From Candidatus Obscuribacteraceae bacterium (GTDB lineage: Bacteria > Cyanobacteriota > Vampirovibrionia > Obscuribacterales > Obscuribacteraceae), in assembly GCA_044226015.1 (NCBI GenBank), contig JBGAHS010000010.1, forward strand, positions 224,001 through 288,000: a stretch of DNA of 64,000 nt, written 5' to 3'. Position numbers and translations under genes: made by a program. Numbering within the stretch: the stretch's first letter is position 1; each line of letters starts with the position of its first letter. Positions 1-64,000 of the stretch are shown one piece after another. The notes under the pieces were generated by a model. That model did no database searches. It was not told the origin of the DNA and was given only the letters and a program-made list of their open reading frames with translations.

Positions 1-1541
1 GTGCTTCCTTCTCCGAGCGTACTCTGGCAAGCTATCTTGCCGCCGTGTAATTCAACTATTTTTCGGCACAGGTAAAGCCCCAAACCCGTTCCGGCTTGAT
101 AGCGTCCGCCTCCACTTGAGGCTTGCCAAAATCGCTGGAACAGTTTGGGCAAATCTTCTTCGGAGATTCCCTTGCCGGTGTCCGAAACAGTTATTACAGC
201 GCTGTCATCGCTGTGCTTTAGCTGGACTGATATGGTGCCGCCTGCATTACTGAATTTTAGTGAGTTTCCCAACAGATTTTGCAGCACACGGCGAACCTCA
301 GCATCATCGAAGATTATTTTGCTGGGGCTGTCAGGCAATTCGATGTTGAGATTTACATTCTTTGTATCGCAAAGAGGCTTTAGCTCCGAGACCACAGCCG
401 TGATAGTTTCATTCAAATCGTTTTCTGCCAAAGAAAGATTTTTCACACCGCTATCATATCGATATACATCAAGCAGTGTCTGGACCATCTTGTATAGTGC
501 AGAATTGCTCTGGTGAATCGTTTCCAGAACTTTCGATTGAGCTTCTGAAATTCCCCCAAAGTCACCTTCGAGCATTAGCTTTATTGCGCGGTTCGCTGCA
601 ATGATGGGCGTTTTCAAATCATGAGTCAGTGTTGCGACAAAATCCTCGCGCTGTTGTTGAAGCATAACTCGGTCGGTTGCTTCAACGAACATTGAGACCA
701 GTCCGCTCGATTCGCCAGATTCTTCTTTGATTGGCCAGATAGCCCAATCGTAGTATTGCGTCTTACCAGAATCATAAAATGAGAGCTTTTCTGCACTATG
801 TCTTTTCGGTTGCCCGCTAGCCAGAACATCTTCGAAAAGGTCCATAGAAAGCCGTGGTGCCACTTCGCTCAATTTCTTACCAATGAGTTCGTTTCTGTCA
901 GAACTCCCAACCATTGATGCAAATTCGATGTTCGCTTCGAGAATGTGCATTTCGTAATCAATGCGAGCTATCCCGATTGGAGCGTCCTCAAGAATGCTTT
1001 TTGTAACACGTTTCTGTGTTTCAAGTTCTTTTATCGCGTCTCGCTGTTCTCGTATTGCGTGCTCTTTAGCAATTGTATATGACTCGATAGCGAGCCCCAT
1101 ATCGAAAAATATCAATCTGGTGAGGGCTGTTGTTACGGATAAGTTTTTCTCGGGATCGTTCTTGTATTTTTCATAGACGAGTCTTCGAAGCCACGTCATG
1201 ATTCGGTTGTAAGCGCCTAAATACCAGGTTGGGTCCAGGCCGATTCGATAATGGGTTGTTCCGACAGCTAATCTTTCTTTGATGTAATCATCATCGTAAT
1301 TACCTTTGGTCATGCGGCGGAAATAGCGTTTCTGCGCGGCTTGAGCACGATGGAGCACATCTTCTGTTGGAAAAAATCTTTTCGTTTCAGGAAACGAAAG
1401 GAAGTGCGTGTACATGTCGTCAATGAGAGGGTCTATGTTTTCCTCAAGGAGTTCATCGACTTCCTTGACGAGGTTTTCATCTTCAATTCGAAAGCTTAGC
1501 CAGCGCTTCCGCAAATCTGAGTTTTCAACAGGATCTTTCAT
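1..1541 (-). CDS. Globin-coupled sensor histidine kinase (protoglobin-PAS-HisKA-HATPase), 3' end runs off the window
   Basis: Missing from the ORF track (no stop in window). Manual translation from ATG 1541: MKDPVENSDLRKRWLSF...DMYTHFLSFPET...AQKRYF...ERLAVGTTHYRIGLDPTWYLGAY (sensor globin), PAS (ILEDAPIGIA), H-box DFVATLTHDLKTP, G2 box GTGLGLYLCRKIVELHGG. Confidence 0.9.
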   Translation of the reverse strand, partial: MKDPVENSDLRKRWLSFRIEDENLVKEVDELLEENIDPLIDDMYTHFLSFPETKRFFPTEDVLHRAQAAQKRYFRRMTKGNYDDDYIKERLAVGTTHYRIGLDPTWYLGAYNRIMTWLRRLVYEKYKNDPEKNLSVTTALTRLIFFDMGLAIESYTIAKEHAIREQRDAIKELETQKRVTKSILEDAPIGIARIDYEMHILEANIEFASMVGSSDRNELIGKKLSEVAPRLSMDLFEDVLASGQPKRHSAEKLSFYDSGKTQYYDWAIWPIKEESGESSGLVSMFVEATDRVMLQQQREDFVATLTHDLKTPIIAANRAIKLMLEGDFGGISEAQSKVLETIHQSNSALYKMVQTLLDVYRYDSGVKNLSLAENDLNETITAVVSELKPLCDTKNVNLNIELPDSPSKIIFDDAEVRRVLQNLLGNSLKFSNAGGTISVQLKHSDDSAVITVSDTGKGISEEDLPKLFQRFWQASSGGGRYQAGTGLGLYLCRKIVELHGGKIACQSTLGEGS

Positions 1542-1630
1542 ATCACGAGCTGTGTAATTTACTATTTTGAAGATAGTAGACTCATCCGTCCTAAATTTCT
1601 ATACTTAGTGAGGTTTCTTGAGGCATAGAA

Positions 1631-2329
1631 ATGGCGAGCGAGCAAAAGTCCATTCGGGTAATTCTAGTTGAAGATCATTTACTGACTCGAATTGGGCTGA
1701 AAGCGGTCATCGAGAGAACCGTCGACCTCAAAGTGGTCGGTGAGGCCGAGGATGGGCAGCAAGCTGTCAGTATTATCGACCAGATGAGTCCGGATGTAGT
1801 CCTGATGGATGTCGGTATGCCTGTTTTGGATGGTATCGAAGCTTCCCGTATCGTAAAAGGAAAACACCCTGACATCGCTATCATTATGTTGACTTCGCAT
1901 GATAATGAGCGAGACATTTTTGCTAGTCTCGCTGCGGGCGCCAGTGGATACTGTTTGAAAGATGTTGAGCCCGATCGTTTGTACTCGGCAATTAGAAGTG
2001 TTGCGGCTGGGGATATTTGGCTTGACTCAACCATAGCTGGAAAGGTGCTCAAGCAGTACAACAGCGGCATGGTGCACGAGCAGGGCTCAGCTGAGTCTGG
2101 GAAACCTGTGCTGGCCAAGCAAGACCAGAATTTGCCTGAACCTCTTTCGCCCCGAGAGCTAGAAGTTTTACATTTGTTGGTGGAGGGCTTGTCGAATCAG
2201 GAAATAGCCGACAAGCTCATTATTTCCCTGGCAACCGCGAAGACGCACGTTAGAAATATTTTGAATAAGCTCGCCGTGGATGACAGAACTCAGGCTGCGG
2301 TTCAAGCTATGCGCCGCGGACTCGTCTAG
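1631..2329 (+). CDS. NarL/FixJ-family response regulator (REC + LuxR HTH)
   Basis: VEDH, DVVLMDVGMP phosphoacceptor, LSPRELEVL...GLSNQEIA...TAKTHVRNILNKL; divergent from the globin kinase. Confidence 0.95.
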   Translation: MASEQKSIRVILVEDHLLTRIGLKAVIERTVDLKVVGEAEDGQQAVSIIDQMSPDVVLMDVGMPVLDGIEASRIVKGKHPDIAIIMLTSHDNERDIFASLAAGASGYCLKDVEPDRLYSAIRSVAAGDIWLDSTIAGKVLKQYNSGMVHEQGSAESGKPVLAKQDQNLPEPLSPRELEVLHLLVEGLSNQEIADKLIISLATAKTHVRNILNKLAVDDRTQAAVQAMRRGLV

Positions 2330-2353
2330 ATTCGATGCCGAAGGTGGCTTCCT

Positions 2354-2695
2354 TCAGCTAATTTTGTTCAGCGGAAATCCCATCACTCGCCAGGCGAGTA
2401 TTCCGCCTGCAAGCACAATTGCATTCACTAATCCTGAATCTCTCAGTAGCTCCGCAGCCGTTTGCGAAAGCCGCCCGCCCTGGCAAACTAGATAGACTGT
2501 CTCGTTGCGATGATCCTCGATAATCTGCTCGATATTCCAACCATCCCACGGAATGTTGACTGAGCCTTCAATGTGCCCATCAAAAAACTCTTGCTGAGAA
2601 CGCAAGTCGATTAGTTTTGGAGACTCTTGCTTAATTAGCTCATCTCGCAGGCTGTTACTTGTTATCTTATTAAACACGCCAGAAGATTCCGTCAC
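2354..2695 (-). CDS. Rhodanese-like domain protein
   Basis: LIDLRSQQEF..GHIEGSVNIP, active loop CQGGRLS, LAGGILAW. Confidence 0.9.
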   Translation of the reverse strand: MTESSGVFNKITSNSLRDELIKQESPKLIDLRSQQEFFDGHIEGSVNIPWDGWNIEQIIEDHRNETVYLVCQGGRLSQTAAELLRDSGLVNAIVLAGGILAWRVMGFPLNKIS

Positions 2696-2836
2696 CTGGA
2701 ATGACTAGTTTTATTATTTCGGAATGAAACCCTTTCGAAAATGATCCCAAAGACTGAACCCGAATCATCCGAAGGGATGAATGAGTTCAGCCTTTGATAC
2801 TCCTGTCAGTTTTTCAGGTAAGACTTTGTCTGGTTA

Positions 2837-3145
2837 TTACTCGTCAACGGCGCTTTCTTCGAGTCTTCCGCTCACCACAACATCGGCGGTCATAGCGACC
2901 AGGAACCCTAAAACTCCTCCGACAGATGTTCCGATAAGCAGAACCATGAAGACCATCGCTGTGTTGAAATGCTCAACAAGCGGCGCCATCATGTATTGTG
3001 CGACGATTGGACCGACCAAGGCACCGAGTATGGTGCTCAGTATGAAAAACTTCTGTTGTGCTACGTGGTTGGCGTCCTGAACAGTAGATTGGTTTCCTAG
3101 ACTTGCGTTTAACATAGCTTTTCCCTCACAAACTCTGCAAGTCAC
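2837..3145 (-). CDS. Small membrane protein (two predicted TM helices)
   Basis: Two Gly-rich hydrophobic segments; start uncertain. Confidence 0.6.
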   Translation of the reverse strand: MTCRVCEGKAMLNASLGNQSTVQDANHVAQQKFFILSTILGALVGPIVAQYMMAPLVEHFNTAMVFMVLLIGTSVGGVLGFLVAMTADVVVSGRLEESAVDE

Positions 3146-3375
3146 CGGCTCTTCTGCGATCCAAACTTCAGAGTAATACTCGAACTGTTGCCATTCTCAC
3201 ATCCGAGCATGGAAACAGCATCGTCCGCTGGATTGAAAAATCGATTATTCTCACAGCTTTTATTTGAAATAGTCCTTCCGGCCAAAGCGAGCTGCTCTTT
3301 CAATCAACCTTAGTATCGATGCGGGCTAGACTCTTAGTAGTCAAAATGTATAAATAGGCAATTGGTCAACTTACA

Positions 3376-3762
3376 ATGGCAGAATCGGTAAATCAATCAT
3401 CCAGAATACTCTTGCATGTCGCTTCTGAAGCCGAACGCAAGAAGATGTACGCAGAGGCGGACAAAATACTTTCTGACGCTATGCGTATGGGCGAGAAGAC
3501 TGGAAGCAGCCGTAATTCTGAGTATGCATCGCTTCTTATTCAAATGGCTGATCTTTGTGGAGATAATGAGCGCTTCGAGAAGGCCGAGCATTTGTATTCG
3601 CATGCGATTTCAATCTTGAATTCAACTCTGGGCCCAGATCACATCAGCACGTTGTTGGCTGTGCGCAATTTCGCTGAGCTTTTATCGAGAATGGGCAAGC
3701 AAACAGATGCTGACTCTCTTTGCCAGGGCGCAAAGGAAAACATACTACGGCACTTTTCATAA
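3376..3762 (+). CDS. Small TPR protein (kinesin-light-chain-like repeats)
   Basis: AEHLYSHAISILNSTLGPDHISTLLAVRNFAELL pattern. Confidence 0.8.
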   Translation: MAESVNQSSRILLHVASEAERKKMYAEADKILSDAMRMGEKTGSSRNSEYASLLIQMADLCGDNERFEKAEHLYSHAISILNSTLGPDHISTLLAVRNFAELLSRMGKQTDADSLCQGAKENILRHFS

Positions 3763-3764
3763 AG

Positions 3765-3822
3765 CCTGGGAGCGCCGTCAACCTGGCGGCTTCTATCCTG
3801 GTAGCGCCGCTATCCTGGCGCC
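3765..3822 (+). repeat. Tandem pair of REP-like palindromes (CTGG(G/T)AG-CGCCG-loop-GGCG)
   Basis: cctgggagcgccgtcaacctggcggc and cctggtagcgccgctatcctggcgcc between convergent genes. Confidence 0.7.
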
Positions 3823-3841
3823 TAGAAAATACTGAAAGTAA

Positions 3842-4045
3842 TCAGAAATAGCGAAGTGCGCGTCGGGCCTGTCGGCTGATCATATAGACCTCATAAATAT
3901 CGTCATCCTGATCCAGCTCTTTCAAGGTGTGAGGGTCCACAACCTTATGGTCGAACCATTCACCATAGGCAAAGCTAGCAACAAAGCCATCATCCTCATC
4001 ATGAACAAATTTGCGCTCTTCATCCTCAGAGCTAAAAACACGCAT
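3842..4045 (-). CDS. Small acidic hypothetical protein
   Basis: 67 aa, AAGGAG ribosome site upstream, protein-like composition. Confidence 0.65.
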   Translation of the reverse strand: MRVFSSEDEERKFVHDEDDGFVASFAYGEWFDHKVVDPHTLKELDQDDDIYEVYMISRQARRALRYF

Positions 4046-4224
4046 ACGAGACTCCTTTACCTAACAGACTCAAAGATCATCTTGTTCAAGAGTACGCATT
4101 GAAATTCCAACAACTCAATTGGAAGAAGATTTCCGTGAACTATCGCGCAAGGCATTTTTCTGATTGATTGGACTCTTTGCCGACTTTCAACGTTTACATA
4201 AGGATGGCGGCACTCCCAGCTGGC

Positions 4225-5511
4225 TCAGGAATTAGCTATAGAAAGAATGTGATTGGCAGCCTCTCTTGCCGCATTGTGCTGCTTGATAGAGTCCGCAAGT
4301 TTCTTTGCAGCAGATTTGTAGGATGGGTTGCGCAGAAGCACCTTCACCGCTCGGCGAATTGAAGAACTGCTTGGTGTGGCGGTTTTTAAGTTAATGCCTG
4401 CACCAGACCACTCTACGCGGTTTGCTACTTCCGGTTTGTCTTCTGTGCTTCCTGCTGCAACTATGGGCACACCTTCAGACAGCGCGTAATGTACACCACC
4501 ATAGCCACCATTTGTGACAAACACATCAACATGCTTCATCAGTTCACTGTAGGGCAGGAATTTCGCGAGGCGAACATTCTTGGGTAGTTCTGGAAGGCTG
4601 CCGTAGGGCAAATTCTTAGCAGAAACAACCGTAAGAACGTCCATGTCTGCCAGCGCATATATGGTTGGCATGATCAATTCATCTATTTTGGTTGCGATAG
4701 TTCCCTGGGCTACATGCACCACGGGCTTATCGCTATCGACCATTTCTTGCCACCAGTCTGGCTTTTCTGCTGACTTTGGAGCCTCGGGCAAAAGTGGTCC
4801 GATGAATCTGACATTTTCAGGCATATTTTTTCTGGAGTATTCAAACTCTTCCACAGTTCCCTGCAAGTAGAGTTTGCACCCTTTAACAACGCCTTCAAAG
4901 ACTCCGTCACCATCTGGCTCTAAGTTGAATGTTGCTCTAACAGAGTTGCGATAATCAATTACATCTTTGAACAAGACGCGATTGGAAAGCATGTGCAAGG
5001 CCTGGTTTTTATATTTGCCTAGCTTCGACTCATCTGGCAAAAGTCCCAGTCCGAATGGTGCAACATTTTCATCTGGCAAAGGAAACGCAGTGATACCAAA
5101 TGCGATGCAAGGGGGTCCGCCAATTTGTGCCAGAAGCGGACCAGAGGCGAATGCAGTGTCAACCACGGTGACTTTGGCCGGGAATGTTTTCAGGATTGTC
5201 TGCATTTCCTTCACACTTTGAGGAATGTGTGCAGTAAAAATCTGTTTCAAGTCAAATTTGAGCTGCTCAAGCCCTTGCAGGTTCTTCCTGTCGGGAAAGT
5301 ATGTGTCGAGGTCTGCGTCGTTAAAGTCCCAGAGGGGGCTGGCTTGGAAATGTTTGGCGCCTGTGGCTTCAATTGCAGCCTTAAACTTCTTTCCTGTGTA
5401 CCATGCGACCTCGTGACCCTCGTCCACAAGCTGCTTAGCAATGGGTAATCCAGGATTAACGTGCCCTGTAATCGGCATCGTGGCGAACAATATCTGTGCC
5501 ATTTCTTTCAC
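4225..5511 (-). CDS. GT1-family (MGT/UDP) glycosyltransferase
   Basis: PITGHVNP N-terminal motif; FLPYSELMKHVDVFVTNGGYGGVHYALSEGVP..EDK donor-binding box. Confidence 0.92.
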   Translation of the reverse strand: MKEMAQILFATMPITGHVNPGLPIAKQLVDEGHEVAWYTGKKFKAAIEATGAKHFQASPLWDFNDADLDTYFPDRKNLQGLEQLKFDLKQIFTAHIPQSVKEMQTILKTFPAKVTVVDTAFASGPLLAQIGGPPCIAFGITAFPLPDENVAPFGLGLLPDESKLGKYKNQALHMLSNRVLFKDVIDYRNSVRATFNLEPDGDGVFEGVVKGCKLYLQGTVEEFEYSRKNMPENVRFIGPLLPEAPKSAEKPDWWQEMVDSDKPVVHVAQGTIATKIDELIMPTIYALADMDVLTVVSAKNLPYGSLPELPKNVRLAKFLPYSELMKHVDVFVTNGGYGGVHYALSEGVPIVAAGSTEDKPEVANRVEWSGAGINLKTATPSSSSIRRAVKVLLRNPSYKSAAKKLADSIKQHNAAREAANHILSIANS

Positions 5512-5853
5512 CAGTTGGTTAACCCATTCATTTTATATAGATTAGCTTCTCAATTTGCTTTTGCTGTCCATAGATTCACAGAATGAGACAGAGCCGTCCA
5601 GCCGCTTTCTAAGCGGGTTTTTGTCGGTAATCAAGAAATGCTCGATTGAGCAACGTAGGGTCGATATTTCATCATAGAATTAGTCAACCTTCGCCCGCGA
5701 CCCTAATTTTAACTACTGAATACTGTCTGGGCAGAGCATATGAGAATTAGCATGCTAGGATAAATCTCCCAGATCTCTGCTAGAGCACAATACAAGCAAC
5801 TCTTGGCTTCGGACGCTCTGGAAAACTTGTGAGAAGTCGCAAAGGAGAACAAT

Positions 5854-6843
5854 ATGCAGCTCGGAATGATTGGTCTTGGGCGAATGGGCAGCAATATGGT
5901 TCGCCGTTTGTTGAAAGCCAAAATTGATTGTGTCGTCTATGATCAAAACCCTGCTCCGGGTCAAGCTCTGGCTAAGGAAAACGCTGTTGCCGTGGGCAGT
6001 GTTGAAGAGATGGTTGCAAAGCTGGCAAAGCCAAGAGCTGTTTGGATCATGGTTCCAGCTGGGGGACCAACCGAGGCTTGCATTGAGTCTTTGAAAGACA
6101 AGCTCGAGGCTGGCGATACCATCATAGATGGCGGAAATTCCTATTTCAAAGACGATGTTCGCAGAGCAAAGATGCTCGCGGAAAAAGGAATCCACTTCGT
6201 TGACGCAGGCACCAGTGGTGGTGTCTGGGGCATGGAACGCGGTTATTGCTTGATGGTCGGTGGTGAGTCAGAAGTGGTTAAACGTCTTGACCCAGTTTTC
6301 AAAGCGCTAGCACCGGGTCGTGGCTATATACAGAGAACCCCAGGAAGAGAGAACATCCAGTCGACAGCAGAAGATGGCTATCTGCATTGTGGACCTGTGG
6401 GGTCAGGACACTTCGTGAAGATGGTTCACAATGGTATTGAGTACGGTATTATGCAGGCATACTCTGAAGGCTTCGACATTTTTAAGAATGCCAACAGCCA
6501 TGAGCTTGAGGAGTCTTATCGTTATGATCTTAATGTTGGCGAGATAGCCGAAGTTTGGCGTCGAGGTAGTGTCGTCGGCTCATGGTTGCTTGACCTGGCT
6601 GCGATGGCACTTGTCGAAGACCCTGAGTTAAGTAGTTATAGTGGTTATGTTCAAGACTCTGGAGAAGGGCGTTGGACCGTGAATGCGGCCATCGATGAAT
6701 CAGTTTCTGCAGAGGTTTTGACCGCCGCACTGTACGCACGATTTCGTTCGCGCCGCGACCACACCTTTGGTGAGAAGGTACTCTCAGCAATGAGGCAGAA
6801 GTTTGGCGGACATATTGAAGTAAAACCACCAGCTAAAACATAG
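5854..6843 (+). CDS. gnd: 6-phosphogluconate dehydrogenase, decarboxylating (short type)
   Basis: [51 protein letters not shown]. Confidence 0.95.
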
Positions 6844-6862
6844 AGGAACAGGAGCAGGAATC

Positions 6863-7291
6863 ATGATTACCGAAAAAATTGTCATCAAAGCACCACCCGA
6901 AGTTGTTTTTGAGGCCATCAAGAAGCAGAGAGTTAGCCGCAGGCACTCTGTTGAGTCTTACGATGGAAAGATAGCCGTGGTCAAAGAGTCAATGGAAGGC
7001 ATTCCTGTCTATGGGAATGTGGAATGTGTCTGGCAGGAGACGGAAAGCCCGTTCACCAGAATTGATTTCAAAATGTTGAGTTCTACAAAGTTCAAAGAAT
7101 CCTATGGGGCGTTCATCCTTGTTGCTTCAAATGACGGGCAATCCACAACCTTGGAACTGCAGGCTCATATGGACGCAGGAATTAATGTCCCTTTTGCCGC
7201 AGAAATGACCAAAGCATCTACAGTAAAGGATTCTAAGCTTCGTCTCGAGAAAATCAAGAAGCTTGCTGAGGAAGATCATAAGGGCAAGTAG
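6863..7291 (+). CDS. SRPBCC/polyketide-cyclase-like protein
   Basis: EKIVIKAPPEVVF start, length and alternating beta-strand pattern of START-like folds. Confidence 0.7.
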   Translation: MITEKIVIKAPPEVVFEAIKKQRVSRRHSVESYDGKIAVVKESMEGIPVYGNVECVWQETESPFTRIDFKMLSSTKFKESYGAFILVASNDGQSTTLELQAHMDAGINVPFAAEMTKASTVKDSKLRLEKIKKLAEEDHKGK

Positions 7292-7366
7292 AATTTCAAA
7301 GTTCCGAAAAGATTGAGAAATCTAGTAGAATGAATACTGGGCTGAGTTTTAGCCGGGTAGTCAAGC

Positions 7367-9136
7367 GTGCCTCTTCGCGAACGAATAATTGGAATCGACC
7401 TTGGAACAACGAACTCCTGCGTTGCTGTCTCTGAGTTCGGCAAAACTGTTGTCATTCCTAACATCGAGGGTGGGCGAACTACTCCGTCGGTTGTATATCT
7501 AGACCATAGTGGAAGCCGATTGGTTGGTGCACCTGCCAAGCGCAGGGCCATCAAATATCCTGACCGAACCATTGCTTCTGTCAAAAGGCACATGGGAACC
7601 AACCACAGGGTTGTCGTTGACAACATTGCCTATTCGCCAGAGCAAATTTCGTCCTATATCCTGGAAAAACTCAAGATTCAGGCTGAGGATTATCTAAACG
7701 AGAAAGTTAGCAAGGCTATCATCACCGTTCCAGCTTACTTCGATGATGCTCAGCGACTGTCGACACGACATGCTGGTAAGCTCGCTGGACTGGAAGTTTT
7801 GCGCGTCATCAATGAGCCGACTGCTTGCGCACTGGCTTATGGACTAAATAAAGTATCGCCAGGACAGGAAACTAACATCATCATATTTGACTTCGGTGGT
7901 GGTACTTTCGACGTTTCCATTTTGCACATCTCCGAGGGCGTAGTACAAGTTAGAGCCACTAGCGGCAACAACAGACTTGGTGGTGATGACTTTGACACAC
8001 GCATAGCGCAATTCATCAACAGCCATGTTATGCAGAAGCATGGCGTTAACCCCGGCGTGGATATCATCGCCAGAATGAGACTGACTGAGGCTGCAGAAAA
8101 GGTCAAAGTCGACCTCAGTGGTATGCGCTATACAAATGTTCAGTTGCCGTTTCTCGCAGTCGCAAAGGGCGGAGAGCCAGTGCATCTCGACATGAATATT
8201 TCTCTCGATGAGTTCAATAAGATTACCGCAGACCTGGTGCGTGCGACTGCTATACCTATTGAAACAGCTCTAGCAGATGCGAAGTTAAAACCGTCCGATA
8301 TAGAAAAAGTTGTGATGGTGGGTGGCACCACTCGTGTACCTGCTGTGCAACAGTTCATCAGAAGCTACTTCAATATGGAACCCGCAAAAACCATCAACCC
8401 AGATGAAGCCTGCGCAATCGGTGCAGCAATTCAGGGTGGTATTTTGTCCGGCGAGATAGAAGACATTCTGTTGCTAGACGTCATTCCTTTGAGTCTTGGA
8501 ATTGAAACCGATGGTGGCATGTGCACTCGAATTATTGAGCGCAACACACCCATACCTGTGTCTAGATCTCATACATTTACTACCAGTCGTGCGAACCAGT
8601 CAAGTCTTGCTGTGCATGTTTTGCAGGGAGAAGGTCAGACCGCCGCCGGCAACATTTCGCTGGCTCGTTTTCAAATAAACGATATCCCGAAGGGACCAGC
8701 CGGAACTAAGGTTGAAATTGAGTTTCATGTTGATGCAGATGGCATCTTCCAGTGCGGTTATAAGCACGCGAATTCCTCGCGTCAGGCTATCGTGTTGAAG
8801 AGAACGTCTGGATATGACATGGAGCAATTGGAAAAGTTGCTTGCTGAGGAAAAAGAGGTTCTTTCAACGCGTTCCAGAGCGCAAAAGGAACTCGACGCCG
8901 AAGAAGAATCCTTGCGTAAAGGAGAGACGCCAGCAACACGAAGCGCCCCCGCAGCTGGCAAGCCTAACGCTGGACGCTCTATAACTACTACCGGACAATT
9001 TGCGATTCCTGGTCAACAACCTAAAGACGCTTTCAGCACCAACCCCGGTGACTTGAACGGGGAAAATGGAAGCGGAAAGCGCGGATTTATGGACTCTATC
9101 AAGGATTTTCTTGCAGGACTTTTCGGCAAGAAGTAA
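7367..9136 (+). CDS. dnaK: Hsp70/DnaK paralog with divergent C-terminus
   Basis: GIDLGTTNS, TVPAYF, INEPTA, FDFGGGTFDVS, LGGDDFD, VGGTTRVP, LLLDVIPLSLG. Confidence 0.9.
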   Translation: MPLRERIIGIDLGTTNSCVAVSEFGKTVVIPNIEGGRTTPSVVYLDHSGSRLVGAPAKRRAIKYPDRTIASVKRHMGTNHRVVVDNIAYSPEQISSYILEKLKIQAEDYLNEKVSKAIITVPAYFDDAQRLSTRHAGKLAGLEVLRVINEPTACALAYGLNKVSPGQETNIIIFDFGGGTFDVSILHISEGVVQVRATSGNNRLGGDDFDTRIAQFINSHVMQKHGVNPGVDIIARMRLTEAAEKVKVDLSGMRYTNVQLPFLAVAKGGEPVHLDMNISLDEFNKITADLVRATAIPIETALADAKLKPSDIEKVVMVGGTTRVPAVQQFIRSYFNMEPAKTINPDEACAIGAAIQGGILSGEIEDILLLDVIPLSLGIETDGGMCTRIIERNTPIPVSRSHTFTTSRANQSSLAVHVLQGEGQTAAGNISLARFQINDIPKGPAGTKVEIEFHVDADGIFQCGYKHANSSRQAIVLKRTSGYDMEQLEKLLAEEKEVLSTRSRAQKELDAEEESLRKGETPATRSAPAAGKPNAGRSITTTGQFAIPGQQPKDAFSTNPGDLNGENGSGKRGFMDSIKDFLAGLFGKK

Positions 9137-9140
9137 CTGA

Positions 9141-9794
9141 TTACTTCCAGCGAATCGCTTTCATTGATTGTTTTGCTGAATTCAAATAGGCACCGTAATC
9201 ATTGTGCGGAGCTTTGAAATAAATCTCTTGAACAGTTTCACCCTTCCCGTCTGGATTTGCGAGAATAGAATAACTGTCGTGATTGACTTCTTTCCAGTTG
9301 CCTTCAATTACGATTACATTTTTTCCGTTTATCGATTCTGTTTTGCATGCAGACATTTTGAAAGCTCTTGAGTCGCCATACGTTCCCAAGATTGCGCCAA
9401 GCGATTCCAGTTCTTTTGGAGTGAGAACGTGCGGAGGCTTGGAGAGAATCTCATGGAAAGCAGCTGCGTTTGCAGAGTAGCGAGTTCCGCGATCGAACAG
9501 AGTCATTTCGATTTCTTTATTGCTTGGTGCATTGAAGCTGCTCGCACTGCCTAATCCAGCGATGCCCGATACCTCTTTGCCTTTTGTCCAGCCTTGAGGC
9601 AAGTCCATCGAGTCAACTGCACCAATATTTGTAACTGCTGTATTCATTTTCTCGCCACTCTTTGGGGTATTCACATTACTTGCCAGCAAGAACGAATCTG
9701 TCGAGAGCCGCTCGCGACTGCCGTCTTCAACCCGAACTTCTTCGGCTTTTTGCTTCTGGTGTTCGTAATTAGCAGGTACGTCGCCTAATACCAT
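9141..9794 (-). CDS. Hypothetical protein, PsbP/DcrB(DUF1795)-like fold
   Basis: GGAGG RBS; LPQGW near domain start, INGKNVIVIEG, terminal helix SAKQSMKAIRW; fold assignment tentative. Confidence 0.55.
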   Translation of the reverse strand: MVLGDVPANYEHQKQKAEEVRVEDGSRERLSTDSFLLASNVNTPKSGEKMNTAVTNIGAVDSMDLPQGWTKGKEVSGIAGLGSASSFNAPSNKEIEMTLFDRGTRYSANAAAFHEILSKPPHVLTPKELESLGAILGTYGDSRAFKMSACKTESINGKNVIVIEGNWKEVNHDSYSILANPDGKGETVQEIYFKAPHNDYGAYLNSAKQSMKAIRWK

Positions 9795-9846
9795 TGTCGT
9801 TCCTCCAGTTTGTTTTTACTTCTTAGGTCCCGAGTCAAAAAAACGC

Positions 9847-12684
9847 TTAGACGCCTGTTGCCGTTCTAATTGCTGCAGCTCTGGCTGCTGGCAGGAATTT
9901 CAACATCTGATTGTATTTTGCAAGTGTTTTGGCTTTCTCACCCGGGTAAGTCTCGCCTTCATCTGTCCAGTCTTGTTGCTGTCTTTTCATTGTGGCGATT
10001 ATAGCGGCATCGTATTGTGCATCGGTGAGTTTTCCTGCGTTCTTCTCAAGGCGCAACATTTCCATTTCCTTGAACCCGTCTTCGGTGCCCTTGACCTTGT
10101 CCCACGCGACGTCTTTTTCGATGCTTGCCAGCGATTCAGCGCTTGTTGACGGACGCGTCGCTCCGTAGAGGTCGTGCAGGCTGACGCTGTGGTCACCAGA
10201 CTGACTCCATTGGTTGTCGATTTTGGCTTGGCCTGTTGCTGGGTCGTAGTCGGTAATTGTCACCACGTGAGCACCGCCAGCACCACCATTGGTACCTGCT
10301 CCTGAATCGGTGAAGAAGGGCTCGTTTTGTGCATCGACCCAAATGATTATGGGCATTTTTCCGTCTTTTTTTGCTTGCTCTAGCTGTTTGCCGAGGTCTT
10401 TTTCCGACTTGACTTTTACCGTATTGTTATCGCCAAACATGCCGTTGATAAAGACGAAGTCCTTTTCGTTCTTACCGGTGATGTTGTTACTGATTGTCTC
10501 CAATTCACTGGTTGGAATGTCAGGAGGGCTGATTGGATTTCCTGCTGCATCAGTGGCCGGTGTTCTTGGGGTGGTCGCGTTATTGAATACTCTTTCGCCA
10601 GTGTCTGTCGGTCCTGTTGGTGTCACTTGCTCATAGGTCAGCTGGCCTGGTGGTGTGGTTGCACGATTTAATCGATCATAGTAGTCGTTCACTGCGGTAA
10701 CCTGGAACACCTGGCTGGCGAAGCTACGTTGGTTATCTGGTGATGGATTGTTCACACCCTGGAAATCAGGTTGCAAGCTACCTGATGGTACCTGGACAAC
10801 GCGTCCGTCCGACATTTTGACTTGACCTGTAGTGGCGGCTTCCGTGACTACCCGAGCTGCTTCTGAAGGGTTGCGTAAATACATGCGGCTCTCTACCGTA
10901 GTCACGTTACATGTGCCGTGATATCCCTGGCGAACTTCGTTAGGATGGGCGGCTTGATGCAAAACCTGTTCGGCAAGCATGGTTCTGTCAGATTGCTTCA
11001 CCGGTACATCGCCCGTAGACTCGAGCAGTTTAGAAACCTGTTCATAGGTTTTTGCAATTTCCTCTGGCGCCATTGGCGGTTCTTGCTCAGCTGCACGCTT
11101 TTCGAACTCTTTCATGTCTTGCTTGGCTCTGTCTAAGCCAGCAGGGTCATTCTTGAATTTGTTTTCCAGGTCTTCGTTTAAGCGGGCACGTTGTGCTTCA
11201 ATTCTTTCCTTAGTATCTTTCGGCTCGTGACCGACTTTGTCGCCTTCATTATCGGCTATCTTGTATTTACCATCAGCCGTCTTAATCACGTCGTAGTTGT
11301 CTTCTGGCTTTGGTCCCCAGTGATGCTCTGAATAACCGCCGCCTTCATTAGGCTTCTTTACGTCGCCTGTGCCGTCAGCGTTTTCGTGGCGAACAGTTCC
11401 ATCCGCCCATGATGTGGTTTTGTTTCCATGATAATCAGTAACCTGAGTTCCACCATCAGCCGTTTTTTTAACTGTGTAGTTATCGGTTGGTTTAGGACCC
11501 CAGTGATTTTCGCTGCCATCAGGCTTTCTGGTAAAGCCTGTTCCATCATCACGATTGACTCGCTCGGTTTTGTCCTTCCAGGTCGTGACGTTTTCATGCT
11601 TGCCCTCGTCTCGAATGACAGTGCCACCGTCTGCAGTGTGTCCTGGAATTTGTAGCTTTTGCCCATCGAGAATCAGGTTTGGGTCCTTTATGTGATTGAG
11701 TTTGGCAATCTCCATCACATGTTTGTGGATTTCATCTTTGCTTGCGCCTGGTCCCAAGTGCTCTTTTGCGATTTTTGTAAGAGTGTCTCCTGGTTTAACA
11801 ACATGCTCTTCCGGAGGCACGTCCTTTTTAATTTCAGCGCCATAAAATGGATTGTCTTCTCCATAAGCACCTTTTGTAGCTTTCCCAGCCGTTTTGTCGC
11901 CGGGGGCTGTCGTAGTGTCTTTCGGCGGAGCGCCAGCATTGTCAGTTGTTGGCGCAACCACAGTGTCCATAGGGTTTGGAGTGGTTGGCAGCTCTGGCAA
12001 AGTGCGAGCATTGCTCATTTCGCCAGTAGGAATATTGAAATCCTTGTCCCCTGAGCTGGGCATCTCGCCCGTCGGAATGTTGAAACCCTTGTCACCCGGT
12101 TGCATTTCCCCAGTCGGAATGTGAAATCCCTCGTCGCCAACTGGAATATGGATGCCTTTTTCAGCGCCCGGAATCTCACCTGTTGGAATGTTGAAACCCT
12201 TATCTCCGACTGGAACAGATATGCCTTTCTCAGCACCAGGAATTTCGCCCGTAGGAATATTGAAGCCCTTATCACCGGGTTGCATTTCGCCTGTCGGGAT
12301 ATTGAAGCCTTTATCACCGGGTTGCATTTCGCCTGTCGGGATATTGAAGCCTTTATCACCGGGTTGCATTTCGCCCGTAGGGATATTGAAGCCTTTATCT
12401 CCAACCGGCAGCTGCATGCCTTTTTCCGCGCCTGGAATTTCGCCCGTTGGAATATTGAAACCTTTGTCTAGCAAGCCTGCTGCCTTTAGAGGATCCTGGT
12501 AAGCTGATTCCAGATTAAGGTCAATTTGCTTGGCAATGTCTGTTACAACTTGGACGGCAGTATTGGACGCTTCCTTTAATTCGTTCCATAGATTTGATGA
12601 TAACGACTTTGCACTTCTACTGGCTCTACTTGTGTCTTCTGTAGCTTGCTCAATAGGGCTGCTTGGTGATTCGTTGTCTGTCAT
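9847..12684 (-). CDS. Large LysM protein with N-terminal peptide repeats and C-terminal papain/calpain-like Cys protease domain
   Basis: LysM HVVKPGDTLTKIA...IAKLNHIKDPNLILDGQKLQIP; QGYHGTC, GAHVVTI and DNQW resemble the Gln/Cys, His and Asn sites of papain-like proteases. Confidence 0.75.
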   Translation of the reverse strand: MTDNESPSSPIEQATEDTSRASRSAKSLSSNLWNELKEASNTAVQVVTDIAKQIDLNLESAYQDPLKAAGLLDKGFNIPTGEIPGAEKGMQLPVGDKGFNIPTGEMQPGDKGFNIPTGEMQPGDKGFNIPTGEMQPGDKGFNIPTGEIPGAEKGISVPVGDKGFNIPTGEIPGAEKGIHIPVGDEGFHIPTGEMQPGDKGFNIPTGEMPSSGDKDFNIPTGEMSNARTLPELPTTPNPMDTVVAPTTDNAGAPPKDTTTAPGDKTAGKATKGAYGEDNPFYGAEIKKDVPPEEHVVKPGDTLTKIAKEHLGPGASKDEIHKHVMEIAKLNHIKDPNLILDGQKLQIPGHTADGGTVIRDEGKHENVTTWKDKTERVNRDDGTGFTRKPDGSENHWGPKPTDNYTVKKTADGGTQVTDYHGNKTTSWADGTVRHENADGTGDVKKPNEGGGYSEHHWGPKPEDNYDVIKTADGKYKIADNEGDKVGHEPKDTKERIEAQRARLNEDLENKFKNDPAGLDRAKQDMKEFEKRAAEQEPPMAPEEIAKTYEQVSKLLESTGDVPVKQSDRTMLAEQVLHQAAHPNEVRQGYHGTCNVTTVESRMYLRNPSEAARVVTEAATTGQVKMSDGRVVQVPSGSLQPDFQGVNNPSPDNQRSFASQVFQVTAVNDYYDRLNRATTPPGQLTYEQVTPTGPTDTGERVFNNATTPRTPATDAAGNPISPPDIPTSELETISNNITGKNEKDFVFINGMFGDNNTVKVKSEKDLGKQLEQAKKDGKMPIIIWVDAQNEPFFTDSGAGTNGGAGGAHVVTITDYDPATGQAKIDNQWSQSGDHSVSLHDLYGATRPSTSAESLASIEKDVAWDKVKGTEDGFKEMEMLRLEKNAGKLTDAQYDAAIIATMKRQQQDWTDEGETYPGEKAKTLAKYNQMLKFLPAARAAAIRTATGV
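12013..12471 (-). repeat. Coding tandem repeat, nine copies of D(K/E)(G/D)F(N/H)IPTGE (core unit 42 bp)
   Basis: Counted in the translation; three interspersed EKG(M/I)xxPV subunits. Confidence 0.95.
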
Positions 12685-13140
12685 GGGTTTATTTCCTGAC
12701 TAGTCTGATAGCAATAAGGAGAACGACGACGAAAGTTTGCCATTTAGGGCTGTCTTGACATTAAAAATCTCTGATATTGCACATTATGCAAATGGTCTAA
12801 GCAATTTCCCACGGACGCCTTGTGTCGTCAAGAGTGTTCGTTTAAGCTCCTTTCCTTCGTAAATAGGACTTCGGAGCCTTAGTGATACCGCCCTTGATGG
12901 CTGAGTTCTTCTTGCAAGGATTTGTAGTTTTGTCCGATATTACTGGGGTTTAGTCCCCGAGTAGTATTTCAGGTGGTGGCATTATTTCTGCTTGATATGT
13001 GCTTGATTAGCGTGTATGTTCATGAATAGGAGTTTTGTAGAAACTTTACCAATTTGGAAGTGGACGATTTTATCTGCCGCGATACTGGGTAAAAAAACAA
13101 CAATACTCTGTCCAGAGTCCGCAGTGTGGGGGGCTGACCA

Positions 13141-14355
13141 TTGTTTTCAAAGCGCATCCTTCAGGTTCTTGCTTTAGCTTTAACGCTTTCAACGTTCACA
13201 GGCACAGCCCAAGCCAGAGTTAGCTCGCATCGTGGCACTGTTCGGCATCATTCTAAGAGTCATTATTCTGTCAAGGCTCATGGGCGAGCTCACCATCATA
13301 AGACTGCGAGGGTGGTACCTGCAGCTCCGGTGCTGCATCCTGAAATTGGCACGCTTATTATGCGCGAAAACGGACAGGTCGTACTGGATGAGCTTTCAAA
13401 TGTTGAATTTAACCCGGCATCTGTCTCCAAACTCGTCACTGCCTATGGTGCAATAAAGACCTTCGGTATAGAGCATCATTTTAGAACTAGCCTGTTAACA
13501 GATGGTCAGTTGGATAGCGAGACTGGTGTTCTCAGCGGCAATTTATACATTCGCGGTACAGACCCTGATTTCAGGCGCCAGGACGCGTTGTCGCTGAACC
13601 AAGCTTTGTTTGATGCTGGCGTCCGAAAAATCAAAGGACAGGTTATAGTCAATAATCAGTTTTCCTATGGAACATCGCAAGATCCCGCATGGTCTGGTAA
13701 GTACCTGACACGGGTATGGTCGGCTATTCACAAAATTCCAGTGACTGGCGGCGTTGCTGTTGGCGATGTTCCCACTGTCGCGACCGAGCTGGGCTCTCAT
13801 GATTCTGAAACCCTGCGCGATACATTGAAAGAAATGCTTTGTTATTCTCAAAACAATGTAGCCGAGCAAATTGGCAAAGTATCTGGTGGCGTTTCGAAAC
13901 TAGCTGAGATAGTCGGCAAAGAAGCGAATATTGACCCTTCATCAATAAAACTAGCGACAGCAAGTGGACTGGGCAAAGGTCGAATTAAGCCGAAAGACAT
14001 GATGACCATTTTGCGTTCGTTGCGCGGCGAGCTGCAATCATACGGGTTAGATTTGCAAGACATTTGTCCAGTGGCCGGCGTTGATCACGGCACGTTGGAT
14101 GAGCGATTCACAGGTTCTGCCGAAAAGGGGAGTGTAGTCGGAAAGACTGGCTCTCTGCCCGGCACCGATGGTGGTACCAGCACGCTGGTTGGAATGTTCC
14201 GCTCGCAGAAAGAGGACTTTTACTTCGTTATCTTCTGTTGGAAAGGCAACGTTTATAACTTTCGCCACCAGCAAGACGAATTGATAAGGAAGTATCAGGC
14301 TGCAAATGGCGGACCCAAGCCTTTCATTTATAATCTTGCGCAAAGCAGTCTTTAA
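13141..14355 (+). CDS. dacB: D-Ala-D-Ala carboxypeptidase/endopeptidase, PBP4 (S13) family
   Basis: Signal peptide; PASVSK (SxxK), YSQN (SxN), ASGL, KTG. Confidence 0.88.
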   Translation: MFSKRILQVLALALTLSTFTGTAQARVSSHRGTVRHHSKSHYSVKAHGRAHHHKTARVVPAAPVLHPEIGTLIMRENGQVVLDELSNVEFNPASVSKLVTAYGAIKTFGIEHHFRTSLLTDGQLDSETGVLSGNLYIRGTDPDFRRQDALSLNQALFDAGVRKIKGQVIVNNQFSYGTSQDPAWSGKYLTRVWSAIHKIPVTGGVAVGDVPTVATELGSHDSETLRDTLKEMLCYSQNNVAEQIGKVSGGVSKLAEIVGKEANIDPSSIKLATASGLGKGRIKPKDMMTILRSLRGELQSYGLDLQDICPVAGVDHGTLDERFTGSAEKGSVVGKTGSLPGTDGGTSTLVGMFRSQKEDFYFVIFCWKGNVYNFRHQQDELIRKYQAANGGPKPFIYNLAQSSL

Positions 14356-14880
14356 CGCCTTACGGTTTTCGAAACGCCAGAGTGTTGGCACTCACAGGTG
14401 CAATCAACGCGAAGCCTTGAATATTTAAAGGCGGTGCTCCAAACCATAAACAGCGAGGTGCCCCGGGTTGTGTACACAGCCCGGGGTCTCATTTTCCAGA
14501 TGCGATCAAAGAGTGGGGTCTGCGTGTTTTACCTATCTGATGACTGCTGTTGCTCAGACTTACGTCAGTATGGACAGGACACTTAGGTCTGCTCTTTAGT
14601 CGGTCGTTCGTCGTCAGGAGAAATCTCCTATAACCAATATTGATCGTATCGAGAATTCCGGCATCGGTTTCTTTGGGGAGTAGCGCATCCGTCAAAGTAC
14701 CGATCAATTTGCATTTTGTTTGCCAGGCAACATTCCGCGAAACTGTGTGTAGCACTGCGTTAACAAAGGTAACGCAGTGTTCGACTCGAGCATTCAGAGT
14801 AGTCGCAAAATATGAATTTGATTCTTCACCATAGCTGACATCATCAGATCAGCGGATGTTAAGGCTCCGTGTGTTGCAGC

Positions 14881-14903
14881 AATACAAGCATTTTGCTTGT
14901 ATT
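14881..14903 (-). terminator. Perfect hairpin at the stop of the VirB6-like gene
   Basis: aatacaagca-ttt-tgcttgtatt; no clear U-tract. Confidence 0.5.
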
Positions 14904-17900
14904 AGGAGATGCCCTTGAAGTCAGATTTTGCGTAATTGAAGTTGTGTACGTGAGTCATTTGAGTCCGGTGTGATTGCTGAGTTTGTACCTTTGTTCTTGC
15001 AGTCTGAATTATGTGGGACATCGCCGAAGCTTTTTCTCTCTCACTTCCATTAATCGCGTCGAAAAGGTCGGTGTAGCTCTGTAGGTCTGTTTGGTGGTTC
15101 TGTGAAAGATAGCCTTCTTCTTGTGCTGTATTCATCGATGCTGATTTCAATGTTTCGTAACTGCTGGCAAAATCGCTGTTGGTTTCGTATGCAAGCTCCG
15201 CCGCATGTGCGATGAAATTTGGTGCCAGAGCGCAGCTTAAATCGGACTGACCACTCATTTCGTAGACCTTCATTACTTGCTCTGCTTCATGGCTGTTCAA
15301 ATTCCTAGACATCTCGCCATGGGCGCTTTGAAAATGATCATCCTCGAGTTCAGGGTGTAGCATTCGCGCTTGTGGATAGGTATAGGTTAGAAGCGCAAAC
15401 ACAGCTTGCTTTCGTCTGACAGGATGCATAGCAGTAACTGCTGCGTTTTGCATTGCCGCTCGCGTATCTATTCGAATAGGAATTCCACTCGAAACGAGAG
15501 AATCGGTAGCTGGTCCAATCTGTCTGTTCCATGGTGATTCGCTCGACTCAGGGTTTGCGATTAGATGCTCTGCATCATTAGCATCTGCCATCGTCCATTC
15601 TCCGAATCTTTCTCTCAGGTAATCGGTGTAAGGGTTACCTTTTTCACCGCAAATATATGCGCGCGACCCATCAACAGCTTGTTGAAACATTTCCTGCTGG
15701 AACCTTTGTTTTGCGATGCTCGTTGTGTTCCAGTTCGTTCCTGAATTACTCATCCAATTAGCACAAAGGTTTTCGATGAGCCCAGAAGGCTGATTGCCTT
15801 TAGCTTTAACTACTGCCGACCTTGCTGCATCAGCGGCTGCATCACTTGTAGATAAATTGTTAGCAAATGCTGCTGTGTACATTAGTTGGGTCAGTTCGCT
15901 GTTGCTGGCACCAGCAGCGACGTTTATTTTCTTAACACCATTGCTAGTGCTCCCTGTAATGCTTGTGGTGGTGGCATCCGTTGTTAATCCAACTCCGTCA
16001 GCGGCAGTAATTCGAGCAATCAATTTTCTAGTATCAACGTGTTTGAGATTCGGTTCATTCCAGCTTGCTGCTGTTGGTGTTTGTAGGCTGAAAGCTGGAA
16101 ACTTGAATCTGATCTCATCCTGAGTCATAGACTTAGGGGCTTCCAGCGGATTTGCCCCTTCCTCTGATGAAAGAGATTCTGCAATGTTATTTGGCTTGGG
16201 TACTAGCGGAGTACTTTGGGTTTCCGGGTAGAACTCTTCTCCAGTAGATGTCTTTGATCTTTGTGTTCGGCTTTGCTCTGTGTGAATCGGCACGCTTATA
16301 TTATTTATGGCGGCTGATTTTGTTTCGCTACTTTGGACTGCTGTAGTGTTTTCTTGGGATCTTAGCGCTGCGCCTGGTGCTCGCAGTTTTGAGTCAGTTC
16401 CATTTGGCAAGATTAGCTTTGGCGCGTTCTCGTCCCCATTGTGTTTATTACCATAGCCATTGGACGCTGGTTGCCTCTGATTCTGTGCGGGTCGATGGCT
16501 GACTTTGTTGGCGACAGGCGGTGTGTTCCGTTCCCATGAGCTGTTGGGTCTGGCATTGTTCAATGAATGAGTCATTTGGGGGGAACTCGAATTAGAGGCG
16601 AGCCCATTCAGAGCTACCTGTTTACTGGTACTCAGTCCAGTATCAGCAAATGAATCTTTGCTGAACCAATCAAAGCCTTGAGTTACGAGGGAACTTGTCA
16701 TGTTTCCTACTCCAGCGAAAGCCTTTTGAATGGTACCAAACGCCAGCCCGGGTGTTATGAAGTCTGAAACTGGGCTGATCTGTGCGCGACCTAAAAAGGT
16801 CGGTACTTGAATCATCAGCTGCAACACACCAATTGCGATGAGTGCTTTTCCGAGAGGGTCCGTATAAGTAAAAAGTAAAATGCTCAAGATTTTGAGCAGT
16901 CCTACCCAAATGAATGTCCATAAACTAGTTTCGACAAGTGCTTTAACGTAGCCCGTAGCGTAGCTTTCTGTGTCGGGAATGGCTAAGAACACAAGGAAGA
17001 CCGGTGCGAAGACATATTGTGCGATAAGAAGCGCTGTCTGAATTGCTTTTAGTACCAAAATGTAGACAAGCTGAGCGATGAGTATGCCACCGAGAATGGT
17101 GAATACTAAGGTACCGGCAAAACTGAATGTTCCGCCCACGATAGAGCCCAGACCTGCACCAAGTCCTAATTTCGCTAGCACAGGAGCAAATATACTCACA
17201 GTTCCGGCCCAAAAGGCTGTGACTCCGAGTCGCAGTGCTTCTGCTATCGTGTAATCAAGCATCATTATTTCTTGGGGAGTACTGGCGCTGATTGCTTTGA
17301 TCATCTCGTTTGAAATCTGAATTTCAAACGCATAGATAGTTGGCCAACCTAGCAGTAAGCCAGCTGTGAATATTAGCCTGCCGACCGGCGCCATCAGGTT
17401 TCCTGCCCCCTGCCAGGATGCATCTGCCCAAAATTTCCAGATAGATAAAATGAAGAGCAATAGCAGCAGGTCAACGGCAATACCATACATCAAGTCAGCT
17501 GCGGCTCTTATTTGTTTTGAAAAACCAAATGAAAATGGATTGTCCAAGCCATCTGTTGCGACGTTGGGATTTAGAACAAATATTCTTAGTGCCTTAGAAA
17601 GAAACTGAGTGGTGTCAGCAATCCAGCCTGCTGTAAGTTCCGTAAGCCATTTACCACCCAGCTGACCAATGTTGTTGAATAAATTTCCAACTATGTCGTC
17701 TTTGGTCCATTGATGCAGCCCTCGATAAATTTGATTTACTTCGCCAAGGCTGGAGTTAAGAATATTGTTGGCTGCTTGCTGCATAGCCATTCCTTCATTT
17801 TGCTCTGCGGCCTGTCTTGCTAGGGTGGTCATGACGGGTGACTTTGAAATGTTTCTAGCCGCGTCAAAAACATTTGGCGCATACTCTCCCGTTAAAATGG

Positions 17901-18141
17901 CATTCACACCTTTATCAATTTTGCCGATGTTTATGGCGGAGGCTCGTTCAACAGCTTGCGCTGAACTCATTGCATCGCTATATGGGTTGGGAATGAGGTC
18001 TGCTTCCGCTGGCGATTGGGATAGGGCAGGAATGGAAGGCAACAGAACCGTCATCATAATCAGTAATATCGGTATTACAGATAGAATGCGATGCTTTCTT
18101 AGAGAGACGGAAAGAAGACGGGCGATGAAAAATGAGCGCAT
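14902..18141 (-). CDS. Large VirB6/TrbL-like inner-membrane protein with long soluble C-terminal tail
   Basis: Multiple TM helices with LIAQYVFAPVFLVFLAIPDTESYATGYVKAL...WVGLL pattern typical of TrbL/VirB6. Start moved to ATG 18141 because the upstream 60 codons translate REP DNA. Confidence 0.7.
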   Translation of the reverse strand: MRSFFIARLLSVSLRKHRILSVIPILLIMMTVLLPSIPALSQSPAEADLIPNPYSDAMSSAQAVERASAINIGKIDKGVNAILTGEYAPNVFDAARNISKSPVMTTLARQAAEQNEGMAMQQAANNILNSSLGEVNQIYRGLHQWTKDDIVGNLFNNIGQLGGKWLTELTAGWIADTTQFLSKALRIFVLNPNVATDGLDNPFSFGFSKQIRAAADLMYGIAVDLLLLLFILSIWKFWADASWQGAGNLMAPVGRLIFTAGLLLGWPTIYAFEIQISNEMIKAISASTPQEIMMLDYTIAEALRLGVTAFWAGTVSIFAPVLAKLGLGAGLGSIVGGTFSFAGTLVFTILGGILIAQLVYILVLKAIQTALLIAQYVFAPVFLVFLAIPDTESYATGYVKALVETSLWTFIWVGLLKILSILLFTYTDPLGKALIAIGVLQLMIQVPTFLGRAQISPVSDFITPGLAFGTIQKAFAGVGNMTSSLVTQGFDWFSKDSFADTGLSTSKQVALNGLASNSSSPQMTHSLNNARPNSSWERNTPPVANKVSHRPAQNQRQPASNGYGNKHNGDENAPKLILPNGTDSKLRAPGAALRSQENTTAVQSSETKSAAINNISVPIHTEQSRTQRSKTSTGEEFYPETQSTPLVPKPNNIAESLSSEEGANPLEAPKSMTQDEIRFKFPAFSLQTPTAASWNEPNLKHVDTRKLIARITAADGVGLTTDATTTSITGSTSNGVKKINVAAGASNSELTQLMYTAAFANNLSTSDAAADAARSAVVKAKGNQPSGLIENLCANWMSNSGTNWNTTSIAKQRFQQEMFQQAVDGSRAYICGEKGNPYTDYLRERFGEWTMADANDAEHLIANPESSESPWNRQIGPATDSLVSSGIPIRIDTRAAMQNAAVTAMHPVRRKQAVFALLTYTYPQARMLHPELEDDHFQSAHGEMSRNLNSHEAEQVMKVYEMSGQSDLSCALAPNFIAHAAELAYETNSDFASSYETLKSASMNTAQEEGYLSQNHQTDLQSYTDLFDAINGSEREKASAMSHIIQTARTKVQTQQSHRTQMTHVHNFNYAKSDFKGIS

Positions 18142-18190
18142 GCGGCACCTCAGAATTGAATGCGTGTATATTTGAACTTGTGGCGGTTCA

Positions 18191-18705
18191 CCTTGGAGCG
18201 CGCCATCGTTTAATCGCGCCTGGTAGCGCGATGCGAAGTTGTCTGGGAGCGCCGCCATCCTGGCGGATTCTGCGAATCTTCGGACGATGATCTGACTAAA
18301 GCCGCTGCATAATCCAATCAATGCAGTTGCATGATCGGATCAAGGGATCCTACATTAGCTGACATAGCGATTATTGTGCTAGCGTACTTGTCTTTGAAGC
18401 CGGCCGGAGTCCGGCGCTCCCAGAGCGCTTGCAAGATCGATCAATGCAGGTGCAGGTCGGATCAAAGCGCCTGCAAGATTCGATCAATGCAGTCGCAAGA
18501 TCGGATCAAAGCGAATGCAAGATTCGGTCAATGCTGTCGCAAGATCGGATCAAGGCGAATGCAAGATCGGATCAGAGCAGGTCCAAGATTCGATCAATGC
18601 AGGTGCAAGGTCGGATCAAAGCATCGAATCAGCATTAGCTCTTATGGTGATTATTGTGCTACGCACTTTGCTTTTGAATCCGCCATGATGGCGGCGCTAC
18701 CAAGG
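18191..18705. repeat. REP cluster, including inverted copies at 18242-18270 and 18676-18705
   Basis: tctgggagcgccgccatcctggcggattc versus reverse complement ccttggtagcgccgccatcatggcggattc; further copies at 18191-18235 and 18397-18424. Confidence 0.7.
18431..18626. repeat. Intergenic minisatellite, nine ~22-bp GATC-rich units of two mostly alternating subtypes
   Basis: gcaagattcgatcaatgcagtc / gcaagatcggatcaaagcgaat. Confidence 0.9.
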
Positions 18706-19170
18706 AGCTTACTCCCTAGCGATCAGTGAGGATGCAGGAGCTGCGAAAAACAATCGCAGGGGTTCCTTTTGTTAGGTTTATTGTGTCTTCGAATAAAATG
18801 GTATCAAGACTTAGCTTAATTGAATTAGGCTCTCGGCAATTATCACGATACGTTGATTCAGACAGCATTCACATGGGAATGAAAATCAGGATGGTGCTGG
18901 GAAGATTAATTTTGACATGGGTTGACCTCGTTAGAAACAGTGTTCTTCAGAACACAAATATGAGAAGTTCATTATGGTGAACTGTGGCGAAATGAGCAAT
19001 ATCAAATTGTTGGCTTGCGTGGGACTAATCCCCCTAATTCGCGCTGTGATTTTGTAACTTGTTAATTCGGTACCTAACCACATCTTGCTTTGGCGACCAG
19101 TTAGAGACAGCTTCAGTCCTTTGTGCAGGTGCGTGAGTGGGTTGGTGTGGGTGCCGGTGTGTGTGTGGAT

Positions 19171-19194
19171 GTGTCGTGTCGTGTCGTGTCGTGT
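19171..19194 (+). repeat. (GTGTC)4 microsatellite in a G/T-rich tract
   Basis: gtgtcgtgtcgtgtcgtgtcgtgt about 20 bp upstream of the next start. Confidence 0.85.
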
Positions 19195-19214
19195 AGGTCG
19201 GGGGTGAGTTGCTC

Positions 19215-21020
19215 ATGGCTTTGCTGGAAAAAAAGAGTGGCAGACGAAAACTCTATTTTGAAATCAAGCAATATGCGAATGTCTTATCAGTGAAAGACTG
19301 GGGCGATGGAGATGAACGGTTGACGGGCTATCTTCGCTACAGCACTGAGGCTGAGGCATCGAAGCAGCGAACAGCACTATTAGTATCGAAGGCAGAGGAA
19401 GGCTTTAAGGTATCTGATGAAGAAGCCAAAGCGCTACTAAAAGGACCGGTTATTGAGAAGAAAGACAAAGTATTACCGCTGCCTTTTCGGCAGGATTTTC
19501 ACTTCTACAATGAGGCTACCGGATTCACCATATGCAGTGCCAAACTTTTAGGTAAGGAGATTGATGATACATCTGCTCGATGGAAGACTTCTGTCAAGAA
19601 AGGGCTCTTGATTCCCGTCGCTTTAATACAAGACGATAGTTTCAATCTTCGCCTGGTAGTCGGAGATGAGATGTCTGCACTTGAATCCACCGAGTGGGTC
19701 GGAAAAATCGAAAGCTGCCTTGATCTTGATAAAGGTGAGTTATGCATTGGTGCTGGTGCAGAACATTTATATGGCGATAGTGACGATGCCGAAGAAGCAG
19801 ATGAATATTTGCAGATTTTGAAATTGCCTCCAGGCAAATACAACGCAACGCTATACATGTATGTTCCAGGAATTAATGGATTCGCTTGTCTTGATGAAAT
19901 TGCTGGAGGCTATGACAAACATGAGCCACTGCTGCCCTGGTTTCGACGCACAAGAAACAATCAGTCTATTCCATTGTGGTTACAAAACTTGTGCGTATCA
20001 GGATGCGAGATCGATCCATCTAACCCTACCGAATTTACGAACAATCCATTCATAGATTCGGAACAGATTCCAGAGATGATTGACTTCTTGTTGCATTTGC
20101 AACCGGCTTCTGAACTGTCTAGCAAAGATGCTATCGATCCTGATTCGGGATGGTTTCCTGAGATGACTGGTGCTCGTATTCCTGTCAATTGTCCAATAGG
20201 CATTGAGGCTTTGAATTTAATAAAGAAGGAGCCGAAATGCAATGTCGGTCCTATTGTATATCCACGGAACGTATTCGAGTTGCTCAGTTCAAATGAGCCT
20301 AAAGAGCTTGATGGCGGCTTGATACTTGATCTGGATGAAATTCTAGATGTGGTTTACTTTGCGCATTTGACGCATCCAAATTCAATGATGGAAATAAGAA
20401 TGAGTGGTTTAGGAAATCTTGAATTGTTGGATTGGGCAGAAGACATAGAGCAAAGGATTGTGCAGGTTGCATTCTCTGCTGGACAAATTGGTATCCTATT
20501 TGGTAACGACCTTCCAACCTCAGCCTACATCAGTGAAATTCAAAAATTGTTTCCGTCTCTGAAAAAATTGAAAGACGATGTTGAACTTGAATTATGTTTC
20601 TGCAATAACTGGAAAAAAATTGATAGCGTGGTGCCAGGAGCTCACCGATTTCGAGGTAAGTTGAAGTCTGCTCAGTGGCACCTTGATAGTGTTTATCCAT
20701 CCAACTCTTCAAGCGTGATCGCTGCCGGTTTGGCCCTAGCACGGGCGGTGAGGTCATCAGCCTTGACTGTAAATGAACAGGCAGAGTTCGATACTATATT
20801 GAAGAGGGCTAAGAAAGGTTATCCCTACCATTTTGACGATAATGAAATAGTTTGGGAAAAATCGATGGTGACGGTGGTTCCATTTGATCCATTACTTTTG
20901 CAGATCATAGGGCAGGCTGCTTTAGATACTCGTTTTCCAACTGCATGGAAAACGAATATGAGTGCTTTGCTTGATGGTGAAGGTGATGATTTTGACATGA
21001 ATGACTTTATACAAAAGTGA
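19215..21020 (+). CDS. Hypothetical acidic protein with WGR-like N-terminal domain
   Basis: 601-aa ORF; YFEI...VKDWG...YSTEAEA...LVSKAEEGF resembles WGR. Confidence 0.65.
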   Translation: MALLEKKSGRRKLYFEIKQYANVLSVKDWGDGDERLTGYLRYSTEAEASKQRTALLVSKAEEGFKVSDEEAKALLKGPVIEKKDKVLPLPFRQDFHFYNEATGFTICSAKLLGKEIDDTSARWKTSVKKGLLIPVALIQDDSFNLRLVVGDEMSALESTEWVGKIESCLDLDKGELCIGAGAEHLYGDSDDAEEADEYLQILKLPPGKYNATLYMYVPGINGFACLDEIAGGYDKHEPLLPWFRRTRNNQSIPLWLQNLCVSGCEIDPSNPTEFTNNPFIDSEQIPEMIDFLLHLQPASELSSKDAIDPDSGWFPEMTGARIPVNCPIGIEALNLIKKEPKCNVGPIVYPRNVFELLSSNEPKELDGGLILDLDEILDVVYFAHLTHPNSMMEIRMSGLGNLELLDWAEDIEQRIVQVAFSAGQIGILFGNDLPTSAYISEIQKLFPSLKKLKDDVELELCFCNNWKKIDSVVPGAHRFRGKLKSAQWHLDSVYPSNSSSVIAAGLALARAVRSSALTVNEQAEFDTILKRAKKGYPYHFDDNEIVWEKSMVTVVPFDPLLLQIIGQAALDTRFPTAWKTNMSALLDGEGDDFDMNDFIQK

Positions 21021-21298
21021 GATGAGTGCATTTAAGTGCAGTGAGCACGGTGAGGATTCACAGTTTGCCGATCCTCTTTGCAACATTAAGCGCCTGTATA
21101 ATCCCGTAGAGCAATTCTTTTGGGAAATTTACTTAACCACACCAGAGAATGTCAAGAAGGCTGCTCCGGCTTGCCTGGAGAGACTTTTTGCCGTTTTGCA
21201 TGGGGACATTCCCATTGACCACGGGACAATATCACAGTTGAATTAATTCATCGTCAGGATATAAGTATCGGGGCTCTGGCGAAGGAGACGGTCGGCGC

Positions 21299-22321
21299 AT
21301 GGATTCAGTAAACAGACATCATAGGGGTAACACAGATCGCGTTGAGGATGGCTACAGCCAGTGCCACAGTGAGTGCTACAGACCTCAGCGAAATGATGAT
21401 TGTCATCAGAGAAGCAGTTATCGGCATCATGATCGTTCCGGAGAGATGGCCGCTCAGTTCGGTCTATCGATGGTTTCAAATATTCTAGGCGGAGTGTTCG
21501 GCGGGGGACGGTGTCAGCCTCGCTACAGTTCCTACTATGGCGATGACTATGGCTATGGCTACGGGCGCCATGGACGAGACCCGTATGGACGCGGTTATGG
21601 TTCATTTGATGGCTTCGGGCAGATGGCCGGGGGCAATATTTTGGGTGCTGTGCTCAATGGTGTTTTTGGCGGGCTGTTCAATCGCCACAATCGACATGGT
21701 GGCTACCAGCAGTGGGGCCGCGGATACGATGATAATGGCTATGGTCGCTATGACGATTATGGTCGCAGATACGGTCGCGACAATGACTGGTATCGCAGCA
21801 ACAACAGTTGGGACCAGGGCTATGGCGACAACTGGAACCAGCGTTGGCGCAATCAACAATACTCTCAACAGCAACGTGAATGGCAGTATGAGATGCAACA
21901 GCGACAACAATGGCAGCAACGCCAACAATGGGCTGAAATGCAACAGCGCAATCAATGGCAGCAACAGCATCAGAACCGTCCGCAACATAACTGGCAGCAA
22001 CAACAACGCGAACAGTGGCAGCAACAGCATCAGAACCGTCATGGACAGAACAATTGGCAGCAACAACGCGAGCAATGGCAACAGCAGCACCAACCTAGAC
22101 AAGGACAGAATAACTGGCAGCAACAACGCGAGCAGTGGCAACAACAGCACCAACCCAGACCAGGTCAGAACAACTGGCAGCAGCGTCAGGAATGGCACAG
22201 ACCGCCCACTCCACAGCAGGTTCCTCAGCAACATCATGAGCGCCCACCTGTTCAACGTCTTCCGATGCCTAATCCTCATCAGCAGCAAATGCAACGACCA
22301 GAGCAACAACATCGCCGTTAG
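21299..22321 (+). CDS. Low-complexity G/Y/R- and Q/W/N-rich protein
   Basis: AAGGAG RBS, downstream terminator hairpin, 20-aa repeats GQNNWQQQREQWQQQHQPR. Confidence 0.8.
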   Translation: MDSVNRHHRGNTDRVEDGYSQCHSECYRPQRNDDCHQRSSYRHHDRSGEMAAQFGLSMVSNILGGVFGGGRCQPRYSSYYGDDYGYGYGRHGRDPYGRGYGSFDGFGQMAGGNILGAVLNGVFGGLFNRHNRHGGYQQWGRGYDDNGYGRYDDYGRRYGRDNDWYRSNNSWDQGYGDNWNQRWRNQQYSQQQREWQYEMQQRQQWQQRQQWAEMQQRNQWQQQHQNRPQHNWQQQQREQWQQQHQNRHGQNNWQQQREQWQQQHQPRQGQNNWQQQREQWQQQHQPRPGQNNWQQRQEWHRPPTPQQVPQQHHERPPVQRLPMPNPHQQQMQRPEQQHRR

Positions 22322-22345
22322 AGGCGTAAGTACTGAAAAAACTTC

Positions 22346-22373
22346 AAGAGCAGAGTGGAAAACTCTGCTCTTT
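22346..22373. terminator. Intrinsic terminator hairpin between convergent genes
   Basis: aagagcagagt-ggaaa-actctgctctt. Confidence 0.75.
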
Positions 22374-22434
22374 GCTTAATCGAATTCTTTCTGGGACTGT
22401 TGAGGGCTAATGAATGAACTATAAAAGCCCCGGT

Positions 22435-23214
22435 CTAGACCATCGGAGGGTCATCGCCTTTCGCCGCTTGAGTGCCAAAGTAGATGTATCCCATCGTAAT
22501 AGCGAGGCTCAGAAGACCGAATGCTGGAATATCTTTTCCGATGAGGAACTGTAGCAATGAAAGCACTATTGATGGTGTCATTGCAAAAGCTGCCAACCGA
22601 ACCATGTTTTTGTATCCGAGTTTGCGAGAATCCATAAGTAATGCAAAAGCACCAAATATAAGCGCTTGAAGAATATGTGCTATCCACACGAACAACCCAC
22701 AAGCCCAGAAAATGATTCCAGAGAAAAGAGGTAGTTTGGAAATAAAGTCATTTATCTTAGCGCTGTTGACGTTGAAGTCTGTGTTCATCTGTGACCATGG
22801 CATTGTCTTTTCTGTGCCATCACGTTCTGCCACTATGAGATTGTCTTGGGTCAATAGAAAGGTGGCGCCGTTTGCATGAGCAAGGTCGGTTACTTGACCG
22901 CTTGTGTCAAACATTGCTATTGGCTTGCCGTTTTGAGGATCGTTCAAGGTGTAGGGTGATTGTTTGTCGATGCTCAATTTTCCATTAAGCAAGGTCATCT
23001 CGGGAATTTGATTGACAAATTGAGCGAGAGTTTTGTCATTAGATGCAGCTTGAGCCATGGTGAAAACTTTTACCGACTCTAGCGTCCAGCAAAAAAGCAA
23101 GATCAAAAGCAAATAGACGAATCCCATTCCCTTCCCGTTCAGCTGAAGGTCTCGATAAAATGGTTTGGAAAAAAACGTGAAAAATGGCGCTTGCAGGGGC
23201 GAAAATTCTTTCAT
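22435..23214 (-). CDS. DUF1189-like membrane protein
   Basis: FFSKPFY..L..GKGMGFVYLLLI, IPEMTLLNGKL periplasmic region, YKNMVRLAAFAMTP. Confidence 0.75.
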   Translation of the reverse strand: MKEFSPLQAPFFTFFSKPFYRDLQLNGKGMGFVYLLLILLFCWTLESVKVFTMAQAASNDKTLAQFVNQIPEMTLLNGKLSIDKQSPYTLNDPQNGKPIAMFDTSGQVTDLAHANGATFLLTQDNLIVAERDGTEKTMPWSQMNTDFNVNSAKINDFISKLPLFSGIIFWACGLFVWIAHILQALIFGAFALLMDSRKLGYKNMVRLAAFAMTPSIVLSLLQFLIGKDIPAFGLLSLAITMGYIYFGTQAAKGDDPPMV

Positions 23215-23461
23215 GACCAGGCCTCAAAATACAATTCAATAAGCATACTCTCTTGAAAAGTCGCTTGTTTGCTATTTTGTCGGTAAATTCCTTTACCACA
23301 GGGAAGGCTGTCATCCTGCGGAGCAAACGAAGCGAGATATCCCGAAACTCAAGCCGCGGGGGCGTCCAAGTCTAGGGATATCTCAAGCCGCGGAGCAATA
23401 TACCTGTGGAGCAGTAAACCACGGATCAAAAAGCCTTGGAATTGCTCAAGCCGCCAATGAA

Positions 23462-25951
23462 CTATCTGCAGAATCGCTCAAAGGCTGTTTTGATATCGGC
23501 ATTGTCAGGATTTTGCTCGTGTGCTGTTTGAAGTTCTCTTTCACCAGCTTTTCGTTGAGACAATTTCTCGATTAATAGCAACCCCAGTCGCAGATGAGCT
23601 TCGGAATCAGCAACTCGCAGTTCGATTGCTTTGTTGTATTCAGCTTGCGCTTCAGGATATTTCTTGAAGAAGTTCTGCAGCACATATCCGGCTTTGGTAT
23701 GGTAGGTCGAATTAGTTGGATCAGCCGCGCTTGCTTTCTTCAATTGATCTAGCACCGCCTCTGGTTTGTTGTTTTCCTTGATGCGATCTAACATCAACAT
23801 TGCCAGGTTAAAGTGTGGGCTTGCGTAATTAGGGTCGATTTGAATAGCCTTTTCATAAGCCTGTTTAGCCTCTACGTGGCGCCCCATGTTGTACTGATAA
23901 AGTTGACCTAGCAAATTTTGTGCTAAAGCCAATTGGGGGTCTAGATTGATTGCTTTTTTGAATTCGTTTTCCGCTTCGGGAAAGTCCTTATAGAGTTCGG
24001 CATATATGCGAGCCATTCCCACTAGTGCAAGAGCGTTTTTCGGATTTGACGAGAAGGCTTTCTTGTATTGTTCAAATGCTTCGTCGTAAACTCCTCGCCT
24101 TGAAATCAGCAGGTTGGCGTATTGAACACGCGCTTCATCCAGCCCAGGATCGAGCTTGATTGCCTGTTTGAATTCTTTTTCTGCTTCGTCACCCCGGTTC
24201 TGTTCGTCGTTGAGAAATCTGGCGTAAGCAAAGTGGCAAAAACCAACATTTGGTCCTAACTCAAGTGCTTTGTGAAACTCGTTTTCAGCGTCTGCTGCCC
24301 TTTCTCTGTTGTGTGACAGCGTAATTCCCAATTCGGCATGAAGTACCGGATTATTTGGGTCAGTGCTAATAGCTTTTTTGACTTCAGCCTCGCCATTCTT
24401 CTTATCATTGCGAGTGTTGAGAATCCGCGCAAGAGCCAGGCGTGCTTCTGCATCATCGGCATCGGCATCGATTGCCTTTCTTATGAAACCCTCTGCAAGA
24501 TCGCTCTTGCCTTGCTTGAGAAGCAGGTTCGCCAGTCCCATGTACGCTTTGCTGTTGAGGCTGTTTAGTTCTAACGCCTTCTTATACAGTTGTTCAGCCT
24601 GGTCTGCCCGATTTAGATATTTCTCGTTAATTGATGCCATAAGGCAATAGCCCATAGAGTTCTCTGGGTCAAGTGTTACTGCTTTCTGAGCTTGTCTCAT
24701 AGCTTCATCGATGTTGTTCATTCGCAAGTATGCGCGCGCTAACTTTTCTCGCCCTTGAGATGATTCCTCGTCGTTCATCACCGCTCGTTTTGCGTTCTCG
24801 TATGCCTCGTTAAAGCGTCCCTGTGTGTCGTAGACATCAGCTATGACAAGCCGAGCTTCTACCGAATCAGGGTTTGATTTTATTGCTGTTTCCAGTTCGT
24901 GAGTAGCATCAAAGAGCTTGTTGTTTTCAATGAGTTGGCGAGCATTGCGCATTTTCTCGCCATAAGTTGCCAGGTCGTAAACTCCGGCACTTTTGCCTGA
25001 CGATGATGCTGTGTCTGTGCTGAGTGGCACCGTAACTGGTGCTGTATGCGTTTCGCCTGGGGGGGTCGAAAGAACAAGTTGGGGTCCCATAAAGCTGCCT
25101 GACATTACAGGGGTCTGGACCTCCCCTTTATCTTTGAGTACGTCTTGTTGAACCTTTGCTTTCATACTATTGAAAGCTTTATCGACGGTGGCTCCGGGGG
25201 CTTTAAGCGAGTCAATAAAATATCTTGTGAAATAGCTATTCTTAATAACGTCTGATTCCCATGAGCGTTGGTCTGGGCTGCTAGAGCTTATGACCAGGCT
25301 TCCGATGCCCTGTGAAAGGCTAGAAGCATCCACATTCGTTCTGCTTATGCCCTTATGAGATTCACCGCCGGCGCCACTATAACAGGTGTCGAGTACCAGC
25401 AAAATTCGATTGGTATGAACTCTCTCTTTGATGATGCGCAAGAGCTGTCTCATTTCCAAGCCGGTGGCAAAAAGTTTGCGCAATTGTGTGTCATATGCAA
25501 CCACATAATTGACACCTCTAATGTCTGCCCCAGCGGGAGAACCATGTGTAGAAAGATAGATGACTACGAGGTCGTTAGGATTTGCAGCGTGAGGCAAAAA
25601 TGAGTCGCCAAGTGTATCCATGATGTTTACTTTGGTGGCATCATTGTTCACCAGAAGTTTGACGTGATCTTTCTGGAATTTACCGTCGCCGACTAAATAG
25701 TTGTAAAAGTCTTCGGCGTCTTTGGCGGAGTATTTGAGAGTAGGAACCTGCGGGTCTGCGAACTTGCTGATTCCTATTACTACTGCCCATTTATCGCCGA
25801 TTGGAGCAGAACTCTGCACTCTTGGAACCACTTTCGCTCCCGAAGCGCCGCCTGCCGCATAAGCAGCTGAAGACAGTAGAACGGAGGAAGCTAAGAAATA
25901 ACTCGCCAATCTGCAAAAGAGCAATCTTGCTGGATGATTTAACATGAGCAT
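23462..25951 (-). CDS. Secreted caspase-family (C14, orthocaspase-like) protease with TPR array; catalytic dyad intact
   Basis: Signal peptide; KWAVVIGISKF, YLSTHG (His), LDTCYSG (Cys), QTP; more than 10 TPRs. Confidence 0.9.
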   Translation of the reverse strand: MLMLNHPARLLFCRLASYFLASSVLLSSAAYAAGGASGAKVVPRVQSSAPIGDKWAVVIGISKFADPQVPTLKYSAKDAEDFYNYLVGDGKFQKDHVKLLVNNDATKVNIMDTLGDSFLPHAANPNDLVVIYLSTHGSPAGADIRGVNYVVAYDTQLRKLFATGLEMRQLLRIIKERVHTNRILLVLDTCYSGAGGESHKGISRTNVDASSLSQGIGSLVISSSSPDQRSWESDVIKNSYFTRYFIDSLKAPGATVDKAFNSMKAKVQQDVLKDKGEVQTPVMSGSFMGPQLVLSTPPGETHTAPVTVPLSTDTASSSGKSAGVYDLATYGEKMRNARQLIENNKLFDATHELETAIKSNPDSVEARLVIADVYDTQGRFNEAYENAKRAVMNDEESSQGREKLARAYLRMNNIDEAMRQAQKAVTLDPENSMGYCLMASINEKYLNRADQAEQLYKKALELNSLNSKAYMGLANLLLKQGKSDLAEGFIRKAIDADADDAEARLALARILNTRNDKKNGEAEVKKAISTDPNNPVLHAELGITLSHNRERAADAENEFHKALELGPNVGFCHFAYARFLNDEQNRGDEAEKEFKQAIKLDPGLDEARVQYANLLISRRGVYDEAFEQYKKAFSSNPKNALALVGMARIYAELYKDFPEAENEFKKAINLDPQLALAQNLLGQLYQYNMGRHVEAKQAYEKAIQIDPNYASPHFNLAMLMLDRIKENNKPEAVLDQLKKASAADPTNSTYHTKAGYVLQNFFKKYPEAQAEYNKAIELRVADSEAHLRLGLLLIEKLSQRKAGERELQTAHEQNPDNADIKTAFERFCR

Positions 25952-25997
25952 CTTGTTGGAACCGACCGTTTTGGTCGTATTCGCATCCTCCTCTGAC

Positions 25998-26891
25998 TTA
26001 CGGCTGATGAACTAGCGCCAGGTCTATGGCGAGAACTTGTGTTGGGTCTTTTTGCACGAATGTTGTGACTGCATTCGTGTCACTTATTTTTTCGTCACTG
26101 TTTTGTGTTTTGTCCTGACTACTACCAGCGATCTGATTGCCAGTCGTGTTGTTTAGCTTCTTTGAATTGTTTGCTACTTGCACTGTACCCGGTGCGAGCG
26201 CTAACCCACTCGTGTTCGTGTCTGTGTCCGAATAAGCAAGAACTACTGAACCGGGAATCAAATCTTTTGCTCCGTCCCTTGCAGCAGCTATCACAACGTG
26301 CTTTTTCGTTTTGTCGTTCAGGTATTTGTCGGCATCGATTGTCCCGCGTGAGACCAGCAAAACAAGGTTTTCTGTTCCAGGATTTTGGTCAAAAGTCAGG
26401 AACCCGTCTTGAGGCAAAGAGTAATCGACACTTGCTTTCAAGCGATTATTGTCATGATAGGTAGGGTCGGGAAAAAGCACGGAACGCTCTCCCTGACTAC
26501 CTTCCCTGAGCATGATGTAGGCAAAGGCGTCGGTGTTGGATGTCACGTGGAACTTGATGCTGTCGCCTGACTTGAACTGGAACTTGTTGCTTACTTTTGA
26601 TATTTTTCCGTTTCTTTTCAGTTCAATCCAGTATTGAATGCCTGTATTCAATGCCTGGCTCTGATTCGCCACTTGCCGATAAAAAAGGTCTTTAGCGCCA
26701 GAGGTTTGTGGGGAAACCTTGGCTTTGCCAGGTTTCGCAGAGTCAGCAGAATGAGCAGAATGAGCTACGCCATTGCAGAACCCTTGCGATAGAGCAAGCG
26801 CCGCAGCCAGAGCCAAAATTGATGAACGATTTTTTTCAAGCATTCCTAAATTTCTCAGGAGATAAGTAGTAGGTTCCAGGTTGAATTCCAA
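25998..26891 (-). CDS. Secreted DUF4384-domain protein
   Basis: FKSGDSIKFHVTSNTDAFAYI...LFP...FDQNPGTENL; signal-like N-terminus. Confidence 0.8.
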   Translation of the reverse strand: MEFNLEPTTYLLRNLGMLEKNRSSILALAAALALSQGFCNGVAHSAHSADSAKPGKAKVSPQTSGAKDLFYRQVANQSQALNTGIQYWIELKRNGKISKVSNKFQFKSGDSIKFHVTSNTDAFAYIMLREGSQGERSVLFPDPTYHDNNRLKASVDYSLPQDGFLTFDQNPGTENLVLLVSRGTIDADKYLNDKTKKHVVIAAARDGAKDLIPGSVVLAYSDTDTNTSGLALAPGTVQVANNSKKLNNTTGNQIAGSSQDKTQNSDEKISDTNAVTTFVQKDPTQVLAIDLALVHQP

Positions 26892-27001
26892 CTGATTTAA
26901 TAGATAGCTGATATTATTGCTAAGAATGCGTTTTTAATCCACAGAAGTTTCTACGAATAAAGTTCAGAATTTAGCCGAGCGACGGTTATCAGAGATTAGA
27001 T

Positions 27002-28693
27002 ATGAACAAAAGAGCGATTGATGGAACGTTCGGGTGGCAAAGAGCTTTGAAAGTAAGAATGGTCTGTGCTTCAGTCGTGTTGTGCGCCATGAGTTTCGGG
27101 TTTCTTTCGCCAGGCTTGCAAGCCGCAAGTACTCCGTCGAATTCGGCGCTTACGATATCTCAATCGCCACCTACGCTGTGCTGGGGAGAGAAAATCAGCG
27201 GACCTAAGGTTGCCATTTTGTGTATTCACGGTTTGGGGTTGCACAAAGGTGCCTTTGATGAATTCGGCAAAGTGATGGCCGCAAAGGGAATTCCGACCTA
27301 TGCCATCGACGTTCGCGGATTTGGTGACTGGTACCTTAAGGGTGATGAGAAGCTTGATTTGGCACAAACACTAGCTGATATTCATTCAACCCTGCTGAAC
27401 ATCAAAGCCAAATACCCGGGCACCCCGATTTACATTTTGGGCGAATCGATGGGCGGAGCCGTAGCCTTGCACGCTGCTGCTGAATTTCCAGATCTCGTTA
27501 GTGGATTGATATCGTCTGTTCCGTCTGGCGATAGGTGGAGTGGTGTAGGACAAGACTTGAAGGTTGGTCTTCATGTTCTCGCAGGTGGCTTTAACGGTAG
27601 ATTCAACGTTGGCAAGCATGTTGTTGAGCACGCCACGCATGATGAGCAATTGCGCAAACGGTGGGAAGATGACCCTGCCTCAAGAAGTAAGTTTTCGCCT
27701 GAGGAATTGATTTTATTTCAAAATTTCATGAACAGAAACAATGCTGTCGCGGCAAAGCTGACTTCTATGCCTGTGCTGATTTTGCAGGGTGCTCATGATA
27801 AGTTGGTGCGTCCTGGTGGCAGTTTCAACGTGTGGGACCATCTAGCCACGCCAGATAGAACGTTTGCTGCTAGCAAATCAACCGAGCATTTGATCTTCGA
27901 GTATGGAAGTTTTAGCAATGACGATTTGAATTTCGTTTGCAATTGGATTGATAAGCATCTGGCTCCATTGCCTGATCAGCACGTCAGTTCGGAAGAGCCC
28001 GTGATACCACCGAAGCCTTCCGTTCCAAGTAAAGATGAATTACTTGCATCATCGCCAAATCTGGCAAACAAGCATGGCTTAAATACACCTTCCGATGTTC
28101 TGACTAGTGTTCATGGTGGTGCCAATTTGCCATCACTGTCCTACTGGATTGAACTCATGCGCGATGGGAAAAGATATCGGTGCAATAACAAGACTAGTTT
28201 TAAATCTGGTGATGAAATCAGAATACATGTCATTGCTAATTCGGACGGGTATGCGTACATTTTGATGAAACAGGGTTCGAGCGGAGCGCATGCTGTCTTA
28301 TTCCCTGAGGCAAGAACTGGCAGAAATAATGCGGTGCAAGCAAACAAAGATTATGCTCTTCCCAGCGCCACCTGGTTGAAGTTCGACAATCATGCCGGCA
28401 CAGAAAGGGTTGGCTTGGTTTTCTCGAAATCTGCTCTTGACCCTGACACTAACAAATACCTAAACAACAAGCAGGCAGTCATCGTCTCGGCAGATCGATC
28501 TGGTGCTAAAGACCTATGCCCAACTAGAATGCAAATGAGTTGGGATGACCCTAATCCGCTCATTATGCCTGGTTCTGGAGCGGAGTCTGATGCCGCATTA
28601 GCATCCATGAATTCGAGCATGGTCAAAATAGCTCAGAAGGACAATAAAGAATCTGTGATAGCTGTCGATTTTGATTTGGAACATAACCCATGA
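27002..28693 (+). CDS. Secreted alpha/beta hydrolase (monoacylglycerol lipase/lysophospholipase type) fused to DUF4384
   Basis: IHGLG, DVRGFG, GESMGG nucleophile, QGAHDKLV, EHLI; C-terminal half paralogous to 25998..26891. Confidence 0.88.
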   Translation: MNKRAIDGTFGWQRALKVRMVCASVVLCAMSFGFLSPGLQAASTPSNSALTISQSPPTLCWGEKISGPKVAILCIHGLGLHKGAFDEFGKVMAAKGIPTYAIDVRGFGDWYLKGDEKLDLAQTLADIHSTLLNIKAKYPGTPIYILGESMGGAVALHAAAEFPDLVSGLISSVPSGDRWSGVGQDLKVGLHVLAGGFNGRFNVGKHVVEHATHDEQLRKRWEDDPASRSKFSPEELILFQNFMNRNNAVAAKLTSMPVLILQGAHDKLVRPGGSFNVWDHLATPDRTFAASKSTEHLIFEYGSFSNDDLNFVCNWIDKHLAPLPDQHVSSEEPVIPPKPSVPSKDELLASSPNLANKHGLNTPSDVLTSVHGGANLPSLSYWIELMRDGKRYRCNNKTSFKSGDEIRIHVIANSDGYAYILMKQGSSGAHAVLFPEARTGRNNAVQANKDYALPSATWLKFDNHAGTERVGLVFSKSALDPDTNKYLNNKQAVIVSADRSGAKDLCPTRMQMSWDDPNPLIMPGSGAESDAALASMNSSMVKIAQKDNKESVIAVDFDLEHNP

Positions 28694-30576
28694 ATCGATA
28701 TAGCAAACTAATTAGCGCTTATACAATGAAAGCAGAAATTGCGCTAGCTAGGCTCGCGAAGATGGATAAGTTCAAGCATCCTCCAAATATTGATTTTTCC
28801 AGTCTGCTTGAGAAGAAGCGTGAACCGTCTCCAAAACGCGTCCGAAAAATATGTGTTTTGAAAAGCATCATAATGTACTCGCTCTTGCTGCTCGGTTTTT
28901 CAATTCTTCAGTTGAATTCTATTCTTGCTGCAAATGCTGCCGAGTCAAACAAAGTAGATTTTACGAAGATACAAGACCTGAATCTCGGCACTAAGCCAGT
29001 GAATAGACCCGTTCGTCAAAAATGGGCATTGGTTGTTGGATGCAATAATTTTCTTGACCGTCGTTTGAACACAACTCAACCCTACGACAAAGCTGCTAAT
29101 AAATTTTTGGACTACTTAACCAGCCCAAAAGGTGGGCGCTTTCGTGCTGACCATGTTCGCGTTCTAACCGATGAAAAAGCAACTGAGCAAAATATTGCTA
29201 ATTCATTTGGGAACTCATGGTTCGGGCGGCTTGTCGGTCCGGACGATCTTGTTGTTGTGTATATTGCCACTCGTTCTTTTCCAACAACAGATGGTAATAG
29301 CTATTTGTGTTCTTACAATTGCGCGCTAGATAATATCTATGGTACTTGCTTATCAGTGCAAGACTTGATGCGAACAATTCGCACAAATTTGAAGTCAGAT
29401 CGAATTGTGTTGATTGTTGAATCGGCCTATAGTGGGGCTGTTGATTTGAGTACTGCACCTGGAAAAAAACTTCCTAACTTTAATGTTGATCTTGAACAAG
29501 TTACTGTGGGCAAGGGTTTAATGGTTTTGAGTTCCAGTCAGTCTGATCAGCTGAGTTGGCAAACAATTTTTACTGATAATCTGACAAGCGCGCTTAGTGA
29601 AAAGGATGGGCTTTTGCCATTGGAAGAGGCGTTCTTGAAAGCCAAGCAACGAACTGAATTCGACTCGGTAAATAAAATTTTCAATGGAAGAAAGCAAACT
29701 CCCGTGATGAAATCTGACTGGAATGGTAATGACCTCGTCTTGGGCTGCCAACCTGTTGATACCACATCTGGTATCCCGGAGGAATCACAAAACTTCCTTG
29801 GCGCGGAAGCGCATTACTTCAATGCGAATAAGGCTGTAATCAACTCTGATTTGAACAAAGCTACTCTCGAATACCAGGAGGCGATAAAGGCTGACCCGTC
29901 GCTTAGCGACGCGAGAGCTGATTTTGCAGTTGTTCTCGCCATGCAAGGAAAGTGGTCAGAAGCTGAAGCGGAGTTGCGAAAGGCTATCGCGATTCGTCCT
30001 GATGATTCCCTCTATTTGACTAACTATGCAAGAGTTCTAGATAAGCTAGGGCAAAAGGAAGAGTGCAAAAAGATTCTAGAGAAAGCTTACTCTATCAATC
30101 CGAAAGATAGAGTGATTCTGGTTGCTCTTGCGGATAAGAATCTTGCTGTGGGCGATAAAGAATCGGCGCTAAGGCTTTTGGATCAGGCGCTGATTTTGTA
30201 CGCGGACAATGCAGTAGTTCAAGATAGAATGGCGTTTGTTTTGAGCATGGAAGGTAGAAACGAAGAAGCCTTGAAGCACGCAAAAGAGGCGGTTCACCTC
30301 GACCCTGGCATGGAAAGCGCTCACCTCAAACTAGGCGCATTGTATTCACTGACTGGCGATAATCAATCAGCAGTCAGAGAATATCAAGCTGTTCTGGCTA
30401 AAAATGATGCAAATCCAGATGCGCATTTTCTTCTTGGGCAAGCACTGGAGAAATCTGGTGACACTCAGGCTCTCAACGAGTACAAGAAGTTTCTTTCGTT
30501 GTGCGCTAGCACTGACAAGCGCCGCGCACAGGTGGAAGAGCGCTTGAAGAATGTGAATACTAATTCGCAACTCTAA
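28690..30576 (+). CDS. Catalytically dead caspase-like protein with TPR array
   Basis: KWALVVG and QTPV retained; His site reads YIATRS and Cys site reads VESAYSG; overlaps the upstream stop; exact start uncertain. Confidence 0.8.
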   Translation: MNRYSKLISAYTMKAEIALARLAKMDKFKHPPNIDFSSLLEKKREPSPKRVRKICVLKSIIMYSLLLLGFSILQLNSILAANAAESNKVDFTKIQDLNLGTKPVNRPVRQKWALVVGCNNFLDRRLNTTQPYDKAANKFLDYLTSPKGGRFRADHVRVLTDEKATEQNIANSFGNSWFGRLVGPDDLVVVYIATRSFPTTDGNSYLCSYNCALDNIYGTCLSVQDLMRTIRTNLKSDRIVLIVESAYSGAVDLSTAPGKKLPNFNVDLEQVTVGKGLMVLSSSQSDQLSWQTIFTDNLTSALSEKDGLLPLEEAFLKAKQRTEFDSVNKIFNGRKQTPVMKSDWNGNDLVLGCQPVDTTSGIPEESQNFLGAEAHYFNANKAVINSDLNKATLEYQEAIKADPSLSDARADFAVVLAMQGKWSEAEAELRKAIAIRPDDSLYLTNYARVLDKLGQKEECKKILEKAYSINPKDRVILVALADKNLAVGDKESALRLLDQALILYADNAVVQDRMAFVLSMEGRNEEALKHAKEAVHLDPGMESAHLKLGALYSLTGDNQSAVREYQAVLAKNDANPDAHFLLGQALEKSGDTQALNEYKKFLSLCASTDKRRAQVEERLKNVNTNSQL

Positions 30577-30625
30577 TTAGGCGTAGCGTGGTTGGCTCAA
30601 GCTTGCATTGGTAAGAGTAATCTGC

Positions 30626-31135
30626 TCAGGTCCTCTGCGAAATTCTTTTGGCTGAGGTTTTGATGTGTTTCAACGGCACCAGTGCGTATGGCATGAAGTT
30701 GTATGCTCGATAGATCAGCAAATTAACCAGCACCACTATCCACGTAAGGTGATAGAGCGGTGACATTGTGAACAGGTCTGGAATGTGAGTGGCAAATGTA
30801 AGACCTGCTAGCGCAGTGAAGCCACCAAATGCAACTTCAAAAAATGACCACATAATCAGGTTTTGGAATACTTGAAATGACCATGGTAAACCGGTGAGCA
30901 ATGAAAAAACATAGAATACAGCGTTCTGAATTAAGAGAACACCAATCACTCTGGTGCAAAATCGCTTCAACTTAAATCCAAATCTGCGATTAGGTCTTGT
31001 AACCTTTCCGCCCAAGATTGCAAGCGCGCCAGCCCATTCCTTTTCTTTTGAATTCGGATTAGCCAGAATTTCTAGCGCTTGTTCGCGTGTTGTTTTATCA
31101 ACCATAAAGAAACCCTGCAGGGAGCCTAATTGCAC
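30626..31135 (-). CDS. Hypothetical membrane protein
   Basis: Three hydrophobic segments; start possibly ATG 31105. Confidence 0.6.
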   Translation of the reverse strand: MQLGSLQGFFMVDKTTREQALEILANPNSKEKEWAGALAILGGKVTRPNRRFGFKLKRFCTRVIGVLLIQNAVFYVFSLLTGLPWSFQVFQNLIMWSFFEVAFGGFTALAGLTFATHIPDLFTMSPLYHLTWIVVLVNLLIYRAYNFMPYALVPLKHIKTSAKRISQRT

Positions 31136-31225
31136 TCTACGACAGATCGCATCCGGCTGTCAAGGGAAGTCGCGTTTGCTGGTTTTTGGGGCACGAATGG
31201 CGAAATTCTGAGGTAAACGACAAAT

Positions 31226-31260
31226 AAAAAGGCACCCACTCAAATCGATGTGTGGATGCC
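31226..31260 (-). terminator. Probable intrinsic terminator of the peroxidase gene
   Basis: ggcacccac...gtggatgcc stem followed by a T-run on the minus strand. Confidence 0.6.
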
Positions 31261-31283
31261 CTTGTGAAGCTGGTATATCTAAA

Positions 31284-31946
31284 TTAGAGTTGCTTTTCGA
31301 TGTCTTTAGCCATGTCTTCGGGTTTTACTGCAGACTCGAAGCGTTGAACAACATTACCGTGACGGTCAACAAGGAATTTTGTGAAGTTCCACTTGATGGG
31401 CTGAGCTGCACCTTTCTCAGCTCCGGTTAAATAGCGGAACAAAGGATGCGCATGATCTCCGTTAACATCAATTTTTTCGAACATTTGAAAGTCGACACCG
31501 TAATTTCTCTGGCAAAAAGAGCCAATCTCTTCAGCGTTGCCTGGCTCTTGTGCGCCAAATTGATTGCAAGGAAATCCCAATACTTTCAACCCTTTGGCTG
31601 CATACTTCTTATGGAGATCTTCAAGCCCCTGGAACTGAGGAGTGTAACCACATTTGCTAGCAGTGTTTACTATCAACATCACGTCGCCTTTGTAATCACT
31701 GATCTTAATATCTTTACCATCCAATGCTTTTGCCTGGAAATTGTAAATCTCTGCCATTTTTTCATTCTCCTTCTTAGTCATTTTGTTTGCAGCGATAGAA
31801 GTCGGCTTCTTGTCTTGACTTGTGGCATTCTTCGCATGGCACACAGGCATCGCAAGCTGTGCGAAAAGCGAAATTGTTATCGCCGAGAACAATGATGAAT
31901 GCGCGAGTTTCCTGATAGGTGTCATAGCAATTCCCCCTGGTCGCAC
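31284..31946 (-). CDS. Glutathione peroxidase family protein (Cys type), possible signal peptide
   Basis: NTASKCGYTPQ, GFPCNQFG, KWNFTKFL. Confidence 0.93.
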   Translation of the reverse strand: MRPGGIAMTPIRKLAHSSLFSAITISLFAQLAMPVCHAKNATSQDKKPTSIAANKMTKKENEKMAEIYNFQAKALDGKDIKISDYKGDVMLIVNTASKCGYTPQFQGLEDLHKKYAAKGLKVLGFPCNQFGAQEPGNAEEIGSFCQRNYGVDFQMFEKIDVNGDHAHPLFRYLTGAEKGAAQPIKWNFTKFLVDRHGNVVQRFESAVKPEDMAKDIEKQL

Positions 31947-32020
31947 TATTATGCAACCAAGTGCCTATTTGCACTCAAAATGTATAGCTAAACTTAAACC
32001 TTCCATGTTGCAAGTCTTAT

Positions 32021-33280
32021 TTAGAGTGGCAAATCATGCCGTTTTCTAGCAAATGCAAGTTGCGAGTTGATATCGTTGCTTTCGTTTGATCCTTTCTTTC
32101 TCTTTAATGGTTTAGCCTGCTGCTTAATGCTAACGATTCTGCGCCCGAGCGGGTCGTCTGATCCGTTAGAGTCTAAGAGTTGCTCTCCTTCGACAAGTTC
32201 CCTTAGGTCAAGATGGCTCTTATAGAGCGTTGCACCATACAAGGGCATTATGTTCAGGTCTTCTTCGCGTTCGATTCCATCTTTCGGAATTATGCGTGAT
32301 TTTTCGGTTTCATTTTTGCTGACGCAAATTTCATCGCCTTTGTCCGCAGCGTAAGTGTAGGGTCTATATGCTATTCGAAAAGTCAGTACTGCAGCTTTTC
32401 CTTGAATGCCATAAACGCGCATGATTCCATCATCTCTGTACTCTACTATTGCAGCCGATTTCTGCGGCACATCTATTTCACCAAAATCAGTACGTAGTTC
32501 CAAATTGCTTCTTGAACCTGCAATCAAAATCATTTTTCCTTTGTGCATCACCAACTGATCCCGACGTTTATAAAATCTGCATCCACTGTCTGGAAGCACA
32601 AATGCACTTGGGTCATTTTGCATGATGAATCTCTGACCCTGACCCGCGACTGCATTGAACATCGTGTCAGGCTTAATCAAGAAATTACCAGCTTCTTTAT
32701 AGTAGTCTTCTCTTTCTGGTTCTTTCGAAAAATCATTATCTATTCGAATGGGATCTTTTGGTTGGCTTGTACTTGTTTGAGAGTTTGGTGATCCGCTTGG
32801 GTTTGAACTTGTTGGTGAGTTTGTCGATCCGCTTGGGTTTGCATTTGTTTGCGAGTTTGGTGATTCGCCTGTGCTCGGAGTAGCTTGAGTTTCTTGGGAT
32901 TCTTTTAGATTTGCATCCGATTGAGATTCATTGGAACAGCTTGAATTGGCAGCTGATTTGTTGAGACCTGCGTCACTACTTGAGGTAGACCATGCGTCTG
33001 ATCCTTCCTCTGTAGAATCCTCCGCACCTGAGTTTTCATTCGTGTTTATAGATGCATCAAATACGGTGCCCGGCGATGAAGTAACCGCGATTTTGTCTGA
33101 GTTGGTTCCACTTTGTGATTCAGTAGCCATTGCTACAATCTGGCTGTTTGAACCAATCAAAACTGAAAGAACAAGTGTGCCGCTTGTTTGTTTCCAAAGG
33201 AAACTCGGCGTTCTGAACGAACGCGACTGCGTATATTTAGCCATGCGAAAACCTCTCCGAAACAGAGTTTCGTAAAACAT
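32021..33280 (-). CDS. Secreted hypothetical protein: S/T/N-rich linker plus FecR-like beta domain
   Basis: Signal-like segment, 12-aa NPSGSxNS repeats, HKGKMIL...RTDFGEIDV...VYGIQG pattern. Confidence 0.6.
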   Translation of the reverse strand: MFYETLFRRGFRMAKYTQSRSFRTPSFLWKQTSGTLVLSVLIGSNSQIVAMATESQSGTNSDKIAVTSSPGTVFDASINTNENSGAEDSTEEGSDAWSTSSSDAGLNKSAANSSCSNESQSDANLKESQETQATPSTGESPNSQTNANPSGSTNSPTSSNPSGSPNSQTSTSQPKDPIRIDNDFSKEPEREDYYKEAGNFLIKPDTMFNAVAGQGQRFIMQNDPSAFVLPDSGCRFYKRRDQLVMHKGKMILIAGSRSNLELRTDFGEIDVPQKSAAIVEYRDDGIMRVYGIQGKAAVLTFRIAYRPYTYAADKGDEICVSKNETEKSRIIPKDGIEREEDLNIMPLYGATLYKSHLDLRELVEGEQLLDSNGSDDPLGRRIVSIKQQAKPLKRKKGSNESNDINSQLAFARKRHDLPL

Positions 33281-33497
33281 CTGGAAGACAAATTCAATCG
33301 GAACCGATTAGTCGCGGTTCGATAGCGGGAAGCCAATTTTCATCTTACCTCTTGCTCACCAAGCAGGCATCCGTCATTTAACGGACCCGATACTAATCAA
33401 TAACGCCCGTAGTGGCTTCAATGAGCACATTGGGCGTTAACTCGTTCGTGTATAGCGAGAGGTTCAGAAGCTAAAGCCATGCTGCCGGTCTGGTAGC

Positions 33498-33623
33498 TTG
33501 AGGATCCCTGAGCTGATGAGGATCTAAGAGATGATGAGGATCTAAGAGATGATTGCGGTATCTAAGAGCTGATTGCGGTATCTAAGAGCTGATTGGGGTA
33601 TCTGAGAGCTGATGAGGATCTGT
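33498..33623. repeat. Intergenic minisatellite, six 18-20-bp units plus a partial unit
   Basis: gagctgatgaggatctaa / gagctgattgcggtatctaa. Confidence 0.9.
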
Positions 33624-33638
33624 GCCTTCAAGAACAGT

Positions 33639-34376
33639 TCAGGTTGAGAGTGCCAGTCCTGCTGGACCTTCTGCAGATTGTCCCTCTGCAGCCTGCATCG
33701 CTTGCTCAAGGTCCAGGCGGTAACCTTTGTTGCGTTCGGTTTTGATCACTGACTTGCGGTCAGGCAAGTCGACAGATCGGCGAAGCAGCTTGATGTGAGA
33801 TCTCACAGTGTCCAATGATGCTAGTGAGTCGTCGTGCCAAACCCGTTGAAGTAGCGCCTCAGCGGAGAAGAACTGGTTGGGATGGCGCATGAAGAATTCC
33901 AGCAAATTAATAACCATTGGACGAGCGTGAATCTCCAGCCCGTCACGGCTCAGTTTGCGAGTCACTGGGTCCAAAGCCAGGTGACCGGCAGTCAAGACAG
34001 TGCCGACGAAATCTGGCGGTCTGCGCAGTAGAGCGCGAATGCGAGCGGCCAGTTCCTTGTTCTCAAATGGCTTGGTCAGATAGTCGTCTGCACCTGCGTC
34101 GAGGCCGGTCTCTTTGTCGTCAGCAGATGTTCGGCAGGTCAACATAAGAATTGGGGTCTTGTTGCCAGCAGAGCGCAATCGCTCGCAAACGTCGACGCCG
34201 CTCACTCCCGGCATCATCCAGTCGAGGATGATCACGTCATAACTGTTAACCCGCAGGAGTTCCAGGGCTTCGCGACCACCCTGAGCTGATTGCACGGTGA
34301 AACCCTTGATCTGCAGAGTGTGCGTTATAACCTCTGTCATATCGCTGTCGTCGTCAACTAAAAGTATTTTTGCCAC
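33639..34376 (-). CDS. OmpR-family response regulator
   Basis: LVDDD, ILDWMMPG, GADDYLTKPF, winged helix TVRSHIKLLR...GYRL. Confidence 0.95.
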   Translation of the reverse strand: MAKILLVDDDSDMTEVITHTLQIKGFTVQSAQGGREALELLRVNSYDVIILDWMMPGVSGVDVCERLRSAGNKTPILMLTCRTSADDKETGLDAGADDYLTKPFENKELAARIRALLRRPPDFVGTVLTAGHLALDPVTRKLSRDGLEIHARPMVINLLEFFMRHPNQFFSAEALLQRVWHDDSLASLDTVRSHIKLLRRSVDLPDRKSVIKTERNKGYRLDLEQAMQAAEGQSAEGPAGLALST

Positions 34377-34446
34377 TGAGGTGTACTCTATCGCCGCTGT
34401 TCTTCTCTAGTAATGTACCCTTCCTTGGGTGAACAGAGTGTGAACA

Positions 34447-35529
34447 TCACCCAGGCAGCTCAAACCAGAAGGCTGCGCCGCTTCCCGGCTTGCTGTCCAC
34501 TCCGATTGCTCCATCGTGGGCTTCGACTATTTCCTTGCAAATGGACAATCCCAACCCACTACCACCTCTCATTCGGCGGTCTGGTGAGTCAAGTTGTTGA
34601 AACTTTTCAAATAATTTGGTCTGGTCGTAGGCCGAAATTCCTGGTCCATTGTCGCTGATGTTCACCCGCCCTCTGCCATTCATTCTGGAAACGGACACTC
34701 TGACCACTGAATTTGGAGGTGAGAATTTGACAGCGTTAGACAGTAGGTTCTCGGTGACCTGGAGAATTCGCTGGGTATCCGCATAGACAAATGGGTACCC
34801 GACGCTTTCGAAACTAAGCTCGATGCCAGCTTGCTCTGCCACGGGTTTGAAGTCAGTTACAGCGTTTTCTATTAGCTCCGCAAGAGAAACGCGTTGTTTC
34901 AATAGTCGAAACTTGCCTGATTCGAGTTTCTTGAAGTCCAAAATGTTTTCAATCAACTTCCAGAGGCTCTCCGCCGCTCGGTTGGAGATGTCGATGAATT
35001 TCATGGCGGTATCATTTATGGTGCCAGCTTCTCCGTCGCTTATTACGGATAGCGAGCTTTTAATTTTGGCAATCGGACTTCTTAGCTCGTGTGAAACGAT
35101 TGAGTAAAAATCGGAAATCCTCTGCTCTGCTTCGATGCGCTTTGTGATGTCGTTTTGAACACCCACGAAAGCGAGCAGCCTACCTTGCTTTGAATGAACT
35201 GGCGATATCGTGAGCTCATTATAAAATCGCTCTCCGTCTTTCTTGTAGTTTTTGAGAATGACGGTGACAGCAACTTCTTCTTTGAGTGCCCTTTTTATTT
35301 CTCTGATTGCTTCCTGGTCGCGGTCTTCCCGTTGCAAGAAGCGGCAATTCTGTCCGAGGATTTCATCGGCGGAATAACCCGTGATATCACTGAAAGCCTT
35401 ATTCGTATAAATAATCGGGTTGTCTGGCTTCGTGGGGTCGGTGATGACGATTCCGTTTCTGACGCTCTCAATCGCTCTGAACATGAGAGCAAGCTGGTCT
35501 TGTTCACTCAGTTCGTCTTCAATAAACAT
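34447..35529 (-). CDS. LOV-domain (flavin, blue-light) histidine kinase
   Basis: DNPIIY, GQNCRFLQ, NYKKDG, FVGVQND; H-box VSHELRSP; NLLSNAVKF; GSGLGL. Confidence 0.92.
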   Translation of the reverse strand: MFIEDELSEQDQLALMFRAIESVRNGIVITDPTKPDNPIIYTNKAFSDITGYSADEILGQNCRFLQREDRDQEAIREIKRALKEEVAVTVILKNYKKDGERFYNELTISPVHSKQGRLLAFVGVQNDITKRIEAEQRISDFYSIVSHELRSPIAKIKSSLSVISDGEAGTINDTAMKFIDISNRAAESLWKLIENILDFKKLESGKFRLLKQRVSLAELIENAVTDFKPVAEQAGIELSFESVGYPFVYADTQRILQVTENLLSNAVKFSPPNSVVRVSVSRMNGRGRVNISDNGPGISAYDQTKLFEKFQQLDSPDRRMRGGSGLGLSICKEIVEAHDGAIGVDSKPGSGAAFWFELPG

Positions 35530-35555
35530 TTTTTCCTCTAAGCAAATTTCTACAT

Positions 35556-37001
35556 TTACTGATTCATTTCTGAATTCTCAATTCGATCTGTTGCTTCTTT
35601 TGTCTCCATAGGTTTGAGATAAAACTCTTCGCATAATAGCAGACCTACTGATGTAATGGGAATTGCTATTAGTGCACCGGCTACACCAAGCAAAGTAGCG
35701 CCGATCAAGATGGAAAATAAAACGATCAGTGGATGCAGGTCAACACTCTTGCCGAGCAGTTGGGGAACGATGAAACTGCTCTCCACCCATTGCTCAATTC
35801 CATACAGTAAAAAGACGAGCCCCGCCAACACCGGTCCACCCCCAGTGTCTTGATTCAAGGCAACGAGAATAGCGCTGCCGGTTGCAAGAAGAGAACCTAC
35901 GAATGGAACAAGATTAAGCAGCCCTGCCATAATTCCTAGAATCAAAGCGTATTTTAATCGCAGAATGGAAAAGCCGATGAAAAGAAACGCAGCGACGCAG
36001 AGTGATACGAGCAACTGTCCACGCACGTATCCTCCCAGTCGATTCTCCAGAGGACGTATCAGCTGTGCCCATCTAGAGCGTTTGGGTTCGGGCAGCCATC
36101 GGAGTATTTTCGGCCAAAGCGATTCGGCTTCCACAACAAAGTATGCTGCAAGGAACAGCGTGAGCACCACATTTCCCAGCAAACCAAGAACGCCAGCCGT
36201 CAGGTCTATTGTTTTGGACAGCATTTTGCTTACGAAGTCTTGCAGAGTGTCGCTCTTCACTGAAAAGTTTTTGACGAGATGACTTGCAGCAGTAGATGTT
36301 GCTTGAATTTTGCTTACTGTTTCTGTTTTGCTATGTATTACTTTGTTGGAACCTTCCTCGTTTCTGTCTGAGCCAGTAAGTTCATCGCTATCAACCAGGC
36401 TTGATTTTGCGGACTTGCCTGAACTTTTACCAGGTTCATCAGAAGCAGATTTGGGGCTGGAAGTTTGACTTTCTTCAGCCGCGCTTTCTTTACTCGCGTC
36501 TTCGTTGCCAGATGCTTCTTTACTCGCGGCTTCTTTGTCAGATGCTTCTTTGACAGATGCGTCTTTGCCTGTGCTTTCGGTCTTCGAGTCTGGTGATTTT
36601 TCCGGTTCCGAACCAGTCGTTGTCAGCTTACTGTTTCCCGATGGGAGTGCTTTCGCGTTCTCAACCAAAACTGCTGCTTTGTCTAAATAGGTTGGAAGAT
36701 TGTCATACAATTGACCTGCTTCCTCTCTAATTGTGGGTACGGCTGATATTGCTAGAAAAATGTAGATCCCCATTGTAATCAGATACATGCAGAGCACCGT
36801 AGCAATGCGCGGAACTTTTCGTGCTTGTCCCCACTCGGCCACGGGAGACATTGCTGACGCGATGGTCAAAGCAAAAATGAGGCAAATAATCAGCACCTTC
36901 AACTCAATGGCGATGTAGATAAAGAGTGCTGCAAGTAGGGCGAAAAGTACAGTTTTCAGCGCAATAGCAGTTGTTTGATTTTTCTCCGTCGGGCTGAGCA
37001 T
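35556..37001 (-). CDS. AI-2E family transporter with long S/K/E-rich insertion
   Basis: GGYVRGQL, LNLVPFVG, QWVESSFIVPQLLGKSVDLHP, GALIAIP. Confidence 0.9.
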   Translation of the reverse strand: MLSPTEKNQTTAIALKTVLFALLAALFIYIAIELKVLIICLIFALTIASAMSPVAEWGQARKVPRIATVLCMYLITMGIYIFLAISAVPTIREEAGQLYDNLPTYLDKAAVLVENAKALPSGNSKLTTTGSEPEKSPDSKTESTGKDASVKEASDKEAASKEASGNEDASKESAAEESQTSSPKSASDEPGKSSGKSAKSSLVDSDELTGSDRNEEGSNKVIHSKTETVSKIQATSTAASHLVKNFSVKSDTLQDFVSKMLSKTIDLTAGVLGLLGNVVLTLFLAAYFVVEAESLWPKILRWLPEPKRSRWAQLIRPLENRLGGYVRGQLLVSLCVAAFLFIGFSILRLKYALILGIMAGLLNLVPFVGSLLATGSAILVALNQDTGGGPVLAGLVFLLYGIEQWVESSFIVPQLLGKSVDLHPLIVLFSILIGATLLGVAGALIAIPITSVGLLLCEEFYLKPMETKEATDRIENSEMNQ

Positions 37002-37078
37002 CTTTTATTCCGCCTTTTATCTGTGAGAATTCTACATCAAAAATGATTCCCGGTCTTTTGCCCTTGAGTTTGCGCCAA

Positions 37079-38299
37079 TCATTTCTCGGATGATATCAGT
37101 TGAACCGCATAATCCAGAGCATCATTAACGTCTGGGAAAATCCCCCTGCATAATGGTCGAAGTGCGTTCTGTTTATTTTCGTCTCTGGCAATACCGAACG
37201 CTACAACATCAACTTCCATATTCGCTGCTTTCAATAATTCAGGAAGCCTTACCATAGGTTTGATTCCTGAAATCGTGTCTTCAAAAACATAGATTCTGAA
37301 CCGCTTTGAGCCGCTGAGATCGCGCAATTCCTGAGCGTCTCCGCTTCGGGTTGCGCGATAGGCTAAATTCAAAGTTCTGCTGTCTCCCGTGTTGAGCAGA
37401 GCAGCAAGAAACGCAGAAAGTGAATGGGTCAAATTCGGTTTAGTTAGCGCTTCTGATTTCTCATCGTGCTGAGCTGCTAACCATTCCATGCTTCCCATTC
37501 CTACTAGTGGGAAAATGTCAAGCTTCGCTGCTTGAGCTGCTATTTCGGCTTCAGGAGAATATCCCACTGTGTTGTCTATGTCGGGCGGAGGATGACTGGG
37601 TCTTGCAGTGTAAATTGCAACTCGAATTCGTTTGTCCAGGCTGAGTGCTTTGAGTTTCTCGCTGCTTGAGCTTGTCATCAAAACCTCATCAATTGTTTTC
37701 AACAATGATGGACCTTCATATGAACTGCCCAATCCGTAAGTCGAAGTGAAGTCGCTTCCTAGAATAATGTTTTGGAAAATTCTCGTTCCAAAGCTGTTGT
37801 ATGGCGAGCGCGTGTCGCTCATGAAACCATTTATTAGCGCAGAAAAAAACGCCTGGTTCCTATTACCCGAGAGTCCCTCAATCAAGATTTCTGAGAGGAG
37901 GTCTGGTGGATGACTGCTTTCACCGTGGTTTCGATAGTATTCTGCCAGGCTGATATAGTCGGGGCGGGGAGCACAAGGCGTCAGCGAAATTAGCTTGGAA
38001 AGCGCTTGTTCAGCAGTCAGCTCTATTTCTGTCGATTCTATTGATACTGTATTCAACTGCTCTGCGCAGTTTTTCAAAATTGCTGCAAATGCGATGTTTG
38101 TTATGTCCCACACATCGTGAATGCCCGTTGATTCCATGTGGGCAATTTCTTCATCACTCAAAATGAGTTCCTCAGAATTTTGAATTCCGGCAAGCTTACA
38201 GAGAAACTTCAAGCTGCTGTTTATGCCGACTTTGTACGCCAGTGGCGAAACAATGACACCATCTACGTCAAACAAGAATATGTGCTCAAAGTCGGTCAT
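37079..38299 (-). CDS. HAD-superfamily hydrolase with large cap (candidate histidine-pathway phosphatase)
   Basis: FDVDGV (motif I), YTARP (II), TKPN (III), FEDTISG (IV). Confidence 0.8.
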   Translation of the reverse strand: MTDFEHIFLFDVDGVIVSPLAYKVGINSSLKFLCKLAGIQNSEELILSDEEIAHMESTGIHDVWDITNIAFAAILKNCAEQLNTVSIESTEIELTAEQALSKLISLTPCAPRPDYISLAEYYRNHGESSHPPDLLSEILIEGLSGNRNQAFFSALINGFMSDTRSPYNSFGTRIFQNIILGSDFTSTYGLGSSYEGPSLLKTIDEVLMTSSSSEKLKALSLDKRIRVAIYTARPSHPPPDIDNTVGYSPEAEIAAQAAKLDIFPLVGMGSMEWLAAQHDEKSEALTKPNLTHSLSAFLAALLNTGDSRTLNLAYRATRSGDAQELRDLSGSKRFRIYVFEDTISGIKPMVRLPELLKAANMEVDVVAFGIARDENKQNALRPLCRGIFPDVNDALDYAVQLISSEK

Positions 38300-38315
38300 T
38301 CTTATTTTTGCTCGC

Positions 38316-39653
38316 TTAGTTTGGCTCGGTAAAGATATCGGATACTATCTCTGTGAATTTATTTTGTCCAGTGTGCTTGATGGAACCGAGAGCGATCGCG
38401 AGGGCTAGACCCAGCCATTTTATTGATTGCGGGTAGCGTTCTGCGAGTGTTCCATTTGGCACGTAATCAGCAAACAAATTTACAGTGAGGAAGGGACAAC
38501 AAAATAAAGAGCAGTGTAAATATTCCTTCCAATTTGCAGGAAGCAAATTTTTGCTCTTAAGCAGTCCAATCGTCGGTTGCAATAAGTGTGCTTTCTTTGC
38601 AGAAAGGTGTTGCAGCCTCAGAGAACTAGGGCAGAAATCGTGCTCTATGGTTATACGCTTGTTTTCGATCTCTGCGTTGAGAGTGATTTCACCAGCTACC
38701 TGCTCGGGGAAGTACATCCATCTAGCAAATATGTTGTGAAACAGTGGCTTCGTTAAGTCAAGGAGTGCATTGTGTCGACCGGCGAAGGCTGGGTCAAACA
38801 TCTTCAACTCGTGGTTTTGTCCGACCAGGAATATATTGCCATTATGAGCATCTCCGTGTCCCACAACAGTGGCAGTCATCTCTTCTGGCGCATTTTCGGG
38901 AGTGAGAAGCTGGACGCTGCGTTCGATTATTTTTGCAAGAGTATCTTCGTAGCTCACTCCATTGATTGTCCAGGTGCAGTCAGCAAGCTGTTCAAAGTTA
39001 ATGCTTCTTTCTTTGAGCGTGATGGCTTTGCTTTTGTAAAACAGCCCCAGTCGCCCATCTGCTCGGAGGCGATGTGCGAAGAGCTGGTTTATCGGAGCGC
39101 TGGACTGTTTAGATTGCGCTGTAAGTTCGAGCGATTTCTCGTAAATTGAAAATACCTGTTTCTCAAGTTCAATTTGTCCATCGAGATATGTTTCTGTCTT
39201 ATTGCTCTTGTTATTTTCTGAACTCGGATGAGAATTGGAATTAGAGCCAGCGCCCGATTCGTTGCCCTGTGAATTCTTGAGGATGATGTCCTCTGACTCT
39301 TTCAGCTTGTCGAAGAGCGTAGGGTAGGTCAGAATTTCATAAAGCGCAATTTGTTTTCCGGGTCTATGTTGAATTTGTTTAGCCGAAACTACTGGATATC
39401 CCGCTTCTGCCAGTGATTTTGCATTGTAGTACTCCGAGACTTGCTCGTTTTCTTCAACGTGAGTCTTGAAGAATACTCTTTCATTATTTGAGTATGTTAT
39501 AAATCCATTTATGGAGTTGAGGGACTCCGGTCTTGGAGTCAACTCGACCTTCGTTATTTCGGTGTCTTCGTTTTCTTGTAAAAACCTGAGTAGTTCCAGT
39601 TCCGCTCGCTGTTTCTCACTAAACTGCAATTTCTGAATCTCTAGAAGTTGCAT
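38316..39653 (-). CDS. APH/choline-kinase-fold phosphotransferase-like protein of unknown function
   Basis: FFKTH, HGDAHNGNIF (Brenner-like motif), FDPAFAG. Confidence 0.7.
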   Translation of the reverse strand: MQLLEIQKLQFSEKQRAELELLRFLQENEDTEITKVELTPRPESLNSINGFITYSNNERVFFKTHVEENEQVSEYYNAKSLAEAGYPVVSAKQIQHRPGKQIALYEILTYPTLFDKLKESEDIILKNSQGNESGAGSNSNSHPSSENNKSNKTETYLDGQIELEKQVFSIYEKSLELTAQSKQSSAPINQLFAHRLRADGRLGLFYKSKAITLKERSINFEQLADCTWTINGVSYEDTLAKIIERSVQLLTPENAPEEMTATVVGHGDAHNGNIFLVGQNHELKMFDPAFAGRHNALLDLTKPLFHNIFARWMYFPEQVAGEITLNAEIENKRITIEHDFCPSSLRLQHLSAKKAHLLQPTIGLLKSKNLLPANWKEYLHCSLFCCPFLTVNLFADYVPNGTLAERYPQSIKWLGLALAIALGSIKHTGQNKFTEIVSDIFTEPN

Positions 39654-39688
39654 TGTTCCCTCAATGATGGTTGATAGATTTGCGGAGC

Positions 39689-41017
39689 CTAGACGCCTGT
39701 TTTGTCGAAGCGAATGTCAACGCTGCGCTTGTGTGCATCAAGACCTTCTACGGTAGCGATTGTCTGCACAATCGGGCGCAGGCGCTCAAGTCCTTTCTTC
39801 GTCAATGTCGAGTACTGAACTCGCTTCATGAAAGTCCAGACTCCGACTGCTGATGTTTGCCTTGCCCAGCCGCTGCTGGGAAGTACGTGGTTAATGCCGG
39901 TGGCATAATCACCGGTCGCGACCGGATTGTAGTAGCCTAAAAACGCCGAGCCGGCATTCTCTATTTTTTCTAGCGTAGCTTCCGGTTTTTCCGTGAGTAT
40001 TTCAAGATGTTCAGGCGCATACTCGTTTGTGAAATCGATGGACTTGTCTACAGATTTTGTGACTACGATTGCGCTGTAGTTTGCCAGGGCAGTCTCAATA
40101 TACTTCTGACGGCTAAGTTGCTGATACTGCTTCTCTACTTCAGCTTGTGTCAGCTTTGCCAACTCCATTGATTCCGTAACTAGAACACCGGCAGAGTCTG
40201 GTCCGTGTTCGGCTCTAGCGAGAATGTCGGCTGCGCAATATTTTGCCTTAGTAGCAAGGTCAAGCTCGCTTGTGGTGCTGCCATCGGCCAAAATGATAGC
40301 TTCACTAGGACCCGCTGGCATATCGATGCCTACCTTGCTCTGACAAAGAATCTTGGCGGCGGTGACGTATGGGCTGCCTGGTCCAGCAATGATCTGCACC
40401 GGTGCTATCGTCTTCGTGCCGTAGGCCATAGCTGCAATTGCTTGCGCTCCACCTACCCGATAGATTTCACTGACACCACACTCATTTGCTGCGATGAGAA
40501 CCTCGTACCCTTTGCCCCTTGGTGAAATGCAAGAGACTATGCGTTTGCACCCGGCTGTTTTGGCTGCGATTGCCAGAATTTGTTGCACTGTAGGAAACGG
40601 GTTTTTTCCGCCTGGTACATAGAGTCCGGCAGATTCTATCGCTGTCCACTTCTCACCAACTGTAATACCATCTTCCAGTTGCTTTTCCCAGTTTGGAACT
40701 TGCTCTTTTTGGAGTTCATGAAAGCGCCGAGCTAACGAAATTTGTTCCTTGATTTTTTCGATTATTTGTTTGTCTGTGTTCGCGTAAGCCTCATCGATGT
40801 CTGCTTTACTAACAACCAACTTTGACTGTTCATATTCAGTGTCGTCCCATTCTCTGGTGAAGCGAACCAGTGCTTCGTCACCGTGCACACGCACTTCTTG
40901 TATGATCTCCTCGACTTTTGGTTTTACATTATCTATGTCCTGGTTTGCGCGCTGCATCACCTTTTCCATTTCAGCTGCAGAGCTTTTATCCAGTTCGTAT
41001 ATTTTGATCATGTTCAT
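39689..41017 (-). CDS. hisD: Histidinol dehydrogenase, divergent
   Basis: YVPGG, GGAQAIAAMAYGT, IDMPAGPSE, APEHL, GDYATGINHVLP, EGLDAH. Confidence 0.88.
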   Translation of the reverse strand: MNMIKIYELDKSSAAEMEKVMQRANQDIDNVKPKVEEIIQEVRVHGDEALVRFTREWDDTEYEQSKLVVSKADIDEAYANTDKQIIEKIKEQISLARRFHELQKEQVPNWEKQLEDGITVGEKWTAIESAGLYVPGGKNPFPTVQQILAIAAKTAGCKRIVSCISPRGKGYEVLIAANECGVSEIYRVGGAQAIAAMAYGTKTIAPVQIIAGPGSPYVTAAKILCQSKVGIDMPAGPSEAIILADGSTTSELDLATKAKYCAADILARAEHGPDSAGVLVTESMELAKLTQAEVEKQYQQLSRQKYIETALANYSAIVVTKSVDKSIDFTNEYAPEHLEILTEKPEATLEKIENAGSAFLGYYNPVATGDYATGINHVLPSSGWARQTSAVGVWTFMKRVQYSTLTKKGLERLRPIVQTIATVEGLDAHKRSVDIRFDKTGV

Positions 41018-41022
41018 AACCT

Positions 41023-42258
41023 CTAGTTCTTAAGGGCGAATTTTTCAAGTCGATTGCAAGCTTCCATGAGTTCGTCCTCTGCTGCTCCGAAAGAAAGTCG
41101 AATATGTTGTTCTCCGGTGGGACCAAAGGCAGCACCTGGCACTGTGATTACCTTGCCTTCCTTGAGTAATCTGACTGCATAGTCTATCGATGCTGCTCCA
41201 GAATTTATTTTCGGAAAAACGTAGTAACCACCCTGTGGTTGGTTGTAACTAAAAATATTGCTCAATCTGTCGAGCCTTTCGCAAACAAGGTCGCGTCGCT
41301 GCTTGAGCGCATCGCAGAGTTTCTGGATGCTCTTATCACCTTCGCCGTCTTTACCATTTGTAGCTTTCAGTGCGGCAAGAGCTGCAAACTGTGAAATTGT
41401 AGGAGCGCAAATGGCAAATGTGTCGTGAACCTTCAATACTTGTTGGAGAATGCGTTTGCTTGTATACATGAAGCCTACTCGCCAGCCTGTCATGCAATAG
41501 CGCTTTGAAAAACTGCAAGCTGCAATAATGTTTTCCTTGAGTTCCGGCATTGACATCAAGCTGAAGTATTCTGTCTCATCATAGATAAGGAAATCGTATG
41601 CTTCGTCGGTGACTATGAACAAGTTGTGTTCTAATGCTAGTTTTGCAATTGCCAGAAGATCCTCTTTTGCAAAAACTGTGCCTGTTGGATTGACAGGGTT
41701 GCATAAAACTATTGCTTTCGTTTTCTTGTTAATGGCTTTCTTGAAACCCTCAACATCTAGTTTCCAGCCGTCGTCTTCTCTCAATGGAACAAAGATGGGG
41801 GTGCCTTCAGCAAACAAAATCTGCTCAATATGTGACGCGTAGGTAGGCGTAGGAAGAATGACTTCATCACCTCTCTCTATGATGGTGCTGATGCCAGCTG
41901 CGAGAGCTTCCATACCACCACAAGAGATGAATATATTGTCGTCTGGGTCAACATCAACATTCTTTGTCCGTTTCAAGTCGGCTGCAATTGCCTGCTTCAG
42001 TTGCGGCATACCAGGTTGCATTGAGTATTTGCCTATCAGGCTGTCTTCCCGAGAAAGCTCTTCAATGACAGCCTGACGTATAAATTCTGGAGTGTTGAAT
42101 GATGGAATACCCTGCCCCAGCGTGACGCAACCACCAACTTGCGCTGCCAGAATGGGCATTTGTTTTATCGCGGAAACAGTTATTTGAGCCACTCGCTTAG
42201 CTATGCCAGCGTGATTCTCTTCCTGTCCTATGCCTTCGAAAACTGAACGACTCTGCAT
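41023..42258 (-). CDS. PLP-dependent class I aminotransferase, aspartate/aromatic type rather than HisC type
   Basis: GQGIP, CNPVNPTG, TDEAY, SFSKRYCMTGWRVG, HIRLSF; ATG 42258 overlaps the upstream TAA. Confidence 0.9.
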   Translation of the reverse strand: MQSRSVFEGIGQEENHAGIAKRVAQITVSAIKQMPILAAQVGGCVTLGQGIPSFNTPEFIRQAVIEELSREDSLIGKYSMQPGMPQLKQAIAADLKRTKNVDVDPDDNIFISCGGMEALAAGISTIIERGDEVILPTPTYASHIEQILFAEGTPIFVPLREDDGWKLDVEGFKKAINKKTKAIVLCNPVNPTGTVFAKEDLLAIAKLALEHNLFIVTDEAYDFLIYDETEYFSLMSMPELKENIIAACSFSKRYCMTGWRVGFMYTSKRILQQVLKVHDTFAICAPTISQFAALAALKATNGKDGEGDKSIQKLCDALKQRRDLVCERLDRLSNIFSYNQPQGGYYVFPKINSGAASIDYAVRLLKEGKVITVPGAAFGPTGEQHIRLSFGAAEDELMEACNRLEKFALKN

Positions 42259-43493
42259 TAGCGACGTCTGCCTCCCAGTTCTGCTTCGATTTCCTTCCAT
42301 TCGATGCCTTCATCTACCGCCAAAACTGACATCATAAAAATAAGGTCTGCGATTTCCCAGCGGAGGTTGTCTTGTGATGTGTAGTTTAAGACCTCTTCTG
42401 ACTCCTCAGCAATTTTTGCAAGTAATTCCTTTCGGTCTGCAAACAGTTTGGCAGAATAAGAGTTCGGCAATGCATGCTTCTTGCGATTCTGTAGTGTTTC
42501 ATAAAGTTCGTGCAAGGTGAAATTTCGGTTCGCGCCAGCTCTGCCGAAGCAGCTATAGGTACCGTTATGGCAGGCGGCATCGGTTTGCTCAACTGTGAAC
42601 AAGATTGAATCTCTGTCACAATCAACACGGCATGATATGAGCTTTTGCGTGGAACCTGAAGTCAAACCTTTCTCCCAGATTTCCTTTCTTGAGCGGCTGT
42701 AGTAGATGCCTTTGCCCTCTGTTAAGGCTCGTTTGAGTGACTCAGCGTTGCTATAGGCAAGCATCAATACCTGTCCGGCTTTATCTTGGACAATCGTGGG
42801 GCAGAGACCGTCGCCTGCAAATTTGATAGCGCCGATTACTGACTCTGCCAGGTCGATTTTTCCGGTGTAAAGAGCCATTCCCACCTGAACATCAATGCCT
42901 AGCTTTGAAATCTCAACTATCTCTTCTGTTTTAGCGATGCCACCGGCTACGGTGAGTGGTGCCTTAATCTTTTCAATCAGTTCTTTAACTGCATCGATGT
43001 TCATTCCTCCCATGCCACCTTCGTCTTCTATGAAGGTGCTGAGAAAGCCAGAACAAAATGGAGCTAGTCTTTCGGCTCTTTCTATGAGTGTTTCACCGGT
43101 TGGGTTGACCCATCCTTTATCATAGACTTCGCCTTTCTTCTGGTCTAGAGCAACCATAACTGAAGTCCGTGGAAGTTTGCTGAGAAATTCGGGCGTGGCT
43201 GCAGTTCCGATGATAACTTGCCTGGCCCCAGCTCTCAGAATCGCTCTTGCTGTTTCGTGGGTTCTTATGCCACCTCCAACACGCGCATCAGCAACCCGGC
43301 AGATTCTTTTGATAAGCTCGAGGTTGCTTCCCTTGCCTAACGCTGCATCCAGGTCAATAACAGCAATTTCGCCATATCTACTGAATTCTGCCGCTAATTC
43401 TACGGGGTCTCGCTCGCTCTGCAAGACGAATTCCTTGCCTTGCTTTAACTGAACTGCTCGTCCATTTTGGATGTCTATACTTGGTATCAGCAT
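42258..43493 (-). CDS. hisA-hisIE: Trifunctional HisA-HisI-HisE fusion
   Basis: IPSIDI..G.AVQL.QG and VGGGIR (HisA); YYSRSR..IWEKG.TSG, DCDRD, ACH.G..SCF (HisI); SYSAKL, KIAEESEE, WEIADL (HisE). Confidence 0.9.
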   Translation of the reverse strand: MLIPSIDIQNGRAVQLKQGKEFVLQSERDPVELAAEFSRYGEIAVIDLDAALGKGSNLELIKRICRVADARVGGGIRTHETARAILRAGARQVIIGTAATPEFLSKLPRTSVMVALDQKKGEVYDKGWVNPTGETLIERAERLAPFCSGFLSTFIEDEGGMGGMNIDAVKELIEKIKAPLTVAGGIAKTEEIVEISKLGIDVQVGMALYTGKIDLAESVIGAIKFAGDGLCPTIVQDKAGQVLMLAYSNAESLKRALTEGKGIYYSRSRKEIWEKGLTSGSTQKLISCRVDCDRDSILFTVEQTDAACHNGTYSCFGRAGANRNFTLHELYETLQNRKKHALPNSYSAKLFADRKELLAKIAEESEEVLNYTSQDNLRWEIADLIFMMSVLAVDEGIEWKEIEAELGGRRR

Positions 43494-44371
43494 ATTCTCA
43501 CCGGTATGTGTCTGGCTTTAATTTGTTCCTTCAATTTGTTTGGAGTCCAGCGACCATCATGAAAGATTGTCGCTGCTAAAGCTGCATCAGCAAATGCATC
43601 TTCGAAAACTTCGATGAAACTATCTGGACCCTGGGCGCCACCAGATGCAATGACAGGCACTGATAATTCAGACGCAAATTTTCGCACCATTTCAATATCA
43701 AAGCCCTTCTCTGTACCATCTCTGTCCCACGAGGTCAAAAGTATCTCGCCCGCTCCGCGCTTGACGCATTCCTGCGCCCATACAAAAGCATCTTTGTTTG
43801 TGTTAAGTCTGCCACCTTGAATGAGCACATCCCAGACAATTTCTTGAAAGGAATCTGCTTCTGTCTGGCTTGCGTCAGTCGTTGAGGTTATTTCGCCAAG
43901 CTTGCTCGATGGAGTCTTCGCATCTTCATTAGCCTCGCACCTGGCTTGCTTGCTTGCTCGTTTGCGCGCGTCTATTGCAAGCACGCAACATTGTGAACCG
44001 CAAGCTTCTGCTATTTCTGTGACGAGTTCTGGACGCTTTACTGCTGACGAATTAACCGAAACCTTGTCGGCACCACAGTTGAGAAGTGTCTTCACGTCGG
44101 AGAGCTGAGAGATGCCACCGCCTACGGTGAAGGGAATTGAAAGTTTGTGAGCCACCTTCTCCACAAGAGTGTATATTGTCTTTCGCTCTTCGTGAGAGGC
44201 TGTGATGTCCAGAAACATCAATTCATCTGCTCCATCTTCTTCATATCGTTGAGCAAGTTCGACAGGGTCACCCATATCACGCAAGTTCGTGAAGTTGACC
44301 CCTTTGACTGTGCGTCCATTGGCTACGTCGAGGCAAGGAATGATTCTTCGGCATAGATTATTTAGCGACAT
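43487..44371 (-). CDS. hisF: Imidazole glycerol phosphate synthase cyclase subunit
   Basis: RIIPCLDV, VKGVNF, FLDITAS, GADKVSVNS, GAGEILLTS.DRDGT, PVIASGG. Confidence 0.96.
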   Translation of the reverse strand: MSLNNLCRRIIPCLDVANGRTVKGVNFTNLRDMGDPVELAQRYEEDGADELMFLDITASHEERKTIYTLVEKVAHKLSIPFTVGGGISQLSDVKTLLNCGADKVSVNSSAVKRPELVTEIAEACGSQCCVLAIDARKRASKQARCEANEDAKTPSSKLGEITSTTDASQTEADSFQEIVWDVLIQGGRLNTNKDAFVWAQECVKRGAGEILLTSWDRDGTEKGFDIEMVRKFASELSVPVIASGGAQGPDSFIEVFEDAFADAALAATIFHDGRWTPNKLKEQIKARHIPVRIC

Positions 44372-44972
44372 TTTGCACCCACGTTCTTAAGAGTGTTTTG
44401 CCAAAACTGCTGCTTTTTTCTGGGTGAAACTGAAATGCCGTTATGTTGCCTGTCTTCACTGCTGCGCAGAACTCTACATGATAGTTAGAGCTATACAGAA
44501 TGGAATCAGCGTCTCTGGGTGCTGGGTAGTATGAATTTACAAAGTATACAAAGCCTGATTCGGGAAAGCCTTCATTGCCATTTTTTCGTTCTATCTGGTT
44601 CCAGCCAATTTGAGGCACTTTGCCTTCCTGGAATTTACGCACCGTGCCTGGTATCAGCCCGAGACCTGGCACTCCTTCGGCTTCTTCACTTGAGTCAAAG
44701 AGTATTTGCATTCCCACACAAATGCCCAGGTAGGGAGTACCTGCTTTTACGAGGTCTCTCACTCTGGCATCAAATGAGCTTGCTTTGAGATGCTGCATCA
44801 CAGGTCCAAACGCCCCTACTCCAGGCAGCAAGACCGGCTTGTCACCGCGTGGTGGATTTTCGAGGTCAGCCATGCTGAAATCCAGTTCCAGCATTTCAAG
44901 GCAGCGGCGAACACTGCCAATGTTTCCTCCACCCACGTCAACTAAATCGACTTTTGCCACCATCTTTCGCAC
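44358..44972 (-). CDS. hisH: Imidazole glycerol phosphate synthase glutaminase subunit
   Basis: GNIGSV, LPGVGAF, GICVGMQ, PQIGWN, QFHPEKS. Confidence 0.95.
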   Translation of the reverse strand: MRKMVAKVDLVDVGGGNIGSVRRCLEMLELDFSMADLENPPRGDKPVLLPGVGAFGPVMQHLKASSFDARVRDLVKAGTPYLGICVGMQILFDSSEEAEGVPGLGLIPGTVRKFQEGKVPQIGWNQIERKNGNEGFPESGFVYFVNSYYPAPRDADSILYSSNYHVEFCAAVKTGNITAFQFHPEKSSSFGKTLLRTWVQNVAK

Positions 44973-44977
44973 CCAAC

Positions 44978-45862
44978 TCAGGTCACAATTTTCTCAAGCT
45001 TGTATTCCAAAATATCAGTGGCGCCTAGCTTGACTAATTTGGGAATGAGGTCTGGAACCTCTTTTGTGCTCACTGCAACTTTTACTGCATAGCCGTCACT
45101 GTTGTGTAGTTTGGAAACTGTGGGTGCTTTCATGCATGGCAGGTCGCCAACGATTTTGTCGAAGACATTTGCCGGCACATTCATTTCCAGAAGTACTTTT
45201 TGTCGTGCTTGCAAAGTACTCTTCATTAGCATGGTCATTTCTTCAAGCTTTTCGCGCTTTTCGGGATTGTCCAGAGCGGCTTTATTACAGATGAATCGCG
45301 TTGAAGAGCGCATCAACTCTGCCACTATTTCAAGTCGATTTTGACGCAGGGTTGCACCGCTTGATGTGTTGTCAATGATAATGTCAGCATCCTCTGGCGG
45401 CAGAGCCTCTGTGGCACCATAGGCGTGAACAAAGACTGCATCAAGGTTTTGACTCTTGATGTAGTCATTTGAAATTCGTTGATATTCGGAAGCTACAATG
45501 ATTTTTCTGCCGTTGAAGGCTTCCTTTCCTGCGCTAACGAGTTCTTCCGGCATCGCGGCAACGATACGTACAGGGTCAAAACCAAGGTCTAGCAATTCGA
45601 CAACGTCTGCATTTTGTTCGTAAATCCAATCGCGACCAGCGAAGCCGCAATCATGCCGCCCGAGAGCAACCAATCCGGGAATGTTCTTCGCTCGAAGCAT
45701 TTTTGTGACTATGAAAGAGTCGTTGCAAACGGGTCTGTAAGACCTGCCCGTCTGAGAAAAGCCGATTCCAATCTGTTCGAGCAGGTGCAGAACCTTTTCC
45801 TGAATTCGACCATTTGGAAGAGTTAGTTTGAGCTTGTCATCGTAATGCTTTTCTGTTGTCAT
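44978..45862 (-). CDS. hisG: ATP phosphoribosyltransferase, long form
   Basis: LPNGR, GFAGRD, GATEALP, ADIIIDNTSSGATLRQN, C-terminal regulatory domain APTVSKL...GATDIL. Confidence 0.95.
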   Translation of the reverse strand: MTTEKHYDDKLKLTLPNGRIQEKVLHLLEQIGIGFSQTGRSYRPVCNDSFIVTKMLRAKNIPGLVALGRHDCGFAGRDWIYEQNADVVELLDLGFDPVRIVAAMPEELVSAGKEAFNGRKIIVASEYQRISNDYIKSQNLDAVFVHAYGATEALPPEDADIIIDNTSSGATLRQNRLEIVAELMRSSTRFICNKAALDNPEKREKLEEMTMLMKSTLQARQKVLLEMNVPANVFDKIVGDLPCMKAPTVSKLHNSDGYAVKVAVSTKEVPDLIPKLVKLGATDILEYKLEKIVT

Positions 45863-45998
45863 GTGTTGTCTCGTTTTGCCTGTTTTGCGGGCATTGCTGT
45901 ACGAGTTGCTAGTCTACTCGGTGTAAGCTGCCAAGAAGGGCAAGTCTAAACCTCGCTGTCCATTGTTGTAATGTACTGATGCCGTTTAGTTTCACCTG

Positions 45999-48578
45999 TT
46001 GCTTTTACGGTGCTGCAGCGGGATGCGAATGTGCTATTTTTGTCAGAAGCGATTTGATGCACTGAAAGGCTGCTCTGTGACAACGCAATCCTCAAAGAAT
46101 CCCGAAGAGAAGAGCGCAGAGCAAGAGGCTCGTGAGGCTGAATTTGCCAGATATATGGTTTATCGTCAGCCCGCTGATGATGCCATGTCTGCTGAAGATT
46201 ACGAACTAGCCATGCGGCTTTATGCTCAAGGTGCCCGCAAAACAATTGCGGACGGGTTGGAAAAAGAGAATCGGGCAGCGACAATGTTTGCGGGTGCTTG
46301 TGCTTGCGCCATGCGAAGTGAAAAGTACTCGTTGGCGCTGCGTTATTTGCGAAACTCTTTTGAGCATCTCAGTGAAAACGAGCCAGTGTTTGCTGACACG
46401 ATGAATTATTTAATCGATCAGATACACTCGCTTCCATATTATCTGAAGACCTCGGCTCAACGCGAGCTACTTGAATCGATTAAGTCGGAATACTATCAGA
46501 AGTTCTCATCATGTTTGCGACGAGCGTTCTTCTCTGCCCAGAAGAAATTAGCTGCACAGGCGCCAGAAGGCGAGGCTGAGAAACGGAAGCTTCATGGTGT
46601 CGATGTCATCGATAAGTTTCCGTTTCTGGAAGACCTTTTCTCGAAAGTGACGCAGTCTTACATCAAAAAAGAATATCTTGCCGGGCAGAACTTTCTTCAA
46701 TTGGCGCTGCTCGATTTCAAGCTGCCGGAAGAATACTTTCGCAAGGACAGGCAGCAGCCAAACCGAATTCCATTCCGCGTGGGAAAGAACTATTATTTCC
46801 GCATGACAGATCCATCAACTCGCCATAGGATTGTGAGGTGTGCTCAAAACGTTAACAGAAAAGGGAAAATAATTCTTTCGGGACAGGAAGTTTGTCCCCC
46901 CGATTATTTCATCAACTCCGAGCGTTATAGAAAAGATGGTAAGTACATCGCTTATGGCATCTCGAAACATGGCTCTGATTGGGAGGAATGGTACGTAAAG
47001 TCGACTGTCACTGGACGCCAAATTCCGCATTTGAAATTGGACATTCGTCATGGTGGCATTATGTTTCATCCCGATGGAAAAGGACTTGTTTACTGGAAAC
47101 AGGGAAAACCTGAGAATGTCGAAGACCATTTGAAAGTCGTCGAGAAAAGTGTTCGAATATACTACAAACCCTTGCATCCGAAAGATTCAAAAGAGCATTT
47201 GATTTATGCTCCGAAGGATGAAGAAGTAGACCGAGTGAATTTGAATTTCCTTATGGACGGCAAATTCATGCTTATCCAAGAGAAGCGAAAAGGCGAGACA
47301 AAGGGACGCTTTTATATTCTGAAGGCACCGAAAGCGCAGCTGATACCACTCTTCGCAGGGAAAGCACGAGACTGCGTTTACATGGGGTGGCGGCGCAACA
47401 AGTTGTATTTCGAGACCAACGATGCGGCGCCTAATGGAAAGGTTTTTTCGCTTACATTAGATGATGGTGGCAAGCCCGCGAAAGTGGAAACTGTGATTCC
47501 TGAATGCGAAAAGGTAATCAGTGAAACTTATCTTTTAATGGATAGAATTATGGTCAACTATCTTGTTGACAGAAGCACCAAATCTGAAATTGTGAGCTAT
47601 CCACTTGATGGTGGTGCCGCAGTGACTGTTCCTCTGCCGGCTGAAGGGATAGTTGATAATCTTAGTTGCAGCTATGACGACAGCAACCTATTTTTTAGTA
47701 TCAATAGTTTCAGCAATGCTAGCAGCATTTTTTTGCACAATTTGAAATCGAGAAAGACACGCCTTTATTTCGCACCGACGGGACAGCCTTGCCGCGACCT
47801 GGTCAGTGAAGTTGTGAACGTGAAGAGTAAGGATGGCTCTATCGTTCCTATGTGGCTTGTCCACAGAAAAAAGGTGAAACTTGGACCCGACACACCTGTT
47901 CTGATGATGGTGTATGGTGGCTTTAATGTGCCATGCTTACCATATTGCAATTACGAAATTTTGAGTTGGACCGAAATGGGAGGCGTCTGGGCTCAGCCTT
48001 ATCTTAGAGGCGGCGGTGAGCTTGGCGAGCATTGGCATGAATCTGCTAAGAAGCTCAAGAAACAGAATACATTCGATGATGCAATTGCGTGCGCAAAATA
48101 TTTGATCGATAACAAGCTTGCAAGTCCCGCTAAACTAGCGGTAAAAGGCGGCAGCAATGGCGGGCTGACTGTGGCCGTTTTGCTAAATCAAGCCCCTGAG
48201 TGCTTTGCCGCTGCAATCGCAAGTAATGGGCTTTACGATATGCTCAAATTTCAAAATCACACTATAGGCTGGGCTTGGGAGTGTGATTATGGCAGCGTCG
48301 CGAAGAAGAAAGAGTTCCAGACCATATTCTCTTACTCGCCCATACATAATCTTCGAAAGGTCTCAAGATTTCCAGCTCTCTTATTGTGCGCTAGTGAAGG
48401 AGATGACCGTGTGCCGCCCTGGCACACAATGAAATACCTGGCTGAACTCAGGCAGCATGTACCAGCAGAGTCAATCTTAGTATTGCGAATCGAGCGCAAG
48501 AGTGGTCATGTAAGTCACCGTAGTAGCTGGGAGATTCGTGATCAGCAAGCGTTTTTGAAGCAAGTGCTCGGAATGTAG
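45999..48578 (+). CDS. Prolyl oligopeptidase (S9A) with helical N-terminal extension
   Basis: SKDGSIVPM, YGGFN, RGGGE, KQNTFDD, GGSNGG (Ser), DDRVPP (Asp), SGH (His); start uncertain. Confidence 0.9.
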   Translation: MLLRCCSGMRMCYFCQKRFDALKGCSVTTQSSKNPEEKSAEQEAREAEFARYMVYRQPADDAMSAEDYELAMRLYAQGARKTIADGLEKENRAATMFAGACACAMRSEKYSLALRYLRNSFEHLSENEPVFADTMNYLIDQIHSLPYYLKTSAQRELLESIKSEYYQKFSSCLRRAFFSAQKKLAAQAPEGEAEKRKLHGVDVIDKFPFLEDLFSKVTQSYIKKEYLAGQNFLQLALLDFKLPEEYFRKDRQQPNRIPFRVGKNYYFRMTDPSTRHRIVRCAQNVNRKGKIILSGQEVCPPDYFINSERYRKDGKYIAYGISKHGSDWEEWYVKSTVTGRQIPHLKLDIRHGGIMFHPDGKGLVYWKQGKPENVEDHLKVVEKSVRIYYKPLHPKDSKEHLIYAPKDEEVDRVNLNFLMDGKFMLIQEKRKGETKGRFYILKAPKAQLIPLFAGKARDCVYMGWRRNKLYFETNDAAPNGKVFSLTLDDGGKPAKVETVIPECEKVISETYLLMDRIMVNYLVDRSTKSEIVSYPLDGGAAVTVPLPAEGIVDNLSCSYDDSNLFFSINSFSNASSIFLHNLKSRKTRLYFAPTGQPCRDLVSEVVNVKSKDGSIVPMWLVHRKKVKLGPDTPVLMMVYGGFNVPCLPYCNYEILSWTEMGGVWAQPYLRGGGELGEHWHESAKKLKKQNTFDDAIACAKYLIDNKLASPAKLAVKGGSNGGLTVAVLLNQAPECFAAAIASNGLYDMLKFQNHTIGWAWECDYGSVAKKKEFQTIFSYSPIHNLRKVSRFPALLLCASEGDDRVPPWHTMKYLAELRQHVPAESILVLRIERKSGHVSHRSSWEIRDQQAFLKQVLGM

Positions 48579-48607
48579 TCGAGCGCTTTTGGGAAAAACA
48601 CGTACCC

Positions 48608-48663
48608 TGCCAAATTTTTGCCAAATTTCTGCCGGGATTTTGCCAATCTTGACAGCTTAGAAT
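48608..48663 (+). promoter_or_regulatory. Four TGCC direct repeats at 11-bp spacing followed by TAGAAT
   Basis: TGCC at 48608, 48619, 48630 and 48641; TAGAAT at 48658. Confidence 0.5.
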
Positions 48664-48720
48664 CTGTTCATGGGGTGAACGAAATCGCTTGATTGGGTTA
48701 AGGGTTTGGAGGTAATTGGG

Positions 48721-49158
48721 ATGAGTGACTTACATCAGGATCCGTCGTGGAGAGAAGCGGCACGAAATGTGGCTCGTGAGCTTGATCAAAATGATGTGCG
48801 CGGTGCGCAAGAACTAATGCGACAGGACCTATGGCAATTGCAAAATGACCCACGGGGTCAACACGAGTTTATCAATATGGTTAGCCGAATGGACCAGAAG
48901 GGCGTTGGCGCTGACCTGAATATTTATCATGGACCGAATGGGCAAGAGCAATGGCAAATTATGCCTGCTAACTACGGACGGGACAATCGCTATCCAGTAC
49001 CGCCACCGCAATCTTTACCAGCACCAGATGTGGTGATTGTTGAGCCGCAGAGACCAAGCCCCGGTGAACGTATTGTTGATGGTATCGTGACTGGTGCAGG
49101 AATTGGCATCGGCATGGGCATCATGGGAAGAGTTTTTGGCGGGCATCATCGCCGCTAA
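48721..49158 (+). CDS. Hypothetical protein with C-terminal glycine-zipper-like segment
   Basis: GGAGGT RBS before ATG 48721; GIVTGAGIGIGMGIMG. Confidence 0.75.
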   Translation: MSDLHQDPSWREAARNVARELDQNDVRGAQELMRQDLWQLQNDPRGQHEFINMVSRMDQKGVGADLNIYHGPNGQEQWQIMPANYGRDNRYPVPPPQSLPAPDVVIVEPQRPSPGERIVDGIVTGAGIGIGMGIMGRVFGGHHRR

Positions 49159-49409
49159 ACCAGATGGTTCGCGACCTAGTGGGGAGCCAAGGGCTGACGG
49201 TTCCTCAGCTAAGCTCGGTCTGCTGATTCAAGGGCTGACGAATAGCAGATTGAGCTTGGCACGGGTCGAGACTTCCTAACTCCTTGAGCGTATTCAATTA
49301 AATATCCGTTTTTTATTTGCTGCGAGACCCCCCGAAACTCTCGTTGCAATTCGTAGGACAGGCAACTCACCTCTGCCTGTCCTCTCCCCTTTTTGGCTTT
49401 CACGGATCA

Positions 49410-49435
49410 CCTGGGAGAGCCGGACTCCAGCCGGC
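49410..49435 (+). repeat. REP-like palindrome
   Basis: cctgggagagccggactccagccggc matches the copy at 18397-18424. Confidence 0.6.
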
Positions 49436-49590
49436 ATATTCGTTTTTATACTCTCAAGCGAAACACTTGGTGCCTGGCACTAACTAGGAAGCCCTCCGAT
49501 ATGTTTTGGTGCATTCTTTGCTATCAGTTGGAAGCTATTTCTTATTTTCGTTTTAATGCTTATAATCACTGTTAGTTCGGTAGCTCTACG

Positions 49591-50664
49591 GTGAGGGTAT
49601 TTCTTTCAGTGAACAACTCTATTAACTCACCGCTGGAAATGGCTATGGATGCGCCTGTCCTGCATACATTTATTTCTTATCTGGCTGAAAAGAAAAAAGA
49701 ACTTGAGGACAATCCGAACGGGCACATCAAAATTCAACTAAATCGTGACTTTATCTGGCGCGTTAGAGAGTCGTTCAGGCAGAACATCCTTGATGGCGAG
49801 CGACACATGCATACTCTTGCGCACCTTCTTGCCACTCATTTGCTGGATGGGGAATTTGACCTGCACAGCAACGTAATCGGCATTTTGCCGGAAGGTGATC
49901 GTCCGTTCTTAATCAGGGAGAGAATCACACAGGAAACGTTGCTCTCCGTGCTAGATATTGATCTCGGTAATCACTTGCTAGATAACTTTCGCTATCAAAA
50001 AGACCGTGCTTGGCTGCCACTAAATTTGTCGGCAAACTTTGTCGAGTACATTCCTAAAGCTGAGACGCAGTGGAAAGTTAATCGGCTAACCAGCCGTGTC
50101 AAGGCTGAGGAAGAGCTTTGGAACAAAGTCGCGGATGAGTTGTTTCAGCTTGATAAATTGGTGAGCAAAGACAAGCACTTACGTCAGTACAGCAAATATG
50201 TGAAGGACATTTTTGGAATCAAGATTGTTTGTGAGGACGAACGCACGTGTTGGAAAGTCCATGAGATGCTCAAAGATCTCACAACTACTGTTCCTGTTGA
50301 GCACGCAGCTGAAGGAAACCCTGACTTCGGTGAGAAGTTGCTCCAATTCATAGAGACAAAAGATTATCTCACCTGCAATCCCAATGCCATGAAGAAAACG
50401 GGCTGGAAAGCAATAAAGAGTGTCGTTAAGTGGTGTGATCGCTTGTTCGAATTGCAAGTTCAACCGCTGAGCAATTACTACCTCGAACTCGACCACATGT
50501 CTGGACCTTCCCACAGTTCGTTTAAAAGTTTCCGAGACAAGATGAGAGACGATGTCTCTGAAAGAGTTCCACTCTATGGATTCTATCGCAACTTGCTCAG
50601 GACTCTGTTCATGGGCAGCAATATGTCATTTGAATATGATCAGGCATCTGTCGAGATCAAATAG
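49591..50664 (+). CDS. Divergent RelA/SpoT synthetase-like nucleotidyltransferase (no hydrolase or regulatory domains)
   Basis: SRVK, KDIFGIKIV, KDY, ELQVQ in the order of Syn1-Syn4. Confidence 0.65.
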   Translation: MRVFLSVNNSINSPLEMAMDAPVLHTFISYLAEKKKELEDNPNGHIKIQLNRDFIWRVRESFRQNILDGERHMHTLAHLLATHLLDGEFDLHSNVIGILPEGDRPFLIRERITQETLLSVLDIDLGNHLLDNFRYQKDRAWLPLNLSANFVEYIPKAETQWKVNRLTSRVKAEEELWNKVADELFQLDKLVSKDKHLRQYSKYVKDIFGIKIVCEDERTCWKVHEMLKDLTTTVPVEHAAEGNPDFGEKLLQFIETKDYLTCNPNAMKKTGWKAIKSVVKWCDRLFELQVQPLSNYYLELDHMSGPSHSSFKSFRDKMRDDVSERVPLYGFYRNLLRTLFMGSNMSFEYDQASVEIK

Positions 50665-50747
50665 TCTACAAGCCCAAGGCAAATTTGACTGACTTAACCA
50701 ATTCGCTTGGCTAATCAAATTCGATTGGCGGAGGCTGATTCGAGCTG

Positions 50748-51980
50748 CTAATCTATATATTCGCGAAGTCTTCTGCTGCGGTTTGGATGCCTGAGCTTTC
50801 TCAGCGCTTTTGCTTCGATTTGACGAATTCGCTCACGCGTTACAGCAAATAGTTGTCCAACTTCTTCCAGTGTACGCTGGCGTCCGTCATCGAGACCGAA
50901 TCGCAAGCGCAACACGTCTCTTTCGCGAGCTGATAGTCCCGCCATAACTTCGATGATGTCTTCCCGCAAGAATTCCTTGGTTACTGAGGTCGCCGGTGTT
51001 TCAGCTTGTTCGTCTTCGATAAAGTCGCCCAGCTTACCGTCTTCTTCCTTACCAATAGGAGTTTCCAGTGAAATTGGCTCTTGCGATACCTTTATAAGCT
51101 CACGCAATTTTGTGAGACTCATATCCATCGCTTCAGCAATTTCTTCGTCCGTCGGTTTTCTGCCTTTGGCTTGTTGAAGATTGCGAGTGGTTTTCTTGAG
51201 CTTATTGATTGTATCAATCATATGAACAGGAATACGAATTGTTCTTGCCTGGTCGGCGATCGCTCTGGTGATGGCTTGTCTTATCCACCAGGTTGCATAG
51301 GTGCTGAACTTGTAACCTCTGCTGTGGTCAAACTTTCCGGTTGCTTTAATCAAACCGAGGTTGCCTTCTTGAATCAAATCGAGGAATAGCATGCCGCGAC
51401 CGGTGTATTTCTTGGCGATCGAAACAACGAGTCGAAGATTTGACTGAGCCAGTTTTCTTTTGGCAATCGCCGCTTGCGCTCCGCCTTGTTCGATCAGTCG
51501 TGCAAGCTCGATTTCTTGTTGCGCAGTTAAGAGTGGAATGCGCCCGATTTCTCTCAAGTAAAGTCTGACTGGGTCGTCTGAGGACAAACCTTTGGAAACG
51601 TTCTCAACAAAATGACTTGGGTCGTCTTCCGACTCTTCGTCATCAGTGAAGTAAAACTCGTCTTCAGAAGATTCCTCAAAACTGTTTGTCACAGGTGCCG
51701 GAGCTTCCTGTCCTGGTTCGTAATCGTCCGTTTCGTCGGAATAAGTTGACACTACTGACTCTTTTTTGGCGCCTTTCTTCGACGCCTTATCTGTTCCGGG
51801 TTTTTCTTCTGATGCACTCATAGGATCTCGTTTCGACACACCTTTTGCTTCATCTAACTGTTTAGCTTCTAAATCTTTGTGGCACTTCTCAGAACCAGAT
51901 TTCTGGGGTTCGGCATTCTTTGACCTGGCATCGATCGCTTCACCCTTTGTGCCATCAGGTTTTTCACCATCCAAACTCAT
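50748..51980 (-). CDS. rpoD: Sigma-70 factor, RpoD/SigA type (possibly a paralog)
   Basis: [54 protein letters not shown]...TRERIRQIE. Confidence 0.9.
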
Positions 51981-52156
51981 TCTCTCTGAACCTCATCTGG
52001 TCTGCTTTTAGGATTTATTCCCCGAATCTTATTCACTTCAATCAAACTTGGCTTCCTTTCTATCTCTTGGCTTCATTTTCTTCATGATTTTGTATTCCCT
52101 GAGCTATCAAGCCGTTGACTTTGTTCAGTCTAATAATGTGGACAATCCCTCCCAGC

Positions 52157-53677
52157 TTAGACTTTTGATTTTACCTTGAGGCAGCGGTCGGCCGCATATC
52201 TAGCAGAGGCTACAGCCCCTTCAAATGATTGTCCTCGAGAACTGCTGTGTGCAAAGCTCATCCATTCGGGGTCCATGCCTTGAATTTGAGAGCGAATTGA
52301 CCTGGAAGTCGTGCTTGGAACACTGAAAGCATGTCCCCATCGTGTCAAAACGACTTGATCAAGACTTCCCTGAAACCCCTCAATCATTGTGTTTAGCTGT
52401 TGGATTAATGAGTCTGCGAGTTTCTCGCGGTCATCCTCAGCCAATAGCTGAGCTCGTCCCATCGGTCCGTGCTCGTAAGGATGGTAGACAGTAAGGACAG
52501 AGCCCATTTCGGGTTTGTATCTACCCGTCGCCTGGTAAGGTGCCTCTGCCATCACCATCTGTCCATATGGGTACGGCTCATCGGCAAAACTCTGGTAGGG
52601 ATTTTGAAACACTTTCTTCTTCATGCAAAAGTTCGCGACTAAAAAGGCAGCATACTCCTGGCTTTGCAGCTTTTCTCTGTACGCTTGAGAAAGCTTCGGA
52701 GCTATGCGTGCGGTGACAAAGGGCGGTGCAGCTACAACAGCGTGTTTGCAATTGACTCGATGCATTTCGCCATTTTTGTCGCTGAAGACAACTGATGCGC
52801 CTTTCTCTGTTGGTTCGACGAGCCAGACAAAAGCAGAGGTTTGATATCGATCGGGGCTGCTGGCGTCGAGGCTTCGCTTCAAAGCCCGCGCGATGCCTGA
52901 GTTGCCGCCATCACATACGTAGCTGTCCGTAGTGAGTATGCGCATCAACCCGAGTCCAGCCGCTGCTGCAATGTAATCGGGACCGCCACAGTAAAACGAG
53001 CGGCAAATGTTGGATACAAGTTTCACAAAGCCAGCATCGTAACCTTTCAGAAGAGTATCGAAAGTCGAGCTAGCCAATTTTTGAGAGAGAGCGTCACGAT
53101 CTGCGCTGTTGGGGCTCTGTAACTTTTGGGACAAGTCGTTGCTTTCTTTGGCAAAGCGGTTTAATTCCGAATAGAATTTATCGGCACCAGAGTTCCCTTT
53201 CACCCATTTATTGTCATAGTGCCAGGCTATCTGGTCTGGAGGAATGAGGGCAGGTTTGAGTGAGAGTTCTTCAAACAGTTTGCCAATCTCACCGTCATGA
53301 GACCCAGTGCAAACTGCTCCCATCGAATAGTCTATGCCGTTGTAGGATCCACCGCTGGACGTTCCGCCAGTTTGCGCATATTGTTCAAGAAGCAAAAAGT
53401 TTTCGCCTTTGAGAAAGTGAGCAGAACAAAGCCCTGCCATGCCACCACCAACAATCACAAAGTCTACTTTTCGTTCTGCCTTATCTGGAAATTTGGGAGC
53501 TTCACCATCTCTCAGGCGATGGCCAAGAGTAAAGTCGTCGCCAGCCCAGGGTAGCACTTTGTAATTCCGCTCTTCTGAAGCGATGGCATGTTCTGAGTTG
53601 TTGAAAGTTCCCTGAAGTCCAAGGGTCGCTGCTGCTCCCAAAAGTTTGAGAAAATTCCGCCTGGAAGAATCTGGCAT
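52157..53677 (-). CDS. Tat-exported FAD-dependent oxidoreductase (amine oxidase-like)
   Basis: SRRNFLK twin-arginine signal; IVGGGMAG, TGGTS, TRWGHA, FEGA. Confidence 0.85.
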   Translation of the reverse strand: MPDSSRRNFLKLLGAAATLGLQGTFNNSEHAIASEERNYKVLPWAGDDFTLGHRLRDGEAPKFPDKAERKVDFVIVGGGMAGLCSAHFLKGENFLLLEQYAQTGGTSSGGSYNGIDYSMGAVCTGSHDGEIGKLFEELSLKPALIPPDQIAWHYDNKWVKGNSGADKFYSELNRFAKESNDLSQKLQSPNSADRDALSQKLASSTFDTLLKGYDAGFVKLVSNICRSFYCGGPDYIAAAAGLGLMRILTTDSYVCDGGNSGIARALKRSLDASSPDRYQTSAFVWLVEPTEKGASVVFSDKNGEMHRVNCKHAVVAAPPFVTARIAPKLSQAYREKLQSQEYAAFLVANFCMKKKVFQNPYQSFADEPYPYGQMVMAEAPYQATGRYKPEMGSVLTVYHPYEHGPMGRAQLLAEDDREKLADSLIQQLNTMIEGFQGSLDQVVLTRWGHAFSVPSTTSRSIRSQIQGMDPEWMSFAHSSSRGQSFEGAVASARYAADRCLKVKSKV

Positions 53678-53737
53678 TTTGTCTCCGATGCTGGATAAAT
53701 ATCAGACAAGTCTGTCTGGCATATTATCCAACATGCG

Positions 53738-55051
53738 TCATTTTAATTCCAATCGTTTTCTCTTTCTTATGAGGGCGGCGGAGGCTTCAACTGCTTTGTC
53801 GTAGTCAACTCCTTCTGGCAGGCTGTCTGCTTTTGCAAGTAAGAAGTTCAACAGCAATGCCTGCTCGTTTTTCATTTTGCTTCTCTCGCTTCGTAGCCCG
53901 GTTTCTGTGCTTGACTCAGCTTCTTTCGAATTTGAGGACTCTGGCTTTAATGTGAGGTGAACGTCAGTGATATAACCGTGGGTGTTGGCGTTGCTGAGGT
54001 AGCCGTCGGTGTTGGCGAGGTAGCCGTGGTTGTTGCTGAGGTGACCGTCGCTGAGTTTTCCGTCAGCAAGCTTGCTGTTTGCAATAATCTGGTCGAGTTC
54101 GTGATTCAACTCAGCTTCGTCTGGAAACTTATCATCGCGTTCAAGCATTACTCTGCGTGCTGGTGTGAGAGTATGGAGAACCTTTAGCAGATTCAAGACT
54201 TCGTCCTGCACCGGATGAGCATGCGTGTCATGGTAGAACTTTCCTTTCATTGTACCGCCGGCTATATGAACGTACGCCAGTCTATCGAGTGGAAGTCGTT
54301 TCAAGTATTCCGCCGGGTCAATTCCATGGTTTATTGAATTAGCCAGAAGATTTGAGACGTCGAGAATCATAAAGCTGTCGGTCTGTTCTAACACTTCAGC
54401 ATAGAAGTCAGCTTCGTTAATCTCGCTATTTTCCCAATCGCAAATTGTCGCTATGTTCTCTAAGGCAAAATTAGTGTCTAGAAACTGCTTGATGTATTTG
54501 ACGTTCTCTATCGTGACCTTGAGCGATTCTCTGCTGCGTTTAACTGGAAGCAAGTGCCCGGAGTACTCGTGGTTAGCGCGAACAAAAGAGATGTGGTCGC
54601 TGACAAATTCTGAGTTTAAGGATTTTGCTAGTTTATTTATTCTCTTTATCTGTTCTTTGTTGGGACGTTCATACCCGCATGGAGCAAGTGAGATGCAGTG
54701 TGTCATCACTGAAACACCTTTCTCTTTCAGCTCGATGAGCGATTCGGGAAGATCTCGCTTTAGATAATTTTCGGCTACTATCTCTACAAAGCTCAGGTCA
54801 CTTCGCCTTGAAATTGCTAGTGCCAAACCGGCTCGCCAGCCGATGCCCAACTCAACTTCAGCCGACTCTGGGTAAGGACTGAAGTTCATTTCGTTCGGCA
54901 CAGACTTTAAAAACTGCTTTTGAATGTGGAGCTTCTCTTCAACTGTGCTGAACCAATTTCGAATCTTAGAAGTCAAAGTTCTGGTGTTCATAATTGTCTC
55001 GTTGGAATCTGCAGTAATTGTCTCGTTGGAATTGGGTGTTTGAATGTCCAT
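53738..55051 (-). CDS. DUF692 multinuclear non-heme iron oxidative enzyme (MNIO) with fused C-terminal partner-like segment
   Basis: GIGWR, EIVAEN, SDHI, LENIA, LDVSN, VHIAGG, HDTH, LERD; tail EQALLLNFLL...PEG.D...AALIRKR. Start ATG 55051. Confidence 0.9.
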   Translation of the reverse strand: MDIQTPNSNETITADSNETIMNTRTLTSKIRNWFSTVEEKLHIQKQFLKSVPNEMNFSPYPESAEVELGIGWRAGLALAISRRSDLSFVEIVAENYLKRDLPESLIELKEKGVSVMTHCISLAPCGYERPNKEQIKRINKLAKSLNSEFVSDHISFVRANHEYSGHLLPVKRSRESLKVTIENVKYIKQFLDTNFALENIATICDWENSEINEADFYAEVLEQTDSFMILDVSNLLANSINHGIDPAEYLKRLPLDRLAYVHIAGGTMKGKFYHDTHAHPVQDEVLNLLKVLHTLTPARRVMLERDDKFPDEAELNHELDQIIANSKLADGKLSDGHLSNNHGYLANTDGYLSNANTHGYITDVHLTLKPESSNSKEAESSTETGLRSERSKMKNEQALLLNFLLAKADSLPEGVDYDKAVEASAALIRKRKRLELK

Positions 55052-55056
55052 TTCGT

Positions 55057-55941
55057 TTAACCACCGCAGCCACCGCCACAGCCTCCACCACAGCTTCCTC
55101 CACAACTTGCTCCGCCTTCTCCTGCTCCGCAGCCGTAGGCATAGTCGCTAACGTCGTTGTTGAATGCATTGCTGAATACTGGTTGTGGTTTCAGTAGCTC
55201 AATTGAAACTGGGGCAAAAAGCGCAAGTGCAAGTTCCACGTCTTTCAGGCGTAGGCTTGAGCCAAAGGATTTGAAATTATCTTTGAGAGACTTATTCTGC
55301 GCTCGCCATGTTTTCAATACAGTGTCACCATATCTGGTTCTGGCAAATCGGTCTCTTTTCAGAGAGTAGAGCCCGATGAATGCAGTTATGATTAAAAAGA
55401 GCAAAAACAGTATTGGTTTGTGATTGGCTATGCCTGAAAACAGTCGAGGTAGCTCAAGGGTGAAGATTGGCGCACAGTACACGAAAATAGCTAGAATTTG
55501 TGCGACATCTTTTTGGAAATCACTGGGGACCAGACCTGCTTTTACCAGGAATGATTGTGATTTTTCTAACTCGAATTTCAGCAGTTGGAACACTGTTTGG
55601 ATTTGTTTTGTTTCTGGACCAATGGCGTAGAATATTCTGCTTTCATAATCGTTTTGGGGTGGGTTGGCTGAAGTGGCTAATTTCACAGTCTTGTCGTAGC
55701 TGTTTATTTCTACAATTTGTTTCTTCTCCATCACCTTGAGCATCGTGATGAATAGATGCTCTACGCCACCGTTAAGGTAAGCCGCAGTGTGAGAATCTGC
55801 CACGATGTCATCGCCAATTCGCGCTTTCTGGTTCTGCGACTCAATGAGATTTCGCACAAGCAGAGCTGCAGGGTATGCTGCGATTTGCAGCAAAATTGCC
55901 ACTTTCAAAAACTCAGGACCTGTCAACATAAATATATTCAT
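55057..55941 (-). CDS. TIGR04222-like membrane protein with Gly/Cys-rich C-terminal tail
   Basis: TGPEFL, AAYLNGG, KPILFL, RTRYGD; ends GCGAGEGGASCGGSCGGGCGGGCGG; GGAGG before ATG 55941. Confidence 0.85.
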   Translation of the reverse strand: MNIFMLTGPEFLKVAILLQIAAYPAALLVRNLIESQNQKARIGDDIVADSHTAAYLNGGVEHLFITMLKVMEKKQIVEINSYDKTVKLATSANPPQNDYESRIFYAIGPETKQIQTVFQLLKFELEKSQSFLVKAGLVPSDFQKDVAQILAIFVYCAPIFTLELPRLFSGIANHKPILFLLFLIITAFIGLYSLKRDRFARTRYGDTVLKTWRAQNKSLKDNFKSFGSSLRLKDVELALALFAPVSIELLKPQPVFSNAFNNDVSDYAYGCGAGEGGASCGGSCGGGCGGGCGG

Positions 55942-56339
55942 GCGTGAGCGCCTCCAAGCACTCTTGTTTTGCAAACAGATGCGATACGTGCAGTCAGCGA
56001 GCAGTAACGTGCAGTCAGCGAGCAGTAACGTGCAGTTAGCGAACTGTAACGTGCAGTTAGCGAACAGTAACTTGCAGCTTTTGTATGTGGTTTTGAAACT
56101 TTGTCTGTTCTAAGCGCGAATTTAGCGCTATCTACTTTGAACTTTTCTTCTGCTACTCGAGATGCTTTGTGCGTGTATTTGCTTATTGCATCTTGGGCTT
56201 TGTGTGCTTTTAGCGCGATATCAGTACTGTCTGTTTTTGCGCTTTGTGTTGTACGTCTTTCTTTTTCTAATTCTTCAAATAACGATTTTGCTTTTCTGTA
56301 CCTTTTTTCTTCTTTTTCTTTCTTCTTATTCTTCTTTTC
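55938..56339 (-). other. Uncalled 133-codon open frame ending in four Y(C/S)SLTAR repeats; no in-frame canonical start
   Basis: Manual translation; its TGA overlaps ATG 55941 (ATGA). Confidence 0.4.
55986..56078. repeat. 21-bp tandem repeat, four copies plus a partial copy
   Basis: acgtgcagt(c/t)agcga(g/a)c(a/t)gta. Confidence 0.92.
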
Positions 56340-56601
56340 CTACTTCCATCATAGGATTGGTCGTTTAAGGAGTTGTTAAATGAGACTCATGTTTAATAAA
56401 CAAGCAAGACCGCGCGGTTTCTCTTTCTGCAGCTACGTTTCCAGCGATTCAGGGCACTTTGGGAAAAACACTAATTAGTGCCTAGTCATCGTCCAAATTG
56501 CTGCTTAATATGAAGTCACCTGGCTCAGGGCGTCACAGCCTGGCGTTAGCGCGCTTATCCAAGTTGAGATATTGAAGCGCCGCCCCTGGGGAGGAATAAC
56601 T

Positions 56602-58362
56602 TTGGACAATCTGTTGGCGTGTTGCGATGTAAAAGTCGGAAAAGAAAACACCGATTCTGAAAAGAAGAATCAAAATTCAGAGCAGCTTTCGTCAGACATC
56701 TGGTCTGACATATTCAAAGCTACAAATGACGTAAACCAGCGTTTGAAAAACAACGAAACCGTTAAGCGGGCGCTTGACGCTCTGGATAAACTTGCTCCAC
56801 CTCCTAAAGAGAAGCAAGCCGACTGGACTTTTGCCATAAATTTCACCACCGATTTTGGTGACAATCAGGGTGTTATGTCAGGAATGGAAAGGCTGGAGGA
56901 GTTTGCAGCAAAGACAAAAGGAAGCAATGTGAAAATTGTGGCTCAGGCTGCTTTCCCGCGCGATGCTGAGATTTGTGGTGAGGACATTCAGTGCTTTGCT
57001 CCAGGTTCCAGCAAATACAGGTTAGACCGATATTTGCTTGCCGACGGGAAGCTGAAATTTATCGACTCTGTTGATTCGAATGGATATGCTGCTGATGTGG
57101 AGTCGCTCGTCAAACTCACTTCCAAGAACTATCCTGGAAAGCGAATGGGCTTAATTATTGATTCTCATGGCAGTGGAAATGAAGGTCTTCTCGGAGACAC
57201 TGGCACAGCTGGGGTGGATGAGTTTGTTCAAGCTGTGCAGAATGGACTCAAAGATAGCGGACACGCAAAGTTCGACATTCTGGACTTTGATACTTGTTTG
57301 ATGGCCCAAGATGGTGCGCTCGGAAAAATTTCCAAAGTTGCAGATCAGGTAGTAGCTTCTGCAGAAACTGAGAGTATTTATAACGCACAAAATTACCTGG
57401 ACCCGATTGCTGGGTTAATAAAAAAGCCAGAGACAGATGGTTTTACTTTAGCTCGCCAGATTGTGTCGGAAACACATAAAGATATGGAATTTTGGAAGTT
57501 TGAAGGCTGGATGCCTGCCGTGCAAACTCTCGGTCATTTCAATATGCGTCAGTATGAGCAGTTCAAAAAGAATCTTGATCAATTCGGCGAGGAACTAGTT
57601 AAGTCGCTAAATAATCCAGCAAACCGCCCCGTAATCGAAGCGGCAATTGATAATTCCCGGAAATATGGCAGTAGCGGACATCTTATGGCACTCATGTTCG
57701 GCACAAGCATTAATCAAAAGAACAGAACTGATTTGAAAGACTTTACTGAAAGGGTTCTTTCTGCCATTGATTCTGGTGAAATCTCGGACCCTGATCGAAC
57801 GCTTAAAAAGGCTGCGTACGATGTAATGTCGGCGCGCGGAATGTTTGTTGATTCCTACCATGGTGATGGTGACTACAAAGCTGCCGGTGGAATTTCAACT
57901 TTTCTGCCATCCAGATCTCTCCGTAATGTAGAGCGTGAAGTTCAAATGAGTTGTACTGCTGGGCGCTTGAAAGACCTTACTGATCCTGCCAAGTTTAATG
58001 CCGTCAATAGAACAGAGAAGACCCGAAGCGAATTTTTGGAAAAGGTTGTCGCTGAGTCATTTATGACAAATCATGGATTCTTCTTTTTCGGAGGAGTAAA
58101 GGGTGTAGAAAAAGAACTTAAGGCAGTCGACGATGCTGCTCTGAAATTCAAGAGCGCTGCCAACGACAACGCGCGCAAGACCGCCTTTGAGGAATTGCAT
58201 AACGCTTGTGTGACTCTGGCTAAATCAGCTCCTTTCACTGCTATACAAGATAGACACAAGAATGATCTTGAAGGAAAAGTTTCGAAGGTTTACAAAGCGA
58301 ACTTTATCGAGGAAACGAAAGACACAGGTTGGTCAAAATTCCGCCTTAAGCTAAAACAGTGA
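56602..58362 (+). CDS. Clostripain-family (C11) cysteine peptidase, no Sec signal
   Basis: DWTF, YPGKRMGLIIDSHGSG (His), DFDTCLMA (Cys), VVASAE; GGGGAGG before TTG 56602. Confidence 0.85.
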   Translation: MDNLLACCDVKVGKENTDSEKKNQNSEQLSSDIWSDIFKATNDVNQRLKNNETVKRALDALDKLAPPPKEKQADWTFAINFTTDFGDNQGVMSGMERLEEFAAKTKGSNVKIVAQAAFPRDAEICGEDIQCFAPGSSKYRLDRYLLADGKLKFIDSVDSNGYAADVESLVKLTSKNYPGKRMGLIIDSHGSGNEGLLGDTGTAGVDEFVQAVQNGLKDSGHAKFDILDFDTCLMAQDGALGKISKVADQVVASAETESIYNAQNYLDPIAGLIKKPETDGFTLARQIVSETHKDMEFWKFEGWMPAVQTLGHFNMRQYEQFKKNLDQFGEELVKSLNNPANRPVIEAAIDNSRKYGSSGHLMALMFGTSINQKNRTDLKDFTERVLSAIDSGEISDPDRTLKKAAYDVMSARGMFVDSYHGDGDYKAAGGISTFLPSRSLRNVEREVQMSCTAGRLKDLTDPAKFNAVNRTEKTRSEFLEKVVAESFMTNHGFFFFGGVKGVEKELKAVDDAALKFKSAANDNARKTAFEELHNACVTLAKSAPFTAIQDRHKNDLEGKVSKVYKANFIEETKDTGWSKFRLKLKQ

Positions 58363-58369
58363 TAAATGC

Positions 58370-58400
58370 AAGAGGGAAGCAGCAAACTGCTTCCCTCTTT
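58370..58400. terminator. Intrinsic terminator hairpin between convergent genes
   Basis: aagagggaagcag-caaa-ctgcttccctctt. Confidence 0.75.
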
Positions 58401-58418
58401 GGGGGATTGGATAAAGAT

Positions 58419-58937
58419 TTAGCGGGCTGGACTGAGTCCACTTTGCTCGAATTCTCTCTGTATTTTGTGCAGCTTCATTTGAGTTTCCATCTGCTGGTAT
58501 TTTGTTACAGCAAGCTTGTTTTCACATTCGATAGGAGCTGTCGCTTCAAGAGTCTTAAGGTCCATTTTTGCTCTCATCTCGCGTAGCTGAGCCTCAGAGC
58601 GTTCTGCATTAGCATTCGCCAATTCTGCTTCTGCGCGAGCCTTCTTTGCTGCTTCTTTCACGATGCCGGCTTCCATTTCTGCTTTGAACATTGATTCAAT
58701 CAACTTCTGCTTCATCAGTGCTTCTTTCAGATGGGTTTCTTCACGAGCCTTTTCTGCAAGTGCTTTAGCTTCTTCGGCGTCTGCCTCGGCTTGCCTGGCT
58801 TTCTCTGACCTTCCGCCATTGTTCATACTAGAGTCAGGTTTGCTCTGCTTGTCTGGCAGGTCATTTGCATACGTAATACTTGAAAGGCTGAACATAAGAC
58901 TGAGGGCAAACAGGACTGGACGGCTGTGATTTTTCAT
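58419..58937 (-). CDS. Secreted coiled-coil protein
   Basis: AGGAGA RBS, signal peptide, A/E/K-rich helix. Confidence 0.75.
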   Translation of the reverse strand: MKNHSRPVLFALSLMFSLSSITYANDLPDKQSKPDSSMNNGGRSEKARQAEADAEEAKALAEKAREETHLKEALMKQKLIESMFKAEMEAGIVKEAAKKARAEAELANANAERSEAQLREMRAKMDLKTLEATAPIECENKLAVTKYQQMETQMKLHKIQREFEQSGLSPAR

Positions 58938-59192
58938 AGCTTTCTCCTGAAACTTATTTTGTCGGTCGCCATGCTCGATATAACCACTCTTTCACAAAGT
59001 GTCTATTTTGAGGCTGACAACCATTGACATGTTTCGAAAATGTCACAAGTGTGATGTTTCGTCACCAGATGTGGTGGCTAGGTTGTGTCACCCTTCTCCG
59101 ATGAGCTGTGTGGTGCCCCGAGCTAGCGGAGTGGCTGCAGTCTGAAATGAGAACAGGCGGAACGGAGGACCCGAGCGCCATGTCGTGTACTC

Positions 59193-59376
59193 TGAATCCG
59201 GGTTGTGTGTGCGAATGGAGCTGCGTGATCTGTGCAAATGAATCCGGGTTGTGTGTGCGAATGGAGCTGCATGATCTGTGCAAATGAATCCGGGTTGTGT
59301 GTGCGAATGGAGCTGCGGGATCTGTGCAAATGAATCCGGGTTGTGTGTGCGATTGGAGCCGCGTGATCTGTGCAAA
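59193..59376. repeat. Intergenic tandem repeat, 4 x 46 bp
   Basis: tgaatccgggttgtgtgtgcgaatggagctgcgtgatctgtgcaaa starting at 59193, 59239, 59285 and 59331. Confidence 0.95.
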
Positions 59377-59399
59377 TGGAGCCGCGTAATGTGCTCCGT

Positions 59400-60719
59400 T
59401 CAGGCGGCAGCTTCAGTGGGTTCCTTAACCTCATGCGTTTCGCCCTCAAGGCGTTTGAATTCTTTGCTCAGTTGGGTAGCTGAGTAAAACCAGGCAGCTG
59501 CAACTACGATTCCTGCGCATAGCACGCCCATAGACCCCAGACCCAGAACCGTATTCACGATGAAGATCAGCACTCCTGCCAAGCCACGTGCAAATCGGTA
59601 AAAGAACATCTCGATTACCGGCTTTACTGAATAAAGCACTTCGCGAGGTGTGACAGTGTACATGAGTTCTTTTGCTGCTTTGAACCAGGCGTGCCTACAG
59701 CCCTCATCGAGGTGAAATACCACGATCAAAACTGCAGGATTCGGGACGAGCGCGTAAGTTATCAATCCTGCAAAGATGACGGTTGCATTCGAAGTTAGCG
59801 CAAAAACGCTCCCAAACTTTCGCAAGATTGCAGATACCAAAAACATCTCCACGAAGAACTCTACTATGGCTCGCCATCTTTCGAAATTCGCATCAAGAGT
59901 TGCGATTGCGTCACGTCCACTTGCAAGATTCTTTAGTACTTCATTGTAGAGAAATTGCACCAAATCTGGTGTCACTCGTTCGAAGGTAACCAGAAATGTC
60001 AGCAACAACAATAATTTGTTTGAGAAGATGGTTTTTAGAATGCCACTAAGATTGCTCATGTCAGCAGTTTTTATGTCTCTTGCAGCTTTTCGTTCTGTGG
60101 AGAGTCCTTGAGCTGTTTTCTCCAGAAGCAGGAAGATGATCAGTGTTACACCGACTAATCCTGCAGCAACCAACAGCATGTTCGGTGCGCCCAGTAAGTT
60201 AACGAGTGATGCAGTCAGCGTGCTACCCAAAACAGCCCCAAGTCCACCACCAGCTGCGAGAATACCAAAGAGTCGTCTTGCTCTATCTGAGTTGAAAACG
60301 TCGTTTGCGTACATCCAGAAGAGAGTCACTCCCATGATGGAGAACACATCTAGCCAAACCCAGAAAATGCCTGACGCTACAGGTGAAGGATGTTGAAAAA
60401 CCTGCCACCATATCAATAAATTGACACAGAAGAAGCCATAGACTGCGCTTATGAGCGTTTTCCTGGGCAGGTGGCTAAACTTTGAATAAAGCCAAACGAC
60501 AACTCCTGTTACCAGAGCTGTTCCAATATAAACCAGCGGCATCCATTCATTTCCCAGTCCGTCGAGAAACAATCCTCTACGAATGGGCCGCAAAACATAA
60601 TAAACGCAGATGAAAATAAATTGCCAGAGAAAGAGCATGACTGTGATTGCGCGCTCTTCCTTCTGTACGTTCATAAAAAGCTTAAGCGATTCGGCGAGAG
60701 AGGTTTCTGATTTTGCCAT
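59400..60719 (-). CDS. MFS transporter of the Npt/ATP:ADP antiporter-like family
   Basis: YYVLRPIR, FWMYANDVF...ARRLFG, KELMYT, YSVKPVIE; about 12 TM segments. Confidence 0.75.
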   Translation of the reverse strand: MAKSETSLAESLKLFMNVQKEERAITVMLFLWQFIFICVYYVLRPIRRGLFLDGLGNEWMPLVYIGTALVTGVVVWLYSKFSHLPRKTLISAVYGFFCVNLLIWWQVFQHPSPVASGIFWVWLDVFSIMGVTLFWMYANDVFNSDRARRLFGILAAGGGLGAVLGSTLTASLVNLLGAPNMLLVAAGLVGVTLIIFLLLEKTAQGLSTERKAARDIKTADMSNLSGILKTIFSNKLLLLLTFLVTFERVTPDLVQFLYNEVLKNLASGRDAIATLDANFERWRAIVEFFVEMFLVSAILRKFGSVFALTSNATVIFAGLITYALVPNPAVLIVVFHLDEGCRHAWFKAAKELMYTVTPREVLYSVKPVIEMFFYRFARGLAGVLIFIVNTVLGLGSMGVLCAGIVVAAAWFYSATQLSKEFKRLEGETHEVKEPTEAAA

Positions 60720-60986
60720 TTATCACCGCTTAAGTTGCTTCATCTAGTTTCGCGCGCTGTATACGCCAAATCTTCTAGATTTAAGAAGGAAACCAAAAGC
60801 ACCAGGGAAAGTCAAGAGTCAACGTTTTAACACTCGAAGTTTGGCCATAGCGCCATTCAAAAGCAACTCGAAATCGTCCCGAAATCTGCATGTTAAGGGC
60901 TGATTAAGAAAAACTAGGATTAGCCTAATTCAGTTATTTTTACCGCTGATTCAAAAACGGACATCTCGATCTTCCGAAGCTCCTTC

Positions 60987-62834
60987 TTATTTTTCAGGCT
61001 TAGCTGCGACCTTTGAATGGTCGTCAATCCACGTTGTTAAAGCGTCAATAAGAAGTTTGGATGGCGTGAAAGTTTCGAACATAAGGTGCTCTGCTGTTCC
61101 GACAATCAACAAATTCTTGTCTTCACAGGGTATTGCCTCGAACAACTGTACTGTTCCTTCTGGCTTAACAAGCCGGTCTTTAAGACCCTGTACAACAAAC
61201 GTCGGGGTTTTCTTGATCAACTCACATTCTTTTTTGGTGGTTCTCATGAACACCGCAAATTTGATTAGCTCTTTCGGTGTCATTTCCATTTTTGCTTTTG
61301 CATCTTGCTTCCATTTATCAGATAGCGCTTGATTTGAAGTCGCTTGTTCGGTAATCATGTCGCCAACACGGAAGGGGCGATTTTTTCCTTGCAGTAAATG
61401 CGCCGCCACAGTGAAGCCCATTCTGCGTTGCTGAAATAATTCAGCAGAAGGCACCGAAGAAATCACGCCTGCTAACTGAGGTCCATATGCCGCAGCACCA
61501 CGCAGCGCGATAGCACCACCCATCGATTCACCAAGCAAGAAAACCGGAAGATTGGGCTCTCTTCTATGAATAACATTCAACATACTCTGAATGTCTTTTA
61601 TAGATTCGCTGAAATGAACGTCTTCCTGTCCTTGCGCGCTTTGCCAGGAACCGAAACCGCGCACATCCATAGCGTAGACGCTATAACCCTTTCCAGCCAT
61701 AGTCTTGCCGAAATCGGAGTATGCTCTGTTGTCCAGTCCGAGGCCATGTACGCAGAGAATTGCGGCTTTGGCGGAATCATCGGGACCCCAGTGAATCAAT
61801 GGTAGCGAGCGCATTCTGAATTCATTTGCAAGCCACAAATAATCTGCTGATGTCTCCGGATGAAACTCATTGATGTATTTTTCTTCAAAGGTCTCTCTTA
61901 GGAAACTGACCTCATCGTCTCCTCCCCTCTTTTGGAAGTTGGAAATCAGTTTCAGAAATTTCTCTAGCATTGGCAAAATCTCAGCAGCCATTTTCTCTCT
62001 GCTGGCATCATTGTTGGTATTTCGATAGATGTTCGCCATTTGAATGCGTGCCCAGAAGAGCGCTCCGAGTGCATCAAGGTCGTCATTTTGAGCTTGCTTT
62101 TCCGCTGCGGCTAGCAACTGCTTACCATACTCTTCTGCATTCTTATAATCTTTTGCGTAGACGTAAGAGCCAGTAATGGACTCTAAAAGCAACGGAACAA
62201 GAGGATCCGGCGGATTCGTCTTACTGATGATGTCGAGTGATTTCTTGTAGTACGAAATTGCTTCAGAACTCTTTCTCATGCCCCAATAGCAAGAGCCGAT
62301 GCGTCGCTGAAGCAGCGCTGAACTACGGGCGGTGGCACTAGTTCCACGCATTTTTTCGACTTCGAGCAGATTTGCTAATGCATTGGGGTACTGGTCTGCC
62401 TGGTATTGAATTGCCGCAAGAAGATAGAGCAATTCTGTACGCTCGCTTGCTTCAAGTTTTCCTTTGAGTGCGGTAGTGACAGTGTCCTTCGCTTCTGCAT
62501 ACTTACCGTCCATTACAAGAACATAGGCTCGCGATTGCACATCTCCAAAAGTATCCTGTGTTTTGGATTGCTTGTCTGAAGACTCCGTCGATGGCTTTCC
62601 GCTATCTGCTAGCGGTTTGTCATCCGCTGCGGTTTTTGCCATTTTAGCGAGAAGAACGTGTTCTTTCACCGAGCCGAAAGTATTGCCACTGTCTGCGGCA
62701 AGGCAGCTTGAATTAAGGCTCATGTTACACATTGACAGTAACAACGTTGAGAGCAAAACTCCTTTTGCCAGCTTAATTCTGGCGCTTGACTCTGTGTGAC
62801 TTTTATGTTGAGCCAATTTCAGCGGCATAATCAA
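60987..62834 (-). CDS. Secreted TPR + alpha/beta hydrolase (lysophospholipase-like)
   Basis: TPRs then VHGLG, DVRGFG, GESMGG, QGLKDRLV, EHL. Confidence 0.88.
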   Translation of the reverse strand: MIMPLKLAQHKSHTESSARIKLAKGVLLSTLLLSMCNMSLNSSCLAADSGNTFGSVKEHVLLAKMAKTAADDKPLADSGKPSTESSDKQSKTQDTFGDVQSRAYVLVMDGKYAEAKDTVTTALKGKLEASERTELLYLLAAIQYQADQYPNALANLLEVEKMRGTSATARSSALLQRRIGSCYWGMRKSSEAISYYKKSLDIISKTNPPDPLVPLLLESITGSYVYAKDYKNAEEYGKQLLAAAEKQAQNDDLDALGALFWARIQMANIYRNTNNDASREKMAAEILPMLEKFLKLISNFQKRGGDDEVSFLRETFEEKYINEFHPETSADYLWLANEFRMRSLPLIHWGPDDSAKAAILCVHGLGLDNRAYSDFGKTMAGKGYSVYAMDVRGFGSWQSAQGQEDVHFSESIKDIQSMLNVIHRREPNLPVFLLGESMGGAIALRGAAAYGPQLAGVISSVPSAELFQQRRMGFTVAAHLLQGKNRPFRVGDMITEQATSNQALSDKWKQDAKAKMEMTPKELIKFAVFMRTTKKECELIKKTPTFVVQGLKDRLVKPEGTVQLFEAIPCEDKNLLIVGTAEHLMFETFTPSKLLIDALTTWIDDHSKVAAKPEK

Positions 62835-63090
62835 GTCCTTCTTCTCCGTCTGCTAACGTCCGAATTCTACCCCGTTTTGTTTGATGATTTTTCAAATTCT
62901 TCTCAATTCCGAGATTCTACTGCTTATGTATAGTCGATAATGGCTCTAAGTTTATGCAAAATATATAGGTTCTCGGCAAGTCGAGGGGCGTGTCACGCCG
63001 GATTCTCCTGTGATAGTTTTGCACAGCTCGCCACATCTAGAGGCACTTACATGATATGCTCTACTTCATCTTGCTTGAGGAGGTCATGTC

Positions 63091-64000
63091 ATGCATTGTG
63101 GCTGGAATTTCACGCTCAAATGCAATCATGTGAACGGCTTAAAAAAGAGTCTGCTGTTATCTTTGCTCTCGCTGCTGATGCTTTTAACGTCTGTGAGGGT
63201 CGATGCCGCTGAGAGCACGATGCCACCCAGTTATGTCGAAAATATTGTTCCTGAACTTGGACGTCTCTACGCTTACTCAGAGAAGGGGCAGTTTTCTACT
63301 GGCTCAGTGCTTCCGGTATACGAATGGATGCCCACCACTGGGCACCTGAAGGCAATTATATTGGGTATTCATGGGCTGACTCTTCATGGCAGACGTTACC
63401 GCATTCTTGCGCGCACATTCGCTGTCAATGGAATTGGGTTTGTGTCAATGGATATGCGCGGATTTGGTTCCTGCAAATTCGATGATTCTGGGCGGGAAAA
63501 GCCTAAAGATGATATGAGTTCGATAAACCACGAGAAGAGCTATCAGGACATAGCTCTTTTGATGAAGGCAATTAAGTCGCGTTATCCTCAGGTGCCTTTG
63601 ATCGTGTTGGGAGAGAGTCTGGGATGCACTTTCTGTATTCGTCTTGCTGGCGAATATCCAAGCTTGGTGAATGGTGTTGTTCTTTCAGCCCCAGCCGTCA
63701 GGGTAAATCCTAAAATGTATGCCTCTGAAAGCGACATCAAAGCCGGGTTGAAAGCACTGATTTCCAATCATCATCTAGTAAACTTAAACGGTTTCTTCCA
63801 TGACCTCGTTTCCCCGCGACCTCAAGTTGTGCAAGAGATGATTGAAGACCCATTTATCGTCAAAGCGCTGTCATTTCATGATCTGATTTCTACAGATGCG
63901 TTTGTTGATAAGACGGCTGAATGGGCTAGCACCACAGCATCTAATTTACCAATGCTTGTGATTCAAGGCAGCAATGATAAGTGTGTAGTGCCAAAGCATC
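63091..64000 (+). CDS. Secreted alpha/beta hydrolase, truncated by the window end
   Basis: Missing from the ORF track. GAGGAGG then ATG 63091; signal peptide, IHGLTLHG, DMRGFG, GESLG, QGSNDKCV. Confidence 0.88.
   Translation, partial: MHCGWNFTLKCNHVNGLKKSLLLSLLSLLMLLTSVRVDAAESTMPPSYVENIVPELGRLYAYSEKGQFSTGSVLPVYEWMPTTGHLKAIILGIHGLTLHGRRYRILARTFAVNGIGFVSMDMRGFGSCKFDDSGREKPKDDMSSINHEKSYQDIALLMKAIKSRYPQVPLIVLGESLGCTFCIRLAGEYPSLVNGVVLSAPAVRVNPKMYASESDIKAGLKALISNHHLVNLNGFFHDLVSPRPQVVQEMIEDPFIVKALSFHDLISTDAFVDKTAEWASTTASNLPMLVIQGSNDKCVVPKH

What the first reader, a model, noticed from the sequence alone, without database searches (positions are those of the whole stretch)
37079..45862. Histidine operon lacking hisB and hisC: possible alternative late pathway
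Seen: hisG-hisH-hisF-hisA/IE-aminotransferase-hisD-kinase-like-HAD with overlaps or gaps of at most 35 bp. No IGP dehydratase; the aminotransferase lacks HisC signatures (NENP, RYPD, GNGSDE) and is aspartate/aromatic type; HisD is altered. Known: the canonical route needs HisB, HisC, a phosphatase and HisD. Inference: either the kinase-fold protein replaces HisB, or the order is changed: IGP -> imidazole glycerol (HAD) -> imidazole glycerate (HisD variant) -> phosphorylation/elimination to imidazole pyruvate (kinase-like) -> histidine (aminotransferase). Alternatively the four genes make a histidine-derived metabolite.
Basis: partly seen in the sequence, partly recalled or inferred. Interest (0 to 1): 0.85.

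Follow-up and report, generated by a model that had tools for sequence, protein, structure and literature searches.

The report
Second route to finish making histidine
This bacterium, like a scattered set of cyanobacteria and other microbes, lacks an enzyme thought indispensable for making the amino acid histidine and instead carries four genes, including an unstudied kinase-like one, that probably finish the job by a different chemical route.

Summary
The operon is real: hisG-hisH-hisF-hisA/IE, aromatic-type aminotransferase, altered HisD (HisD*), APH/choline-kinase-fold protein (KIN), large HAD. No IGP dehydratase (HisB) was found in the genome (92% complete). Only 2 of 80 KIN-carrying genomes tested have HisB, against 99 of 101 sampled Cyanobacteriia, while 66 of 67 KIN genomes keep hisI. 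Acaryochloris marina (complete, phototroph) has no HisB, no canonical HisC and a catalytically dead native HisD, but has KIN, HisD*, HAD and a HisC derivative lacking phosphate-binding residues. Where relatives carry HisB+HisC instead, the HisD* site changes (Arg back to Gln in G045). A distant KIN clade pairs with the same HisD* in HAD-free uptake cassettes beside histidine-degradation genes (S. meliloti pSymA). Best reading (0.65): IGP is dephosphorylated, oxidised by HisD* and dehydrated by ATP-driven phosphorylation/elimination to imidazole pyruvate, then transaminated to histidine. That the cassette replaces HisB is about 0.9; the order is inferred, and no activity has been measured. One correction: a HisC-family gene exists elsewhere in the genome, though it looks like an aromatic transaminase. 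Not found in print in seven searches.

The parts
44978..45862 (-). hisG, long-form ATP phosphoribosyltransferase
   Evidence: TIGR00070 145.9 bits, over cut-off; HisG_C domain
44358..44972 (-). hisH glutaminase subunit
   Evidence: TIGR01855 187.8 bits, over cut-off
43487..44371 (-). hisF cyclase subunit; with HisH makes IGP
   Evidence: TIGR00735 329.6 bits, over cut-off
42258..43493 (-). hisA-hisI-hisE fusion
   Evidence: PF00977 + PF01502 + PF01503; the same fusion is in HisB-type operons of relatives
41023..42258 (-). Class I aromatic/aspartate-type aminotransferase, 411 aa from the ATG at 42258; proposed imidazole pyruvate -> histidine
   Evidence: Below HisC cut-off; best PDB match Pyrococcus aromatic aminotransferase; absent from two otherwise complete sister operons, L021 and L027
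39689..41017 (-). HisD*: HisD-family NAD/Zn dehydrogenase, the only HisD in the genome; catalytic E336/H337 and ligands H271, D370, H429 kept; Arg268 replaces the zinc-ligand Gln
   Evidence: TIGR00069 450 bits; single copy; Arg in all 15 same-type rows beside KIN, Gln in the same-clade copy beside hisC-hisB
38316..39653 (-). KIN: APH/choline-kinase-fold protein; proposed ATP-dependent dehydratase (phosphorylation then elimination) doing the job of HisB
   Evidence: Model pLDDT 89.9; fold matches choline, methylthioribose, PsiK and LxmK kinases; K63, D268, H270, N273, D287 plus R195, R201, K302, H306, R346 kept in >=95% of 71 sequences
37079..38299 (-). Large-cap HAD phosphatase; proposed IGP -> imidazole glycerol
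   Evidence: Motifs D11xD13, T231, K287, E340/D341 conserved in 11-12 of 12 rows; profile match to the cyanobacterial cassette HAD, probability 96%; no Pfam hit; fused to KIN in P0121

Best explanation
The last four genes complete histidine synthesis without HisB and in a changed order. HisG, HisIE, HisA and HisFH make imidazole-glycerol phosphate (IGP) as usual (shown by family membership). Inferred steps: (1) the HAD removes the phosphate, giving imidazole glycerol; (2) HisD* oxidises the freed C1 alcohol to the acid with 2 NAD+, binding the C2 hydroxyl where HisD binds the amine, as its paralogue HpsN does; (3) KIN phosphorylates the C3 hydroxyl next to the ring with ATP and the phosphate is eliminated, a net dehydration to the 2-keto compound; (4) the aminotransferase turns imidazole pyruvate into L-histidine. 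Steps 2 and 3 could run in either order: oxidation first, via imidazole glycerate (about 0.35), or phosphorylation first, with Arg268 holding a 3-phosphate or HisD* acting on imidazole acetol (about 0.30). The same HisD*+KIN core is used by Proteobacteria to feed an imported, unphosphorylated imidazole polyol into histidine degradation.
For: HisB in 2 of 80 KIN genomes vs 99 of 101 Cyanobacteriia; hisI in 66 of 67 KIN genomes given to that search. Own family sample of 31: 17 HisB only, 4 KIN only, 10 neither, and those 10 have no HisD. hisD lies next to KIN in 58 of 80 loci. HisD is a variant in all 58 full-length rows near KIN, in all 24 of 25 further-checked KIN genomes that gave any HisD and in 30 of 30 full-length copies in the distant clade. 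The native cyanobacterial HisD lost the zinc His in 18 of 18 KIN+/HisB- genomes where it was read, and catalytic Glu and/or His in 16 of 18; it is intact in 6 of 6 HisB-only controls. The own aminotransferase is aromatic type. Eight cyanobacterial cassette HisC derivatives lack the lid Tyr, Tyr127 and Arg337, which PMC4703992 assigns to histidinol-phosphate binding. Acaryochloris and G189 have only that derivative above the HisC cut-off; G202 had no match at 1e-45. G045 has the same operon skeleton with hisC-hisB in place of AT/KIN/HAD and Gln in place of Arg268. Distant-clade loci of 9 kb or more (35): HisD 26, Zn-ADH 20, HutC 11, LldD-like 11, HutH 5, HutU 4; HAD motif in only 2 of 80 loci. 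HAD-KIN fusions occur. HpsN oxidises a 2-hydroxy primary alcohol with the HisD fold (PMC11382572).
Against: No activity has been measured. HisD*-clade enzymes also serve HisB genomes: G242 and G272 have HisB, canonical-residue HisC, no KIN, a dead native HisD and an RGKG-type HisD* that keeps Glu259 and differs only in one loop, so the clade can handle histidinol with few changes. Loss of the Glu356-equivalent is not diagnostic: HisD in HisB-type operons of relatives also has Val there. The own genome has a HisC-family gene above cut-off that keeps the lid Tyr and Arg337. The HisC-like gene in the L064 operon also keeps both, and rhizobial HisC3 keeps the lid Tyr. No cassette-type HAD was found in 23 Chloroflexota KIN genomes (one search had no positive control). 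Two KIN genomes do have HisB (G175, G156). Kin are not independent, most genomes are MAGs of untold completeness, and only the best 80 of 289 loci were examined. An Arg at the Gln position also appears in one decayed native HisD (G223).
Confidence: 0.65

Rival explanations
1. Canonical order with one swap: KIN is an ATP-dependent IGP dehydratase (IGP -> imidazole-acetol phosphate); a transaminase (operon AT or the stand-alone HisC-family gene), the HAD (as HisN) and HisD* (an ordinary histidinol dehydrogenase) finish as in E. coli.
For: Explains the HisB anti-correlation equally well. HAD-KIN fusions mirror the HisN-HisB fusion (the E. coli fusion is recalled). HisD*-clade enzymes work beside HisB in G242, G272 and G045. 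HisC-family genes pass the TIGR01141 cut-off in the own genome and in cyanobacterial cassettes.
Against: Does not explain why every KIN genome read has HisD* and why the native copy is the one that decays in 18 of 18; why cassette transaminases lose phosphate-binding residues; why Arg268 is Gln beside HisB; or why uptake cassettes need no phosphatase.
Confidence: 0.15
2. Phosphate removed first, amine added before oxidation: IGP -> imidazole glycerol (HAD) -> imidazole acetol (KIN) -> histidinol (AT) -> histidine (HisD*).
For: Fits loss of phosphate-binding residues in cassette transaminases, HAD-free uptake cassettes, HAD-KIN fusions and HisD* working on histidinol in HisB genomes.
Against: Class I aromatic aminotransferases anchor an alpha-carboxylate (established knowledge), which imidazole acetol lacks. 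A native HisD would then suffice, yet it decays, and the Arg/Gln switch tracks KIN versus HisB.
Confidence: 0.12
3. The four genes make or salvage another imidazole compound, and histidine comes from uptake or from an unrecognised dehydratase.
For: The distant clade is catabolic or salvage-like and coexists with the canonical pathway in S. meliloti; two KIN genomes keep HisB.
Against: Acaryochloris marina has a complete genome, is a phototroph, and has no HisB, no canonical HisC and no intact canonical HisD. Here HisD* is the only HisD and sits in the his operon. KIN and HisB do not overlap in the family sample.
Confidence: 0.08

Closest known systems
Canonical histidine pathway (HisG, IE, A, FH, B, C, N, D)
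   Same: First five steps, same operon; HisD fold with catalytic Glu/His; a HAD phosphatase and a PLP transaminase
   Different: No IGPD; transaminase not HisC; HisD zinc-ligand Gln replaced; an extra kinase-fold gene. The start of the PMC9798254 abstract (search listing) names the phosphatase as the only non-conserved step.
HpsN (DHPS 3-dehydrogenase) and its hpsNOP cluster
   Same: HisD paralogue doing a 4-electron oxidation of a primary alcohol with a C2 hydroxyl on zinc; Val at the Glu356 position; flanking oxidoreductase pair, like the SDR + Zn-ADH of the distant cassettes
   Different: HisD* lacks the HpsN motif GRY(A/S)H and keeps the imidazole-binding Glu424; it is closer to HisD (E 7e-85) than to HpsN (E 2e-53 to 2e-56)
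APH / choline-kinase-fold small-molecule kinases (MtnK, PsiK, choline kinase) and kinase-driven peptide dehydratases (LxmK/LxmY, TvaE)
   Same: Fold (Z 15.7 PsiK, 15.2 LxmK, 15.2 MtnK; tied) and all phosphotransfer residues
   Different: 10-14% identity, rmsd 5-7 A; below the Pfam APH cut-off; no separate lyase partner found; proposed substrate is an imidazole polyol or acid
S. meliloti pSymA hisC3-hisD2 cluster (annotated, uncharacterised)
   Same: RGKG-type HisD* and a distant KIN
   Different: Has ABC transporter, SDR, Zn-ADH, HutC and LldD-like genes and no HAD; its genes fall together with hutUGH and Ntr genes in a tolC mutant (PMC2912261 table); the host keeps the canonical pathway

Membership tests
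IGP dehydratase HisB (PF00475) | IGPD domain anywhere in the genome | tested here: not met
   No match at E<=1, 14 of 14 controls ring; tblastn negative; genome 92% complete
HisC (TIGR01141), for the operon aminotransferase | Score above 276.55 bits | tested here: not met
   125.8 bits; best PDB match is an aromatic aminotransferase
Aromatic/aspartate class I aminotransferase | Activity on imidazole pyruvate or histidine | not testable with these tools
   Sequence class only; no NCBIfam equivalog cut-off reached among the best 25 shown
Histidinol dehydrogenase HisD | TIGR00069 above cut-off; catalytic Glu/His | tested here: met
   450.1 vs 243.8 bits; E336/H337
Histidinol dehydrogenase HisD | Zinc site Gln/His/Asp/His* | tested here: not met
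   Gln replaced by Arg268; H271, D370, H429 kept (ligands from PMC5585171)
HpsN | Motif G-R-Y-A/S-H with the sulfonate-binding His | tested here: not met
   Reads GKNPF at that place
APH / choline kinase (protein-kinase-like) superfamily | Fold | tested here: met
   Foldseek E 3e-6, probability 1.0; VIA Z 15.7, rmsd 6.6, 306 aligned
APH / choline kinase (protein-kinase-like) superfamily | ATP Lys, HxDxxxxN catalytic loop, metal-binding Asp | tested here: met
   K63, H266-G-D268-x-H270-x-x-N273, D287 in >=95% of 71 sequences
Pfam APH (PF01636) | Gathering score 23.2 | tested here: not met
   15.6 bits; some relatives pass
Kinase-driven dehydratase (LxmK/LxmY type) | Phosphorylation followed by elimination, by a partner lyase or the same site | tested here: inconclusive
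   LxmK ties for the best fold match; no lyase gene in the operon; extra conserved Arg/Lys/His residues not placed in 3D
HAD phosphatase | Motifs I-IV (DxD, S/T, K, acidic pair) | tested here: met
   D11/D13, T231, K287, E340/D341; profile match to Pfam-positive cassette HADs, 96%
HAD phosphatase | HAD fold by structure prediction | not tested
   No model of this protein was obtained
Histidinol-phosphate phosphatase HisN | Activity on histidinol phosphate rather than IGP | not testable with these tools
   Needs an assay

The most novel reading that the evidence does not exclude
A second biosynthetic route from IGP to histidine, through imidazole glycerol and imidazole pyruvate, with a new class of kinase-fold ATP-dependent dehydratase and a re-specified HisD. 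It has displaced HisB, HisC and native HisD in scattered cyanobacteria, Obscuribacterales and Chloroflexota, has been reversed in at least two lineages, and has a catabolic twin in rhizobia and other Proteobacteria that scavenges an unidentified imidazole polyol as a nitrogen source.
Probability: 0.6. Interest if true: 0.95.

Novelty: categorically new. Interest (0 to 1): 0.9.

Why it matters
Histidine synthesis is treated as one conserved route, with only the phosphatase step known to vary. A HisB-free route would be a new branch of central metabolism. It would fill a gap in a cultured phototroph (Acaryochloris marina), correct false auxotrophy calls in genome models, define a new enzyme activity in the APH fold, and give a testable function to the S. 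meliloti hisD2/hisC3 cluster. It needs less reliance on the Mn-dependent IGPD, and the whole claim can be tested by complementation in E. coli and a four-enzyme reconstitution.

Tried and rejected
Viral contigs: no KIN relative. Rfam: nothing at 35000-48000. Earlier findings of this scan: none. Phylum and class samples were poor for profiling because KIN is rare: 2 of 301 including this genome and 1 of 251. Loss of the Glu356-equivalent as proof of a non-amine substrate: rejected, since HisB-type operons of relatives also have Val. The SqdB-like SDR upstream of hisD* in 19 loci was considered as a dehydratase and set aside: it is confined to Chloroflexota loci with conserved synteny and is absent here. 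The downstream AI-2E transporter gene (77 bp away) is not conserved in sister operons. One search used a HAD profile that also held KIN sequence from two fusion proteins, so its tally of 67 of 80 is not a HAD count; only rows matching profile positions 1-380 were counted (39 genomes). The own-type HAD search (0 of 36) had no positive control. A motif search for HisD* in 251 Cyanobacteriia gave 4 hits, one of them chance (G514). Literature searches found no description of this route: 84 papers, 30 listed; 0; 0; the library lacks most subscription journals and no supplements were read. No complex prediction was run, since no binding is claimed. In the tree the row labelled L253_RGKG is the L221 sequence.
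Full report
Observation. The eight ORFs lie on the minus strand as described, tightly spaced. hisG, hisH, hisF and a hisA-IE fusion match their families. They are followed by a class I aminotransferase (AT), a HisD, a 445-aa protein with only a weak APH match (KIN) and a 406-aa protein with no Pfam hit. Its closest relatives with names are Obscuribacterales/Melainabacteria. The genome (8.19 Mb, 92.2% complete) has no IGP dehydratase by HMM or tblastn and a single hisD. It does hold a HisC-family gene above cut-off on contig C7. That gene stands alone, has Phe where histidinol-phosphate transaminases have Tyr127, and is kept in 5 of 5 relatives tested that lack HisD, HisB and KIN, so it is probably a general aromatic transaminase (inference).

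KIN. The model (pLDDT 89.9) has the APH/choline-kinase fold; best matches are PsiK, the LxmK kinase of a peptide dehydratase complex and methylthioribose kinase, tied at Z 15.2-15.7. The ATP lysine, catalytic loop and metal aspartate are kept in at least 95% of 71 sequences, with further conserved Arg/Lys/His residues. The family is sizeable: 1744 proteins at E<=0.001 among 8000 scored and 408 clusters at 1e-10. It is fused to HAD domains of more than one type.

KIN against HisB. A GTDB scan confirmed 289 loci, of which the best 80 were kept. After dropping two second loci of the same genome and two genomes already tested, HisB was found in 2 of 76, and in 0 of 3 relatives and not in this genome: 2 of 80. 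As a completeness control, hisI was found in 66 of the 67 non-Obscuribacterales-type genomes given to that search. The baseline is 99 of 101 Cyanobacteriia, where KIN is rare (1 of 251). In the own family (30 sampled plus this genome) 17 have HisB only, 4 have KIN only and 10 have neither; those 10 have no HisD either. The exceptions are Pseudanabaena lw0831, with both systems intact, and a MAG with a canonical operon on another contig, possibly a mixed bin. Kin are not independent, so no P value is given, but the pattern recurs in Obscuribacterales, several cyanobacterial groups, Chloroflexota and one actinobacterial-labelled MAG whose operon reads hisG-HAD-hisC-like-hisD*-KIN.

HisD*. hisD is next to KIN in 58 of 80 loci. 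All 58 full-length rows are variants. This window's type has Arg at the zinc-ligand Gln (15 of 15 rows, 13 distinct loci). The other type (43 rows) has an RGKG loop, Glu at that Gln, Asn at the zinc Asp and Ala at His367 (E. coli numbers partly recalled; ligand roles from PMC5585171, section 4 part 1). The two types join in one clade at 99/96, with long-branch caution. In 25 further-checked KIN genomes, mostly with unlinked hisD, 24 gave a HisD and all 24 have the RGKG type. The native cyanobacterial HisD has lost its zinc His in 18 of 18 KIN+/HisB- genomes read and its catalytic Glu and/or His in 16 of 18; it is intact in 6 of 6 HisB-only controls and in the genome with both systems. Acaryochloris marina, a complete genome, therefore has no HisB and no intact canonical HisD.

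Transaminases and phosphatase. The AT here is closest to Pyrococcus aromatic aminotransferase. Cyanobacterial cassettes carry a HisC derivative that passes the HisC cut-off but lacks the lid Tyr, Tyr127 and Arg337 in 8 of 8 aligned; PMC4703992 (passages) ties these to histidinol-phosphate binding. In Acaryochloris and G189 this derivative is the only match above cut-off, the second match looking like CobD (family read from the alignment, name recalled); G202 had none. The cassette HAD was found in 38 of 42 cyanobacterial KIN genomes and 0 of 13 HisB controls, but not in 23 Chloroflexota KIN genomes (rows at profile positions 1-380 only). It is related to this window's HAD, whose four HAD motifs are conserved.

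Natural switches. G045 has the same operon skeleton and a HisD 68% identical to this one, but hisC-hisB replace AT, KIN and HAD, and residue 268 is Gln. It falls among the Arg-type rows with moderate support, 89/62, so reversion is likely but not shown. G242 and G272 have HisB, a canonical-residue HisC (in G272 a hisB-hisC-hisN trio), no KIN, a dead native HisD, and an RGKG HisD* with a changed substrate loop. This cuts both ways: the site changes with the pathway, yet the clade can evidently act on histidinol. The Glu356-to-Val change that matches HpsN is also present in HisB-type operons of relatives and proves nothing.

Catabolic twin. A distant KIN clade (80 of 326 metagenome loci; 107 plasmid records) lies in cassettes with an ABC transporter, RGKG HisD* (30 of 30 full-length), Zn-ADH, SDR, LldD-like dehydrogenase and HutC, often beside hutH/U/I/F. 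A crude HAD motif scan hit 2 of 80 of these loci against 34 ORFs in the 83 genome loci. S. meliloti pSymA carries one. In PMC2912261 (passages) hisC3, hisD2, the ABC genes and hutUGH all fall in a tolC mutant; matching those tags to the ORFs rests on annotation and order. PMC8844928 (passages) names no ligand. This ties KIN and HisD* to an imidazole substrate that needs no phosphatase when imported (inference).

Mechanism. Shown: gene content, co-occurrence and residue changes. Inferred: HAD makes imidazole glycerol; HisD* oxidises C1; KIN phosphorylates the C3 hydroxyl, which is eliminated; AT aminates imidazole pyruvate. HpsN gives the precedent for a HisD fold oxidising a 2-hydroxy alcohol (PMC11382572, abstract and passages). 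From my own knowledge, (2R,3S)-IGP places its C2 hydroxyl as L-histidinol places its amine, and kinase-driven dehydration is known in peptide maturation. Odds: reordered route 0.65, canonical order with KIN for HisB 0.15, route via imidazole acetol and histidinol 0.12, other metabolite 0.08.

Novelty. Seven searches found no account of a HisB-free route. The six passages seen from GapMind 2026 (PMC13759103) list hisN and hisI gaps and no alternative HisB. The start of the PMC9798254 abstract (listing only) calls the phosphatase the only exception to conservation. Subscription journals and supplements were not seen. The parts use known folds; the route and the KIN activity have no known member that I could find. 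Verdict: real, very probably a HisB-independent way to histidine, order of steps open.

Noticed in passing
L253:4438-16503 (S. meliloti 1021 pSymA); L173-L252; L254: Uncharacterised uptake/catabolic cassette (ABC, HisD*, Zn-ADH, SDR, KIN, LldD-like, HutC, HisC-like) in rhizobia and on Klebsiella plasmids, often beside hut genes; substrate unknown.
   Followed up: partly
L108, L101, L100, L110-L114, L121, L140-L149: Catalytically decayed native HisD is kept as a full-length ORF in many cyanobacteria instead of being deleted; a non-enzymic role is possible.
   Followed up: partly
L266:8691-15341 (G045): Same operon skeleton with hisC-hisB in place of AT/KIN/HAD and Gln in place of Arg in HisD: a probable return to the canonical route.
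   Followed up: yes
L256:678-3372 (G272); L164, L165: Cyanobacteria with a hisB-hisC-hisN (IMPase type) trio, a dead native HisD and an RGKG-type HisD with Thr at the zinc Asp position; how it binds zinc is unexplained.
   Followed up: partly
L263:7051-8856, L264, L265, L269, L270; L268:9513-11561: HisB-type relatives fuse HisC to a HAD domain (about 560-600 aa); one has a 682-aa ORF matching both HisG and HisC.
   Followed up: partly
L065-L098: In Chloroflexota a UDP-sulfoquinovose-synthase-like SDR (535 bits, cut-off 575) sits directly upstream of hisD*-KIN in 19 loci; no cassette-type HAD was found in these genomes.
   Followed up: partly
window 53738-55105 and 52157-53677 (-): MbnB/TglH/ChrH (DUF692) enzyme, PF05114 241 bits, upstream of a flavin amine oxidoreductase with a twin-arginine-like leader; a possible peptide-modification locus.
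   Followed up: no
window 28690-30576 (+); 49591-50664 (+): Caspase-domain + TPR protein; small RelA/SpoT-domain protein just upstream of a sigma-70-like gene.
   Followed up: no
P0233, P0241, P0244-P0246, P0252, P0253; P0216-P0263 group: More distant KIN-like clades (about 660 aa with an N-terminal extension; and a group with an HGDDHAGN loop) whose gene context was not examined.
   Followed up: no
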